Assembly (NCBI RefSeq): GCF_000143415.4 | Contig: NW_003314405.1 | Coordinates: 144,282-208,281, forward strand | DNA length: 64,000 bases | Source: Selaginella moellendorffii | Taxonomy: Eukaryota; Plantae; Lycopodiophyta | Direction: 5' to 3' | Shown: positions 1-64,000 of the stretch, in pieces | Position numbering within the stretch: position 1 is the stretch's first letter | How the letters are laid out: the number at the start of each line of letters is the position of its first letter | The notes under the pieces: generated by a model | Database searches by the model: none | The model's input: the letters and a program-made list of their open reading frames with translations, nothing else | Told to the model about the DNA's origin: nothing | Made by a program: the position numbers and the translations under genes

Positions 1-836
1 GGAAGTCCAAGACTAGAGTGAACACGGACCGACAAGCGGGGTAGCTTGGTGAAGTGTTCAAGAGCCGGCTCTAGTTCCCTCGGGAGATCGACTGGCCGAT
101 GCTCCCAGTCCAAGTGTGGGTGGCACTACCTACTTGGATACCTGGTGTGGCTCAATGGAACCTCGCTCTAAGCCCATGGCTAGAGCACCCAAAGACAGAA
201 GGCGAGGAGAGTACTCACGAGGCCCACGTAGGGCCACGGTGTTTCGAAATGTTGCCCCAAAGTCCCAGACTGTGGAAAGGAAGAGGAGTAGCCCTCTAGT
301 GTGGTGATAAGGGACACAGTCACACCGTGAGGAAGTCCCAGAGGACAGTTGGACTTAGTGGTCAGGCCTGTGGGCCTTGATCCAGTGGCAATGTTGGTGA
401 ACGTGGCCATGGACAGGAAGGGACTTGGTGGGGACCAGAAAGGAGATATTGGGGAAGGCTATTCCCCATGTCTGCAGGCATTTTGAGGATGCTATGGAGT
501 GGATCTGGGATAGCCACTCATGGATGGATGGCCTAGTCTTTGAGAGATGGGATTGTAATGCAGGTGGTGTTGAACCACCGGGGTGACCAAGGTGAATGGG
601 CATGGCTTTAGCGTAACAGGCCGATATGTTGGTGGTACCTCGGGGTGCCGGTCATAGGATCGGACACGTGGAGCACTTGGACCAAGTGCAAAGGTGGAGT
701 GGCATGAATGCCATTCTCGGGGCTAATAAGCCCCAAGTCCTAACTGGGACTTATGGAGGTTGTGAATGAGACTCCTCCAAGTGGTTGGAGGTGCGGTTAA
801 GTGACTAAAGTAAAATGGAAAAATTAGTTGTTTACA
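1..836 (+). repeat. 5' LTR of family A element (partial)
   Basis: Colinear with 13206-14041; ends in CA and is followed by the PBS. Confidence 0.9.
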
Positions 837-839
837 ACT

Positions 840-851
840 TGGTATCGGAGC
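840..851 (+). promoter_or_regulatory. Primer binding site (initiator tRNA-Met type)
   Basis: TGGTATCGGAGC 3 nt after the LTR end; identical to the PBS of the nested chromovirus. Confidence 0.85.
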
Positions 852-3319
852 TGTTCCTTAGTCTGACTTTTATTGGTGCTCAAGTATATCACCACTAGTG
901 TTAGCATCGGAAGGTCCGAGGAGTGGGCCTATCCTTGAGGAGTAGCAGGTCGGGAATACATGGCTCTCCATTACAGTTCATGTGTGAACTTGTAGACAAG
1001 GTGGTGGATAGAAAAGGGCCAATAATGGAACGACTTTGGGATCTTGGGAACAGTGCAAGGTTTTCCTCATTGAGTTGAGGAAGTGATCCAGATGAGCGTT
1101 TGACTCAACAAACTGGCTAACGTAGTTGTGGTAAACAACTATAGTTGGGATCACGGGAAAGATGTAGACTCCAAAACAATAAAGGAGTCACAAGATTACC
1201 CTCATATAGTTGAGGCTAGTGCTCATAACTTTGAGACCAGAATTGATGACCATGGGAGGTCAAATACAGAAGAGGACACAAGTCCTTGAAATGATAGCCG
1301 GGGCTACCTCTAATAAATGCTAGAACAACCCAAAGAGTTGGGGGTGTACTCAGAGGATGAGTTGGTATTCTCATCACATGGACAAGTGGTCCTAAGGGGA
1401 AAAGGTTGCCCCAAGAGAACAAATCAAGTGTCTGAGTAACACTTGCAAAGATGGTCCTTGTGAGTAGGACCTGAATACAAGAAGTTGTATTTTAGCGAGT
1501 TGGCACCTCGAAGACTAAGACCTCGCAGGTCGTTGGATTAACAAAGTCTAAAATGTTGGATGACTCAAGTGGAGTCAGAGAATGGTCCTAAAGGATTGGT
1601 TGAAGCATTTGGACTGAGGTGTATGGTGCCCCATAAGGTATGGGGAGGATCATAAGATCCAAGTATGAGAACAGTAGGTATCTCATAAATGGCAGAATGT
1701 ACCATGCTAAAGTTGTGGGAAAGATGTTCCCAGAAGAAAGCAACTTTGGCCCAGAGTTGGGTGCAAACACTATAGTGCGGTGCTAACAGATAGTTAGCAT
1801 GAGGAATAACTATATTAGTCTTAGCAAAGACCTAAACACTAATAAGTAGTGTCATAAGGATAGGCTCGTGGGGCCAATGGTGTGGAAACACCAAATGTGC
1901 CAAGGTGTGATACCTTGAGGTTATGTTAGTGGGTTCATAAGAACCCCTTGCCAAGGGAATCCCAACGGAAATGGGAATGATATAGCCTAAGCTGGAAGGC
2001 ATGTGGTAGAGCGTGGTGACCAAAACAATGATGGAAGTGTGGAAGCACTAGCAATGAGTTGTAGGACTTGACAACTATGAGGCAACTAAGCAAAAAGTGC
2101 AAGATAATTGGTTAAACTGGTAGAAGGTAACTACCCAAGACTTCTTAATGGCATAAGGAAGTTAGATATACTTTTATAAGGGATAAATTGCTTAGGCTGC
2201 GAAATAGTAAGTCGATGTCGTAAAAAGGAATGCTCATTGTCAAAGAAGCCATCATTTGGGACACCTAGACACTCTAGAACACCAGAAGGTGGTGTTTGAG
2301 GTCGCGAGGGCAATAGATAAGGCCCAAGGGACTAAGTCCCTAGCGAATGATGGATAGAAGGTGCTATCCAAATGTCCAAGGTTGCGGAGACAGGAGAAGA
2401 TTGTCTACCTGAATTGGACAAAGCCAAAAATGGAATTTTGGCAAGGTTAGTGATGGGCATGTAAGGGCCCATAAGCAACAACGTTAATCCAGATGTGTGG
2501 AATTATAAGGTGAGCATACCTGGATTGAGGAACCACTCCCTAGGCTATCTGGTCGGTTCATCCCTAAGAATACTTGCTAAGGCATGATAGAAAGTGCAAA
2601 GCTATCCTCCTAGTCTGGAGGAGAATGACCGAAGGAAAGGTGTGAAGCCAAAAGCAAGTAGTAAGGGGATAGAATCGAACCATAGGAATTGACAGGCATG
2701 ACCAAGGTTAGTTGTGCCAGCTGGGAGTGGAGAATCAAGTGGGGGCTCGAGGGTGTTGTTGCTAGTAACCATGATGCCATGGAGAGTCTAAAATATGGAA
2801 TTGTCCATATTAGACTATATGGCAACTATAAAGCTTGCGAAAAGAGAGGCCTTAGCAAGTTAAGGGATAGAGTTCCTTCAAGGTTCCCAAAGACGATTCT
2901 AGGTAGCTTAGTACCTAGAAAGGCCAAGTGTAAATGGTTCATGGAACGCACGAAACCAGAGTGGCGCAGCAGAAGCGTGGTTTTGAAGCTTGCCATGAGG
3001 CAAGGCTATCAAGGTTAGGGAAGTAATTCCCAAGTGTTCAAAGAAAGGGCTTTGAACGAAAGTCGATGGTCAAGGACTTTCACGCTTATGCAGGAACCAT
3101 GTTACGGTGGTCGGAGGACTTGCCAAGTGAGATTGGCAAGTCGGGGGAACAAATACCCTAGTTGAAGGTGATAACTTAAAAAAGGGTGGGCCATGGGGCC
3201 AAGCATGGAGGAGTCCATGCATGATCACAGATGTGTCAAGTGAAAGGACTTGGCAGTGTGGAGGAACTAGGTTCCTAAGCTGTGATCTATAGTGCACTTT
3301 AAATAAAAGTTGGTGCACC

Positions 3320-3540
3320 GGCGTGGGGAGTCACGCCAGGCATCCTGGGTGATGCCGTCCGTAGATGCATATACGGAGGTTGAGTTCGAGTCCCGACCCT
3401 CTAGTGCTTGGGTTCGAGTCCCAACTCACTAGGGCGTGGTGATGGTTTGGAATATGAAGACACTCATATTTCGGTGGTCATGGACTCTCAATGGGGAGAC
3501 TAGTTTGGGCACACCGCCAAGCGAGGGATGCCTCAGAGTC
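3320..3540 (+). ncRNA. Putative structured cis-acting RNA element (multi-hairpin, two T-loop mimics) in the family A internal region
   Basis: Homologous to the reverse complement of 5600-5850, with compensatory stem changes. Loops include GGAG, TTCGAGT (twice) and GACA. Confidence 0.6.
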
Positions 3541-4389
3541 GTGATGCACAGTTAGATTGCTTAGTGTGAAAGTTCGGCATATCTAACTTGAATGCTTTGG
3601 TGCAAGTGGCACCAAGGACGTGGTGTGCCTTCGGGTATCGAAAGTTACCTGTCGACAGTGAGTGAGATGAGGACACCTAATCTCAATTGCTATGAACCCT
3701 TGGCCATAAGGGCTGGCTTGGGTGCACCACCAAGTGTGGGGGATGCCCCCGAGGTTATGGTCAACAACTTGAAGGTCTAGAAGACCAAATACCTCTTGGC
3801 AACTCTGTTAAGGTGCCAATGTGAGATCACTAGGTGATCTTATGGCCAAATAAGGACAAGGTCCTTGGTTGGCTAAGGAATGAAGTTCCTGGTTCAAAAT
3901 GTTGAATTGAACTATTTAAGATGGTGTGGCTTGGTCAAGATGACCAAGTGGGAAGAGCACGTAAGGGAAATAAGCTGTGTCCGTGCGATGGCATAGTGAG
4001 TCCGAGGAAAGTAGTCTTTATAAGAGACCCATGGGAGGGTCACGAAGTTGGGCCGTGGATAGAGCCCATAGCAGAAGATGCTAAAGAGACGTACTAGGGG
4101 TGAACATCCTCCGGACTTGGCAAAGAAGAGTCTTTGCTATGGAACCGAAAGGATACCTCAAAAATGGAGGTAGTGATCCTATGCTGCTGGGTGCAACAAT
4201 CAAGGATAGGAGCAAAAGACTAGTGGCTAAGTAAAGAGCCATGGGAATCATGGGAAAGAATCCAAATGGCAAAGTTAGGCCAAGAACACTAAAGTGTGGG
4301 GTGCTAACGGATTGTGGGAAAAGCAATGTGTTCCCAAGGATGGATTCCCAATTGCTTCGATTTGGCAAAAGCGGAAGCTCCAAGGGTGG

Positions 4390-5536
4390 TGTAAGCCACA
4401 AATTTTTCTTTTCTAATTTGCCAGCTTACCTCGTCTATCCGTCCAACACTGCCTTGGCTTTTGCTAAGTTCCCTCGCCAAGGTTCTCGCCTATGGTACCA
4501 GCTCCTACTTGGTTTCAGCTACTCACTGCACGAGCAATGGAGTGTTAGCCATCCTTCCACGGATTCCCAAATCACTCCCAATCCCCCTCCCCGGGTTAGA
4601 CTGGACTAAGGTTCGGCTACACTCCCCACAAGCACAAGCAGCCAAGCACACCAAGCTTCCAGGTTCCTAACATCCCTTGGTACCACAAGACTTGATCATG
4701 GGACCCTCTAAATCCCAAGTCTTGAGTGCAACACTTGCTTCGGGACGTCGGGGCGAAACACCGTGGCCTAGCGGCCCGGTATGGGTACCTCTCGCCCCCC
4801 ACTTCCATCCCGAAGGAAGGCCCAAGCCCCTAGGAAGGGCGAGGACCAATGAGCCGCATGGTACTCAAGTGGGGCACCACTCCACATGAGCCGGGAGCAC
4901 CGCAATCGGTTTCCCTTTCGGGAGTGGGAGCTGCTCTTGAGCACTTCCTCGGATGGCCCCTCCGGCACCAGCCAAGTCCATGCTCACTCCCACCCAAGGC
5001 CCCTCGGTCCCAGTCCCAACCTCAAGTCAGTTTGGAAGCCCAACTGGAGAGTCCCTTCAAAACTGGTTCCTGGACCTCACTATCCCTACTATACTTTTGG
5101 AACCCCCTGCAGCCCCCCCCCCCTGGGGGACGCACGCTTTGGGCTTTCACCCCTTGACCCGTATTAGTATTTGGACTTAGTCTCTGGCTCGATCTCGGAT
5201 CCGATTTCGGATCCGACTTCGGATTCGGTCTCGGACTCGATCGCGGACTCGATCTCGGACCCGATCTCGGGCCCGACCTCGGACTCGATTTCGGACTCGG
5301 TCTCGGACCCGATTTCGGATCTCGGACTCCGTCTCGAACTCGGTCTCGAACTCGGACTCGAACTCGGTCCCCGAGTCGGTCTCGGACTCGATTCCGGACT
5401 CTATCTCGAACTCGGTCCTAGAGTCGGTCTTGGACTCGATCTTTGACTTGGTCCCATCCGATGAACTCTTTGTCATTTTGGTCATGCTTTCGGGGTTCCT
5501 TTAGCCTACGACACCTCGGCGAGCTGGTTCCTTACA
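4390..5536 (-). repeat. 3' LTR of chromovirus
   Basis: Near-identical to 10772-11918; contains a GAGTCC/GAGACC-type hexamer array at ~5185-5445. Confidence 0.95.
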
Positions 5537-5548
5537 ACTCCACCACCC
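5537..5548 (-). promoter_or_regulatory. Polypurine tract of chromovirus
   Basis: GGGTGGTGGAGT directly adjacent to the 3' LTR. Confidence 0.85.
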
Positions 5549-5599
5549 ATAGAAGAAGTTCGATGCCCACATCGAACGTCTCGTTTTATCCTACGACTT

Positions 5600-5850
5600 G
5601 TTGACCATGTCTCCGGGGGCATCCCCCCACTTAGCGGTGTGCCTAAGTTAGCCTCCCCGGCCAAGAGCTCATGACAACGGAATATAGGTGTCCCTATACT
5701 CCCCACCTCACCACGCCCTAGTATAGGGTCGGGACTTGAACCCAGCCTTGCTTTACTAGGGGGTTGGGGCTCGAACCCAACCTCCGTAGAATACGTTTAT
5801 GGATTCGACATCCCCGCAGGGAGTCGGGCGTAGCTCCCTACGCCTGGTCG
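5600..5850 (-). ncRNA. Putative structured RNA element in the chromovirus 3' UTR
   Basis: Hairpins GGCGTAG-GGAG-CTACGCC, GGTTGGG-TTCGAGC-CCCAACC, CCCTAGTA...TACTAGGG enclosing GGG-TTCAAGT-CCC, and GGAGTATAGG-GACA-CCTATATTCC. Conserved in family A. Confidence 0.6.
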
Positions 5851-5938
5851 ACCTAGCTAACCCATGCTAATTAGCTTACCTTCGGCGCGCCTTCGGGTCC
5901 CAACATATGCCATTGCTCAACTTCTCAAATTGATACTT

Positions 5939-8675
5939 TTAATTGAACTTTGCATAAGTACATAGAGTTCTGCCATGCAGAAATTCCTCCACTAGATCTC
6001 GCGCGTTCGCTAGGTTCTCCTCCGGTTCCCATGTTGCTTCGCAGTGTGGAAATCCTTTCCACTTCACATGGAACTCTCTCACCTCGCGTCCTTGTCGCTT
6101 GCTCTTGCGCGCATTGAGGATGGCCTCGACTTCGTATTCCTCTTCCCCTTGGATAACCTCGGGTAGAGGTCTTACTTGGTCCTTGCGAAGCGGATCCTCA
6201 AAGTACGGCTTGAGTAAGTTCACATGGAACACTGGGTGCATCTTCCCCATCTCTCGAGGAAGTCGGAGTCGGTAAGCCACTTTACCGATTCGTGCCTCAA
6301 TCTCGTAAGGCCCCGCGAACCTGCTTAAGGAACTCAAGATCGATTCATTTACAGGAATACATGCATCTTTACCTTTGGGTCAACTTTCGGCTGATCCCAC
6401 TTGGTAGCCTGAGGTTCTTGGTGTTCAGCCACACCTTCTCCCCAGCTTGGAACTCCACATCTCGACGCTTTTGGTTCGCGTACTTAGTTTGCCTTTGTTG
6501 AGCCCGTTCCAAGGAATCCCTCACTAGATTCCAAATGTTGAGTCTTTCCGCCGTGAATGCCTCCACTGCGGGTAACTCTCCATGATACTCGGCCACACCG
6601 AGTTCCACAGGACCTTCAATAGCTCGCCCATTGATGACTTCCCATGGACTCACCCCGATGCTCGAATGTGGTGAGTTGTTATAACACATTTCCGCAAGTC
6701 CCAAATGACTTACCCAGTCGGTCTGGTCTCCCGAGACATAGCATCGCAAATAATCCTCCAGCTGCCTATTCACCCTTTCCGTTTGTCCGTCTGTCAAGAA
6801 GTGTTAGTGCCATCAATCTTGACTTAATACCCATTACCTGTCTGTGGGTGATAGGCTGTGCTGAATTTCAACTTGGTGCGATACTGTTCTAGGAGTGTCC
6901 TCCAGAACCTACTAGTGAAGATCTTATCTCGATCTGAGATAATCTCTTCCGGCCTTCCCCGCACTCGAACCATTTGTTCGAAGAACAGCTTCGCCACACC
7001 TTCCGCATCCACGTCCGTTGTGGTGGGTATGAAATGTGCCATCTTTGAAAATCGGTCCACCACCACGAATATCGCATCGAACCCCTCGCTTGGGGGTAGT
7101 CCCGTGATGAAGTCCATCGTGAGACATTTCCACGGACGATCTGGAATGGGGATGCTTTGCAACAAGCCCCCACTAGCCTTCGTCACGGCTTTGATTTGCT
7201 GACATATTGGGCATGTCTTTACATAGTCTTGGACGTCCTTAGCCATATCTGGCCAATGGTACTTCCTTTTGAGTAAGCCCATCGTCTTGGGCACTCCGCC
7301 GTGTCCCGCGAGAGGTCCGTCATGACACTCTTCCAAGGCTACCTTCCTTAGTTCCCCTTCTGGGACATACACCCTCGTTTGCTTGTAATAAATGAGTCCG
7401 TTGCGTTCCGCATAGCCCGTTTTCTCTTCCGTTGGCAGCTCACCTCTCTGGTGAGCTTCCCGCGCCTCCAGATTCCTCAACAACACTTCTTGTGCTAGAC
7501 CATCGTTCTCATATGCTGTCCGCACATCGTCCCAGAAGGTTGCTGTTGCGCTGGAGATCGCCAACCTCAAGCTCGCTTTTCGACTTAGCGCATCTGCCAC
7601 GATGTTGCTCTTCCCAGGCTTGTACAGAATCTCGCAATCAAACTCGGCCAAGGCATTGGCCCACCGACCTTGTTTCCCTCTCAGGTCGGGTTGTGACAAG
7701 AAGTGTTTCGTTGCCACATTGTCCGTGTAAACCTTGAAGTGTCTCCCAAGGTAGTGTCGCCACTCCTTGAGCGCCTTGACCACCGCAAACAATTCCTTCT
7801 CGTGGGCAGGCCACTTCCGTTGAGCCTTGTCCAGCTTCTTCGAGAAGAACGCTACTGGATGGTTGTCTTGCTTCAAAACTGCGCCCAACGCAAAGTCCGA
7901 AGCATCGGTGTCTACCTCAAAGTCCTTACCAAAGTCTGGTAATGCCAACACCGGAGCCTTCCTCAACTTCCCTTTGAGGTGGACGAATGCCGCCTCGCAT
8001 TCCGCTGTCCATACCATCTTCCCTTTTCCTGTTTGATCCGTTAAGGGCAGGGCTACTCTCGAATAGTGTCTGATAAACTTTCGATAGTAGTTGCATAGCC
8101 CCAGGAATGCCCTCAACTCATGTACATTCGATGGTCGCTCCCATTCCTGGATCGCTTGGACCTTCTCCGGGTCCACTTTGAGCCCGTCCTGGCCCACCAC
8201 ATGCCCGAGAAACTTTACCTCTCGTTGAGCAAAGTCACATTTGCTCTCTTTAGCATACAGCTTGTGTTCCCTTAGTTTCTCAAACACCTTCGCCAAGTGT
8301 TCGGCATGCTCCTCTAGCGTCTCGCTATAGATCAGGATGTCGTCAATATAGACGACCACGAAGTGATCCAGATAGGGTACAAAGATGTGGTTCATCAACG
8401 CCGAAAACGTTGCCGGCGCATTGCACAGCCCAAAGGGCATCACCAAAAACTCAAAGCTCCCATACCTCGTTCGACAGGTTGTCTTCTCGACATCTTCCTC
8501 AGCTACCCTGATCTGGTAGTATCCTGACCTTAGGTCAATCCTCGAGAAGTATTTTGCCTTTCCCAACCTATCGAACAGGTCCTCAATCCTTGGCAAAGGG
8601 TACTTGTTCTTTTTGGTATACTTGTTGAGCAACCGGTAGTCTATGCACATGCGCATAGATCCATCTTTCTTTTTT
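5939..8675 (-). CDS. pol: Pol: RT, RNase H, integrase, GPY and chromodomain; three exons (approx. 8675-6838, 6790-6373, 6320-5939)
   Basis: Motifs [34 protein letters not shown] zinc finger and [13 protein letters not shown]. Splicing restores [12 protein letters not shown] and KLTQRFAGPY. Chromodomain EYEVEAIL...FHVKWKGF...TWEPEENL. Confidence 0.92.
6321..6372 (-). other. Predicted spliceosomal intron 2 in integrase (52 nt)
   Basis: CCAAAG|GTAAAG...TTAAGCAG|GTTCGC; AT-rich; removal gives T-Q-R-F-A-G-P-Y in frame. Confidence 0.85.
6791..6837 (-). other. Predicted spliceosomal intron 1 in integrase (47 nt)
   Basis: GACAG|GTAATG...CACTAAC...TTGACAG|ACGGA with a CTAAC branch point; removal gives H-P-Q-T-D-G-Q-T-E. 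Confidence 0.88.
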
Positions 8676-10712
8676 CACGAATAGCACCGGCGCCCCATAC
8701 GGCGACTTGCTCAACCTAACATACCCTTTGTCCACCAACTCCTCTAGTTGGCTCTTGAGCTCCTTGAGTTCTTTTTCGTTCAATCGATAGGGTGGACGAA
8801 CCACCGCCTCAGCACCCTCGACCAGCTCAATCTTATGTTCAATCGGTCGTGCGGGGGGCAACCCCGCCGGTAGCTCCTCCGGCATGGTATCTTGGAATTG
8901 GTCCAGCACCTGCTGGATCACTAAAGGTACTTCTTCCGTTCTTGTCTTTTTGTCACTCTTCACCGAGAGTAAGCACAAAAAGGCTGCTTTAGTTCCTTTA
9001 GTGAGTTGTCCTCTCGTGGACACCAGGTTTAAGCATGACTCTTTGGCCTTGCTTTGCCCTACCTTTAGATCCTGGGCCTCCACCCTAGATCTTCTTCCTT
9101 GGGCATTCGCCAATACCACAAGGTTCCTACCTTGTCCATGCAGGGCTACCACGAACCGATTAAACCAATCCATTCCGAAGATCACTTCAAATCCCGCCAT
9201 GTCCAAGACGGTGAAATCCATGTCCACTTTCCATGTCCCCACTTTGACTCTCGCTTGTCGAAGTACCTCATCGGTGCTTTGGCTACCCTGAACAAACTCT
9301 ATAGTCCTTGGTTCGCCTAGCCGCTGCACCATTAGTCCGGCTTGCCGGACTATGTCTGCAGCCACAAAATTATCCGAAGCACCCGTGTCAATAAGGATCT
9401 TAACAAAGCTACCTCCGAGCTTCCCTCGGAGGGCTAGTAGATGTCGCGAACGACTCTCTACCAAAGTTGCTCGTGTAATGAGTAACTTTGAGTTAGGGAC
9501 TGGATCACATACCTCAGTTTGGACTTCACCCGACTTGATGGCCATATTGGCTCTGGCCTTCTTCGGGTAGGGACATTCCCTTGAGAAGTGTCCCGCTTCG
9601 CCGCAGTTGTAGCATACGTTGTTTCCCACGCTGCTATACGACTTGACCTTCTTATCCGTGGGTTTGTCTTTTTTCGCTTGACTCCCCCACGTACTCGCTC
9701 GCTGGCCACCGGATTTGCCTTTCCGGAACCCCGAGGACTCATTCTTAGAGAAACTCTTTTTGAATTTCCCCTTGCTATACGTTCCCCTTGGTTTGGCCCC
9801 TTTGCTAAATGTGGATCCCGACCCCGTCGTGTTCCCCTTTCGCAGGTTATCGTTGAAATGCACCTTGATGGCCGCATCCAACGCTTCCTTGTAGTTGGTC
9901 GGGTTCCACCGCATCACCTCATCGCGAGCCCAGGTTTGCAAACCTGATATGAAGGCATGGAACGCATCCATATCCCCCATGTCCGTGACCAGTATCCTCT
10001 TTGCCATGAACCCATTCACATATTCCTGGATGGTTCCAGTCTGCTTTAGCCTACTCAGCTCATCTCTCAGATGCAGAGTGGCATTCGGAGGAACGTATGT
10101 TGCGCAGATCCTCGCCTTCATCATGTCCCAAGTGGCCACTGGTCCTTCGTTGGCCTCCGTCGTTCTCCACCAAGACTTGGCATTATCTGCCAAGTATGGT
10201 TTTGCACATGGGACCTTCTCCGAGCTCGGTAATCGCAACGCTCGGAAGTAGTCCTCCATATCGTAAAACCAATCCTCCACCACTTTATAGTCGTTCACTC
10301 CCTTGAAGACCGGTGGGGGCTTTGGTTTGTACTTGGGAACTGCCTGAGGGACTGATTCTACTTCGGTCTGTTCGACCTTGTCTGGTTTTGCCTCAGTCCC
10401 GGCCGAAAGATCCGCACCTTCTGCGCTGCCAGCATCCGCAGTCTTTTTCTTTTTCTTCCGCCTCTCGTCACGCTTTAGCTTGCGTACGAGAGTTTCCAGC
10501 AGGGCATTGGTCTGTGCCAACTGTCCTTCTAGCACGTCCAATCGAGCCTTGGACGACCGAACCTCGCCACCGGACTCCTGTTTGGAAGTTTCCTCACTAG
10601 AGTCCTCCTCATGCAAGGATTCCTCATCCATAGCCTCTTGTTCGACCGGAGGCTCCAGCTCCGGTGGAGGTTCCGTCTCCGCCTGGGTTCGCTTATGCCC
10701 TGCCCTTGCCAT
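8583..10712 (-). CDS. gag: Gag (retrotrans_gag, CCHC zinc knuckle) plus aspartic protease and start of RT; out of frame with pol by one extra A at ~8670-8675
   Basis: [14 protein letters not shown] knuckle, LIDTGAS protease motif and [12 protein letters not shown]. Deleting one A restores [15 protein letters not shown]. Confidence 0.93.
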
Positions 10713-10756
10713 CTCCCAGCAATCCGCCTCTATCCTTCGCTAGAACTGAGATAAAG

Positions 10757-10768
10757 GCTCCGATACCA
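10757..10768 (-). promoter_or_regulatory. Primer binding site of chromovirus (tRNA-iMet type)
   Basis: TGGTATCGGAGC 3 nt inside the 5' LTR boundary. Confidence 0.88.
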
Positions 10769-10771
10769 AAT

Positions 10772-11918
10772 TGTAAGCCACAAATTTTTCTTTTCCAATT
10801 TGCCAGCTTACCTCGTCTATCCGTCCAACACTGCCTTGGCTTTTGCTAAGTTCCCTCGCCAAGGTTCTCGCCTATGGTACCAGCTCCTACTTGGTTTCAG
10901 CTACTCACTGCACGAGCAATGGAGTGTTAGCCATCCTTCCACGGATTCCCAAATCACTCCCAATCCCCCTCCCCGGGTTAGACTGGACTAAGGTTCGGCT
11001 ACACTCCCCACAAGCATAAGCAGCCAAGCACACCAAGCTTCCAGGTTCCTAACATCCCTTGGTACCACAAGACTTGATCATGGGACCCTCTAAATCCCAA
11101 GTCTTGAGTGCAACACTTGCTTCGGGACGTCGGGGCGAAACACCGTGGCCTAGCGGCCCGGTATGGGTACCTCTCGCCCCCCACTTCCATCCCGAAGGAA
11201 GGCCCAAGCCCCTAGGAAGGGCGAGGACCAATGAGCCGCATGGTACTCAAGTGGGGCACCACTCCACATGAGCCGGGAGCACCGCAATCGGTTTCCCTTT
11301 CGGGAGTGGGAGCTGCTCTTGAGCACTTCCTCGGATGGCCCCTCCGGCACCAGCCAAGTCCATGCTCACTCCCACCCAAGGCCCCTCGGTCCCAGTCCCA
11401 ACCTCAAGTCAGTTTGGAAGCCCAACTGGAGAGTCCCTTCAAAACTGGTTCCTGGACCTCACTATCCCTACTATACTTTTGGAACCCCCTGCAGCCCCCC
11501 CCCCCTGGGGGACGCACGCTTTGGGCTTTCACCCCTTGACCCGTATTAGTATTTGGACTTAGTCTCTGGCTCGATCTCGGATCCGATTTCGGATCCGACT
11601 TCGGATTCGGTCTCGGACTCGATCGCGGACTCGATCTCGGACCCGATCTCGGGCCCGACCTCGGACTCGATTTCGGACTCGGTCTCGGACCCGATTTCGG
11701 ATCTCGGACTCCGTCTCGAACTCGGTCTCGAACTCGGACTCGAACTCGGTCCCCGAGTCGGTCTCGGACTCGATTCCGGACTCTATCTCGAACTCGGTCC
11801 TAGAGTCGGTCTTGGACTCGATCTTTGACTTGGTCCCATCCGATGAACTCTTTGTCATTTTGGTCATGCTTTCGGGGTTCCTTTAGCCTACGACACCTCG
11901 GCGAGCTGGTTCCTTACA
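10772..11918 (-). repeat. 5' LTR of chromovirus
   Basis: Near-identical to 4390-5536. Confidence 0.95.
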
Positions 11919-12469
11919 GGTGGGAGCGGTAAGGTAGCCAAATGATAGCGCCGTGGACAGCCCTAGCATAAAATATGATAACTGGAACTTAGTGCCAAAG
12001 GTGGCATGAAATCGAAAAGAGGATGATGGTGCCCTCAAGTAGAGAACTTTCTAGGATGAGGAAGTGGAGTTGCACAATATGGGCAATGCAAGGTGTTGAA
12101 GACACCTAAGAAACTGACTTCGAGAAGTCAGAAATAATAGAGTTCCAAAGTGCAAGGGTTGTATCAATGGAAATTGAGACTACTCGAGAATAAATAGTGG
12201 GATTGGGTTAGAGAAGGTGTCTCTAACAGGTTTAGCGAGAACTAAACCAATAAAAGGAGAGAACCACCACAAATGGTCGAATGAATCTCTAAGTTGAAGA
12301 GACTATACTCCTTAAAGGATGGGTAAGGCAAGGTGAGCCTTCGGTGTTAAACCATGGATGAATGTTGGCGAGGGGCCAAGGATGCAAAGGGTAATACAAG
12401 CTAATATTACTTTATAAAATAGTTTATCGTTCGATAAGGACATCGAACTTCGTCTATGGGTGGTGGAGT

Positions 12470-14041
12470 TGTGAGACACAAAATCACTAGGCCCCAAAGT
12501 GGAGCTGAAAGGGTGCCACATGGTAGTGGCTGAAGCGAAAGCCAAACGAGCGTAACACGTTTGGACTAAAAGCTCCGACTTGAAAAGGTCAAGAGTGGGA
12601 GTGGAACTCCCAACGAAGTGCTTGAGGAACGAGCACGAAGCGAGCAATAAGCGAGGCTCCAAAAAGGGACCCAAAAGGACCAACACATGACACGTGGAAG
12701 TGTCCGAGATGGACTCGAGTTGGGGTTCGAAGTGGAGTCCGAGACGGAGTCCGAGGTGGACCCGAGATGGACCCGAGGTGGAGTCCGAGATGGAGTCTGA
12801 GATGGACCCAAGATGGAGTCTGAGATGGACCCAACATGGAGTCCGAGATGGACCCGAGATGGAGTCTGAGATGGACCCGACATGGAATCCGAGGGACCCG
12901 AGATGGAGTCCGAAGTCGAGACTGAGACTGGAACCGAGACCGAGACTGAGACCGGGACCGAGGCCGAGGCCGAGACCGAGCCCGAGTCCGAGCCCGAGTC
13001 CGAGCCCGAGTCCGAGTCCGAGTCCGAGTCCGAGTTTGAGTCTAAGAGGGTGAAAGCCCAAAGCGTTCATCTCCTAGACCCTGGGGGGTTTGGTGAGCTC
13101 CAAAAGTATAGTAGGGGGAGGACTGCAGTGGAGCCAGTTTGGCCAGGAACGGCCAGTTTGGCCCAGGAAGGCCGGACCCAGTATTGGGTGATGAGCTGCC
13201 CACTGGGAAGTCCAAGACTAGAGTGAACACGGACCGACAAGCGGGGTAGCTTGGTGAAGTGTTCAAGAGCCGACTCTAGTTCCCTCGAGAGATCGACTGG
13301 CCGATGCTCCCAATCCAAGTGTGGGTGGCACTACCTACTTGGATACCTGGTGTGGCTCAATGGAACCTCACTCTAAGCCCATGGCTAGAGCACCCAAAGG
13401 CAGAAGGCGAGGAGAGTACCCACGAGGCCCGCGTAGGGCCACGGTGTTCCGAAATGTTGCCCCAAAGTCCCAGACTGTGGAAAGGAAGAAGAGTAGTCCT
13501 TTAGTGTGGTGATAAGGGACACAGTCACACCGTGAGGAAGTCCCAGAGGACAGTTGGACTTAGTGATCGGGCCTGTGGGCCTTGATCCAGTGGCAATGTT
13601 GGTGAACGCGGCCATGGACAGGAAGGGACTTGGTGGGGACCGGAAAGGAGATATTGGGGAAGGCTATTCCCCATGTCTGCAGGCATTTTGAGGATGCTAT
13701 GGAGTGGATCTGGGATAGCCACTCATGGATGGATGGCCTAGTCTTTGAGAGACGGGATTGTAATGCAGGTGGTGTTGAACCACCGGGGTGACCAAGGTGA
13801 ATGGGCATGGCTTTAGCGTAACGGGCCGATATGTTGGTGGTACCTCGGGGTGCCGGTCATAGGATCGGACACGTGGAGCACTTGGACCAAGTGCAAAGGT
13901 GGAGTGGCATGAATGCCATTCTCGGGGCTAATAAGCCCCAAGTCCTAACTGAGACTTATGGAGGTTGTGAATGAGACTCCTCCAAGTGGTCGGAGGTGCG
14001 GTTAAGTGACTAAAGTAAAATGGAAAAATTAGTCATTTACA
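12470..14041 (+). repeat. 3' LTR of family A element (1572 bp) with hexamer/12-mer minisatellite at ~12700-13045
   Basis: TG...CA ends, preceded by the PPT, matches 1-836. Confidence 0.9.
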
Positions 14042-14255
14042 ATATAGAGGTGGGGTTCGAGTCTTTAACCCTTTAGTGCTTGAGTTCGAGTCTCAACTGA
14101 CTAGGGCATGGTGATGGTTTGGAATATGAGGACACTCATTTTTGGTGGTATGGACTCTCAATAAAGAAACTAGCTTGGGCACACTGGTAAGTGGGGGATA
14201 TTTTAGAGTCGTAATGCACAATTATATTGCTTAGTGTGAAAGCTTGGCATATCTA
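14042..14255 (+). mobile_element. Fragment of an older family A internal region (structured RNA segment)
   Basis: Diverged match to ~3370-3585. Confidence 0.75.
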
Positions 14256-14810
14256 TTGTTTCATTTTCTCCATTTTTAGATCTTATTCTTGTACTAATAA
14301 TTTTTTTCCAAGGGATTTGAATTGAAAGCTACTTCAACAACATATGGAACTATGAAGATCCATGAGGGTTGCTTTCCTTCCTGTTTGGATCACCTTCTTA
14401 AAGGTGGGCAATTCTCTCAAGAAATTATCAAAAAAGTGCTTTTAACCTTGGCAAGAGTTTAATTACAGTAATAAATGTAGCAAAATCTTTATCTTTATAG
14501 CTTTCTATCATTTCCATGCATGTTGAGGAACAGTGATCATAAAGCGGATGCTATAGGGCTTTGCCTATAGGATAGTGTCGAGCTGGTGCAGATCATGGGC
14601 ATAACTCACCATAAAAAATGTGCATAAAATGAGCTCTTGCATAGCAAAAATGTTTCCTCATCCATTCACAAACTATTGGATTGTAAAATAAACTTCATTT
14701 GTTGAGCCAATGTGATCCAGAGTGCAATTCATGCCATGCACAAATCATGGTTTATGTGGTACTGATGTGGCAAATGGTCACATGTACCTATGGCCTCCCA
14801 AGAACTAAAT

Positions 14811-14813
<3 letters not shown>

Positions 14814-14865
<52 letters not shown>
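14814..14865. repeat. (CT)n microsatellite
   Basis: About 26 CT units. Confidence 0.95.
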
Positions 14866-14866
<1 letters not shown>

Positions 14867-15565
14867 ATGTAGCACTGGATTTTTATATATGACATGCAAA
14901 ACCATGCATGACCATACCAAAACAAAAATCAAAAATCCATTTGTAACTTACAAAAACTTTCCATTTTACATGAAAAGTCTTACATTCACGTACATGTACC
15001 AATCACACATATGGGCACACCTGCCAAACTTGCTGCCACCCAGGTTTGGGAAAGGCCCAGCTTTGTGGAGTGTAAGTTCAGCACAACTGTACTTGAGATC
15101 ACCTTAGAAACCCTTTGATAACAAGAGAACATCCTTCCCGCTAGTGAGGCGTGATGTGACTTTTTTTTTTCCAGTCACAAATTAGGCCTTAAAGCCAACT
15201 TGCAGAGCCCAAGAACCGACATGTAACAGAACTAGAGATCAAACACACCCTATCCTATCTGCTATCACAATTTATAGAGATGAAACAAACTTAGAAGTTC
15301 CAATATGTATACTTGTTGAAAAATTAGATTTAATAAGAATTACAAATAACTACTAGTTTCCAACAAAAAATAAGATTGCCCTACTTCTTTCTTATGGAGT
15401 CAGCCCACACTGTCGACAAATTTTCCTATGGCATGGCTAATACAAGCAAGACTGATGCCAATACAAAGGCCACATATCCCAAACCCCATATCCAACACTC
15501 TATCGTGACAATAGAGACCATCCCTTATTGTGATCCTAACCCCTATATTCTCTATCTTAAAATGT

Positions 15566-18500
15566 AAGGCACCAAGGATGTGGTGAATGAGATGGGGAGA
15601 TTTAGTCTCAATTGCTATGGACCTTTGGTTGGAGATAACTTGGGTGCACCACCAAGTGTGAAGAATGCCCTTAGAGTCATGGTTAACAATTTAAAGATCT
15701 AGAAGACATAATATTTATTGGCAAACCTATTAAGGTGTCAAAATGAGATCACTAAGTGATCCTATGGCTAAATAAGGACAAAATCCTAGTTAGGTTAAGG
15801 AATAAGGTTCATGGTTCAAAGTGTTGATTTGAACTGTTAGTTATTGTGTGAATTGGTTGAAGTGACTAAGTGGAAAGCACAACTAAAGGAAATGAGTTAT
15901 ATCAATATGGTGAATCCAAGAGAAGTAGTCTTTAAGAAAGACTTATGAGAGGGTTACAAAGTTGGGCCATGGATAAAGCCTATAATAGAAATGCTAAAAA
16001 GATTTATTAGAGGTGAACACTCCCTATATTTAGTAAAGCAAATTTTTTGCTATGGAATTGAAAAGATATCTCGAGGATGGAGGTAGTGATCATATGTTAC
16101 TTGATACAACAATCAAAGGATAGGGTGCACACAGCTGTCATCGAGAAATGCCTCAATCACATCACCCCGAAACCACTCCATATAGCAAAAATCATTGATG
16201 TTTGATACTAATGGATTTTGGGAAAAGAAATATGTTTCTAAGGATGGATTCCCAAATACTCCAATTTGGCAAAGGTGAAAGCTCAAAAGGAGAGAGTGAC
16301 AAGAAAGCCAAATGATAGGGCCTTGGATATCCATAGCACAAATTATGGATAAGTGGAATTTAATGGTTAAAGTGGTACAAAATAAAAGAGAAGATGATAG
16401 TGCCCTCAAGCAAAAAACTTCTTAGGATAAAGAAGTGGAGTTTGCATAACATATGTAATGCAAGGTGTCGAAGATATCTAGGAAATTGATTTTGAGAAGT
16501 CAAAATTAAAAATTCTAAAGTGTGATGGTTATGTTTGATAGATGCTGAGACTATTCAGGAATGAATAGTTGGATTGAAATAGAGAAGGTGTCTCTAACAG
16601 GTTTAGCGAGAATTAAACCAAATAAAGGGAGAGAACCACCACTAGTGGTATAATAAGTTTCTAAGTTGAAGAGATTATATTTCTTAGTGTAAGCAACTAA
16701 AGGAAATCACTCGAGAGACGATCCATAAGGGTTTAAATATAAAGAGAAAGGTCCCATGAATAAGAGTGCACCCTCTTTTTCAATCGGTTAAGGGTCTTGG
16801 GATGTTTAGGGTTAAGCGTCCTTGGGTTTAAATAATACTTGGCTGGGTGACCTCCCAAGAAGTCTAAATTCAGGAGTTTACACTTGGATGATGGGCAAGG
16901 CATGGTGAGCCTTCAGTGTCAAACCATTGATGAATATTACTTTGATGCTAAGGACAAAAAGAGTAATATATAATGGTGTTACTTTATAAAATAATTTATT
17001 ATTTGATGAGGACATCAAATTTCGTCTATGGGTGGTGGAGTTGTAAGACACAAATCCCTAAACCCCAGAGTGGAAATAATTTATCGTTTGATGAGGACAT
17101 CAAATTTCGTTCATAGGTGGTGGAGTTGTGAGACACAAACCCTTAAACCCCAGAGTGGAGCAAAAAGGGTAGTGGTCGAACAAGTGTAATATATTTGGAC
17201 TAAAGGCTCTAACTTGGAAAGTCAAGAGTGAGTGGAACTCTGAACAAAGTGCTTAAGAAATGAATTGCTGAATGAGTTTCTAAAAGAGGATATAAGAAGG
17301 ATTGATACATGGCAAGTGTCGTGACACATGGAAGTGTCAGGAACAAGTCCAAAAAGGAGTTCAAGAAAGAGTCTAAGATGGAGTCCGAGATGGACCCAAG
17401 ATGGACCCGAGATGGAGTCTGAGAAGGATTTGAGATGGAGCCTGAAGTCGAGTTTGAGGTCAAGACCAAGACTGAGACTAAGACTGAGACTGAGATTGAG
17501 ACTGAGACCGAGACCGAGACCAAGACCGAAATCGAGATCGAGAACGAGACCAAGTTCGAGACCGAGTCCGAGTCCGAGTCCAATTTTGAGTCCAAAAGCA
17601 AGTCCAAGGGTGAAAGCCCAAAGCATTCATCTCCCAAACCTTGGGGGGTTTGGTGAGTTCCAAAAGTATAATAGGGGGGAGCACTTCAGTGGAGCTAGTT
17701 TGGTTAGGAAAAGCTAGTGTGACCAAGGAAGTTATACCCACGTGTTGGGTGATGATATATCCATTGAGGAGTTTAAGGTTAGAATGAATACAGACAGATA
17801 AGTAGAGTAATTTGGTGAAGTGTTTGAAAATCAACTCTAGCTCCCTCGAGAGATCGAATGGTCAATGCTTCCAATCCAAGTGTGGGTGGCACTATCTACT
17901 TGGATACCTTGCATGGCTCATCAGAACCTCACTCTATCCACATAAGTAAGGCACCTAAGAGTGGAAGGTCGGGGAGTACCCACGAGGCTCGTGTAGGGCC
18001 ACAGTGTTTCAAAATGTTGTCCCAAAGTTTCAGACATGGAAAAGAAGAGGAGTAATCCTCTATATAGTGACCAAAGATATAGTCACATGGTGAGGAAGTC
18101 CCAGAGGTCAGTGGGAATTAGTGGTCGAGCCTTTGGGCTTTGACCTAGTGGTGGTGTTGGTGAGCATGGCCGTGGATGAAAAGGGATTTGATGGGAATGG
18201 AAGATGAGATATTGGGGAAAGGTGTCCCCCATGTTTTTAGGCATCCTAAGGGTGTTAAAGTGTGGTCAAGGGATGACCACTTATGGACAAATGGCTTAGT
18301 CTTTGAAAGACAGGACTATGATGCAGTTGGTCTTGGACTATTGATGTGACAAAAGTGAATGGGCATGGATTTAGCCTAACGGGCTGATATGTTGATAATA
18401 CCTTTGGGTGTTGGTCAGGGGATCGAACACATGGAGCAATTAAACTAAGTGCAAAGGCTGAATGGCATATATGCCATTCACGGGGCTAGCAAGTCCTTAA

Positions 18501-18797
18501 ATCTAGAATAGAACTTATGGAGGTTGTGAGTGAAACTCTTCCAAGTAGTTGAATGTGTAGTTAAGTGATTAAACTAAAATGGAAAATTTAGTCGCTTACA
18601 ACTTGGTGTTGGAGTTATTCCTTAGTCCAACCCTTATTGGTGGGTAAGTATTGGCATTGGAAGGTCCCAGAACTGGGTTTATCCTCAAAGAGTAGCATGT
18701 CGAAAGGGCATAACTCTCCACTTTGGTTCATACGTGAACACGTTAGCAATGTGGTGGATAAAAAAGGGTTATTAAGGGAATAACTTTAGGATTTTAG
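15566..18797 (+). mobile_element. Older degenerate family A copy: 3' internal region, PPT, LTR (~17127-18600), degenerate PBS and start of a further internal region
   Basis: Colinear with 3605-4389, 11924-14041 and 837-1045, with many transitions. It lacks the chromovirus insertion. Confidence 0.85.
16688..16882 (+). mobile_element. Cassandra-like TRIM solo LTR carrying a 5S rRNA internal-promoter-derived segment
   Basis: TGTAAG...TTTACA, 195 bp, TSD CTTAG/CTTGG, absent from the homologous site at ~12311. GTTAAGCGTCCTTGGG...AATAATACTTGGCTGGGTGACCTCCCAAGAAGTC resembles the plant 5S box A-IE-box C region. Confidence 0.75.
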
Positions 18798-19749
18798 TAT
18801 TTCAAGTGTCTTTTTCTTTGATGTGGCTATATTTCATGTTTAGAAGCTTCAACTTTTGGTTCTCTAGTCTGTACAGCCTAGTCTTCTAAAGTTTGCATAA
18901 TAAAAAGTTGCATAAAATTTTAAATGTGAGTTTTGAGGAACAAAAATTCTTTACATGGTCTTTCTTGGAAGAGGACTTGTGCTTCCTCTTCCTCCCATGT
19001 CCATTTCTAGATTTTAGTATCGTCAACTTGAAAAAACAGTATTAGAAAGAATAAAAACATACAAAAATCTTATGATTACATAATTGTGAACTCTAATTTT
19101 ATGTTGGTTTAAAGTTGCCTTGTCAAAAAACTTCTCGTCATAAAATACCTCCAGGAACATTCTCGAGCTTGTAGACGTATGGCTTATTGTCTCCATCCTC
19201 AAGATGCTGCCACTCATCTGCATTACTAAATGCGTTGATGTCTTCCTTGGCTGAGGTGGCTCTGCGTATCACTAAAAAATGCCAAAGATGAGCAACCAAG
19301 TTTTAAACCAAAGACCAAAGAAAAAACAAAGACTTTCACCATTGTGCATGTTTGAAAACAGTAGCAATGGGGGGTACTTGAGCTTCCTATTGAGGATCTT
19401 GATTGACAGCTCTATGCATCTTTAAGTAAATGCCACAAATGAGCAGCCCAATGATCAAAAAAAGCTGAGAAAAAGACTAAAGACCAAAACCCATTGTCTT
19501 TAAATAAAAGCAACCTTCCTATCTATACAACTAAGGATCTTACCCATCTAGATGCCTAAAATGTAGGTTAGATCTTGCAAACAGCCAATCTCTAACTCCT
19601 TTCCAGCATTGCTTTCCTCGCCTTCCAACAAACTCTATGAAATGCCCTCACCCTAAATTGGACTTATCTTTGGCCACTAGACAACTAGAATAAAGTAATA
19701 GTTAATGGTATTTGTTATGATTTTTGGCTATCAAAAAACTTTAGGTCCC

Positions 19750-22700
19750 TGACAGTACTTCAATAGATTTTTAAGTTTTCCAAGTTTTCTCAGCCTTGTG
19801 GACCTCCTAGTGCTAGCAAGAAACTCATCGTCTCCTGAACTTCCTCGTGTAGTTGCTGACCGTTACAAACAGTTGGGCTTCTCATTGTCAAAGTCATTTA
19901 GAATCTATTCAAAAACTCGCTTCAGGTCCTACACATGCTTCTTCACAGTCTACTTTTTGTTTTCATTCATGAAACCCATAGTGGGCAACATGTTATCTAG
20001 AATGCCAATTATACCAAGCAATGCTAGTGTTGATGAGAGGTTTTCAATAAGACTAAATGGCAACCAATGCTTGACCGCCTCAAGGTATGGGAACATTCTA
20101 AAAGCATCTGTAATTCAAAAGCATCAACATATGTAAAACAAAGCTATTCTAAATACCTTTAAAGTCTTTGTTTGCCCTTCTTGTAGTAACAATTCAATAA
20201 TAACTTGATCACCTATTGCACAAGCCACAACTAGGGGTACTCGACCAATGTTATTTATGTTATTAAAATTTGATACTCTAGAAATAAATTCTTTGACCTT
20301 TGCTTTCTAATGCTTTGTGATTGCATGGCATAGCATATCAATCCTTACTTTTACCATTGTCAAGCTGTCCATTCTAAAAAAAGGAATTTAAAAATAAAAG
20401 AAAGAGCAAAAATAGTAATAACAAACCCAAAATCTTCTTGCAGTGAATGCCAAGGAAAATTTGCAATCTAGGATCATGGAAGTACAATCCAAAAAAAGTG
20501 GATGGTGGTGGATGTAGTGGTCAACCTCAATGGTGTGCTTGCCATCCTTGGAAGCTATAAGAATAAAGTACTGCAAAAAGAAACGTATGAAGTAAAACAA
20601 TGTAGAAACAAATGAGTGAAAAACCTTACCTTGGGAATATAATCTTTGCATTTTGTTCAAAGAACAATTAAATCATCCAAAGTTGAGAGCTGCTTAAAAA
20701 TAACTATGGCCTTTACCATGGATGGTATAACTTTGTGGCAATGTTCTTGTCGCGCATGTGACTTCGGGTATCGAAAGTTACCTGTCGACCAGTCCTTACG
20801 GACACTCTTACCTTACTGCCACGATGGCAGGAGGTCGGTATTGCTGGACCCTTTATTAGCCCCTCTTGTGCTAGTGGAGTTAACTGGGCATTTCGAGTGT
20901 ACTTAGACCGGACGAGCATAAGGACGGAATTCCTACGTGTTATTAGCTAAGCATACTTAGCCCGGTAAGGAGTTCCCGTCTCGTTTTGTCTTGCACTTGC
21001 TAGTGACAAGAACCCTCGCGTATTGAGATTGGTCCCTCAATATCGCTGGATGATAGCTTTCCGTGTCTGCCAAACACCCTCGCTATCATACCCTTTGTGT
21101 TAGTCTCATTCCGGTCCCAGAAGCTATTTATGGAAAGTGTCCAGATTTGCTCATTTGGCATATCTACGGAATGTAGAGATCGGTCTGAACACAATGGTGT
21201 TCGTCCCGTGTCCAAATTTGCATTCTAGCGCCATTCCATATTTAGTAAGTTTCAAGCTTGTCCCAGAGACTAACTCCTGGTACTAAGGGTAGGCTTGGGG
21301 TGAAAGCCCAAAGCGTGTGTTCCTCAAGGGGGGGGGGGCTATGGGGGGTTCCAAATGTATAGTAGGGATAGGGGGTAGGTCGGGCATGGCCGACCAACCT
21401 GAGGCATAGTTTAGCTCCCGCTTGCGTGCCTGTCCTTGTTCTGCGTCCGGCTTGGGTCTAAGCCCAAGTTCCATTCCATGCTAGTTGGTGGAGTACCCAT
21501 GTCCTCGCGTTAGGCCACCGGTATGCCGAAATAGCGCCAGACTCCGTTTGGCTCCGTTTTGCATGCTGGTCCTGGCATTGGGATGCTGGTTGCTCCAGGA
21601 CTGTTCCAAGTCGCTCTAGGCTCCTGTCCCTTCGCTCCTTGGGTTTTATGCTCGGGAGTTGCTCCGTGGCTCGGTTCCGTCACTCCTTGGCTTCGTGCTT
21701 GGGAGTTTGGCACCGTTCCTTCGTTCAGTGGCCCAAGGCCCTGAACCTCGGGTTCCTATGGACACGTGGCATGGACACATGGCATGTGACACGTGGCATC
21801 TGTCACGTGGCACAAAGAGGGTTTAGGTTCCGCTTCGTGGTGTTATCCTATGGTAAATCACCATAGGATAAAGGGTCAAAACCACGTGCGCTACATTTGG
21901 TATCAGAGGCTACGTCTCAGCGAGTACTATTCAATGAGATTGGGCAACTAGTCTCGTTGCATACGCAGAGATGAAAACGATGATCCGAGTGGGTACACGT
22001 ATGGGTGCAAAGACTTCGCGTTCGTTCTTTGGGTATGGATTTGGTTACCTTGTTGTACCATATTTTGTGAGCTTGAGCTTGGGCTCACAAGAGGGATTTG
22101 AGATGTTCCGTTCGCATGGGTTTGAGCTTGGGCTCATGAGTGAGGCACATTAGCAACTCAAAGTTACATTTTGAGTTGGCAGGATTAATGTTAGCCTATC
22201 GGTGGTTCCATGAGTTGTTCCAGTGGTTCCATGAGTTGTTCCTTGTACCATGGGTTTAAGTAAACTTTCCCTGGGTTTGCTATGAGTGGCAAATAGGCTG
22301 GTCCGTAGCTGTTTAGCACGGCACTAGTGGATCCTTCCTAGGCGTGGTTACAAGTGGATCAATCAAGACTATAGGGATGAGTCTATTGATTCAAGTAATC
22401 ATTGCCGTGCTCTCTCATAAACTTTTCTTGGATTGGACTGAAGGCAGTGCGAAAGCAAGCTTGAGGTTTAGTCAAAGATAAGACCAAAAAGAGAGTTATC
22501 AGGGACGAAGGATCAAACACGTAAATCATTTTCTCTTCTTGGAGATATGATTTGCAACAAGGTGTTAACTCATTGCTCATGTTCCCATCATGCAATCAAG
22601 AGTCCCTACCTTGATGCATATTGGAAATGATAGTCTTACAAATGGCAAGTTGTGGGATGGATAACGGTGAAGCGTTATACCATTTTGTCTAGGCTTGCTA

Positions 22701-25700
22701 TTGAAAGACTTGGGTTGCAATGCTCAATTCTTTTCCGGGGAATCTTGCTATTACTCCTTGAGTAGCTTGGTGTTGGATTAGTTTTGAGTTTGGTCGGAAA
22801 GAGAGTGGCATGAGCTTGTCCGTGTTGTGAACAAAAGTTAGTGGTGTTAGGTGTTATAAATCTCTATCGATGGAGTGTGGCATTTATGTTGCATTTTGTC
22901 GAATCGAGTTGACACTTGATACTCACATAAACCTTTGAAGTAATGACATTGGCATTGCTCATAATGTTGCTTGATTGATGATCAAGTCATTGTGATACTT
23001 ATATCATATCCATGTGATAATGAGCAATGTGTTTACAAAGTTTCTTGGTTAAACGATGATCAACCCCAAAGTGGTTGATGGTGAAGCTAGTCTACTTGCA
23101 TGTAGTAGCATTGTAGTAGCTTTGACTGGATTCTCAATGGTGGTCCATTATGCTAAGCTTAAGTTGGTTCCTTGTTCCTTGGGTTTGCCCATAAGATGTT
23201 GGAAAAGGGTTATAGCATTTATTTGCTATGGCTTGTTGGTTTATCCGTTAACACTTGGAGTAAGTTATTGGATGGAGAAAGTGTGTAGTTGAGGCATTGA
23301 CATCGCTAGCACTTCTGTTAGTGGAAATGGCATTGTTACTTCGAATGATGAGGAATTTTCCTTAGAGCTTGATTTTCCATGTCATTTTTCTTGTTAGTGT
23401 TTTGGCTTCACATTGGATCTTGAAAGTGGTTGAAGAAGAGTGTTAGTGCAATGTAGATATCCGAAGATGTGGTCTTCGTGATCAAGCCTTGGATGTTCAC
23501 TTTGCATTTTGCGGATGTCAGTGTTGGATGTCGGATATATGGGCAAAAAGATGTTCGATGCTTAAGCATGCTATTAGGTCTTGAGAATTTGTGTTGAGGT
23601 GAACTTATGTGAAGTTGTTAGTAGGAGGAAGTTGGTTGAGTCTTAAAAGTTTGTATTTCTAGACTAAGAGTCATTCTTTCTCTAGGATGGAAATTTTTTT
23701 CCACAAATTTTCTTAGGCTTTTCCAATGGCTGATCTGTTGATCATTTTGTCCGAAAACCTTTCCATTTCGTAAAGCCAGTACAAACTAGTGAAGGGGTTG
23801 GAGTTGACTTTGGTTGGCTTAGACCTTAGTAAGTAGTTTGTATGATGCGACCCAAAAGGGATGCTGACTTTTGAGGCTAAGGCAATTGAGTTGGATAGAG
23901 TCTGGAGTTGGTATAGAAAAGTGGCCATTGCACTTTTCTAAGAAGGGTGACCCTTGTGCCTTTCTTTTGTAGCATTATGCTTGGTGGCAAGTTGCACTTT
24001 GCATTTTGTTAAGACTCTATGAGAGTAGTGAGCTCTCACTGATCTTGACTTGGTCTTGGTAGCCTTGCTCCTTGGCTGAGGATGGTGATGTTCAACTTAG
24101 TTGTTTGCGGTTGAGATGTTGGTACCCATACTATAGCTTTGTCTAAGTGGAGGTTGTGTACCGACATGAGTCCGTCTCATGGTCTTCACTTGAGTTTCGA
24201 CTTAGTGTTGATCATGTATAGCTAGCCTCTTCAAGGCATGCTCAGAGCTAGTGGCTAAATGCATTGGTGAGCTTGTCGCGATTGAGTCGGATTCGAGTGG
24301 TCATTTAGTTTGTGCTTGTCTATGAACCTTTATCTCGTCCATGAGGTATTATGTTCATGTTGGACAAGTATATGACTCGATGGCATGAGTTTAGTGTTTG
24401 GGTCTTGTGAAGGCAAGTTGAAAGAGCGATTGTTAGTTGCTTTGCGACTAGTGATTGCTTGTAGATTTTGTCGAAGACTGTGACACTTGCTTCACTTGAT
24501 GATGATTCAGCAGTGATGGACTTGCTTTATCGGATGGTGTTGCGGAGGATCGTGTCATTAGACTTATATGGTTTTCCATGTTGGTATGTTGACTCTACCT
24601 CTGTTTATATCATTTGGTTGCATTTAGTTCATAGTGTTGGATTTCATGGAGTCTTGGATGTGGTGATTCACTCCTTGAGGAAGTGTTATTTTTAACTGAG
24701 TTTTGCTGAAGAATTGGTCTTGGATACTGAGTAAAGTATCTTCGACTTTGGTTAGCTTGGTTGCAAGAGAGTTTTGAGTGGTGATTCACTCTTGCCTTCT
24801 TCTAGCTTTGTTATGGTGTTAATGGCATTAAAGTGATGCCTTGTCATTGATATTATTGATGTTGAGATTCAAGTGAGATGAAATGTTTCTCCTTAGGTTT
24901 GACATTGAGTTTCATTAGTCTTGACGAAGATAGTGTTGATGATTTGGCTATGGCTTAGTGTTATTGGCATTTGTGCAATTGCTAGTTAGCAACTATGTTA
25001 GCATTCAAAACAAGCTGAGTGGCAAGTTTGAGTTGCGTTCTAGACGAGATTATTTAGTAGGGGTTGAGCTTTGGCTTTTCCTTGAAAAGTGATTTAGTCG
25101 TGGACTATACTAACTCTACAAGTGGAAGAGTTAGTGATTGATATTGAAGATGTTGGTCCATTGTTGGATTTGCGTTGAGATATATCAATCATTGGTGATT
25201 CTTCTTGTGCTTGTTATGACGTGAGTTACGTCTTGCTATAGATGGATTCATGGAGGATCGGTTAGTGATCACTTGTTAAGCATAGCTCCATTGTGCCTGG
25301 TTTTTGGATTGATGCAGATATGCTCTTCATTAGCTTTGGCATTATGAAGTTTGGCTAAGGATATGTTGAGGAGGATATTGTGGGTTGCACTATGATTTCT
25401 TCTTTAGCATTGAAGTTAGTTCATGCAAGACTTGTGATCATTATTAGGCAAGACTTGGCTATAGACTTCTTTGAACTTTTGGTTCTTTGAGTTTTATGTT
25501 CATTGTTCCATTTGTTCGAAGTTGTTGGGGAAGGCATTTTGGCTCATTAGCTTCAATGTTGAAGTTAGTATTTGCATCTAGCAATCATAGATGATGATGG
25601 ACTATCATCTAGGATAGTTGATTATTCTTGTCAAAGGTTTTGTTTGATTATTGTTGGTATAGAATGATTTGCCGTTCTTTGGATGGTAGATTGTTTCTTC

Positions 25701-28323
25701 GACGATGATTATGCATCTCCTCATTGGTGGGATGATTGATGTTCTTTCATGATAGTTAATTGTCCTCCTTGATGGCTTATGGCTTTTCGCAATACCACAT
25801 GTTCCTTGTGGTTTGCCTTGGATTGGTCTGTTGGGTTTGAAACATCCAAAGGATGTTGCTAACACTTGCTTAGGCAACTTGAGTTCCTTGGTGTTGTTGG
25901 CTGGGATCTATTCGGATTGGCTAGTGTGATAGTTGGCATGAATGGGTGTTTGTTGGTCTTACTGCATTCATTCTGTTCTGTTGATTATTGCTCGAGTTAG
26001 TTCTGATAGATTAGAATGTTATTTCCTTCGGGTGATACATTCGCGAGCATTATGCTTGTCAGTCAATGATACTTTGTGTTCTTTGAGTTATCTTTAGTAA
26101 GTTGTTTGGCATACTATCTACCATCTTCGATAGTGAAGTTTCATCATTGAGTGTTCTTGATGATATACTTGCTATTGAATTTTGTTGGATGGTGATTCCT
26201 ATATTTACCAATTAAGATGATCTTGGTGGTTCCTATGCTTTACTACTGGTTTATCGGATGATAACTTACTTGGAATACTTTTGTGTTCTAAGATTTCATC
26301 ATTGATAATTAAGTCTCTAAGATATCATTGTTTATGACTTTGATATTGTCCATCTATTGATCTATGAGTTTGGGCCAGTAATGGGCAGACTGGCTTCGGC
26401 ACTTCGTGTGCATGGTGAAATCTCTAGTCATGGGGTAGCTACTGTCGACTGGTCACATCACCCGCCTCTTTGTCGATGTTCCTTATTCCGTTGAAAGGGC
26501 GTGACCGTGTAAACAACTCTAACTGCCTGTTTACAGTAGTCTATCTAAACCTTACCGACGGGTTTGGTTTCTTTGCTTAGGAGGGTTGGGGCCTCTGGCT
26601 TCTCTCTCTATGTCTCTGCGGGCAGGGGCATATCACTCTTTTGTAGCTGGGTGACTCCCAGAGCAGCAAGGGTGGCTAACTCCGTTGGTCATTTCCTTGT
26701 CGGTGACGGCCGGAAGGTGTCTGAGCTGGTAGCGCATCCGCGTTAGACAAAGAGGTTACCCCTAACTCATTTAAGTTGGTGCATTTCTCACATAGTGTGA
26801 ATACCGTGAACTTTTTCCGGAGTTGTTTCCTTGGCGGTATTCTAGACTCGAGTGTGCATCGACGAGGACGTCGATCTTCCCTAGGGGGGGAGAGTGTCGC
26901 GCATGTGACTTCGGGTATCGAAAGTTACCTGTCGACCAGTCCTTACGGACACTCTTACCTTACTGCCACGATGGCAGGAGGTCGGTATTGCTGGACCCTT
27001 TATTAGCCCCTCTTGTGCTAGTGGAGTTAACTGGGCATTTCGAGTGTACTTAGACCGGACGAGCATAAGGACGGAATTCCTACGTGTTATTAGCTAAGCA
27101 TACTTAGCCCGGTAAGGAGTTCCCGTCTCGTTTTGTCTTGCACTTGCTAGTGACAAGAACCCTCGCGTATTGAGATTGGTCCCTCAATATCGCTGGATGA
27201 TAGCTTTCCGTGTCTGCCAAACACCCTCGCTATCATACCCTTTGTGTTAGTCTCATTCCGGTCCCAGAAGCTATTTATGGAAAGTGTCCAGATTTGCTCA
27301 TTTGGCATATCTACGGAATGTAGAGATCGGTCTGAACACAATGGTGTTCGTCCCGTGTCCAAATTTGCATTCTAGCGCCATTCCATATTTAGTAAGTTTC
27401 AAGCTTGTCCCAGAGACTAACTCCTGGTACTAAGGGTAGGCTTGGGGTGAAAGCCCAAAGCGTGTGTTCCTCAAGGGGGGGGGGGCTATGGGGGGTTCCA
27501 AATGTATAGTAGGGATAGGGGGTAGGTCGGGCATGGCCGACCAACCTGAGGCATAGTTTAGCTCCCGCTTGCGTGCCTGTCCTTGTTCTGCGTCCGGCTT
27601 GGGTCTAAGCCCAAGTTCCATTCCATGCTAGTTGGTGGAGTACCCATGTCCTCGCGTTAGGCCACCGGTATGCCGAAATAGCGCCAGACTCCGTTTGGCT
27701 CCGTTTTGCGTGCTGGTCCTGGCATTGGGATGCTGGTTGCTCCAGGACTGTTCCAAGTCGCTCTAGGCTCCTGTCCCTTCGCTCCTTGGGTTTTATGCTC
27801 GGGAGTTGCTCCGTGGCTCGGTTCCGTCACTCCTTGGCTTCGTGCTTGGGAGTTTGGCACCGTTCCTTCGTTCAGTGGCCCAAGGCCCTAAACCTCGGGT
27901 TCCTATGGACACGTGGCATGGACACATGGCATGGACACGTGGCATGTGACACGTGGCATCTGTCACGTGGCACAAAGAGGGTTTAGGTTCCGCTTCGTGG
28001 TGTTATCCTATGGTAAATCACCATAGGATAAAGGGTCAAAACCACGTGCGCTACAGTTCTAAAACCTCTAGCTATTTTGCCTCTTCAAAGAGATACCCAT
28101 TAGGTGCTTCTATTTTGTAGAAAACCAACTTCCCAAAACTAAATGAGAGAACATAAAACTAGAAACAGAGACAAAAGACTTACTTGTCCGAGTTGTAAAT
28201 GATGGAACCAGAGCCAGAAAAATAGTATGTCTTCCAGATGTTAGGCTTTTGCAAGCGGAACCATTCAAGAGGAGTTTTTACCAATTCACTCACCATGTCA
28301 AAAAGCACATTGGAACTCACCAT
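19750..28323 (-). pseudogene. Degenerate multi-exon gene with an ankyrin-like repeat, interrupted by the LTR element at 20748-28055
   Basis: GT-AG bounded segments on both sides of the insertion (donors ~28183 and ~20628). The segment ~20155-20370 translates ...GRVPLVVACAIGDQVIIELLLQEG. Multiple stops. Confidence 0.4.
20748..28055 (+). mobile_element. Young non-autonomous LTR retroelement (LARD-like, family B)
   Basis: LTRs 20748-21895 and 26895-28055 (TG...CA; 2 substitutions and one 13-bp repeat-unit indel seen). TSD GTTCT. PBS TGGTATCAGAG at 21898-21908. PPT at 26883-26894. The 5 kb internal region has no retroviral ORF. Confidence 0.93.
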
Positions 28324-31199
28324 CACTACAAGATGACAACAATCAAGTGCGGAAAATTAACAACTATCATTTGATAGATTAGATGCAATGCTACTCATGA
28401 CTTCCAATGCCAAATCATTTTGGCTCCTAAAGATAAGGACTCTATCACAGTTTACATCATACTCTGAAAGAAGCTTGAAGCACTCTAGAATAGAATATTG
28501 ATAACCATGAAGTTTGATGGCCTTATAGCTGCTATGAAGGGACAGCTGTGCCATGGGAGAGATGAGTGTCGAGAGCACTATTACCATTAGAATAGGTTTT
28601 CTCAGGGTTGCTATTAATTATGAGTATTATAAATTACCAAATTGGGAAACATTGTTTTTAGGCTTAATATGCAAGCCACATATGCATCTCCAAGGTTTTC
28701 TCGGGGCTGTTACCATTTATAAGGACTACTAACTAACAAGGACCATTAGCGCATAACAGTAATTAGTACATAAAACTACTTCTGACCAAGAAGAAAGAAA
28801 TTATTTTAGAATAGAATAGATTATTGACGGCCATGAAGCTTGGAACCATATAGCTTTGAAGCCACAGCTACACCATGAGAGAGACAGGTTGAGAGCTAGA
28901 GTAGAGGGATATTTCAACAAGAAAGATACTAAAAAACAAAATTACACCCAAAAGAAACTAATTATTACTAGCTCGTAGTATTGCTTTTGCCCATTCAATA
29001 ATGAATATATCAAGGAAATCTGGTTTAGTTTATGTGGGGATAGTTTTTGTTTGCACCACTCAATGCAGATTTCTAATGCTAGCTAAAAGAAATATTTCAA
29101 CCAAAAAGATCCAAGAAATTTCTTTTGTCATCAGTCTTTAATATTTTTAAATTCACCATAGTAGTTGGCTATTTTCTAAGCCTAGTAGAGGGATTTCTCG
29201 ACTTGAAAGACACCAAAAAACAAATTTATGCATAGAAACAGCTATATGTCTTATGTTTTTAGTATTTCTTTTAATGAATAACCATTAACTGTGTTGAGGA
29301 AATTACATTCTTTTGAACATTTTCCTTATTTGAAATATTCCCTAGACATTATTTATGCTATAAAGTGATATTTTAACCTTAAAAGTTGCTTATGGAAGAG
29401 GCTATTTTTCTTAAACCCCTACCAATAACTGTCTTAACAATATCAAGTTTGTTTTCTGAAGGCTTTTCAACATTATTATTGCTTTAATTAGCTACACATT
29501 TTCTTCTTTGGAACCATTTCAAATTTAACACTACACTTCTAATACTTTATTTGTTTTCAATATAGGCAGGAATATATTGTGGATATTCCACTTTAGAATA
29601 TAATATCAATTTATTAAAAACAAAATTCTTTTAGAAGGGACAATACTATAGTATAATAAAACAATTCTAAATCTTACATTTCACTATAGGATGGCCTAAA
29701 AATCCCATATTCTGCACTAGCCAATGAAGTGTTTCCCAAGGATATATTGTTCCTTGATAATGAGTATATGTCTATAACTTGTTATTGAATTTATTTTTAC
29801 ATCCTATGTGTGCACATTTTTAGATTTGTTGTTGGGCAATTGTTGTAGTGCTCAAGAAAAGTTTGTAGACCCATGAAGCTATTTATTTTGTTCAAAAAAA
29901 ATTAATATATTACACACCAAATATAATAATGTTCTTTGCTTTCAAGTAATATTGCCATATCAAGAGTAAAATCTTGCAAATATGTATTACTGTTCTTGAA
30001 GGGTTAGAAACAATCCCTTTTTAGTAGCAATATTTAAAATTTTGTATATAAAGAGCTCTAGTTCAACTTCATTAGAGCCCCCCGTAGAAAAAAAATATCT
30101 ATATGGAGGTGAAGGTAGAATTTGGGGATGGAAATGGAAATTGATTTAAAATGCTAAAGGGCCAAGTATGAGTAATTATGACTTTCCTTTGAGCCATTTT
30201 TATATAAGCTTTTCAACTTTCCAAGGAGTTCAAGGATAACAAAAAAACTACAACAACTATAAATTTATGTTTTAATCTTGTTAATGAGGTTTATTTATTA
30301 TGACATTAACAATCAAATTCATGAGTCATCACTTTCGGAAATGAGGCTTCATAATCATAGCTTGCTTGTAAACAAAAGAGCTTCTAGAATTCTAGATTAT
30401 CATGTATACATATACTCTATCATTTTAATGACACTATATATATATATATATTCTTTTTTACACTTCTGCCAACTTTCTAAGGAAATAGATTGTAGGGAAA
30501 TTTAAACACATTATAGTTGTAGGGCACATTAGCACATTAGCATTCTCTCATATGAGATTACTTTTCAATTTTGAAAATGTAGATAAACTTAATTATTACT
30601 TTTGAGTCTTTTCAAAGATTTTGATTACGTTTATTATCATTCACAAAAGACTCTTGAAAACTCTTAGTGGGGATTCACCATGAAAATATATCTTGTTCTT
30701 CTTATATGAGATGATTCCAATATTAGTAGGCAAGTAGAGTCTTTGATATAAATTAATGTATAAATTACAAATGCCATAAAAAGTTCTATAGAGTAGATTT
30801 ATTAGTATTTTCTATCATGTTGTTCATTTTTTTATTTCTCTTACTTTAGAGTGTTTTCTAAAATAAAATTAATATTCTCACATTCCTTTAAACTACAACT
30901 TTTAAGGGGCCTAAGGGGGTTATGAAAGGTTTCAAATATATAGTAGAGATAATAAATAGGTTGGGTATAGCTAATCAACTTAAGATATTATTTAGCTCCT
31001 TATTAGGTATATTTGTCTTTGTTTTGCATCTGGCTTGAGTCTAAGTTTAAACTCTATACCATCTTAGCTGGTGGAATACTTATATCCTTGCATTAACTCA
31101 CTGATATATTGAAATAATGTTGGACTTTATGTAGCTCTATTTTGTGTACTAGTCTTAGCATTGGGATGCTGGAAACTCTAGGATTATCTTAGTGTCATA

Positions 31200-33470
31200 T
31201 GTAAAACACAAATCCCTAAACCCCAAAGTGGAGTTGAACTTGGGCCACATAACAATGGCCAAACAGAAGTTTAATAAGCATAATACATCTAGACCAAAAG
31301 CTCTGACATAGAAAGTTGAGAGCGGGAGTGGAACTCCTAAAAAGTGCTCAAAGAACGAGTATGAAACAATCAATGAATGAGTCATTAGAAAGGCACAAGA
31401 AGGACTAACACATGGAAGTGTTAAAACTGAGTCCAAGATCAAATTCAAGACCGAGTCCTAGACCAAGTCCAAGATTGAGCTTTAAACTGAGTCTAAAGCC
31501 AAGTCCGAGATCAAGTCTGAGGCCAAGTCCAAGACCGAATCCGAAACCGAGTCTAAAACTGAGTCTAAGACCAAGTCCGAGGTCAAATCCGAGATGAAGG
31601 CTAAAGCCAAGTTGGAGATGGAGGCCGAGGTTGAGTCCAAGATGGAGCCCAAGATCGAGTCCCAAATAAAGGCCAAGACCAGATTTGATATGGAGTCCAA
31701 GACCAAGACCAAGATCAAGTTTGAGCTTGAGACTAAGATGGAGGTTGAGGTTGAGTTTGAGATGGAGCCCAAGCCCAACTCCAAGATAGAAGCCGAGACG
31801 GGGTCCAAGACTGAGATTGAGATCAAGACTAAATTTGAGTCTAAGACCAAAACCGAGTTTGAATACTAATACAAGTTATAAAAGCCTAAAGCGATCATCC
31901 CCTAGAGAGGGTAGAGGGGGTTACAGGGGGTTCCAAAAATATAGTCGGGAGAGTGTGGGGCTTGGACTCTAGTGGAACTAATTTGGCCAAAAAAAGCCAG
32001 TGTGATCAAGGAAGGTTACACTCACATGGTGAGTGATGATGTAACCATTGAGAAGTCTAAGGCTAAAGTGAACATAGGTGGACAAGTGAGATAATTTGGT
32101 AAAATGTTCAAAAGTTGGCTCTAGCTCCTTTGAGAAATCGAATGGTTGATACTCCCAATTTAAATGTAGGTGGCACTACCTACTTAGATATTTATTGTGG
32201 CTCATCAAAACTCATTTTAGTCACATGGCTGGGGCACCCAGAAGCAAAATATGGGGGGAGTACCCACGAGGCTCACATTGGGTTGCAATGTTTTGAAATA
32301 TTATTCTAAAGTCGTGAGCTATGGAAAGGAAAAGGAATGGTGTTTTTGCTTCGTGACCAAGGGTATGGTCACAAGGTGAAGAAGTCCCAAAAGTCAATGA
32401 AACTTAGTGGTCGGGCATTCAAGCCCTAATCCCTTGATAGGGACTAAAAGAGAAATATTGGGGAATGGTGTTTTCTATGTCTTGGGGCATTTTAAAGATG
32501 CTAAAGTGTGGTAATGGATGAGCACTCATGGATAAATAGCCCAATTTTGGAAGGATGGGGCCATGATACAAGTAGTGTTGGACTACCAATAGAACAAAAG
32601 TGAATAGACATAACTTTAGTGTAATAGGTTAGTAGGTTAGGGATACCCTTAGGTGTCTATAGTAGGAGTAAATATATAAAGCACTTGGACCAAGTGCAAA
32701 AATGATATAATTTTAAAGTTGCCTCTCAGGATTAGCAAGTTTGCAAGTTGGGATGAGAACTTATAGAAGTTGTGAGTGGGACTCCTTTATATAGTCAAAG
32801 GTGTGGTTAAAGTAAAATAAAAAAATTAATCACTTATAACTTCGTATCAAAGATATTTCTTAGTTTAACTTTTATTAGCGATCAAATATATCATTATTTG
32901 ATATCGACATTTAAAAGTCCCAAGAGTGGGACTATATTTAAGGAGTTGCATGTTGAGAGGGCATGACTCTCCACTTTAGTTTATAATTGAATTTGTAAAC
33001 AATATGATGGATTGAAAAGGGCCAATAAGGAAATAACTTTAGAATTTTGGGAACAGTAGAAGGTTTTTCTTCAAAGAGTTAAAGATGTGATTTATATAAG
33101 CATTTGATTTAGAAAACTAGCTAATATAGTTATGGTAAATAACTATAATTGGGATCATAAGGATAAAGACTCTTAAATAATAAAGGAGTAAAAAAATTAT
33201 CCTCATATAATTGAGGATGGTGCTTATGAATTTGATATTAGAATTGATGACTATAGGAAGTCAAATATGGATGAGGACTTATTATATGAAAAGATAGTTC
33301 TAAGGGGCAAAAGTAGTATACATGAAATAAAAGATAATTAAGTGTTAAAGATGGTCCTTATGAATAAGACATAAATACAAAAAGTTGGTATTCAAATGTG
33401 ATGGCACTTCAAAAGTAATCATGAGGTTGAGTCATCGAATTAACAAAGTCTAAAAGCTAAATGACTCAAA
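31200..33470 (+). mobile_element. Old truncated family A copy (LTR ~31200-32838, degenerate PBS, ~630 bp internal region)
   Basis: Colinear with 12470-14041 and then 837-1570; heavily mutated, with an expanded hexamer array. Confidence 0.8.
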
Positions 33471-33964
33471 AGATTATCCCAAAAGGCTTGGAGGAAATAA
33501 AAACTTCACAATTGTCATCTTCCACCTTGCATACAATCAAGAAGAGATCTTTCATTGTGGTGAAGGAGCTGCTACATTCTCATTGACATGAATTTGCTCT
33601 TCTTTACTTCCTCTTTGCTTCCTCCTCGTCAAAAAGGAAAACAATTGAGAGTCTTTGGCACAAAGATTGCTTACCAAGATCACATTGATATCATTTGACA
33701 TCTTTCCATCATGTTTCCAAAGGCATGCTTCAACAGCAGGCATTGAGCTGCAACCACTTGTCTATGTGACCACCAAACAAAAGCTGCTCATTTGTGACTT
33801 GGCTGGATAGGAAGAGTTCCAATGGAGCTTTCCACCAATAATTTCTTAGAGGAAGTGAGAAATTGCTGTGTGCTTAAGAATTCGATTGAAGTCTCCACTC
33901 TGGAAGCTCATAGAGTTTTGTGGAAGGTCACATTCTCTAGAATTCTTCTTTTTTGGCGTTTCAG

Positions 33965-34221
33965 GTGTCTGTAAAGCCTGTCCCAAAGGACACTGTGCTG
34001 ATTGTGTATGGAGGTGAATACTACAATGGTGACAAGGTTTGTGATTAGTTTTGCTACAGTGATTTGATCTTTGTGTTTGCTATGCTAGACTTACATTTAT
34101 GGTGATCTCTACCGATACAAAATCAAGAAGAACGAGTGGAAGCTTGTCACCAGTCCAAACTCTCTTCCCCCAAGAAGCGCTCACCAGGCGGTTGCGTGGA
34201 AAAACTGGCTCTTCATTTTTG
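33965..34221 (+). pseudogene. Two-exon fragment of a kelch-domain protein (KLHDC4/Kel3-like)
   Basis: Exons 33965-34036 (LIVYGGEYYNGDK) and 34089-34221 (TYIYGDLYRY...PPRSAHQAVAWKNWLFIFG) with a GT-AG intron; the rest of the gene is absent. Confidence 0.7.
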
Positions 34222-34261
34222 GTATGATGTATTTTTCCAGGACTTCTCTCTTCTTTTGGTA

Positions 34262-34706
34262 GTGTAGTCCTGCTGTGCTTGAGCATCGTACTCCTCTTCC
34301 TTGCATCTAAAAACTTGTCCACTTTGTTGAGCTGATCCTCAAGGCCGAAAAAGAAGCTCTTTTCGTGACCCGATTGAGTTCCAAACAGCTCCGTCTCATA
34401 AAAATCACCATCTCCAATTCGCATCTTGTGCACAACCTAATGATATTGAAGTGTTTTGTACAGTCATCACAAACCATGGAAGTTTCTGAGGATATGGATT
34501 GTTCACAGCAGCTGCTCAGGATGGCACTGGGATTTAAGTTTTGGAGCTTGCTCTTGTCAACCGAGAAGACATTTGAATCGAGCACCTTGTGCTCCTGGTT
34601 CGGATCTGGTTTTTGATTCTCTTGACAACTTTCTTGAGCTTCTTGTAGTAGTAATTCACCCGCCACAGCGGCTCTCAAGCTGCTTCTGGAACTTCACCAC
34701 CTCCAT
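34262..34706 (-). pseudogene. Frameshifted N-terminal SPX-domain fragment (PHO1-like)
   Basis: VKFQKQLE, YYKKLKK and YETELF...EKSFFFGLEDQLNKVDKF motifs in differing frames; truncated. Confidence 0.7.
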
Positions 34707-34822
34707 TCTGCCAAACGAAAGAACCATACCCAGAACGCCAGTGAATTCTTCTTTAGTTAGTTTCATTAGGTTACCCTCAAAGCATATGCAAAGAATATAC
34801 CAAGATGCTTTTTTTCTGTTCA

Positions 34823-35536
34823 CTAGTTTCCAACTTGTCTCTTCCAAGAATCCTCCACAATCAGCTCGTCTACGCCCCAATCCTCGTAGCTAGAAGCAAG
34901 AATTCTTAGAAACGCGCGAAGAGGATCACTCACTTAACATACCTTCCATCAGGGAGGTACCGCCGAATCGTAAAAGGGATCTTCCGTTCACGCAGCTCCT
35001 TCATAGCAATCTGCAAAGAACATTCCAGAGCTCCATCACTCCACACAAATTCCTTTTCAGAGTTTCTATACCTCGAGTGGATCTGTCTCGCCCTCGAGTT
35101 CCACCATCACTGGAGCGTTCATACTGTCACGAAAGGCAAAAGAAAGGAACTTGAGTTCTCGCTGGCCAGACCAAACGCGAGAGAAGGTTCTCGCTCACCT
35201 GATTTGCAAAGCCCGTGTCCCAAGAACGCGAGCTCTCTCATACTTGGTCATATACTTGGTTGTCTTCCTGGGCTTATCACTGACCTGTTCGCTCTCCGCC
35301 TCTTGGAATTCCCCATCGCCGCCAAATTCCGGCGCCTCCTCATTGTTTTCTTGCTCCTCGACCTCTTCCTGGAAGATCAATCAAACCGCTGCTTGAAATG
35401 GAGCGGATATATCGTACCTCGGGCTCCACAGGCTCATCGTAGCTGCAATACACAGCATTAGACGATCGAAGTGCAGAGATGTGGCGACTTACTCCTCGCC
35501 GCCGCCATCGAAATCGTTGTAGTCGTCGTCCGCCAT
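34823..35536 (-). CDS. RPB6: RNA polymerase I/II/III/IV/V common subunit 6 (multi-exon)
   Basis: [10 protein letters not shown]...[81 protein letters not shown]; GT-AG introns. Confidence 0.95.
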
Positions 35537-37770
35537 TACTTCTTCTCTTCTGTAAACCCTAGGCTAGGGCCATGCCATGGTTCGATTTTCAACCGTACAG
35601 GAGCGTACGGTACTCCACGATCCCGGGCTCGAATCTCTATAAGATCCACGCATTTGGAATATACTTTGATTGATCCATGAGCTGCCACCCTTCCGCCATA
35701 GCCGTGATCTTGGCCCCGAGCATGTACTTGATGGCAGCGAAGCCGTAATCTCCAACTGCCCGAATCTCCAAGGATTGTCGTGAGGATGAGATCCACGAAG
35801 GAGCCCTAGTCGAAGAACCAGCTCAATCCCACTGATTTTAGCCTCTGGGATTTATAAGTAAAATTTCCTTAGTTTTATTTTCGCTCTCATACTAGCAAAA
35901 CTTTTGTTAGGCCACGAGACAAAAGAAGTATAGTAGATTTCTTCGAAAAGAGCTAGAAATAGATAATGAAGTCATGGATGAAGAAGAAATAATTCTGGTG
36001 TCTTGAATATAAAGAGGGATGCTTTTCTATTCAAAAGAAAAATAAAAATAATCCTCCAATTTTTTTCCTCCATCTTCTTTATTGCAATAGATTATTTGAG
36101 TCAATTAATGTTCGTTGCTTTTATTGGGAAAGACTACAAAAAAATGTAGTATTGTGAGATCTAGGTGCACATCGTTCATAGTATGGGGATAATACTATTT
36201 GAAAAAGAATTTTGTTTTGGTTGGTGCTATATAAAAAACTATATGTTTTATAGTTTCCATAAAACATCTTCTATTAATTCGAACATCAAGATTTAGAGAC
36301 TGAATATCCTTGTGCAAAGCAGAAAGATGTTATCAAGAGTTTAAACTTGTTCTAATTCTGACAATGAACACTTCTATATTCTTAACAACTTAAGTAAGAG
36401 ATTAATAAAGCATTAAACCATATACCTATGCCAACACCAAATTGGCAGTAGCGACTGAGATTACAAATAGATGGTTGGAATTAATAGACAAAGTTGATAC
36501 TTATTTAAATCAAATAAGAAAAACCCAGAGAATTATTAAAAGCAAAAAAACATGATGAGGTATTATACATTTAAGAATTTAATCAAAAAGTTGACAGATG
36601 GTGTAGAGCTTTTCAACAGTCTGACAAATACATTAAAGAAAAAAATGAGGAAGACCAAGGATGGCCTTGGAGCTCCCCTCTTTGCTACAGTTTGCACAGT
36701 TGATGAACATTGGGGTGGCTGAAACCACCAATGCCAGCTTAAAAGCATAAGTGGGAGGACATGAAGAACAACACCTCTCAACAATATGGCACTTACCTTG
36801 TGATGGCTGTCCTATTCCACAACTACATGAATAATAAAGGCAAGGTTGAAAACTGGCAAGTTTATAACAAAGACATCATCCGACTTTGAACATGTGCATA
36901 GAAGCTCTTAACAACATAGAGCATACAATGATAAGGTTTATCCTTACTTTGGAAATGCCTACCATTTGATGGGGCTAGTGGTTTGTTTTCTTTTTTGATC
37001 TTTTCTGAGCTTTAATGCAAAGGAACACCTTGTGTTTATGGTCCATGGAATCCGCCAAAGGCTGGAAGAGGCCAATTTGGTAGATGATGGTGGTACATTT
37101 CGAAGCACAGCTGTGATGTTAGCCGAGAAGCATCTCACCAAATATCAGAGACACTCGCAGCTCATCACATGCCAGGTGCCATCACTGTAATTTCACGAGC
37201 TTTTTAATTCGTGTCTTTGCAGTAGAGGAGACATCCCAAGCTGGGAGGTGAAGCAGCTGTCGAAACTTGCACCTTGGAAGGTGTAAGAGCACTACGTACA
37301 AAGATCGATGCCACTGTGTAAGATGTGTTGTATTATAGACGTGTCTTCCTGATTTTATACTCTTTTTTGACACAATAGTTTGCCAGGGAGCGTTCTTTCT
37401 TATCTTTGACGTCCGTGTTTCCCATTCAGGAGATAAACTTGGGTGTTACGGAAGACGACGCTGAGGATGAGCGTGCGGTATGCGTTTGGGAACAAGTAAT
37501 GATCCTCTATGAACACTATGTGAATCAGAGCTACCCAGTAACTCTATGAATCGTGATTCAAGAGACACCAACAAGGAAAGATCAGACATTAGTACGACTA
37601 TGGGACAGAGAAGTCAAGGCGTTACGATTGATTGCCTGCGTGCTTGCAGGTTGAGATTTTTTCAAAGATACTGGAATACAAAGAAAAGATGGTGAAAGGA
37701 ACAATTTTAACTGGAGTACAAAAAAAAGATGGTGAATGAACAGTTTTAATACAAGAAAAGAACAATTTGT

Positions 37771-39249
37771 CTATGATCTTGGAATCATCTGTTGCATTTG
37801 AGCCCTCTCCTCGACCATTTCTTGCGCATTTCCTGGTCTAGCTTCAGAGAGTGCAATCCACCAAATCTCGTCATCACGTGTTACTAATATGTTTGCAGGC
37901 TGAATCTTTCCATGAATGAAACCTCTCGCATGAATAGCATCGAGATGTACCAAAGCCTCCTCAAACTTTTCTCGGGTTTGAAGATGTGGTTCCCTATCAA
38001 TCGAGATCCCACCACTGTCTTGCATAGCTAGAAAGAAGTTTAAACCTTCAGCTATAAATCCAGCTCCCCATAATCGTGGAATGCATATCCCTTGCAAATC
38101 TCGAAGTAATGCATATGAATATAGCTCACGAAGGTACTTAGTAACTCTTTCCTCAAACTTTGTGGTATCAGACCATTTGATAACAACGTCATCTCCCTTG
38201 AGTTTCCCTCTGAAAACATGTTGCTCCCTTTCAGCTTCAATCAACTGTAGCACCTCATGCTCATGAGCTTCAAGTATTTGGAAATACCCCTTCACAAGAT
38301 TTGAAGATATTCCTAGAGCTTCACATAAGCTATATAGCTTCTTCATCAAAAACCTATTAGCCACTCTAGCACTTCCCCCAGCACTAGATCCTCCAATGCG
38401 CATGCTTTTTTGTCGTGGGATAATAGAGTAAACAGGAGGATCCCATCTTCTCTTGCCCCTAGAGGATTCACCTCCACTGCTTCCACCACTGTCACTTGGA
38501 GGAGGAGGATCTTGAGGGAGAGTGTTCTGGCACATGAGTTCGTGGTAAAACCACAAAGCTTGGTGCAAGCTGATGTTATTTGCTCCAGGCACAGCATCAC
38601 ACGTAACAGGATCCGAAACATAGAGGGCACTGGTTGGAGTCACTTTTATAAACCACCAAGCGTTACAGTTGGTGATCGCACCATACCCACAATGCATGGT
38701 GCGATTATCCCATAGATAGCCGTTCACTTGGCTTAACATCTTTCGATGCTGTCGTGGCTCCTGTTGAGCAAGCCGAGCGAATTCTTGACCACGTAGAGTG
38801 CTTGGCAAAGCACCCTCCTTCTTCGCTTCGGTGCACGCGAAGAATGCATCTCCGGCCCCTATGTGAAGGAAATCTGGATGCCCGATCATGACTGCGGCCG
38901 ATCCATCAGCAAACAAGATCACGGGCGTTGTTGGATCGCGTCGGCGCCTCTCCCTGTTCATCTCCACCAGGGTCCGTGTGAAGAACGCATAGATGTTGTG
39001 TCGCACACCTTCTTCACAGGAGATATCTCCGAGTCCCACAGGGAAAGGGTGGTCAAACACCGGGAGAGAATCCACCGAATTGGCACAAAATGCCCTTGCC
39101 TCGTCTAGGAATGAGTCCCATACATGATATCCAGAAGCCGGATCTCGCTTGTAGACTGAATCTGTGACCCTGTCTGTGGGGAGATCTCTTCCGGGCCTGT
39201 ACACAACCCTTGGAACTCTTGTTTGAAAGAGCTGATGCAGGGTCAGCAT
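37771..39249 (-). CDS. Intronless PD-(D/E)xK restriction-endonuclease-fold plus kinase-like (pseudokinase) protein, 492 aa (Crinkler/CR-REase-kinase-like architecture)
   Basis: GHPDF...CTEAKK...SQVNGYL...YGAITN..WWF nuclease signature. C-terminal DVVIK...REL..Y..LRDLQG.CIPRL...IHARGFIHGKIQPANIL. First ATG at 39249. Confidence 0.75.
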   Translation of the reverse strand: MLTLHQLFQTRVPRVVYRPGRDLPTDRVTDSVYKRDPASGYHVWDSFLDEARAFCANSVDSLPVFDHPFPVGLGDISCEEGVRHNIYAFFTRTLVEMNRERRRRDPTTPVILFADGSAAVMIGHPDFLHIGAGDAFFACTEAKKEGALPSTLRGQEFARLAQQEPRQHRKMLSQVNGYLWDNRTMHCGYGAITNCNAWWFIKVTPTSALYVSDPVTCDAVPGANNISLHQALWFYHELMCQNTLPQDPPPPSDSGGSSGGESSRGKRRWDPPVYSIIPRQKSMRIGGSSAGGSARVANRFLMKKLYSLCEALGISSNLVKGYFQILEAHEHEVLQLIEAEREQHVFRGKLKGDDVVIKWSDTTKFEERVTKYLRELYSYALLRDLQGICIPRLWGAGFIAEGLNFFLAMQDSGGISIDREPHLQTREKFEEALVHLDAIHARGFIHGKIQPANILVTRDDEIWWIALSEARPGNAQEMVEERAQMQQMIPRS

Positions 39250-40399
39250 CACAGCATCACAGAAGCATCCATCGCCCTTGAAGCGCCATCGCGACCATCT
39301 ACCCAGAAGCGCTGCTCTAAAAACCCTAAGTTGGAGGCTAAAGAGAGAGGATTTGGCAAGTATGGTCCTCGGACAGGTAGTACTCTTCAGAGATCTCTGA
39401 AATCCGCAAGAAACTTCTCCATGATCGCATCCGCGAGCTGGGTAGTGAAGCTTCGTCTGCTGCTCAAAGTTCTGCGATAGGTTGGTGGCTATCGTTCCAG
39501 CACAATGGTTTGTCGGCGCTTTCAAGTATATAGGGAGAGCTTGATACAGGAGTTCGCTGTGGACCCGAGGCGGATGACATCCACTACCGTCAGGTCGCCG
39601 TGATGCGCGATATATAAGATTAATTAAAGGAAGAAAAAAGATGAAAACTGTTGATCAAAATGGAGAACTTTGACGAGTGATAATACAGCTTGAGTGGCAA
39701 AATTATCAAATGCATAGCACTGGAAGAGAGCATGGACGATCGTTCTGGTGAGAGTGATTGTGAAGGGCAGTCATTACAAGTGCGAGCACCATGCAAAATG
39801 CTGTGGTGGATCTTAGCTTGAAATTCTGGCTAGTTCAAAAGCTTTGAGTGATGAAAAAAAATAAATGAACACAAGATGATTTCCAAAGGGAGCCTGTGAC
39901 AAAAAGATTTACATTTGGTGGAAGTGTTTTTAGAAGAAAAGTCTGTTTCTTTTTACCATGAGCTTTGAAGAGCAAAAATCTAAACTTTCATACCTCTTTA
40001 ATATTTTTGTGTGTAAAAGTATTTTTTCATCTCAAAACCAAGCTTTATCATGAAGGAAAGATTCACTTTAAGTTAAGAAATTTCTAATTTACAGTATGTT
40101 ATTGGTTCGAAATCTGACATATATTGCTTCCAAATAAAGCAAATTAAGTGCAGCAAATTATTTTTATAAATATATTTGTAAAAAATATTTTTTTAAAACT
40201 CTTATCTTTTAGGTTAATGCTAGTTTTGGGTAAAGGGAGTTTTAATAAACATCTTTTAATTTCCACCTTTCTATCTAGCATGTTCCTATAATTTTATAGA
40301 CTATTTAGAAGAAATTACTGTCAAAATTTACAATATATTACTAAAATTCTTACACATATTAAAGTATATTTGTGAAACCTTCTTATAAATATTAATTAC

Positions 40400-40630
40400 A
40401 ATAAGATGTTAATTTTCCATAAGTATTTTTCCAAACTCTTTATCTTCAAAGTTAATCTCACCATCTTCAATTGAAATATGAACACCTTCCAAATTAGCAA
40501 GTCTCACTTTAACCAAACCATTTTAAATCAATATAAAAACTAATAGTATTAAAATTCCTATGCACAAACCCTTTAGAATGAAATGTGTGTAATGTCATTT
40601 CAGTGCATTAACTTCTCCTTGATAATCCCA
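40400..40630 (-). pseudogene. Decayed 3' remnant of the 48643-50001 nuclease-pseudokinase gene
   Basis: Diverged match to 48640-48895 with indels. Confidence 0.75.
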
Positions 40631-41051
40631 TAAAATTGGCTCTATCCATCACCCTTAGTTGTCATAATCACTATTCTGTTTTTAGTTTGTGATTATATGT
40701 TACTCAAAGACAATAAATGAAAAAGATAATAATTTTATTTAATATAATTAACTTGCACTCTTATAAAGATTTTGCATTTGACCTTCATCATCAAACTCTT
40801 TTTGATTCCTCTTGCTTCTAAATTAACTCTTCTACATAATTTTCTACTCTTTTTATCACTATCTTAAGTTACAAATTGAAGCAACTTAATCTAGATTCAT
40901 TTATTCAATAATCTCTAATTAATTTATTTTGAATGGTGTTTCTTTAGCTTAATATAGTGATTATGAATTTCTTCAATTTTGGGATACTCATTTTTGGATA
41001 TGCTCAATTATATATATTTTATGGCAAAATGCAATTACATGTTATCTAAGT

Positions 41052-41651
41052 TTTATACTTATGAATTTAAACATTCTAAAAGGTCATTTAGCCCATACTA
41101 CTCATCAAACCCAAAATATCCCAAACCCTTAACTGATTCAAAAAGGGTATACACTTTTATTCATGGCCCTTTCCTTTTATATATAAACTTTTATAAATGA
41201 TTTATTGAGTTATTTTCTTTAATTACTTATAATCTATTATGCTTCCTTGCAAGTTTATGCCTTTATGAATGAAAGTTGAAAGTTGCAGCTATCTTAAAAA
41301 CCTCACTCTTTTGATACTCTACCCCTTGAGGCAAGCCCAATCTGAGTAAATTGGATTATTAAATGTTAAACCCAATACCACTTATGATACCAAATGCAAA
41401 TTGAACCACTAGATATTAATTTTAATATATAATATAATTCTTTTAGCCAACCAAAAAGTCTGACTTAAAACCCAAATGTAAGTTTTTGAATTTGGACATT
41501 ATAGGAGCATTTAGCTTAATACTATTCAAACCTAAAGATGATTAACCTTAAATATTCTAAGTATTTCAATGTCTTGAAATACTTTATTCATGAGCTCTTT
41601 CCTTTTATATTTAAACTCTTAAAGATCATTGTTCTTTTTTGGTTACTTACA
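41052..41651 (-). mobile_element. Degenerate complete TRIM of the Cassandra-like family (LTRs ~41477-41651 and ~41052-41231)
   Basis: Both ends are reverse-complement homologues of 16688-16882; the internal part resembles 56034-56225. Confidence 0.6.
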
Positions 41652-41772
41652 AAAGTGTGCCATTATAAATGACTTTTGAAAATTCCTAATGAGGATTCAC
41701 TATGAAAATATACTTTATTCTTCTCATATAGGAGGATTGCAATATAAGTAAATTTTTTATATAAATTGATAT

Positions 41773-41820
41773 TGTGAGGGCCAAGTGTACGGCTACGATG
41801 CCGAATACTTGGCCCTCACA
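41773..41820. mobile_element. 48-bp miniature inverted-repeat insertion
   Basis: 14-bp TIR TGTGAGGGCCAAGT/ACTTGGCCCTCACA flanked by ATAT on both sides; empty paralogous sites at ~30755 and ~56438. Confidence 0.7.
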
Positions 41821-42720
41821 ATATATAAATTACAAATGCCAAAAATGTTCAATGGAGTAGATTTTTTAATACTTTCTATTATACTATTTATTTTTTCATT
41901 TCTATTACTCTAGAGTGTTGTTTTAGAAATAATAGAAGTATTTTATCAATGGTGATAATGGTTTTCACATTCCTAAATGGAGATTGTGACAGTGAAATGA
42001 AATTAATATTCTTATATTCCTTTGCACAAATCTTACTTATAGATTTTTAATATTTTTTGCTTCCCATCTTTTCAATAACTCTAGAAAAATCTTGCAAATG
42101 AAGGAATAATATGTAAATGTAGATTGCATTGATTGGCATACATTAATAATGTCTAGCCATCAAAATGTTTCAACTTGTATTTCTTGATTAATACAAGAAA
42201 ATCAAAATGTGACAATTGTAAAAGTAGTTCATAGTAAAACAATATAACTTTTGAAAAGATAGATTCTCTTTTTAAATGATTTAATCTAGTATAAACTCTT
42301 GACTCAGTTTCAATATTATAAAGTTGGTCAGAATCATCATTTTTTCAACTTAAATTTCCTTTGTATAATTAACTGCATTGACTTGAGTTGACTTATGTTG
42401 AGTTGAACTCAATTCAACTTTGACCAAATGCCCTTATTAGTAAATATAAGCTCTCGGCATAAGTGCATTTCACAAGACTAAGGAATTCACAAATGCTATT
42501 TAAATCTTTGTAATGAATTGAGAAATATTGCCAATGTTCTCTATAATAAATACATGGAGGATTAAGTGAAGATGACATTTCCAGGAGCAAGCATGGTGGT
42601 GCAAGTGCTCCTCCATTGCCTTGTGCCTTAAATACTCTTGAGATTTGCTGCAGGATAATGGACCAGAAAGGAGTAAATTCATTTTGTTATTAAATTATTT
42701 AGTTCAACAGTATAGATATT

Positions 42721-43251
42721 TTAGTGATGGTTGGAAGATGGTGCTGGAGATGGAGCTGAAGCGGGGCAAGCTCTACATTGTTTACTTGAGAAGATGGTAC
42801 CACTGCCACAAAAAATCTTACAGAAGTAGCTGCCAGAATCCTTGCTCTCTTTCTTGGCAGAAATTGACCTGCATATTTTGCACAGAATATTTGTTATTAG
42901 TCTTCCAAAAGAAACTCCTTACTGTGGATCTTTTTCAAGTGGTGAGGTCACATATGTATCCATGGCAACACCACTTGTCACATAAGGCACAGACTCATCT
43001 TCATCCAAAGTTTTGCTTGGAGTTGAACCACTTTTGATTGCATTACAGAATGCACAATACACTTCGTTGTTTGTTTGTTGGCAGCGATCACAAAAGAGTT
43101 TAGAGGCGTCTCTAAGATTTGATAAATCTGAGCAAAGCAAGTTAGCCATTAATAATAATAAATATGTACCTTCTGTCCGAGCATAAGATACTAATCCAGC
43201 AGACAAGACCACAAGAGAAATGCATAGCATTGTGACGCTTGAGTTAGCCAT
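42721..43251 (-). CDS. Small secreted Cys-rich protein, 144 aa (exons 43251-43170, 43127-42923, 42868-42721)
   Basis: Signal-peptide-like MANSSVTMLCISLVVLSAGLVSYA; two four-Cys modules; GT-AG introns; frame conserved in the paralog. Confidence 0.65.
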
Positions 43252-44005
43252 CACAAAACACTTCAGAGAATGCTTCTTTCATTATTTCTTTTCCTTCTAA
43301 TTTATAGAATTCAGAAATATTTAGCAGTGGAAAACACAATGTACATACTAACAAATTTTTTTGTCACTTATGTTCAAAACAGCTGGTAACAGCTTGTAAC
43401 TCAATCCATATTGCTCGCGAACATGACAAGTTTCTCTATTGGTTTATCACAAGAGTTGTGTAAGACTTGTGTGGAGAAACCGAAGCTGCTGCTAAGCACA
43501 TAGATATCGTACTCCCTAGAGCTAGAGCAAGTGCACAAACAGCAAACAGCGGTGTTGAGAGGAAGACGAAACTCTTGACGTGTGACGCTACCTGGTAAAT
43601 TTTCTTTCTTGTTTTGATGTACGCCTCTTAGAAGCCAGCTGTGGATCCAAGGTTTTCGGACGATCCATGGCCTGAAAACAAGTTCAATCCACTGAAGAAG
43701 ATGTGGTAAACAGAGATCCCAATAAGTATAAGTTTGCCATGCATCTCATGACAATGAAAAGAAGCACACAGCTAACTTCGATTCTGATTCCAAACAGGAC
43801 AAGAACACAGCATCATCTTACGAGATACGAAGAGCTCTCAACTCGCAAGGAGACCTGTGAGCAAAGTTGAAAACTTGAATTATAGAGCTCACAATTCACT
43901 TACAAGTCAGATGTGAGCCTGTCTTGCGTTGCTAGTGCTTGTAAAGAGCACCTGTAAAACTAAAAAACTGAGCTAGCTCCAAACAATAGATGGAAATACC
44001 TGTGA

Positions 44006-44471
44006 CTAGTAGTATGACGTTGATCTCTCCCCTCTAGCTTCCGCACGAGCTTGCTTCAACGCCGATCGTTCGCCATAGTCGACCCTTCCACAATCGGGAT
44101 ACTTGAACACGAAGGTCTCCACGAACCATTTCCTGGGTAAAGTGACCATGTCCTTGAGATGGATCCTTTGGATGATCCCTCTGGACTTGAGCAAGGACAG
44201 CACCTTCCACCGGATCTTCACTCTATCCATGCTCTTCTTGCTCAGGTAGGCCGGGCACTTGAGCAGCTCCTCCACGTCCAGCTTCATCCCCTTGAAGAGA
44301 AAGTCGAGCTTCTGCTTGAGCACAGCATTGTCAACCTGGAGGATGTGTGGCTCGGCCTTGAGCATCACCGCGACGTGCCGGTAGTGGATGTCCATGCTCA
44401 TCAGAAAGTCGATCTTGTCTCTCACGGCCTCGGGCCCAAAGCGAACTCCCCACGACATGGATTGCAACCAC
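44006..44471 (-). pseudogene. 5'-truncated mTERF duplicate
   Basis: Near-identical to 58579-59044 and cut at the duplication junction. Confidence 0.88.
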
Positions 44472-45911
44472 CTCTATTAATTCGAACATCAAGATTAGAG
44501 ACTGAATATCCTTGTGCAAAGCAGAAAGATGTTATCAAGAGTTTAAACTTGTTCTCATTCTGACAATGAACACTTCTATATTCTTAACAACTTAAGTAAG
44601 AGATTAATAAAGCATTAAACCATATACCTACACCAAATTGGCAGTAGCGACTGAGATTACAAATAGATGGTTGGAATTAATAGACAAAGTTGATACTTAT
44701 TTAAATCAAATATAAAAGCAAAAAAACATGATGAGGTATTATACATTAATCAAAAAGTTGACAGATGGTGTAGAGCTTTTCAACAGTCTGACAAATACAT
44801 TAAAGAAAAAAATGAGGAAGATCAAGGATGGCCTTGGAGCTCCCCTCTTTGCTACAGTCTGCACAGTTGATGAACATTGGGGTGGCTGAAACCACCAATG
44901 CCAGCTTAAAAGCATAAGTGGGAGGACATGAAGAACAACACCTCTCAACAATATGGCACTTACCTTGTGATGGCTGTCCTATTCCACAACTACATGAATA
45001 ATAAAGGCAAGGTTGAAAACTGGCAAGTTTATAACAAAGACAGACTTTGAACATGTGCATAGAAGCTCTTAACAACATAGAGGATACAATGATAAGGTTT
45101 ATCCTTACTTTGGAAATGCCTACCATTTGATGGGGCTAGTGGTTTGTTTTCTTTTTTGATCTTTTCTGAGCTTCAATGGTGTTTATGGTCCATGGAATCC
45201 GCCAAAGGCTGGAAGAGGCCAATTTGGTAGATGATGGTGGTACATTTCGAAGCACAGCTGTGATGTTAGCCGAGAAGCATCTCACCAAATATCAGAGACA
45301 CTCGCAGCTCATCACATGCCAGGTGCCATCACTGTAATTTCATGAGCTTTTTAATTCGTGTCTTTGCAGTAGAGGAGACATCTCAAGCTGGGAGGTGAAG
45401 CAGCTGTCGAAACTTGCACCTTGGAAGGTGTAAGAGCACTACGTACAAAGATCGATGCCACTGTGTACGATGTGTTGTATTATGTGAAGTGTCTTCCTGA
45501 CTTTATACTCTTTTTTGACACAATAATTTGCCAGGGAGCGTTCTTTCTTATCTTTGACGTCCGTGTTTCCCATTCAGGAGATAAACTTGTGTGTTACGAA
45601 AGACGACGCTGAGGATGAGCGTGCGGTATGCGTTTGGGAACAAGTAATGATCCTCTATGAACACTATGTGAATCAGAGCTACCCAGTAACTCTATGAATC
45701 GTGATTCAAGAGACACCAACAAGGAAAGATCAGACATTAGTACGACTATGGGACAGAGAAGTCAAGGCGTTACGATTGATTGCCTGCGTGCTTGCAGGTT
45801 GAGATTTTTTCAAAGATACTGGAATACAAAGAAAAGATGGTGAAAGGAACAATTTTAACTGGAGTACAAAAAATGAATGAACAGTTTTAATACAAGAAAA
45901 GAACAATTTGC

Positions 45912-47390
45912 CTATGATCTTGGAATCAACCGTTGCATTTGAGCCCTCTCCTCGACCATTTCTTGCGCACTTCCTGGTCTAGATTCAGAGAGTGCAATCC
46001 ACCGAATCTCGTCATCACGTGTTACTAATATGCTTGCAGGCTGAATCTTTCCATGAATGAAACCTCTCGCGTGAATAGCATCCAGACGTACCAAAGCCTC
46101 CTCAAACTTTTCTTGGGTTTGAAGATGTGGTTCCCTATCAATCGAGATCCCACCACTGTCTTGCATAGCTAGAAAGAAGTTTAAACCTTCAGCTATAAAT
46201 CCAGCTCCCCATAATCGTGGAATGCATATCCCTTGCAAATCTCGAAGTAATGCATATGCATGTAGCTCACGAAGGTACTTAGTAACTCTTTCCTCAAACT
46301 TTGTGGTATCAGACCATTTGATAACAACGTCATCTCCCTTGAGTTTCCCTCTGAAAACATGTTGCTCCCTTTCAGCTTCAATCAACTGTAGCACCTCATG
46401 CTCATGAGCTTCAAGTATTTGGAAATACCCCTTCACAAGATTTGAAGATATTCCTAGAGCTTCACATAAGCTATATAGCTTCTTCATCAAAAACCTATTA
46501 GCCACTCTAGCACTTCCCCCAGCACTAGATCCTCCAATGCGCATGCTTTTTTGTCGTGGGATAATAGAGTAAACAGGAGGATCCCATCTTCTCTTGCCCC
46601 TAGAGGATTCACCTCCACTGCTTCCACCACTGTCACTTGGAGGAGGAGGATCTTGAGGGAGAGTGTTCTGGCACATGAGTTCGTGGTAAAACCACAAAGC
46701 TTGGTGCAAGCTGATGTTATTTGCTCCAGGCACAGCATCACACGTAACAGGATCCGAAACATAGAGGGCACTGGTTGGAGTCACTTTTATAAACCACCAA
46801 GCGTTACAGTTGGTGATCGCACCATACCCACAATGCATGGTGCGATTATCCCATAGATAGCCGTTCACTTGGCTTAACATCTTTCGATGCTGTCGTGGCT
46901 CCTGTTGAGCAAGCCGAGCGAATTCTTGACCACGTAGAGTGCTTGGCAAAGCACCCTCCTTCTTCGCTTCGGTGCACGCGAAGAATTCATCTCCGGCCCC
47001 TATGTGAAGGAAATCCGGATGCCCGATCATGACTGCGGCCGATCCATCAGCAAACAAGATCACGGGCGTTGTTGGATCGCGTCGGCGCCTCTCCCTGTTC
47101 ATCTCCACCAGGGTCCGTGTGAAGAACGCATAGATGTTGTGTCGCACACCTTCTTCACAGGAGATCTCTCCGAGTCCCACAGGGAAAGGGTGGTCAAACA
47201 CCGGGAGAGAATCCACCGAATTGGCACAAAATGCCCTTGCCTCGTCTAGGAATGAGTCCCATACATGATATCCAGAAGCCGGATCTCGCTTGTAGACTGA
47301 ATCTGTGACCCTGTCTGTGGGGAGATCTCTTCCGGGCCTGTACACAACCCTTGGAACTCTTGTTTGAAAGAGCTCATGCAGGGTCAGCAT
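45912..47390 (-). CDS. PD-(D/E)xK nuclease-fold plus pseudokinase protein, copy 2 (492 aa)
   Basis: Near-identical to 37771-39249; intact ORF. Confidence 0.75.
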   Translation of the reverse strand: MLTLHELFQTRVPRVVYRPGRDLPTDRVTDSVYKRDPASGYHVWDSFLDEARAFCANSVDSLPVFDHPFPVGLGEISCEEGVRHNIYAFFTRTLVEMNRERRRRDPTTPVILFADGSAAVMIGHPDFLHIGAGDEFFACTEAKKEGALPSTLRGQEFARLAQQEPRQHRKMLSQVNGYLWDNRTMHCGYGAITNCNAWWFIKVTPTSALYVSDPVTCDAVPGANNISLHQALWFYHELMCQNTLPQDPPPPSDSGGSSGGESSRGKRRWDPPVYSIIPRQKSMRIGGSSAGGSARVANRFLMKKLYSLCEALGISSNLVKGYFQILEAHEHEVLQLIEAEREQHVFRGKLKGDDVVIKWSDTTKFEERVTKYLRELHAYALLRDLQGICIPRLWGAGFIAEGLNFFLAMQDSGGISIDREPHLQTQEKFEEALVRLDAIHARGFIHGKIQPASILVTRDDEIRWIALSESRPGSAQEMVEERAQMQRLIPRS

Positions 47391-48642
47391 CACAGCATCA
47401 CAGAAGCATCCATCACCCTTGAAGCGCCATCGCGACTATCTACCCAGAAGCGCTGCTCTAAAAACCCTAAGTTGGAGGCTAAAGAGAGAGGATTTGGCAA
47501 GTATGGTCCTCGGACAGGTAGTACTCTTCAGAGATCTCTGAAATCCGCAAGAAACTTCTCCATGATCGCATCCGCGAGCTGGGTAGTAAAGCTTCGTCTG
47601 CTGCTCAAAGTTCTGCGATAGGTTGGTGACCATCGTTCCAGCACAATGGTTTATCCGCGCTTTCAAGTATATAGGGAGAGCTTGATACAGGAGTTCGCTG
47701 TGGACCCGAAGCGGATGACATCCACTACCGTCAGGTCGCCGTGATGCGCGATATATAAGAGTAATTAAAGGAAGAAAAAAGATGAAAACTGTTGATCAAA
47801 ATGGAGAACTTTGACGAGTGATAATACAGCTTGAGTGGCAAAATTATCAAATGCATAGCACTGGAAGAGAGCATGGACGATCGTTGTGGTGAGAGTGATT
47901 GTGAAGGGCAGTCATTACAAGTGCGAGCACCATGCAAAATGCTGTGGTGGATCTTAGCTTGAAATTCTGGCTAGTTCAAAAGCTTTGAGTGATGAAAAAA
48001 AATAAATGAACACAAGATGATTTCCAAAGGGAGCCTGTGACAAATTTACATGCTTTAGAAGAAGATTTCATAATTCTGTTTCTTCTTCCCATGAGCTTAC
48101 ATTTGAGCAACATTTGGAAAGTATGATACAAAATAAAAATTGAAAAATTATTAGAGCAAAATAATTTCATACCTCTTTGATATCTTTGTGTGTAAAAGAA
48201 TTTTCTCATCTCAAAACTAGGCTCTATCATGGAGATAAAAATCACTTTAAGTTAAGAAATATTTAGTCTACAATGTGTTATTGCTTGGAAATCTCATGTA
48301 TGTATGCTATTGCTTCAAAATAAAGCAAACCAAGTGTTCTTACAAGTGTAGCAAATTATTTATATATATTTTTATTTAATTAGCCTTCTGAATATTTTTT
48401 AGAAATATATTTGTAAAATTTTTTTTTTTAAACTCTTATCTTTGCTAGTTTTGGGTAAAGATATTTTTATTAAACATCTTTTAATTTCCACCTTTATATC
48501 TAGCATATTCCTATAATTTTATAGACTATTTAGAAGAAATTATTGTCAAATTTACAATGAGCACAATATATTGTTATAATTCTTACACAAATCAAAGTAT
48601 ATTCGTGAAAATGTCTTATCAAATATCATTTACAATAACATG

Positions 48643-50001
48643 TTAATTTTCCATAAGTATTTTTCCAAACTCTTCATCTTCAAGGTTAATCTCACCATCA
48701 GCAGTTGAAACATGAACACCTTCTAAATTAGTAAGTCTCACTTTAACCAAACCATTTTCCTCCTCACCAAAATCAACATAAAAACTGGTAGTACTAAGAT
48801 TCCCATGCACAAGCCCTTTAGAATGAAGTGTTTCTAATGCCATTTCAGCTGCACTAACTTCTCCTTGATGATCCCATAAGATTGGCTCCATCCTACCTTT
48901 AAAAACAAGCATAAATATCATACCCACATGATAAAACCCATAATCTATAAGCTCTGGCACACATCCCCCTTGCAAGCCCCGCAGTAACCCATTGAAAGCA
49001 TGGATCTCTCGAGCAAAAAACTCAAGGTAGCAAGGTTTTTGAGACAGATCCAAATACTTGATAGTAACTCCTTGGCCCCTGAACGTTGCTTGAGATGCAG
49101 TGAAATGCTCTCCGACTTGCACACACACACCCAGCTCTTCAAAATCACCATAGGAGAAGATGCTACACCTCCCGGCAATGGAATCCCCCAGAGGCACCCC
49201 AGACAGCAGCAACTCAGGCTTGAATTCCTGGCAGCACGGGCACCCTTGCGGAGGCTCGGAAACTGGCTCCCGATAGACAAGGTAGCTCAGCAAGTACCAC
49301 AAGCACGCATAGAAGCTGGGCATGGCGTCCACGGAACGGACTGGATCCGAGACGAGCATGGCATCGCCCGCCAGCTTACAAAACCAGGTGCTACTGAAGG
49401 TGGTGAGGACGCCATAGCCGGACCCAATGCCATACACGCTAGCGATGAAGAGGTAGGCATACATCTGCCTCAAGGCGTTGACAATCTGTGCGTTCGTGGA
49501 GGCGATGAGCTCCTTGGCGGATGGAGATCCCGGGATGGCCTGCTGCGACTTGGCCTCGACGATCACCTTGCTGCAACGCTGAGCCTTCTCGTCCCCGGAT
49601 CCGGAGAAGACGACGTAGTCGGGCCATCCCATGAGATCGCCCAGGTAGTCGTGCGAAGCCAAGCTGAGGGAGTCGGAGGTGATGCCCAGGCTCTTGATGT
49701 GAGCACCCATTTGCTCCACTGGGATCGTCCAGTACATGTAGATGAGGCTGCGCACGCCTTGCTCGCTAGCGATGGGGCCGGGGAATCGAAGAGGAGGGCG
49801 AAAGGATGGCTCCTCGGTGTCGCGAGTGGAGTGGAGGTGGGCGGCGGCCTGGTGGAGAAACTGCGGCCATGGCTGGTAGCCGCCTGGAGGATCCGGCGCG
49901 ATCAAGGGCCGCTCCGGTGGGGCGCAACGATGGGCGAAGGAGTGATACTCGGCCTCTGGAAGCGTGGAGCGAAGGAGACCCAGGAGACTGACCTCCTCCA
50001 T
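48643..50001 (-). CDS. Divergent PD-(D/E)xK nuclease-fold plus pseudokinase protein (452 aa)
   Basis: GWPDYVVF...VIVEAKS...RQMYAYL...GYGVLTTFSSTWF; VTIK...REIHAF..LRGLQGGCVPEL...LHSKGLVHGNL; intronless. Confidence 0.75.
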   Translation of the reverse strand: MEEVSLLGLLRSTLPEAEYHSFAHRCAPPERPLIAPDPPGGYQPWPQFLHQAAAHLHSTRDTEEPSFRPPLRFPGPIASEQGVRSLIYMYWTIPVEQMGAHIKSLGITSDSLSLASHDYLGDLMGWPDYVVFSGSGDEKAQRCSKVIVEAKSQQAIPGSPSAKELIASTNAQIVNALRQMYAYLFIASVYGIGSGYGVLTTFSSTWFCKLAGDAMLVSDPVRSVDAMPSFYACLWYLLSYLVYREPVSEPPQGCPCCQEFKPELLLSGVPLGDSIAGRCSIFSYGDFEELGVCVQVGEHFTASQATFRGQGVTIKYLDLSQKPCYLEFFAREIHAFNGLLRGLQGGCVPELIDYGFYHVGMIFMLVFKGRMEPILWDHQGEVSAAEMALETLHSKGLVHGNLSTTSFYVDFGEEENGLVKVRLTNLEGVHVSTADGEINLEDEEFGKILMEN

Positions 50002-50679
50002 CTTCGCCCTAGCCTTCGCTTTTTAGGGTTAGGAATTTTAAAGAAGTGCCACCGGAGATGATCATGGTCTTCGTTTGTTCCCAGTCAGATACTTTGCAAA
50101 GCGGGGCAGCATTGGACAAACTTATCTCTCCTTAGCCTCGGAAGCTCTTGACACTCTAGTGGATTCCAGGCCTACGTTGGAATCAATCTTTTTATTTGTG
50201 TCAAATAAGCTGATAGACGATGTGTTATTTCCTCGTGTTTGTGTAAAATTTTCAGTAGCTCTATCATTAGCAAGTAAGAGCTCTTCGTATCTAAGCTAAG
50301 TTCTTGTCTTCAAAGTTGACAGATTTTCTCGCTATGCAGCCTGCTGCTCAGGTGCTTCTTTCCATAGTCATGGCCTCTGTTTATGATTTAAAAGTATTGT
50401 ATCTCTTTTAATTTAAAACAAAACCACTTTAGACTTTTACATCAACGTCTCATGTAATGTTAAGATTCCCCTATACCATATCCATTTCAACTGCATTATT
50501 CCTTGATGATCTCATATAAAAATTGGTTCCATCCTTGTTAAGATTTTATCTTTTACATTTTAAGCCAATTGGTTAAAGAGGTGATTATTTGATTGTAAGG
50601 CTTGGTGTTTAACAATCCTGCCAAGTATAAAGTTTCTGGGGACATTAATAACTCTCCTTCTTCAGAACATTGCTTGAGA

Positions 50680-50779
50680 NNNNNNNNNNNNNNNNNNNNN
50701 NNNNNNNNNNNNNNNNNNNNNNNNNNNNNNNNNNNNNNNNNNNNNNNNNNNNNNNNNNNNNNNNNNNNNNNNNNNNNNN
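50680..50779. other. Assembly gap (100 N)
   Basis: Run of N. Confidence 1.
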
Positions 50780-50910
50780 GCCCCTAGCAACCCTGTGTTG
50801 CTGCTGCTGCCTGCTGAAGGCTCTGTGCTCTACGAGCTTCGATTATGATTGGAAGTATCCCTGTTCAAGCCTACTGGACTCATCAACCTGACCGGTATTG
50901 CATTGCTAAT

Positions 50911-50969
50911 CCTCCATGGAGGTTCCCCTCAGTTTACAAGACTGACGCTTTACCACTGAGCTATAGAGC
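50911..50969 (-). pseudogene. tRNA-Thr(TGT) pseudogene lacking the T-loop
   Basis: TAGCTCAGTGGTAAAGCG D-arm and TCAGT-CTTGTAA-ACTGA anticodon arm are present; no GTTCG. Confidence 0.65.
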
Positions 50970-51043
50970 TTAACAAGCGTTATTGAAACCCAGTGAGATT
51001 TTGAAAAGATGGAGAAACCAACTGAGCTGCAAAGAGGACATCC

Positions 51044-51952
51044 TCATATCTCGTCTTGAGACAATGGAAGCACAGCAGCTATGGCAGATTTCTTGTTCCG
51101 GGGGTCTCCAATGCCATGGACGTATGCTTTGCAGTTGAAGATGAGGTGGCCGTTGTTCTTCAAAGTAATGCCACAGTAGCCGTTCCCTTGGATGCTCCAC
51201 ACCTTCTCCATGAGGTAGTTTTGGATGACAACCGAGTGCCCAAAACAATCATATATCGGCGGGTCACCAGAATTGATCGGTCCCGGCGAAAACACCTGGC
51301 ACAGCGGCATGCCACTCCTCACAGTCTGGCTTGCCCACAGTGCAGATCCAGTCTGCTGATGATACAAAACCAGATTGCAATCGGTCTGGATCACTAGCCG
51401 ATATGCTCCGTTCCTGGATGTGATATAGTCGCCGGTGAACATGACTATCTTTCCTTTGCGGCACTCTGGCCCTCCGATTGTGTCATATCCGAGCACCTCC
51501 CCGCCAGGATTGGTGATTGTCTTGTTGCTCAGGATCTTGACACAGGGGAAGAGCAGGGCGCCCCTGTCATCCACCTTGAGGTAGCAATCCCCGTTGCTGT
51601 TTTCACTGTACCTCCAGATGCTATTCTGCTGATAGTCTGTGATCTGCAGAGCGTTCCCGTATGCTGCAGTGTCGCCACCAATGAGTTTCATGACGCAGAG
51701 CTTTCCGGCGTTCTGCGTGTTGCTTGCCCAGATCACCTTGCGCTGCGGGCCGTAGAAGACGAGATTGCAATCGGTCTGCATTACCAGCTGGTAACGCCTA
51801 TTTGGTGATCGCATCTCGTCGCCTGTGTAGAGCGTCTTCAGTGCTTTGCCGCCGAGCGTGTCGCCAATTGAATCTGCGGCTACAACGCCCACAAAGGTCC
51901 CCAGCAGGGGAAGCATCAGAAAGAACAGATTGAAATTCAAATTCAACTTCAT
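51044..51952 (-). CDS. Secreted bulb-type (GNA-like) mannose-binding lectin with two B-lectin domains, 302 aa
   Basis: Hydrophobic N-terminus; LVMQTDCNLVFY...IWASNT and LVIQTDCNLVLY...LWASQT (QxDxNxVxY motifs); intronless. Confidence 0.88.
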   Translation of the reverse strand: MKLNLNFNLFFLMLPLLGTFVGVVAADSIGDTLGGKALKTLYTGDEMRSPNRRYQLVMQTDCNLVFYGPQRKVIWASNTQNAGKLCVMKLIGGDTAAYGNALQITDYQQNSIWRYSENSNGDCYLKVDDRGALLFPCVKILSNKTITNPGGEVLGYDTIGGPECRKGKIVMFTGDYITSRNGAYRLVIQTDCNLVLYHQQTGSALWASQTVRSGMPLCQVFSPGPINSGDPPIYDCFGHSVVIQNYLMEKVWSIQGNGYCGITLKNNGHLIFNCKAYVHGIGDPRNKKSAIAAVLPLSQDEI

Positions 51953-52280
51953 TCTGCTACCAGCTCAAAGAAGATGGATCGAGTGCTGCTGCTGGAGCTG
52001 CAATTTAACGGCAATGCAATCTTTTCGTTGGGTCGTATGCCTCAATCGGATGTGTCATTCTACCTTGCATCATAAATCTGTTTTGGCTCATATTGAGATT
52101 CTCGACAAAATCCCCTTACAACAAAAAGAAGAGTTGGTAGCGTGTAGCTGTTCAGACTTTTTTGCATTCGCAAAAGAATTATTTTGAGCTGGCCCCCAAG
52201 TTTTCCAAACTTTCAAACAATTTGACATCAGCCAGAGGAAGGTCAGCAACTGTAGCAGAAAGAATCTCTTTCATGATGCT

Positions 52281-52692
52281 CAGGATTATTTAAACTACAA
52301 TGCATATAGTTTTACTGTATACAATTGGAAATGTTATGTAATAGTCTTTAAAGTAGTTTTATGTATTATTTCATTGCATGAAGTTTCAGTGTATAAAATC
52401 TGAAATGGTTATGTAATAGTATTTTCATATATTTTTGTGTATTGTTTCATTATGTATCTCTTTTATGATGAAGAATCTCTTTTATGATGAGTACTTGAAA
52501 ATTAATAGGATTATTTAAACTACAATGCATGTAGTTTTACTGTATACAATTGGAAATGATTATGTAATAGTCTTTTAAATATTTCTTGATTTAGTTTTAT
52601 GTATTAATTCATTGTGTGAAGTTTCAGTGTATAACATTTGAAATGGTTATGTAATAGTATTCTGATATATTTTTGTCTATTGTTTCATTATG
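52281..52692. repeat. Tandem duplication of a ~225-bp AT-rich unit
   Basis: 52281-52455 recurs at ~52507-52692. Confidence 0.75.
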
Positions 52693-53180
52693 TAATATGA
52701 TAATACTTTATATTATAGTTTCCCTTACATTTTTTTAATATTAAAATTTATTTGAAGACAGAAAATACTATATATGATTTCTAATATAATTTTATAATAT
52801 AGTTAATTATAATATATTGTTTCTATATTTTTTGTTTTCAAAACTACTATTATCAAAAAAATTAATTATTAAATGCATTTTATATCTCATAAGAACTATC
52901 ACCCTTCTCAATGGTAAATATAATTTTATATTAGATATTTATCAACTATACTTTTAAAAATACCACCAAATGCAACATTTTTAAGCATGTTCAATAATAT
53001 ATTTTAAATTTATTTTTTTTTGGATTATATTCCCATTAGTTAATAGAATTTATCATTAATTTTACAAAATCTTTAATATTTTAAAGACTATGGTATTTTT
53101 TAATTAAAATTTTTTTAATACTTTTCAAACTATATGTATCCAACTTTTTAATATTTCACTTTTTATATAAAACCTAAATA

Positions 53181-53258
<78 letters not shown>
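53181..53258. repeat. (TA)n microsatellite
   Basis: Nearly pure TA run. Confidence 0.95.
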
Positions 53259-53261
<3 letters not shown>

Positions 53262-55804
53262 TATACCTCATATGAAAACTAAGATACTCACCTCATTTTT
53301 TGTAATTTATTTAATGAAGGCCTTAGAATTGCTATCCCTTATTTCCTATTATGTTGTCATATAAAAATATTTAAAATGTAATAGAAGTAATATAAAATTA
53401 TATTATTTACTTTAATATTTATAATTAAGGTTGAAATAGATTAGTTTTTAAAGACCCTATTAAATTAGAGTTTTGATGACTTTGTAATTAAAACATTTAA
53501 CAAAATTTCTATTGTTTAGTATTTTAGTAAGTTTGTCATTTTCCCTTTTCTCAATGACAAAGATTAGGCTAAAAACTAACCTTAGTATTTATATAGCTTT
53601 TTAGAGCAATATACATATAAACATACATAAAATTTATATATTAAAACATATTAAAAACCATATATATATTTACCTTGGAATCAATTGTATTAACAGTTCA
53701 TTTTTCCAATATGACAATAAGATATTTTTCCAATATTTTTCCAATATTTTGTAACAACTTATATACAAATTATATATATTGAAAATCTGTTATAAACTAT
53801 TTAAAATTTACTCTTGATTTTGCTATAGGAATAATTTATTTCTTTGGTGGGATAATGATTTTATCAATATTTGATTTCATATAGTTTACAAAACAAAGTC
53901 ACTTTCTTTTTTAATCATTTTCATTAATATATATATATAAATATGAAAGTTAGAATTTAAAGACAATATCTTGTTCTTCTTTTATCATTTTTGCTAATTA
54001 CATTTGTTAATAAAACTTTTCAACATGTCATTGTACCTCCTTTTATGGTATAGTAATTTAATTAGTAGCTTTAGTAGTATCTTGCAAAATCACACAATTT
54101 ACATATATATTTTGTTTATGTAAAATTAACTTCAAGAGTTTCTTTAGCTCATATCAAATTTCGATACATAAAAATTATATAAGCAATCTATTAATAATAA
54201 AGTTTTCAAAAATTTAAACAACCAAAGGAACAACTTTAGAGATGATCTATTAAAGTTAATATATAAAAGTAAAAATGCACCCATTTTTTTAATTGATTAA
54301 ATTTTTAAAGATATTTAAGTTAAGGTATTTTTGAGTTTCAATAGTACTTTCTAAATTTTTCATATCACTACTCATTTTTAGTCCATGAATTTTATGTTTT
54401 TTTTTGGGTTTTATAGAGCTAAATTTTTTATGGTATTTTCCTTCAACTAGCACAATATTTAATTTGTATTAAAGTAGTGAATAACTGCTCACTTGACTTA
54501 GCATTTTCCGATGTTGTCGAAAAATGTATTTCCGAGTAACGAGTATTTGGACTCGTTAAAATATTTTTTTCAATGTTATTTTCATTTTTAAAATCTTGAT
54601 AATTCTTCTTCTTTAGTTTTAATTAATAAATTAAATATTAAATTGGAAGTGGTGTGATGTTAATTGGATATTCTTCCCTTATCCAAGTGTTTTTTTTTAA
54701 CTTTTCTAATTTAAATATTTCTATGAGTTTTGAGATGATGCAATTTAAGATTTTTTTTTCATTTTTGCAATTGTTATTTGTTTAGTACTAACTCCATTTA
54801 TTAGGATTAAATCCACTCCTTCCTCCAAGTATATTGATTTGTTAAATATTTTACATTCTATTATTGCGTCAATTTTATAATTGTTTGACAAATCTTGTGA
54901 TAGAGAAATTACCATCATTTGGTCCCATATATAATCTTTGACTAACAAAAAAACATTATGTAAACATATAAAGGGGAATCTTTCTAAATGCCTATTAATA
55001 ATAATTAATGTATCTACTTTCTTTATGTTCAAAAACTATTGGTCTTTTTATTCGGTGGTTGACTATTGTGACTTGAATAAAATTATAGATACTCAATTCT
55101 ACTAATCACTAAAATGTTGAAGCGTCTTTTTAAAGTTTGATTTTTCATTAGAATTAATTTACGGACACTTATAAATTTATTTATATTTTGAAGGGTGATG
55201 GAGTGGATAATAATTTTTTGCACTCATGGCCATTTTAAGTATATAATTATAAATTTTAGTTTTATTAATACCCTTATTTGTTTTAATATATGGCAAATAA
55301 TATCTTTTATGATTTTCTTGATTTTTTTGTTCTCCTTGTTTTCTAATGCCAATTTTATAGTACAGTTTTGTTATAAAGGTAAAGAAATTTTTTTTTAGTC
55401 AAGATTTGGTGTAATTTTGAGGTTATATTATTTTTTTATATGGCATAATCATGGATTATACTAAAATTCTCACTATTCTTAATTGGTAATACCCAACTTT
55501 TGTTTATGAAATGTTTCCTTTGCTTTACTAATTTTTATTGATATTTTATTTAAGTTTTTCTAAAATCACTATCACCATAAAAGATACATTTTTTGTGTTA
55601 TCTTTTACTACCTGGATTTCTTTTAAACTCTTAAAAATTTTTTATCCATTCAAACAACATAAAAGCATATTTCATAAAGGAAGATGTTTTAGATTTTACT
55701 TTAGATATTATTTTATCTTATGAGGGATGAAATAATGACTTTTACTCACTTGTTTTGCATGCTTGGAAATACAAAACTATAAAGATTAATTATAACTTCT
55801 TTAA

Positions 55805-56340
55805 TATAAACAACAAAAGAGAATAACTCAAATATATAGAGGGGAAAGGCATATGAAAAAAAATGCACCCCTTTTCATATTAGTTAATGGTTTTGAAGTA
55901 CTTAGGGTTAAATGTTATTAAATTTGAATAGTATTAGGTTAAAAGTATTTAAATATTTTGGAATAGCTATTTTTTAGTTTAAATAATACTGAGTTGGGTT
56001 ACCTTATGTGAAGTTTAAATTTAGAAGCTTATATTTAATATCAAAGGGATATCAAATGCAACTTTATTGGTTAACTTAGAGAATCACACCAGATGTTGAT
56101 ATCGATATTGAGATGTTTAGTTGGTTTAATTGGGCTAAAGTGTCAAAAAAACAAAACTTTCAAGAGAGTTATGATCCTTAACTTCCATTCATAATGGCAT
56201 AAATTTTCAAGAAAGTGTGGTAAATTATAATAAAATAAAAATAATTACTCAAAAATGATCCATTAAGATTTGAATATAGAGGGAAAGGGCATATAAATAA
56301 AAGTTTACCCCTTTTTCCAATCAGTTAAAAGTTTTAGAAT
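55805..56340 (+). mobile_element. Degenerate Cassandra-like TRIM (LTR, degenerate PBS, ~190 bp internal region, partial second LTR)
   Basis: AATAATACTGAGTTGGGTTACC...AAATTTAGAAGCTTATA matches the end of 16688-16882; a second LTR starts at ~56226. Confidence 0.55.
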
Positions 56341-57007
56341 TGATCATCCAAAATAAATAATTTATCTTTAACAAAGAGTTATTTGTAATTGTGGACCTTT
56401 TTGAACAAATATATGTAAGTAAAGTTTTTTATATAATTAACATATAAATTATAAATGCCATAGAAAAGTTCTATAGAGTAGATTTGTTAATGGTTTTTGT
56501 TGTACTACTCATTTTTTCATTTCTATTACCCTAGAGTGTTGCTTTTGAAATAATAAGAGTATTTTTATCAATGGTGACAGTAGTTTTTATATTTTGGATT
56601 TGGTAATAAAAATGAAGAGTGTAATATGGAGGATGTGGTAATGAAAAAAAAATAACATTTTTATATTCCTTTGTACTACAACACGTACTCATAAATATTT
56701 TATTTTCCTTATTTCCCATCTTCTCAAGAACCCAAAAAAATAAAAAGGTTTTGACTAAAAGAATAATATGTAAATATATATTGCTTTTAGTAGCATACAC
56801 TAATATTTCTAGCCATTAAAATGTTTCATGATTCATATTTTGGTCTTTTTTCAATGAATTGCAAGAAAATTAAAATGTGATCATTGTAAAAGTGGTTCAT
56901 AGTAGAAAAGATAAGTTCTCATGAACTTAATCTTTTTTAAATGATTTAATCTAATATAACTTTTGACTCAGGTACTTACATATTTCAATATTTTAAAGTT
57001 TGTTAGA

Positions 57008-57150
57008 ACTTTCATTTTTCCAACTTAGATTTCCTTGATCAAAACCTTCATTTTTTCAACATAAATTTCCTTTGTCAAAACCTTTATTTTTTCAATTTAG
57101 ATTTCCTTTGTCAAACCTTCAATTTTTTCAACTGAAATTTCATTTGTAAA
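57008..57150. repeat. ~32-bp tandem repeat, about 4 units
   Basis: Unit TTCATTTTTTCAACTTAGATTTCCTTTGTCAAAACC-like; single unit at the paralogous site ~42335. Confidence 0.7.
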
Positions 57151-57523
57151 ACGTTTGATTGATTGCATTGACTTAAAGTTGGCTTATGCTAATTTAAAGT
57201 CAACTCGTGAGTTCAACTCAACTTTGCCTAAATGCCCTTCTTAGTAAATACAAGCTCTGGGCATAGATGCATTTTACAAGACTAAGGAGTTCAAGAATGC
57301 TGTTTGAATCTTTGTAATGAATTGATAAATATTGCCAATATTTTCTATAATCAATACATGAGGATTAAGTGAAGATGACATTTCCAGGAGCAAGCATGGT
57401 GGTGCAAGTGCTCCTCCATCACTTCGTGCCTTAGATACTATTGAGATTTGCTGCAGGATAATGAACCAGAAAGGAGTAAATTCTTTTTGTTATTAAAATA
57501 TTTAGTCCAACAGTACAGATTTC

Positions 57524-58054
57524 TTAGTGATGTTTGGAAGATGGTGCTGGTGATGGAGCTGAAGCAGGGCAAGCCTTACACAGTTTACTTGAGAAGATGG
57601 TGCCACTGCCACAAAAACTCTTACAGAAGTAGCTTTTGCTTTCTTTCTCAGCAGAAATTGACCTGCATATTTTGTACAGAATATATGTTATTAGTCTTGC
57701 AAAAGAAACTCCTTACTGTGGATCTTTTTCAAGTGGTGAGGTCACATAGGTATCCATGGCAACACCACTTGTCACATAAGGCACAGACTCATCTTCATCC
57801 AAAGTTTTGCTTGGAGTTGAATCACTTTTGATTGCATTACAGAATGCACAATACACTTCGTTGTTTGTTTGTTGGCAACGATCACAAAAGAGTTTAGAGG
57901 CGTCTCTAAGATCTGATAAATCTGAGCAAAGCAAGTTAGCCATTAATGATAATAAAATCTATTTATATGTACCTTCTGTCCGAGCATAAGATACTAATCC
58001 AGCAGACAAGACCACAAGAGAAATGCATAGCATTGTGACACTTGAGTTAGCCAT
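57524..58054 (-). CDS. Small secreted Cys-rich protein, paralog (three exons)
   Basis: Same exon structure as 42721-43251, a 9-bp in-frame indel, and all Cys conserved. Confidence 0.65.
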
Positions 58055-58578
58055 CACAAAACACTTCAGAGAAAGCTACTTTCATTATTTCTTTTCCTTC
58101 TAATTTATAGAATTCAGAAATATTTAGCAGTGGAAAGCACAATGTACCTACAAACAAATTTTTTTTGTCACTTATGTTCAAAACAGCTGGTAACAGCTTG
58201 TAACTCAATCCATATTGCATTGGTTTATCACAAGACTTGTGTAAGACTTGTGTGGAGAAACCGAAGCTGCTGCTAAGCACATAGATATCGTACTCCCTGG
58301 AGCTAGAGCAAGTGCACAAACAGCAAACAGCGGTGTTGAGAGGAAGAGGAAACTCTTGAATTCCAAACAGGACAAGAACACAGCATCATCTTACGAGATA
58401 CGAAGAGCTCTCAACTCACAAGGAGACCTGTGAGCAAAGTTGAAAACTTGAATTATAGAGCTCACAATTCACTTACAAGTCAGATGTGAGCCTGTCTTGC
58501 GTTGCTAGTGCTTGTAAAGAGCACCTGTAAAACTAAAAAACTGAGCTAGCTCCAAACAATAGATGGAAATACCTGTGA

Positions 58579-59967
58579 CTAGTAGTATGACGTTGATCTC
58601 TCCCCTCTAGCTTCCGCACGAGCTTGCTTCAACGCCGATCGTTCGCCATAGTAGACCCTTCCGCAATCGGGATACTTGAACACGAAGGTCTCCACGAACC
58701 ATTTCCTGGGTAAAGTAACCATGTCCTTGAGATGGATCCTTTGGATGATCCCTCTGGATTTGAGCAAGGACAGCACCTTCCACCGGATCTTCACTCTGTC
58801 CATGCTCTTCTTGCTCAGGTAGGCCGGGCACTTGAGCAGCTCCTCCACGTCCAGCTTCATCCCCTTGAAGAGAAAGTCGAGCTTCTCCTTGAGCACAGCG
58901 TTGTCAACCTGGAGGATGTGTGGCTCGGCCTTGAGCATCACCGCGACGTGCCGGTAGTGGATGTCCATGCTCATCAGAAAGTCGATCTTGTCTCTCACGG
59001 CCTCGGGGCCAAAGCGAACTCCCCACGACATGGATTGCAACCACGTATCCACCTCTCCCTGGAAGCCTATATACTTGAAAGCGCTGATAAGATCGTCCAC
59101 CATCTCTGGCTTGCGAGCAAACACCGCTGGAACGATGGCCACCAAGTTCCTCACCACCTGCGGCGCCAGCCTATCGCTGAGAACTTTGAGCACCGGACGA
59201 AGCTTTTGATCCACGTCGTGACTTAGCAGCGCTGGATGTTTCACCACGCAGGAGCTCAAGAACTTCCGGCTGATCCCAGCTCGCGAGAGGTAGGCAATGC
59301 GAGCGATGAGATCTTTGGTGTTGGTCGTCATGATCGCTGGACAGCTCGAGAGAATGGCCGCTATAGCCGATGGAGAGAGTCCTTGCTCCATGAGAAACTT
59401 CCCTCTGGGTTCTAGATCGCTGGCCACGTCGAGGAGGAGGAGCGCTGGATGCTTCTTCACAGCGTCGGCCATTTGCGTGTCGTTGAGCCCGTGGCGAGAG
59501 AGAAACCGGACGTTCTCCTCTAGAGACGATGGATCGCCGCGGTACTTACGAAGAAGAGTTGTGTGATCCTTGGCCAGCGCTTTCAATCTCGTGTCATCGA
59601 CTCCGAACGATCGAAGCCTCGCGAACAAGGGAGCCATCTTGGCCTGGCCTTCTGGCTTGAGGAGCTCGGGTAAGTTCTTCTTGGCGAAAACCTTGGAGAA
59701 GCCAAAATCCCTCGTGAATGGATCCTCTTCCTTCGTTTCTACTGCCGATTCTAGTGCTGCATTCTCACCTCCTTCGATCGCCGCCGAGGAATGCTGATGC
59801 CTCGCGAAGAGATGCCACGATCGATCAGGAACGCCGCATTCCAGCAATGTCCGCCTCGTCTGCTGCGGCCTTGGATCATGGAGAAGAATGCCGGTGGTGC
59901 TGCGGATCGCTCGGGAGGAGCGAAGCCGCGCGAGCAAGGATCGCGCGACGCAGCGGCTAGCTGCCAT
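58579..59967 (-). CDS. mTERF family protein with organellar transit peptide
   Basis: Arg/Ser-rich N-terminus; repeats such as VKKHPALLLLDV, LSSCPAIM, VKHPALLSHDVDQKLRP and LLKCPAYLSKKSMDRVKIRW. Confidence 0.88.
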   Translation of the reverse strand: MAASRCVARSLLARLRSSRAIRSTTGILLHDPRPQQTRRTLLECGVPDRSWHLFARHQHSSAAIEGGENAALESAVETKEEDPFTRDFGFSKVFAKKNLPELLKPEGQAKMAPLFARLRSFGVDDTRLKALAKDHTTLLRKYRGDPSSLEENVRFLSRHGLNDTQMADAVKKHPALLLLDVASDLEPRGKFLMEQGLSPSAIAAILSSCPAIMTTNTKDLIARIAYLSRAGISRKFLSSCVVKHPALLSHDVDQKLRPVLKVLSDRLAPQVVRNLVAIVPAVFARKPEMVDDLISAFKYIGFQGEVDTWLQSMSWGVRFGPEAVRDKIDFLMSMDIHYRHVAVMLKAEPHILQVDNAVLKEKLDFLFKGMKLDVEELLKCPAYLSKKSMDRVKIRWKVLSLLKSRGIIQRIHLKDMVTLPRKWFVETFVFKYPDCGRVYYGERSALKQARAEARGERSTSYY

Positions 59968-60028
59968 CAAATTCTCGCCAAAAGCCCTATCAAGAATTAG
60001 GGTTTATGTTTCATTCATTTCATTCGCT

Positions 60029-61626
60029 ATGGCCGATTCGATCGCGCAGCCGCGGCAGCGGCTCTTCCACGATCATGCCGCAATCGCATTCCCCCACGGC
60101 ACAGGGAAGATCGTCCTGGGATTCGTCTCGGTTAGGGCGTCGTCGAGCAGCTATCCGAGCAGGAATTCGTGGCTGTCTGCTGGGAATTGGAGGAGATTAT
60201 CGCTTGTCTCGTCGCCTCCTTCGTCCTCGATCCAGATTTCCACTCTCCGCAAAGGAATGCCGCAGCAAAGCAGCGCTCCAGCTCAAGAGGACGAGGATTA
60301 CACTACCTGGGAGAGGGTCCAACTCTTGGAAAGGTGTGAGAAATTTCTCTTGCGATTGCTATGGGGATTTTCTCTTAGTGACGGCATTCTTCTAGATTGC
60401 TCCGAGTTGCCGTGAGCGATGAGAATTATGGAGAAGCTGTCAAGCTGCGGGATATTCTTGGAGGACTCAAAGCCGAGCTCACTGCGACCGAGCGGGTATG
60501 GAAGAACTATCTCGAGTTTGCATGGTCTGGATTTTTTCTTTGGTTGCCAGATTTTTTGAGAGTGAGTTCTAAGTTCTTTTGAATGCTTTTGGTTTTCTAC
60601 CAGGTTCTTTTGAAGAACACGAAGCTGTTAGATGATGGAGATGTCAGCGAAAGGATACAAGCGATCGAGGTGTGTATAGAGTTTTTATTTTTTTTCCTGA
60701 TTTTCCTTGCAGGCTCTTGGGGATTTTGGAGACAAGAGGATATTTCCTACGCTAAGTGCTTGTCTGAGAGACGAGAATCACAACATCGTTTTGGAAACTG
60801 AGAAGGTTTGGCGGTGGTTTTTTTCTGCATGTATTGGATTCCAAGTTTCTATCATTCTTTCTTGTTTGCAATGTAGGCAATGTGGAGAATATTTATGAGA
60901 TCAGGTAGAGACGACGTTGATAAGCGCATTCAGGTACCTTTCGAAGAAAAGAAACGCATTTTTCTTACTCAATGCCCAGGAAGGCGTCTCCAAAATGGTC
61001 GGCAAGGATGGCTTGGCCGCGGCTCGGGAGATTTTCACCGAGGTAATGGAGATCATAAAGCTAGCTTATCGATGGTCGTTTCTTAGTTTTGCTGTGGTTT
61101 TTAGGTGATCAACATGGCACCATCGTTTGCAGAAGGCTATAACAAGAGAGCCACAGTACATTACTTGCTCCAAGTCAGTCTCCAAAAAAATATTTCTAGC
61201 AACGTTCTTGCTGACTTGCGCTGTGCAGGATTATCACAAATCTATAGAGGATTGCCAGAGAACTTTGAAGCTGAATCCTTACCATTTCGCGGCACTCAGT
61301 GGTGAGTTATATGCACACATCTCACTTATTTTATGGTTTTCCACCTTCGTTTTTGTACTACCAGGACTAGGCCTATGTTATGTGGCGATTCAAGATCCAG
61401 AATCAGCTCTCTGCTGGCTCGAGAAAGCTTATGCGATGCATCCTGGCCTTGTACAGGTATTCTTTCCTTTTTGCTTCGACACAGCTAACTTGTCTATCAT
61501 TCAGATTAGCAAGTATATCAAAGTTTTGAAAAAGGTAAGCACAGAAAATTGCCGTGTTTATGCACTAAGCTGGCAACGAATTTCCAGAAAATCAAGGAGA
61601 AGCAAGCGAAGAAAGAAGACAAATAG
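60029..61626 (+). CDS. UVR-motif / HEAT-like / TPR protein, probably plastid-targeted (multi-exon)
   Basis: Spliced peptides AVSDENYGEAVKLRD, ALGDFGD...LRDEN, MWRIFMRSG, APSFAEGYNKRATVHYL and SIEDCQRTLKLNPYHFAALSGLGLCY; short GT-AG introns. Confidence 0.8.
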
Positions 61627-62018
61627 AAACGGGGGTGAGATTCAGATTCTACTCGGTTCCGTGTACACAGTGTATGTATTGCTTCCTTGTTTATATGCAC
61701 TTCTATCATTCCCAGCCACTCAATTGGTTGTGGAATATTTGGTGTTGGCCATTACAATCGTGCCACGTGTATCGTTTCAACTTTGTTCTTGCAGTGACTA
61801 GACGTGCGAGAACACGCAATAGGGATTGCTTGCTCCAAGGATAGAGGAGCCCCTTGGAGGGCTCGCCTCGGAGTTGGGCTGTGGCCCTTTTGCGTGATCT
61901 GGAGCTCCAACGTATAATTCTTCCTTCTCGACAGTTGGAGTTCCAATCACAGGCTCTCAAGTGAGTGAATCTTTCCTCTCTTCCTTTTGCATCCAATTCT
62001 CACGTTTCTCCTTTTCAG

Positions 62019-64000
62019 ATGGATGCTCTTTGTAGACGCTCCGCATTTGCCTCTGCAAACGAACTCTGCATCAGGAAACAAGTGGCAAATGTCAAGACGC
62101 TTCGGGTACAAGCAAAAACTCTGTATACCTGCCGAATGCGCAGTCCAATGGAACAATCGAGCAGGCAGAAAAATGAGTCCGTGAAGCTGGACGTGAAGGG
62201 TGTTCTCTCGTTCTTCAAGAAAAGCTTGGCTGTTGCAGCGGTTTCACTGGTTTTGACGCAGTCGCCTTGTCCGGTACTTGCTGACGAAGTTTTGACCTTT
62301 CCCGGATCAAGTTTTAACGAGGTAAAGGCCGGGTTTTCTCCAGTTCTGTGAGAATCACACTCCGTTTCGCAGGTGCTTACAGTTCAGCGAACACTTCTCC
62401 AAGCGTGGAGCATCATTCGAGATACATATGTCGACCCGACGTTCAATAAGCAAGGTAAACATCTTCATACAAAAAACTTTGATTGAAGTGGCCTTTCCTC
62501 GCAGATTGGACATCGCAACTAAAGGACACGATTCTGAAACTCTCGACTTTGGATTCGTCTGAAACTGCATACGAGCAAGTCCGTGACATGCTTGCAACTC
62601 TTGGCGACCCTTACACTCGTATAGTCACGCCAAAGGTAACCATCGCTGAGGAGATGTCCAGTTTGATTTGTGTCGTCTCCAGGAGTATGAAAACTTCCGT
62701 ATAAGCAACGATGGTGCTGTTGATGGTGTTGGTTTGTTGATTGCGACTGAGCAAGAGTCTGGCAAGCTGGTAATCCTGTACACTCTTTCTTATTCAAGCT
62801 TATCGTTCCAAACTTCAGGTTGTGCTTGCCACAATTGAAGGTGGCCCAGCAGAACGAGCAGGCGTACGTCCTGGAGACGAGCTCGTTCAGATAGATGGTC
62901 ATTCCTCTTTTCCTTCGCCTCCGCGGAAATAATACTCAACTTTGATGCTTTTACAGATGTGGCTCTTGTTGGAATGAATGGTGAAGACGCCGCTATAAAA
63001 CTCCGTGGAAAGGCTGGAACTATCGTCGGTGTGAAACTCCGACGAACGGTAGGACGTGTTTATCCTCTTTCCGGCTTTACTGGTTTCATTTGTTGCAGCT
63101 TTCTCCAGACACGTCTTCCGCGCCAGAGCTGAAAGAGGTAAGCCACTAATGTGAACGAACTCTTGCTGATTTTGTCGTGCAGCTCAAGCTGAAACGCGAA
63201 ACCATATCCATGTCTCCAGTTTATACTGCAGTGCTGCCACACACAAACTCGTCTGGCCAGAAAACAAGCACTGGATACATACGCCTGGCACAATTCTCAC
63301 AGGTTCCTTCCTTTCCAGAATTCAAGTCTACTAACCTGGCTGAATTGTCTCCAGAACGCAGCCGCAGATATGCAGAAGGCCATCTTCAAACTGGAAGAAA
63401 GCAACGTGGATTCCTACATACTTGATCTCCGCAACAATCCGGTAGAGTTTTCTCCTCCATTGAAATGGAGCTTTTCCTTTCTGACTTGTCACAGCGTTCT
63501 TTACAGGGAGGATTGGTGAGAGCTGGACTAGATGTTGCGGAGATGTGGCTGGATGGCAACGAAACTCTAGTGAACACTGTCGATCGACGTGGGGTCACTC
63601 TTCCCATCAATGTGGCTAGAGGCCACGCTCTTACACACGATCCTCTTGTGGTACTTGTAAGTCGACTAGTTTTTTTTTTTATCTTTGGTCTTTGGTTTGC
63701 TTACCTGTGTCGATTCGCCTCACAGGTGAACGAAGGCAGCGCTAGTGCTAGCGAGATATTAGCCGGGGCTCTTCACGACAATGGAAGAGCCATACTTGTG
63801 GGACACAAAACGTTTGGCAAAGGCAAGATACAAGTAAGTCCATCTCTTTCTTCTTCTATTTCTTTGTTATGAAGTGACACTGAGAGCGCTCCTGGAATTT
63901 ATTTTTTGTGTATCCAGAGCGTTTCTCAACTCTGGGATGGCTCGGCTCTGTTCGTGACCGTCGCAAAGTACTTGTCACCATCTCTCCACCAAATCGACCA
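62019..64000 (+). CDS. CTPA: Carboxyl-terminal processing peptidase (S41, CtpA family, thylakoid-type leader), 3' end beyond the window
   Basis: [11 protein letters not shown] segment [48 protein letters not shown] and KTFGKGKIQ. Confidence 0.92.

Follow-up and report, generated by a model that had tools for sequence, protein, structure and literature searches.

The window analysed here, a 64,000-nt stretch of the Selaginella moellendorffii genome, contains a Ty3/gypsy chromovirus (element A) that interrupts a non-coding LTR element (element B), together with an older member of the B family (element C) and a second non-coding LTR element (element D). Element A is 7.5 kb long, with LTRs of 1147 bp that are 99.8% identical (10772-11918 and 4390-5536), a GGTGG target site duplication and, on the minus strand, a PBS at 10768-10757 and a PPT at 5548-5538. 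It encodes Gag with a CCHC knuckle, PR, RT, RH, IN and a group I chromodomain (Pfam Chromo, E 2e-16) that stops at 5939-5941, and its closest protein relatives are approximately 50-55% identical. The Gag-Pol ORF, which lacks the chromodomain, spans 3886 nt from ATG to stop and has one frameshift inside, near 8.6 kb, that breaks this copy; two short ORFs follow, the last coding for the group I chromodomain. SM1-Galahad is described as having the same size, a poly-G tract and a tRNA-Met PBS as in element A, LTRs of 1146 bp, a main ORF of 3885 bp, and two short downstream ORFs of which the last holds a group I chromodomain (PMC3350952). Given this agreement in size, LTR, poly-G, PBS and ORFs, we assign element A to SM1-Galahad, a match made to the published description and not by sequence alignment. 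The accessible text of that paper, supplement text included, takes the short ORFs as separate, does not use the word 'intron', and describes neither a 3' UTR structure nor a non-autonomous partner.

Two short introns in integrase reinterpret the two extra ORFs reported for SM1-Galahad (Table 1). Both are skipped exactly in two presumed-RNA contigs (X17 and X18, from two runs of one study), while a contig of a third presumed-RNA run spans intron 1 unskipped; genomic contigs keep the letters of both introns, and no skip of either occurs among the 15 DNA joints listed. Raw RNA reads for the element are scarce (9 and 3 of 9.2 million in two runs), a few of them crossing the conserved module described below. 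The contrast between skipping in presumed-RNA contigs and retention in the genome suggests that the family propagates via intron-retaining RNA and makes its full integrase-chromodomain from spliced RNA. An intron-retaining genomic RNA had been a premise of the preliminary description, and it gains support here; the introns are better supported than the RNA module itself. Ogre and EVADE are given as the notable plant exceptions with introns in a 2025 review (PMC12786077). By eye, a further consensus-like donor (AG/GTAAGC) near the end of the 5' LTR of element A and an acceptor-like site, TTATCTCAG, after its PBS (both within 10745-10812, minus strand) suggest a possible intron whose splicing would leave the message without a PBS.

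The 5' LTR of element B ends at 836 and is followed by a PBS at 840-851; its 3' LTR (12470-14041) is 97.5% identical to the part of the 5' LTR inside the window. Once element A is discounted, the internal region is approximately 4.1 kb, and no remnants of element A proteins were found in it. With more than 4 kb, LTRs, a PBS and a PPT, and without coding remnants, element B fits a LARD-like element (PMC7215508, PMC4350172). LARDs reportedly specify conserved RNA structures, according to the same two sources; the structure in element B differs from these in being present in an autonomous element as well and in carrying T-loop motifs. Elements A and B have their PBS and PPT in common which, together with shared LTR motifs, suggests that B depends on proteins of the A type or family, while a sister family could alternatively be its true partner.

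Several further features of these elements were observed. Element B is a mosaic: 33 nt at 3624-3656 (plus strand), located between the first and the second copy of its module, match the beginning of the element D LTR (20757-20789 and 26904-26936) at 97% identity and likely represent a recombination junction between families. A 23-nt sense-strand piece at 2957-2979 (plus strand), approximately 330 nt upstream of the B module and not found in element A, resembles the start of initiator tRNA-Met (its 5' part): compared by eye with the human sequence given in PMC13625232, 22 of the 23 positions agree. Element D (20748-28058, plus strand; LTRs 98.6% identical, internal region of approximately 5 kb) has a 112-nt LTR motif in common with element A at 82% identity and does not contain the module; it differs from A and B in PBS tail, PPT and LTR ends, which suggests another partner for it. 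In element C, an insertion of approximately 190 bp bounded by TG..CA (16689-16880, plus strand), with a weak 5S rRNA match (E 2.9), looks like a decayed Cassandra-type solo LTR. The LTRs of A and the B family hold arrays of short GAGTCC-type repeats (5180-5450, 11560-11835, 12700-13045 and 17360-17600), some of which are box B-like (5364, 11746). Elsewhere in the window, a 4.4-kb duplication (36270-40647 vs 44473-48893, 92.7%) carries long minus-strand ORFs (37771-39654, 45912-47435 and 48643-50022) whose C-terminal parts are kinase-like by eye; a Pfam scan of two of the three gave no match.

Table 1. Coordinates of the elements, module copies, hairpins and candidate RNA-processing sites in the window.
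Feature	Position	Strand	Details
Element A, Ty3/gypsy chromovirus	4390..11918	-	Window self-comparison, Pfam, sequence inspection
Element B, non-coding LTR element interrupted by element A	1..14041	+	Window self-comparison
Intron 1 in integrase, 47 nt, GT..AG	6791..6837	-	Contains the stop codon terminating the unspliced ORF
Intron 2 in integrase, 52 nt, GT..AG	6321..6372	-	Joins to SH3-chromodomain exon
ATTAAA over chromodomain stop (5943-5938) and consensus-like donor (GT 5879-5878), candidates	5873..5943	-	Sequence only
Module in 3' UTR of element A, approximately nine predicted adjacent hairpins	5612..5858	-	Between chromodomain stop and PPT
Homologous module in element B	3306..3536	+	~1.4 kb upstream of B's PPT, A discounted
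Partial second module copy (3' half) in element B	3649..3775	+	Sequence alignment
Older decayed B-family fragment, hairpins 4-9	14042..14255	+	Beyond end of B 3' LTR
3'-half module copy in element C (older B-family)	15573..15691	+	Sequence alignment
Palindrome, 8 nt, GGTCGACC, element A	5846..5853	-	Predicted paired, not exposed
Palindrome GGTGCACC, homologous site in element B	3312-3319	+	Predicted paired
Hairpin 1, 7 bp, GGAG loop	5827..5844	-	Against B 3320-3337: one double, one G.U change
Hairpins 2 and 3	5783..5825	-	Hand-drawn structure
Hairpin 4, 7-bp stem, T-loop-like loop 1 (5775-5769), box B-like	5762..5782	-	Fold and motif
Hairpin 5, T-loop-like loop 2 (5740-5734) on a long interrupted stem	5716..5761	-	Fold and motif
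Hairpin 6, 10 bp, GACA loop	5679..5702	-	Hand-drawn structure
Hairpins 7-9	5615..5667	-	Three double changes against B 3485-3534

The module stands out as an island of similarity between A and B. The minus strand of 5600-5850 had been described as aligning with 3320-3540 in otherwise unrelated surroundings, and the alignment is clear, both locally (5844-5618, minus strand, vs 3320-3532: 72% over 229 nt, E 2e-21) and globally (5612-5858 vs 3309-3532: 172/241 identities, 71%, z 20.9 against shuffles). The immediate flanks are at shuffle level with 48-49% identity, at 123/255 (z 0.0) for the 230 nt upstream and 43/87 (z 1.8) for the 81 nt downstream, the latter side leaving approximately 65 nt between the module end and the PPT in element A. 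Beyond these flanks the surroundings are not wholly unrelated, as a pre-PPT stretch (43/55) and LTR motifs (89/133 in the TATA-like region and 38/62 at the LTR end) are also common to A and B; among flanks and islands, only these are kept comparably to the module. The LTR middle is weakly shared (174/319) and the leader that follows the PBS barely departs from the null (93/187, z 2.3). Islands of like identity at separate places would fit selection since one split better than a late single transfer. A further copy reported at 14042-14215 aligns as claimed (3369-3585 vs 14042-14255, 83%), although it belongs to an older fragment past the end of B's 3' LTR. The expectation that the module should be better conserved than its flanks among non-autonomous copies failed on two old B-family copies (132/163 vs 46/53 in the flank, and 86/116 vs flanks of 74-78%); this lack of extra constraint is likely dominated by post-insertion decay, and still does not count as support for the module.

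The preliminary description had proposed that compensatory changes maintain the stems. All of the stems it quoted are present, and 7 of 62 hand-drawn pairs have changed on both sides. Two of its details need correction: an A-U/G-C swap in the CCCTAGTA stem lies next to indels, and MAFFT does not align the two bases as a pair; and the pair closing the GACA loop of hairpin 6 is broken (A.C) in the 3449-3472 copy, against which this hairpin otherwise has two double and two G.U changes. The closing pair of hairpin 1 has a predicted probability of 0.98 in A and 0.80 in B. Of the three stem mismatches in element A, two lie in hairpin 3, at 5797 and 5800. At both sites the letter that would pair, which element B also has, accounts for 96-99% of the depth in genomic contigs, so that this copy carries rare alleles there; at least 12 genomic contig variants fall inside the module among the variants listed. 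In the 3378-3398 copy the first T-loop stem contains an A.C mismatch, with a closing-pair probability of 0.33, and the RNAalifold consensus leaves this hairpin out. The palindrome has been kept through two transversions between GGTGCACC and GGTCGACC.

Covariation was assessed on two independent full copies, A and B. In the hand-drawn structure, which was made with both sequences in view and so leans to pairing, the 62 pairs divide into 42 unchanged, 8 with a one-sided and 7 with a two-sided change, and 5 that are lost in either A or B; the two-sided count is reached by 12 of 500 shuffles. Blind tests, in which pairs predicted from one copy were scored on the other, yielded 3-7 two-sided changes where 2.5-3.5 were expected (P 0.006-0.46, with 3 of 8 tests under 0.05). 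For the fraction of pairs kept, P was 0.0001-0.06 in all 8 sense tests and at least 0.08 in each of 10 control blocks. When each copy was folded separately, 36 pairs were shared (5.9 in the null), with 5 two-sided changes against 0.37 (0/300 shuffles). In calibration, all 80 shuffles were also exceeded in shared pairs by 3 of the 11 control blocks, and the module had 4 two-sided changes against 0-2 in the 11 blocks. The antisense strand of the module scores about the same, so that sense-strand RNA is not singled out, and the seven stem changes that are two-sided all consist of paired transitions, the type of change most frequent in these repeats (44 of 63 substitutions are transitions). The partial duplicate at 3649-3775 gave no significance in covariation tests. 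Folding energy was rejected as evidence; the z-scores are -4.07 for module A and -1.73 for module B, and many other windows of both elements match or exceed them. The blind covariation tests are suggestive, not decisive, and a conserved RNA structure in the module is likely but not proven.

By consensus, a tRNA T-loop has 7 nt (TTCRANY), a G-C closing pair and a stem of approximately 5 bp. Two stems with TTCRAGY loops of 7 nt closed by G-C had been pointed out, and these recur in all three copies (A, B and 14042-14255), with 6 of 6 loops fitting the consensus; each full module copy has two such loops, 28-35 nt apart. The pattern GRGTTCRAGYCYY, itself derived from these very copies, has 6 matches in the window against 0.09 expected. 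The stems are 4-7 bp for five of the six loops, the sixth having a mismatch under the closing pair. A search of Rfam with positions 1-20000 at E up to 5 returned 5 weak matches, none of them on the module, and ARAGORN found no tRNA.

We consider the module most likely to be a cis-acting structured RNA, and tentatively, at somewhat less than an even chance, a signal by which Gag selects and packages genomic RNA. A non-coding LTR element needs LTR ends, a promoter, a PBS, a PPT and a packaging signal; the other islands common to A and B cover the first four and the 5' leader is unconserved, so that the module is left as the candidate packaging signal by elimination. Gag of the A type, which has the CCHC knuckle, would read the module and package the RNAs of both A and its gene-less relative B, and the T-loop hairpins might offer a tRNA-like docking surface, much as box B does in recruitment by the 1a protein of brome mosaic virus. 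Folding in vivo and purifying selection on the module are both presumed in this proposal. Against it, element D is non-coding and shares an LTR motif but lacks the module, and the retroviral packaging signals treated in PMC7599994 sit in the 5' leader. Of the candidate packaging, export or stability role put forward in the preliminary description, the cis-acting structured RNA thus survives as the best reading, on the strength of the A/B island and the highest number of two-sided changes; it is weakened by the position of the module 3' of the introns, by old copies that are no better kept than their flanks, and by a poor analogy to HIV-1 SL3, since GGAG hairpins of at least 5 bp also occur at 10960/4578 and 3210, and replacement of the GGAG loop in HIV-1 had no significant effect on packaging (PMC7599994).

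As the module lies downstream of both introns, it would be present on spliced and unspliced RNA alike and cannot alone select the unspliced form; it could discriminate only if spliced RNA ends or splices before reaching it. Two candidate sites lie just upstream, the ATTAAA at 5943-5938 and the donor at 5879. A scheme of two RNA fates can be drawn, in which the spliced message, yielding the full integrase-chromodomain, would end or splice at one of these sites, and only the unspliced, intron-retaining RNA would bear the double tRNA-elbow mimic, which host tRNA enzymes might modify and Gag might read for packaging. We regard this scheme as doubtful. Neither site was seen in use, and one contig and one read run through the donor at 5879; in the one study that yielded the spliced contigs, these stop at 5982 and 5992, positions that do not show RNA ends, and no presumed-RNA contig covers 5612-5825. 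A further candidate intron, with its end at 5844, was discarded because its 36 nt are probably too few.

A structured signal for host factors, acting in nuclear export or stability of unspliced and of non-coding genomic RNA in the manner of MTE, RTE or CTE, with T-loops recruiting tRNA-handling proteins, is rather unlikely though next in rank. It draws on the same conservation evidence as packaging. Export elements of the MTE, RTE and CTE type are located between pol and the 3' LTR, as the module is, and an intron-retaining RNA has to leave the nucleus, given that the introns are spliced in some RNA and kept in the genome. Exportin-t and exportin-5, however, require free, mature RNA ends, which an internal hairpin does not have; the module has no likeness in sequence or in Rfam (E up to 5) to a known export element, and element B has no known intron to retain. 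The MTE of MusD and the RTE of IAP, both mouse elements, are comparable as structured cis-acting RNAs in LTR retroelements that must move full-length RNA (PMC12786077). They have no evident sequence likeness to the module and, according to that review, use NXF1, on which plants do not rely; T-loops go unmentioned for them in its accessible text.

We give the same low weight to the module being a passive relic, acquired by B through descent or template switching from an A-like ancestor, with hairpins persisting by transitions and inverted-repeat self-correction. The excess of transitions (44/63), the strand symmetry of the tests, the positive control blocks (3/11), the old B copies in which the module is no better kept than flanks, and the mosaic make-up of B, with its element D LTR and tRNA-like pieces, all agree with such an origin. 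It accounts less well for the sharp module edges against shuffle-level flanks, a divergence similar to that of the PPT and LTR islands, the consensus kept in 6 of 6 T-loop-like loops, and two-sided changes exceeding every control block.

More improbable is that the conserved motifs act as DNA, as box B/TFIIIC sites, an insulator, or a remnant of a tRNA-derived Pol III promoter of SINE or Helenus type. At 3411, GGTTCGAGTCC is an exact match to the box B consensus, four further module sites match with one mismatch, a box A-like 11-mer lies at 3311 in element B, box B-like motifs also occur in the LTR repeat arrays (5364, 11746), and S. moellendorffii has a tRNA-bearing TRIM, Helenus-1_SMo (PMC10886601). 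Yet the homologous site in A has no box A-like match, the box B copies are only 28-35 nt apart, TTTT first occurs at 5062 in A and is absent from 3380-4389 in B, ARAGORN and Rfam give no tRNA on the module, and the paired changes in seven other hairpins are left unexplained. Neither a tRNA-like cloverleaf nor a nearby T-run terminator was found at the module, and the restriction of the box A-like match to B together with the lack of a close T-run makes a Pol III promoter unlikely; a lone TFIIIC site may possibly exist, more so given the similar motifs in the LTR arrays. Helenus and Cassandra (TRIMp3) likewise have tRNA-like box B sequence in LTR retroelements, one family being from this species, but in these the short LTRs contain a complete tRNA-like head that includes both boxes A and B (PMC10886601), whereas the module has T-arm hairpins only, internal, doubled and without a conserved box A. 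A derivation of the module from Helenus-1_SMo was rejected, there being no evident likeness by eye. Separately, in a distant chromovirus (L030, 3880-4020, plus strand), a box A-like motif and a T-loop/box B hairpin follow a PPT-like run at a distance of approximately 100 nt; neither tRNA nor Rfam matches were obtained there, and the hairpin is likely inside the LTR, as a Helenus-like tRNA head on a coding element.

Least probable is an aid to reverse transcription, by plus-strand priming, strand transfer or palindrome dimerisation in place of selection by Gag: the module ends close to the PPT in A, its 8-nt palindrome outlasts two transversions and GUGCAC is a known HIV/SIV dimer palindrome (PMC7599994), but in B the PPT is approximately 1.4 kb away, the palindrome is predicted to be paired in both copies, and chance alone would give about one palindrome of 8 nt in every 250 nt. 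Our ranking therefore places packaging first, then export or stability and a passive relic, followed by box B sites in DNA and lastly an aid to reverse transcription.

For the packaging reading, box B of brome mosaic virus is the closest functional precedent for the T-loops, by analogy. It is likewise an internal hairpin with a tRNA T-loop motif on the RNA of a parasite, and the motif is needed for template recruitment by 1a (PMC4083346, PMC5869524). In that plus-strand RNA virus, a single box B per RNA is read by 1a and selects RNA for replication (PMC4083346, PMC5869524), whereas the module has two T-loops in a predicted nine-hairpin array of a retrotransposon, and its role in selection is a proposal. 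HIV-1 psi similarly has a palindrome (SL1) followed by a GGAG-capped hairpin (SL3) (PMC7599994), and the Gag of element A has a CCHC knuckle, as noted above. Psi occupies the 5' leader, 3' of the major splice donor; the module is in the 3' UTR, downstream of introns, with a palindrome outside any loop, a different closing pair, and GGAG loops elsewhere in A and B. The module is thus apparently not a psi of HIV type by position, nor a Pol III head by box A, cloverleaf or terminator, and would work like known cis-acting signals of retroelement and viral RNAs.

Homologues of the module outside the window were found neither in pattern scans, which gave chance matches only, nor in 81 distant Ty3/gypsy loci obtained by an alignment-based search, loci that are remote relatives and have no bearing on the Galadriel clade. 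A scan for the double T-loop pattern gave no match in viral contigs and two in metagenomes, both unrelated on inspection, and a single-protein search of viral contigs returned no locus. A sequence-only model of the module matched none of the 81 loci. Among the 38 of these with at least 300 nt after the integrase end, T-loop hairpins occur within 1.5 kb in 2; one of these hairpins probably belongs to an LTR and the other to a tandem repeat. No description of the module or of these introns was found in the literature covered, most subscription journals and Repbase lying outside its scope.

Packaging signals are poorly known in plant retrotransposons. RNA export has never been directly studied for plant LTR retrotransposons, according to a 2025 review (PMC12786077), and the means by which TRIMs, which are small and non-autonomous, remain linked to their partners are stated not to be known (PMC10886601). 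A bounded module of 230-240 nt in both a coding and a non-coding element offers a direct handle on these two questions. Furthermore, T-loop mimicry for template selection is known in a plant RNA virus, and in a retrotransposon would, if true, be a convergent solution. For a family of SM1-Galahad type, the spliced integrase introns make selective packaging of unspliced RNA a real problem, and the two-fate scheme, were it true, would explain how these introns survive retrotransposition and how a gene-less element may hijack particles by means of one 230-nt module.

Follow-up and report, generated by a model that had tools for sequence, protein, structure and literature searches.

Two small spliceosomal-type introns within the integrase of a high-copy Selaginella chromovirus, retained through retrotransposition

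The window analyzed here is a 64,000-nucleotide stretch of Selaginella moellendorffii contig NW_003314405.1, and on its minus strand lies an LTR retrotransposon with a total length of 7529 bp. From 5' to 3', its features are as follows (a slash marks a splice junction here and below).

10772..11918, minus strand: 5' LTR, 1147 nt, TGT...ACA, with an 11-nt G run and 12-nt tandem repeats
10756..10768, minus strand: primer binding site, 13 nt, separated from the LTR by a 3-nt spacer
6838..10712, minus strand: exon 1, encoding gag (Retrotrans_gag, zf-CCHC), protease, RT, RNase H, and the integrase zinc finger and core through HPQT
6791..6837, minus strand: intron 1, 47 nt, phase 1, GT..CTAAC..AG
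6373..6790, minus strand: exon 2, encoding the DDE catalytic Glu, the end of the core domain, a linker, and the start of the SH3-like C-terminal domain
6321..6372, minus strand: intron 2, 52 nt, phase 2, in an AG/GT...AG/GT context
5939..6320, minus strand: exon 3, encoding the GPY motif, the remaining SH3 domain, and a group I chromodomain, with the stop
5537..5550, minus strand: polypurine tract, directly before the 3' LTR
4390..5536, minus strand: 3' LTR, with 2 differences from the 5' LTR

The LTRs have TG..CA ends, differ from one another at only 2 of 1147 nt, as a preliminary description of the locus had stated, and are flanked in addition by a 5-bp target duplication, CCACC. Near-identical LTRs together with a target duplication indicate an origin by reverse transcription. 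The Pfam domains fall in the Ty3/Gypsy order (gag, zinc knuckle, protease, RT, RNase H, integrase zinc finger and core, SH3, chromodomain), and the chromodomain (PF00385, E 2e-16) lies in exon 3, where it is fused to the integrase only after splicing. With its gag-PR-RT-RH-IN order, C-terminal chromodomain, TG..CA LTRs, polypurine tract, 5-bp duplication, and a primer binding site at 10756..10768 that we take to be complementary to initiator tRNA-Met, the element is a Ty3/Gypsy chromovirus by every feature tested. Relative to contigs from two sequencing runs (X15 and X1), exon 1 has an extra A in an A run at ~8670-8675, which breaks the gag-pol frame at the start of RT; this frameshift, which the preliminary description does not mention, is private to the window copy. 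The copy is a young member of a high-copy chromovirus family.

The integrase coding sequence is spread over three reading frames, and the two breaks are the inserts of 47 nt (6791-6837) and 52 nt (6321-6372). The preliminary description had read both as AT-rich GT-AG introns, the first with a CTAAC branch point, each containing an in-frame stop, and this reading holds in the sequence. GC content is 0.38 in intron 1 and 0.365 in intron 2 versus 0.515 in the adjoining pol exons; intron 1 brings a TAA into the pol frame at 6826-6824, and retention of intron 2 produces an in-frame stop at once. Removal of the inserts restores HPQTD/GQTE at junction 1 and KLTQR/FAGPY at junction 2, motifs that are continuous in homologues. 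Other GT-AG pairs lie close by, but they do not perform equally well. Near junction 1, 16 such pairs span 40-70 nt; 3 of them leave an open frame, and 6837-6791 alone keeps the DGQTE codons; near junction 2, 6 of 13 pairs leave an open frame, and 6372-6321 alone yields the 10-residue KLxxRFxGPY spacing. Among 120 homologues, DGQTE directly follows the HPQT-type motif in 92 of the 101 in which that motif is detectable, while the second motif, matched in 60 of the 120, shows the 10-residue spacing in all 60.

The inserts also resemble host introns in size, as had been proposed: in a CtpA-like gene at 62322-62818, the four introns whose frame was checked measure 47-51 nt. The traits of U2-type introns are thus present (GT-AG ends, AU-rich sequence, a branch motif, and host-like size), although the branch motif of intron 2 (site 6342) is weaker in the window copy than in most copies. 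Neither intron sequence has another match anywhere in the 64-kb window. Taken together, the evidence supports the view that these are real spliceosomal-type introns. A programmed frameshift or read-through is excluded, given that both inserts hold stops and are exactly removed in the contigs described below.

The element has very likely been described before, as SM1-Galahad, the match being one of size and layout rather than of aligned sequence. According to the available text of the paper describing that family, SM1-Galahad is present in S. moellendorffii in hundreds of copies of 7.5 kb, with LTRs of 1076/1146, a G tract of 11-25, and a 13-bp tRNA-Met primer binding site; its 3885-bp ORF (1295 aa) stops within the integrase core, two further ORFs, of only 316 and 309 bp, lie downstream, the last bearing a group I chromodomain (CHD_I), and the family was published as having no intact copy (PMC3350952). 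Our element corresponds in length (7529 bp against ~7.5 kb), LTR size (1147 nt against ~1.1 kb), G run (G11), 13-bp primer binding site, group I chromodomain, and membership in a family of hundreds of copies. Its ORF runs for 1295 aa to the intron 1 stop once the extra A is discounted, and its two short ORFs, counted from their first Met, measure 318 and 309 bp, the agreement of 316 with 318 being approximate. The difference lies in interpretation: where that paper sees no intact copy, we see three ORFs that are the exons of one spliced gene. The strings "intron" and "splic" occur 0 times in the available text of the paper (PMC3350952).

The same source, as far as its available text goes, places Galahad in a Galadriel-related clade and describes a sister family, SM2-Galahad, that is intronless, has a single 1577-aa ORF, and is likewise present in hundreds of copies (PMC3350952). 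Given that SM2-Galahad is reported as single-ORF, the introns are likely a gain in SM1-Galahad, and this sister family makes the gain datable. Short direct repeats at the intron ends would fit, if weakly, a gain by insertion with duplication: GACAG is present twice, at the exon end and at the end of intron 1, and AGGT recurs at intron 2. In a protein search with RT-RH-IN, the best named homologues were angiosperm elements at 51-52% identity, and among the 120 matches listed none exceeded 61% identity and none was Selaginella-named. When exon 2 alone served as the protein query, the 11 candidates included a single distant match.

Intron loss is the textbook signature of retrotransposition. From two DNA runs, 37,589 contigs (X1, 3.1 kb) and 11,962 contigs (X2, 0.7 kb) were aligned. 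In X2, neither intron skip occurs among all 10 joints in the 11,962 contigs, joints being detectable down to a depth of 7.7, and depth at the intron sites is within the range of the exon sites; in X1, the 15 joints listed, of 45 in all, include no intron skip. Contigs are unable to prove the absence of intronless copies, but many such copies would give a best-supported joint, and with none seen the introns are probably in essentially all copies. The introns are family-wide and retained through retrotransposition. The RNA that is reverse-transcribed would then be unspliced, and unspliced RNA is likely the packaged genome; this part of the preliminary description gains support both from the intron-bearing DNA runs and from joined contigs of probable RNA runs. 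That description had named three observations that would tell against it, namely inserts private to one copy, a lack of spliced reads despite expression, and a majority of intronless young copies, and none of the three appears in the contigs or in the published family layout. An insertion private to the window copy is excluded by the intron-bearing contigs of the DNA runs and by the published SM1-Galahad layout.

Removal of the introns is seen in contigs from runs X15 and X18, and unspliced sequence in contigs from run X17. These runs come from three separate studies, and their RNA nature is presumed, none being recorded as RNA; contigs carry no splicing rate, strand, or transcript ends, and rare forms are dropped in assembly. 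One 2500-nt contig of X15 has the pieces 8590-6838, 6790-6371, and 6318-5992 contiguous in the record and so is without both introns, exact to the base, the 2-nt offset being an AG/GT ambiguity. X18 shows two skips, of 52 and 47 nt, each bounded by CT..AC when read on the plus strand. Exact removal in these probable RNA runs thus stands against presence in the DNA runs X1, X2, and X13. The aligned contigs in X15 (two) and X18 (three) are all spliced, which indicates that splicing can be efficient rather than rate-limiting. In X17, contigs read through intron 1 and into intron 2. Raw RNA reads, sampled at ~12 in 100 of each run, gave 5 matching reads in X23 and 1 in X24, too few for any joint.

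The X17 contigs also carry information on their own origin. Of the seven alleles common to X17 and X18, six stand at ≤1.4% of X2 depth, three of these being absent from X2, and four others, common to X17 and X15, stand at <3% of X2 depth. The trace-DNA signal of X13, unlike X17, carries majority alleles. Because its rare alleles recur in spliced contigs, X17 appears to represent transcripts that kept their introns, not contaminating DNA. A nonsense change at 6626 in exon 2 is common to the X17 and X18 contigs, and X18 has another at 6473; the source copies are thus dead, and the sequences may be products of read-through transcription rather than of an active element's program; what they show is splice competence, not that program. 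As a separate observation, the all-spliced X15 and X18 assemblies set against the all-unspliced X17 assembly possibly hint at stress- or tissue-dependent splicing.

The joined contigs could in principle derive from rare intronless DNA copies rather than from splicing. The presumed RNA status of the runs leaves room for this, as do the three X17/X18 alleles absent from X2, which mean that the exact copy is unseen in DNA. We nevertheless consider it extremely improbable, as joined contigs number 2 and 3 in X15 and X18 while 37,589 and 11,962 contigs were aligned from the DNA runs, X17 carries the introns on the same rare haplotype, and a DNA copy missing the inserts exactly from GT to AG would in any case have arisen by splicing.

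The pattern of variation indicates that the spliced product matters to the element. These variant counts rest on the best-supported 40 of 69 rows for X2 and 40 of 312 rows for X15. Exon 2 has 16 common variants in X2; read in the spliced frame, 12 of them are synonymous, where random transitions would be expected to be so in a fraction of 0.34 (p=0.001). Between X15 and the window, 9 of 10 differences at exon 2 and 3 sites are synonymous (p=0.0004), as are 26 of 30 at exon 1 sites. Exons 2 and 3 are under purifying selection in the spliced frame; they are selected as protein yet reachable by splicing only. The intron interiors had been expected to diverge faster, an expectation that the counts do not bear out: among the best 40 of 69 rows, 4 common variants fall in the 99 intron nt versus 16 in the 418 nt of exon 2.

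This selection bears on another possibility, that the inserts are lesions of a nonautonomous family mobilized by intact SM2-Galahad, splicing being incidental. An intact sister family does exist in the same genome, no "intact" SM1 copy has been reported, and the window copy and the X17 and X18 copies are broken. Yet common variants in exons 2 and 3 are mostly synonymous in the spliced frame, there are two independent inserts with canonical ends that restore the frame to the base, and the introns themselves account for the published lack of an intact copy. We regard this explanation as very unlikely.

What, then, would the two RNAs encode? Unspliced RNA gives an integrase with two Asp but no catalytic Glu, which lies in exon 2, 36 residues past the second Asp (D-X35-E); this spacing upholds the earlier claim that the unspliced product ends before the catalytic Glu. 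Once both introns are removed, the RNA encodes 1557 aa including the full integrase. We favor, at slightly better than an even chance, a model in which the unspliced form is both translated and packaged, in cis, the spliced form provides the integrase in trans, and splicing stands in for a frameshift, the device that sets the Gag:integrase ratio elsewhere. Unspliced RNA would serve both as the packaged genome and as the message for Gag-PR-RT-RNase H with a dead integrase stub, and the 1295-aa product would capture in cis the RNA that encodes it, a mechanism that would account for introns being confined to the region downstream of RT/RNase H. Doubly spliced RNA would yield active integrase with a chromodomain, and the 1557-aa product would co-assemble into the particle, bringing integrase in trans, such that the splicing rate would set the Gag:integrase ratio in a single-ORF element. 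Both introns lie within the last 28% of the ORF (post hoc chance ~0.08), and each 3' splice region is covered by a predicted hairpin (z of -2.79 and -1.55 versus +0.91 and +0.08 for two host introns, a weak difference), that of intron 1 involving a 7-bp inverted repeat with predicted pairing over the 3' tract. The position and the predicted acceptor hairpins weakly fit splicing-controlled integrase.

A related proposal, which we hold more tentatively and place somewhat short of an even chance, is that the introns act as an integration gate. The lineage would have gained two integrase introns, particles with unspliced RNA would reverse-transcribe but be unable to integrate, and host splicing would license integration in trans; the spliced RNA, 99 nt shorter and possessing the primer binding site and polypurine tract, would be almost wholly kept from reverse transcription.

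The main alternative, on the whole rather unlikely, is that the introns are passengers and set no ratio. Two separate RNA pools would exist, one of unprocessed, never-spliced genomic RNA and one of capped, polyadenylated, fully spliced message; the genomic pool would have preexisted, as in BARE from a second TATA box, with the two introns gained later and tolerated because of this division. Beyond the BARE precedent, this reading draws on the solely spliced contigs of X15 and X18, on the GACAG and AGGT repeats at the intron ends, which fit insertion with duplication, and on SM2-Galahad, which thrives intronless and whose reported hundreds of copies show that stoichiometry can be set in this lineage with no intron at all. 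It sits poorly with the confinement of both introns to integrase, none being found in the 3.4 kb of gag-PR-RT-RH, with the unspliced X17 contigs, which derive from a rare copy that is apparently transcribed, and with the predicted hairpins over the acceptors.

The preliminary description went further and envisaged a three-state switch, in which RNA lacking only intron 1 would give active integrase without a chromodomain and hence an altered target choice. Its sequence basis is sound insofar as retained intron 2 does give an immediate stop, and two separately removable introns permit a half-spliced form in principle. No contig lacking only intron 1 was present, however, in any of the three probable RNA assemblies covering the region (0 of 3), from which rare forms would drop out. 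Moreover, intron 2 cuts the SH3/GPY domain (SH3_Tf2-1 positions 24-63 of 64 lie in exon 3), and the product would lose two thirds of it, including the GPY motif, described in the available text of PMC2836005 as a mediator of multimerization. An integrase ending at KLTQR is thus likely impaired rather than untargeted. The proposed switch in chromodomain use and target choice is unsupported, and we consider it very doubtful.

The wider meaning of these results lies in the fact that two ordinary ~50-nt introns in integrase have survived hundreds of copy events. Genome and message differ by only 99 nt, located well away from the 5' region normally used for packaging; the long-standing question of how a retroelement chooses its genomic RNA thus becomes directly testable, and a count of intronless genomic copies provides a free measure of genomic-RNA selectivity. 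Annotation is also affected: a family listed as lacking intact copies is likely an intact, spliced one, and ORF-based surveys would by the same token miss active families in small-intron genomes.

Searches of the open literature yielded no account of introns inside LTR-retrotransposon integrase or in SM1-Galahad; subscription papers, Repbase, REXdb, and Additional files 1 and 3 of PMC6317226 lie outside this scope. The available text of PMC2864245, PMC7175516, and PMC13192763 contains nothing on integrase introns, the last of these dealing solely with introns in LTRs. An intron at the same position in integrase was sought with a degenerate pattern (one His codon, a 35-65-nt gap, part of codon space), which had 0 matches in viral contigs; its sole match, in metagenome contig L001, is due to chance, lying inside a continuous 1093-aa importin-like ORF. 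A 2025 review, in its available text, describes plant LTR elements as generally without introns, with Ogre and EVADE as exceptions (PMC12786077). The feature thus appears to have gone unrecognized in a described family.

Several known systems share parts of this arrangement. Ginger1 has a Gypsy-type integrase with a GPY/F motif that is split by 1-4 GT-AG introns, but it is a cut-and-paste DNA transposon with terminal inverted repeats and no RT, and its introns never meet reverse transcription (PMC2836005, available text). The window element is not a Ginger1, having direct LTRs and a full RT-RNase H. Penelope-like elements, among them a spikemoss family in which an intron is inferred, do carry introns that persist through retrotransposition; according to the available text, however, they are non-LTR elements with a GIY-YIG endonuclease or none, and most of their introns are in the 5' UTR or toward the N terminus (PMC8557442). 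In BARE1, EVADE, and copia, as in our element, splicing in a single-ORF element is tied to Gag:Pol balance, and spliced RNA stays outside the replicated pool, BARE1 spliced RNA not having been found as DNA (PMC3735527, PMC12786077, available text of both). The logic is reversed, however, as splicing there removes Pol and unspliced RNA makes the full polyprotein, whereas here splicing creates the full polyprotein.

The closest precedent for intron-gated Pol expression itself is Ogre, in which an intron spliced from a subset of transcripts allows the whole polyprotein to be made (PMC6317226, available text). Both elements keep a stop-bearing intron in their genomic copies and complete the polyprotein by partial splicing, as the contigs indicate for ours. 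Ogre differs in being a Tat-lineage non-chromovirus with one ~270-bp intron between ORFs (PROT/RT), which gates RT as well as integrase. The window family has no intron at that position, the X15 contig running without a PR-RT break, and it possesses a chromodomain. In the SM1-type element, two ~50-nt introns lie inside the catalytic and C-terminal domains of integrase, and integrase alone is gated.

In intron 2 of the integrase (6372-6321), the letter of the window copy differs from 99.9% of the depth of the DNA run X2 at 6342 and from 96% of it at 6367. The majority letter at 6342 creates, in the X2 contigs, a YTRAY-type branch motif 19 nt upstream of the acceptor, and the window copy is without such a motif at that site; YTRAY is the branch consensus. 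Around intron 1 (6837-6791), RNA folding of 6761-6867 gives a predicted structure with a z score of -2.79, equal stability being reached in 3 of 200 shuffles. In this model, a predicted exon-exon stem flanks the intron on both sides, and a predicted 7-bp stem covers its 3' tract.

The copies seen over 6230-6930 in three probable RNA runs (X15, X17, and X18) fall in a rare sub-lineage and are apparently transcribed. Exon 2 has a stop at 6626 in both X17 and X18; for X15, no stop was found among the best 40 of its 67 differences over 6230-6930. The A run at 8670-8675 has six A in the window copy versus five in the contigs of X15 and of X1, a DNA run, and the extra A shifts the gag-pol frame of the window copy where RT begins. 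It would be either a private mutation or an assembly error.

The element itself (4390-11918, minus strand) is nested within a repeat that is older and of LTR type; the flanks of this older repeat are 72 to 78% identical to 15583-16686. Repeats noted in the window, and one related ORF, are as follows:

1-837 and 13206-14042, segments of the older LTR-type repeat
3658-4386 and 11918-12314, segments of the older LTR-type repeat
12809-18795 and 31200-33278, several related decayed LTRs
20748-28058, second LTR element, with 98.6% identity between its LTRs, which measure about 1150-1164 nt
36270-40647 and 44473-48893, 4.4-kb duplication, 92.7%
48643-50022, 459-aa ORF related to the 627- and 507-aa ORFs of the duplication

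The second LTR element has a PBS resembling that of the main element, and no gag or pol similarity was found in its interior; we class it as a non-autonomous (LARD-like) element. The LTRs of the two elements have a core motif in common. At 5151, 11533, 13049, 17609, 21299, and 27446, a 16-nt motif precedes a G run and a TATA-like word. At least three different families have this arrangement in their LTRs, and it is likely a conserved promoter core.

Three host genes, named from their translations, are presumably a two-domain bulb-type-lectin-like ORF (51044-51964), an mTERF-like ORF (58579-60003), partly duplicated at 43787-44471, and a CtpA-like protease gene (62020-64000), with introns of about 45 to 84 nt. 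The 627- and 507-aa ORFs of the 4.4-kb duplication are intronless, each with a kinase-like domain as its final part, and they and the 459-aa ORF look similar to the Crinkler-like genes or mobile kinase genes of plants.
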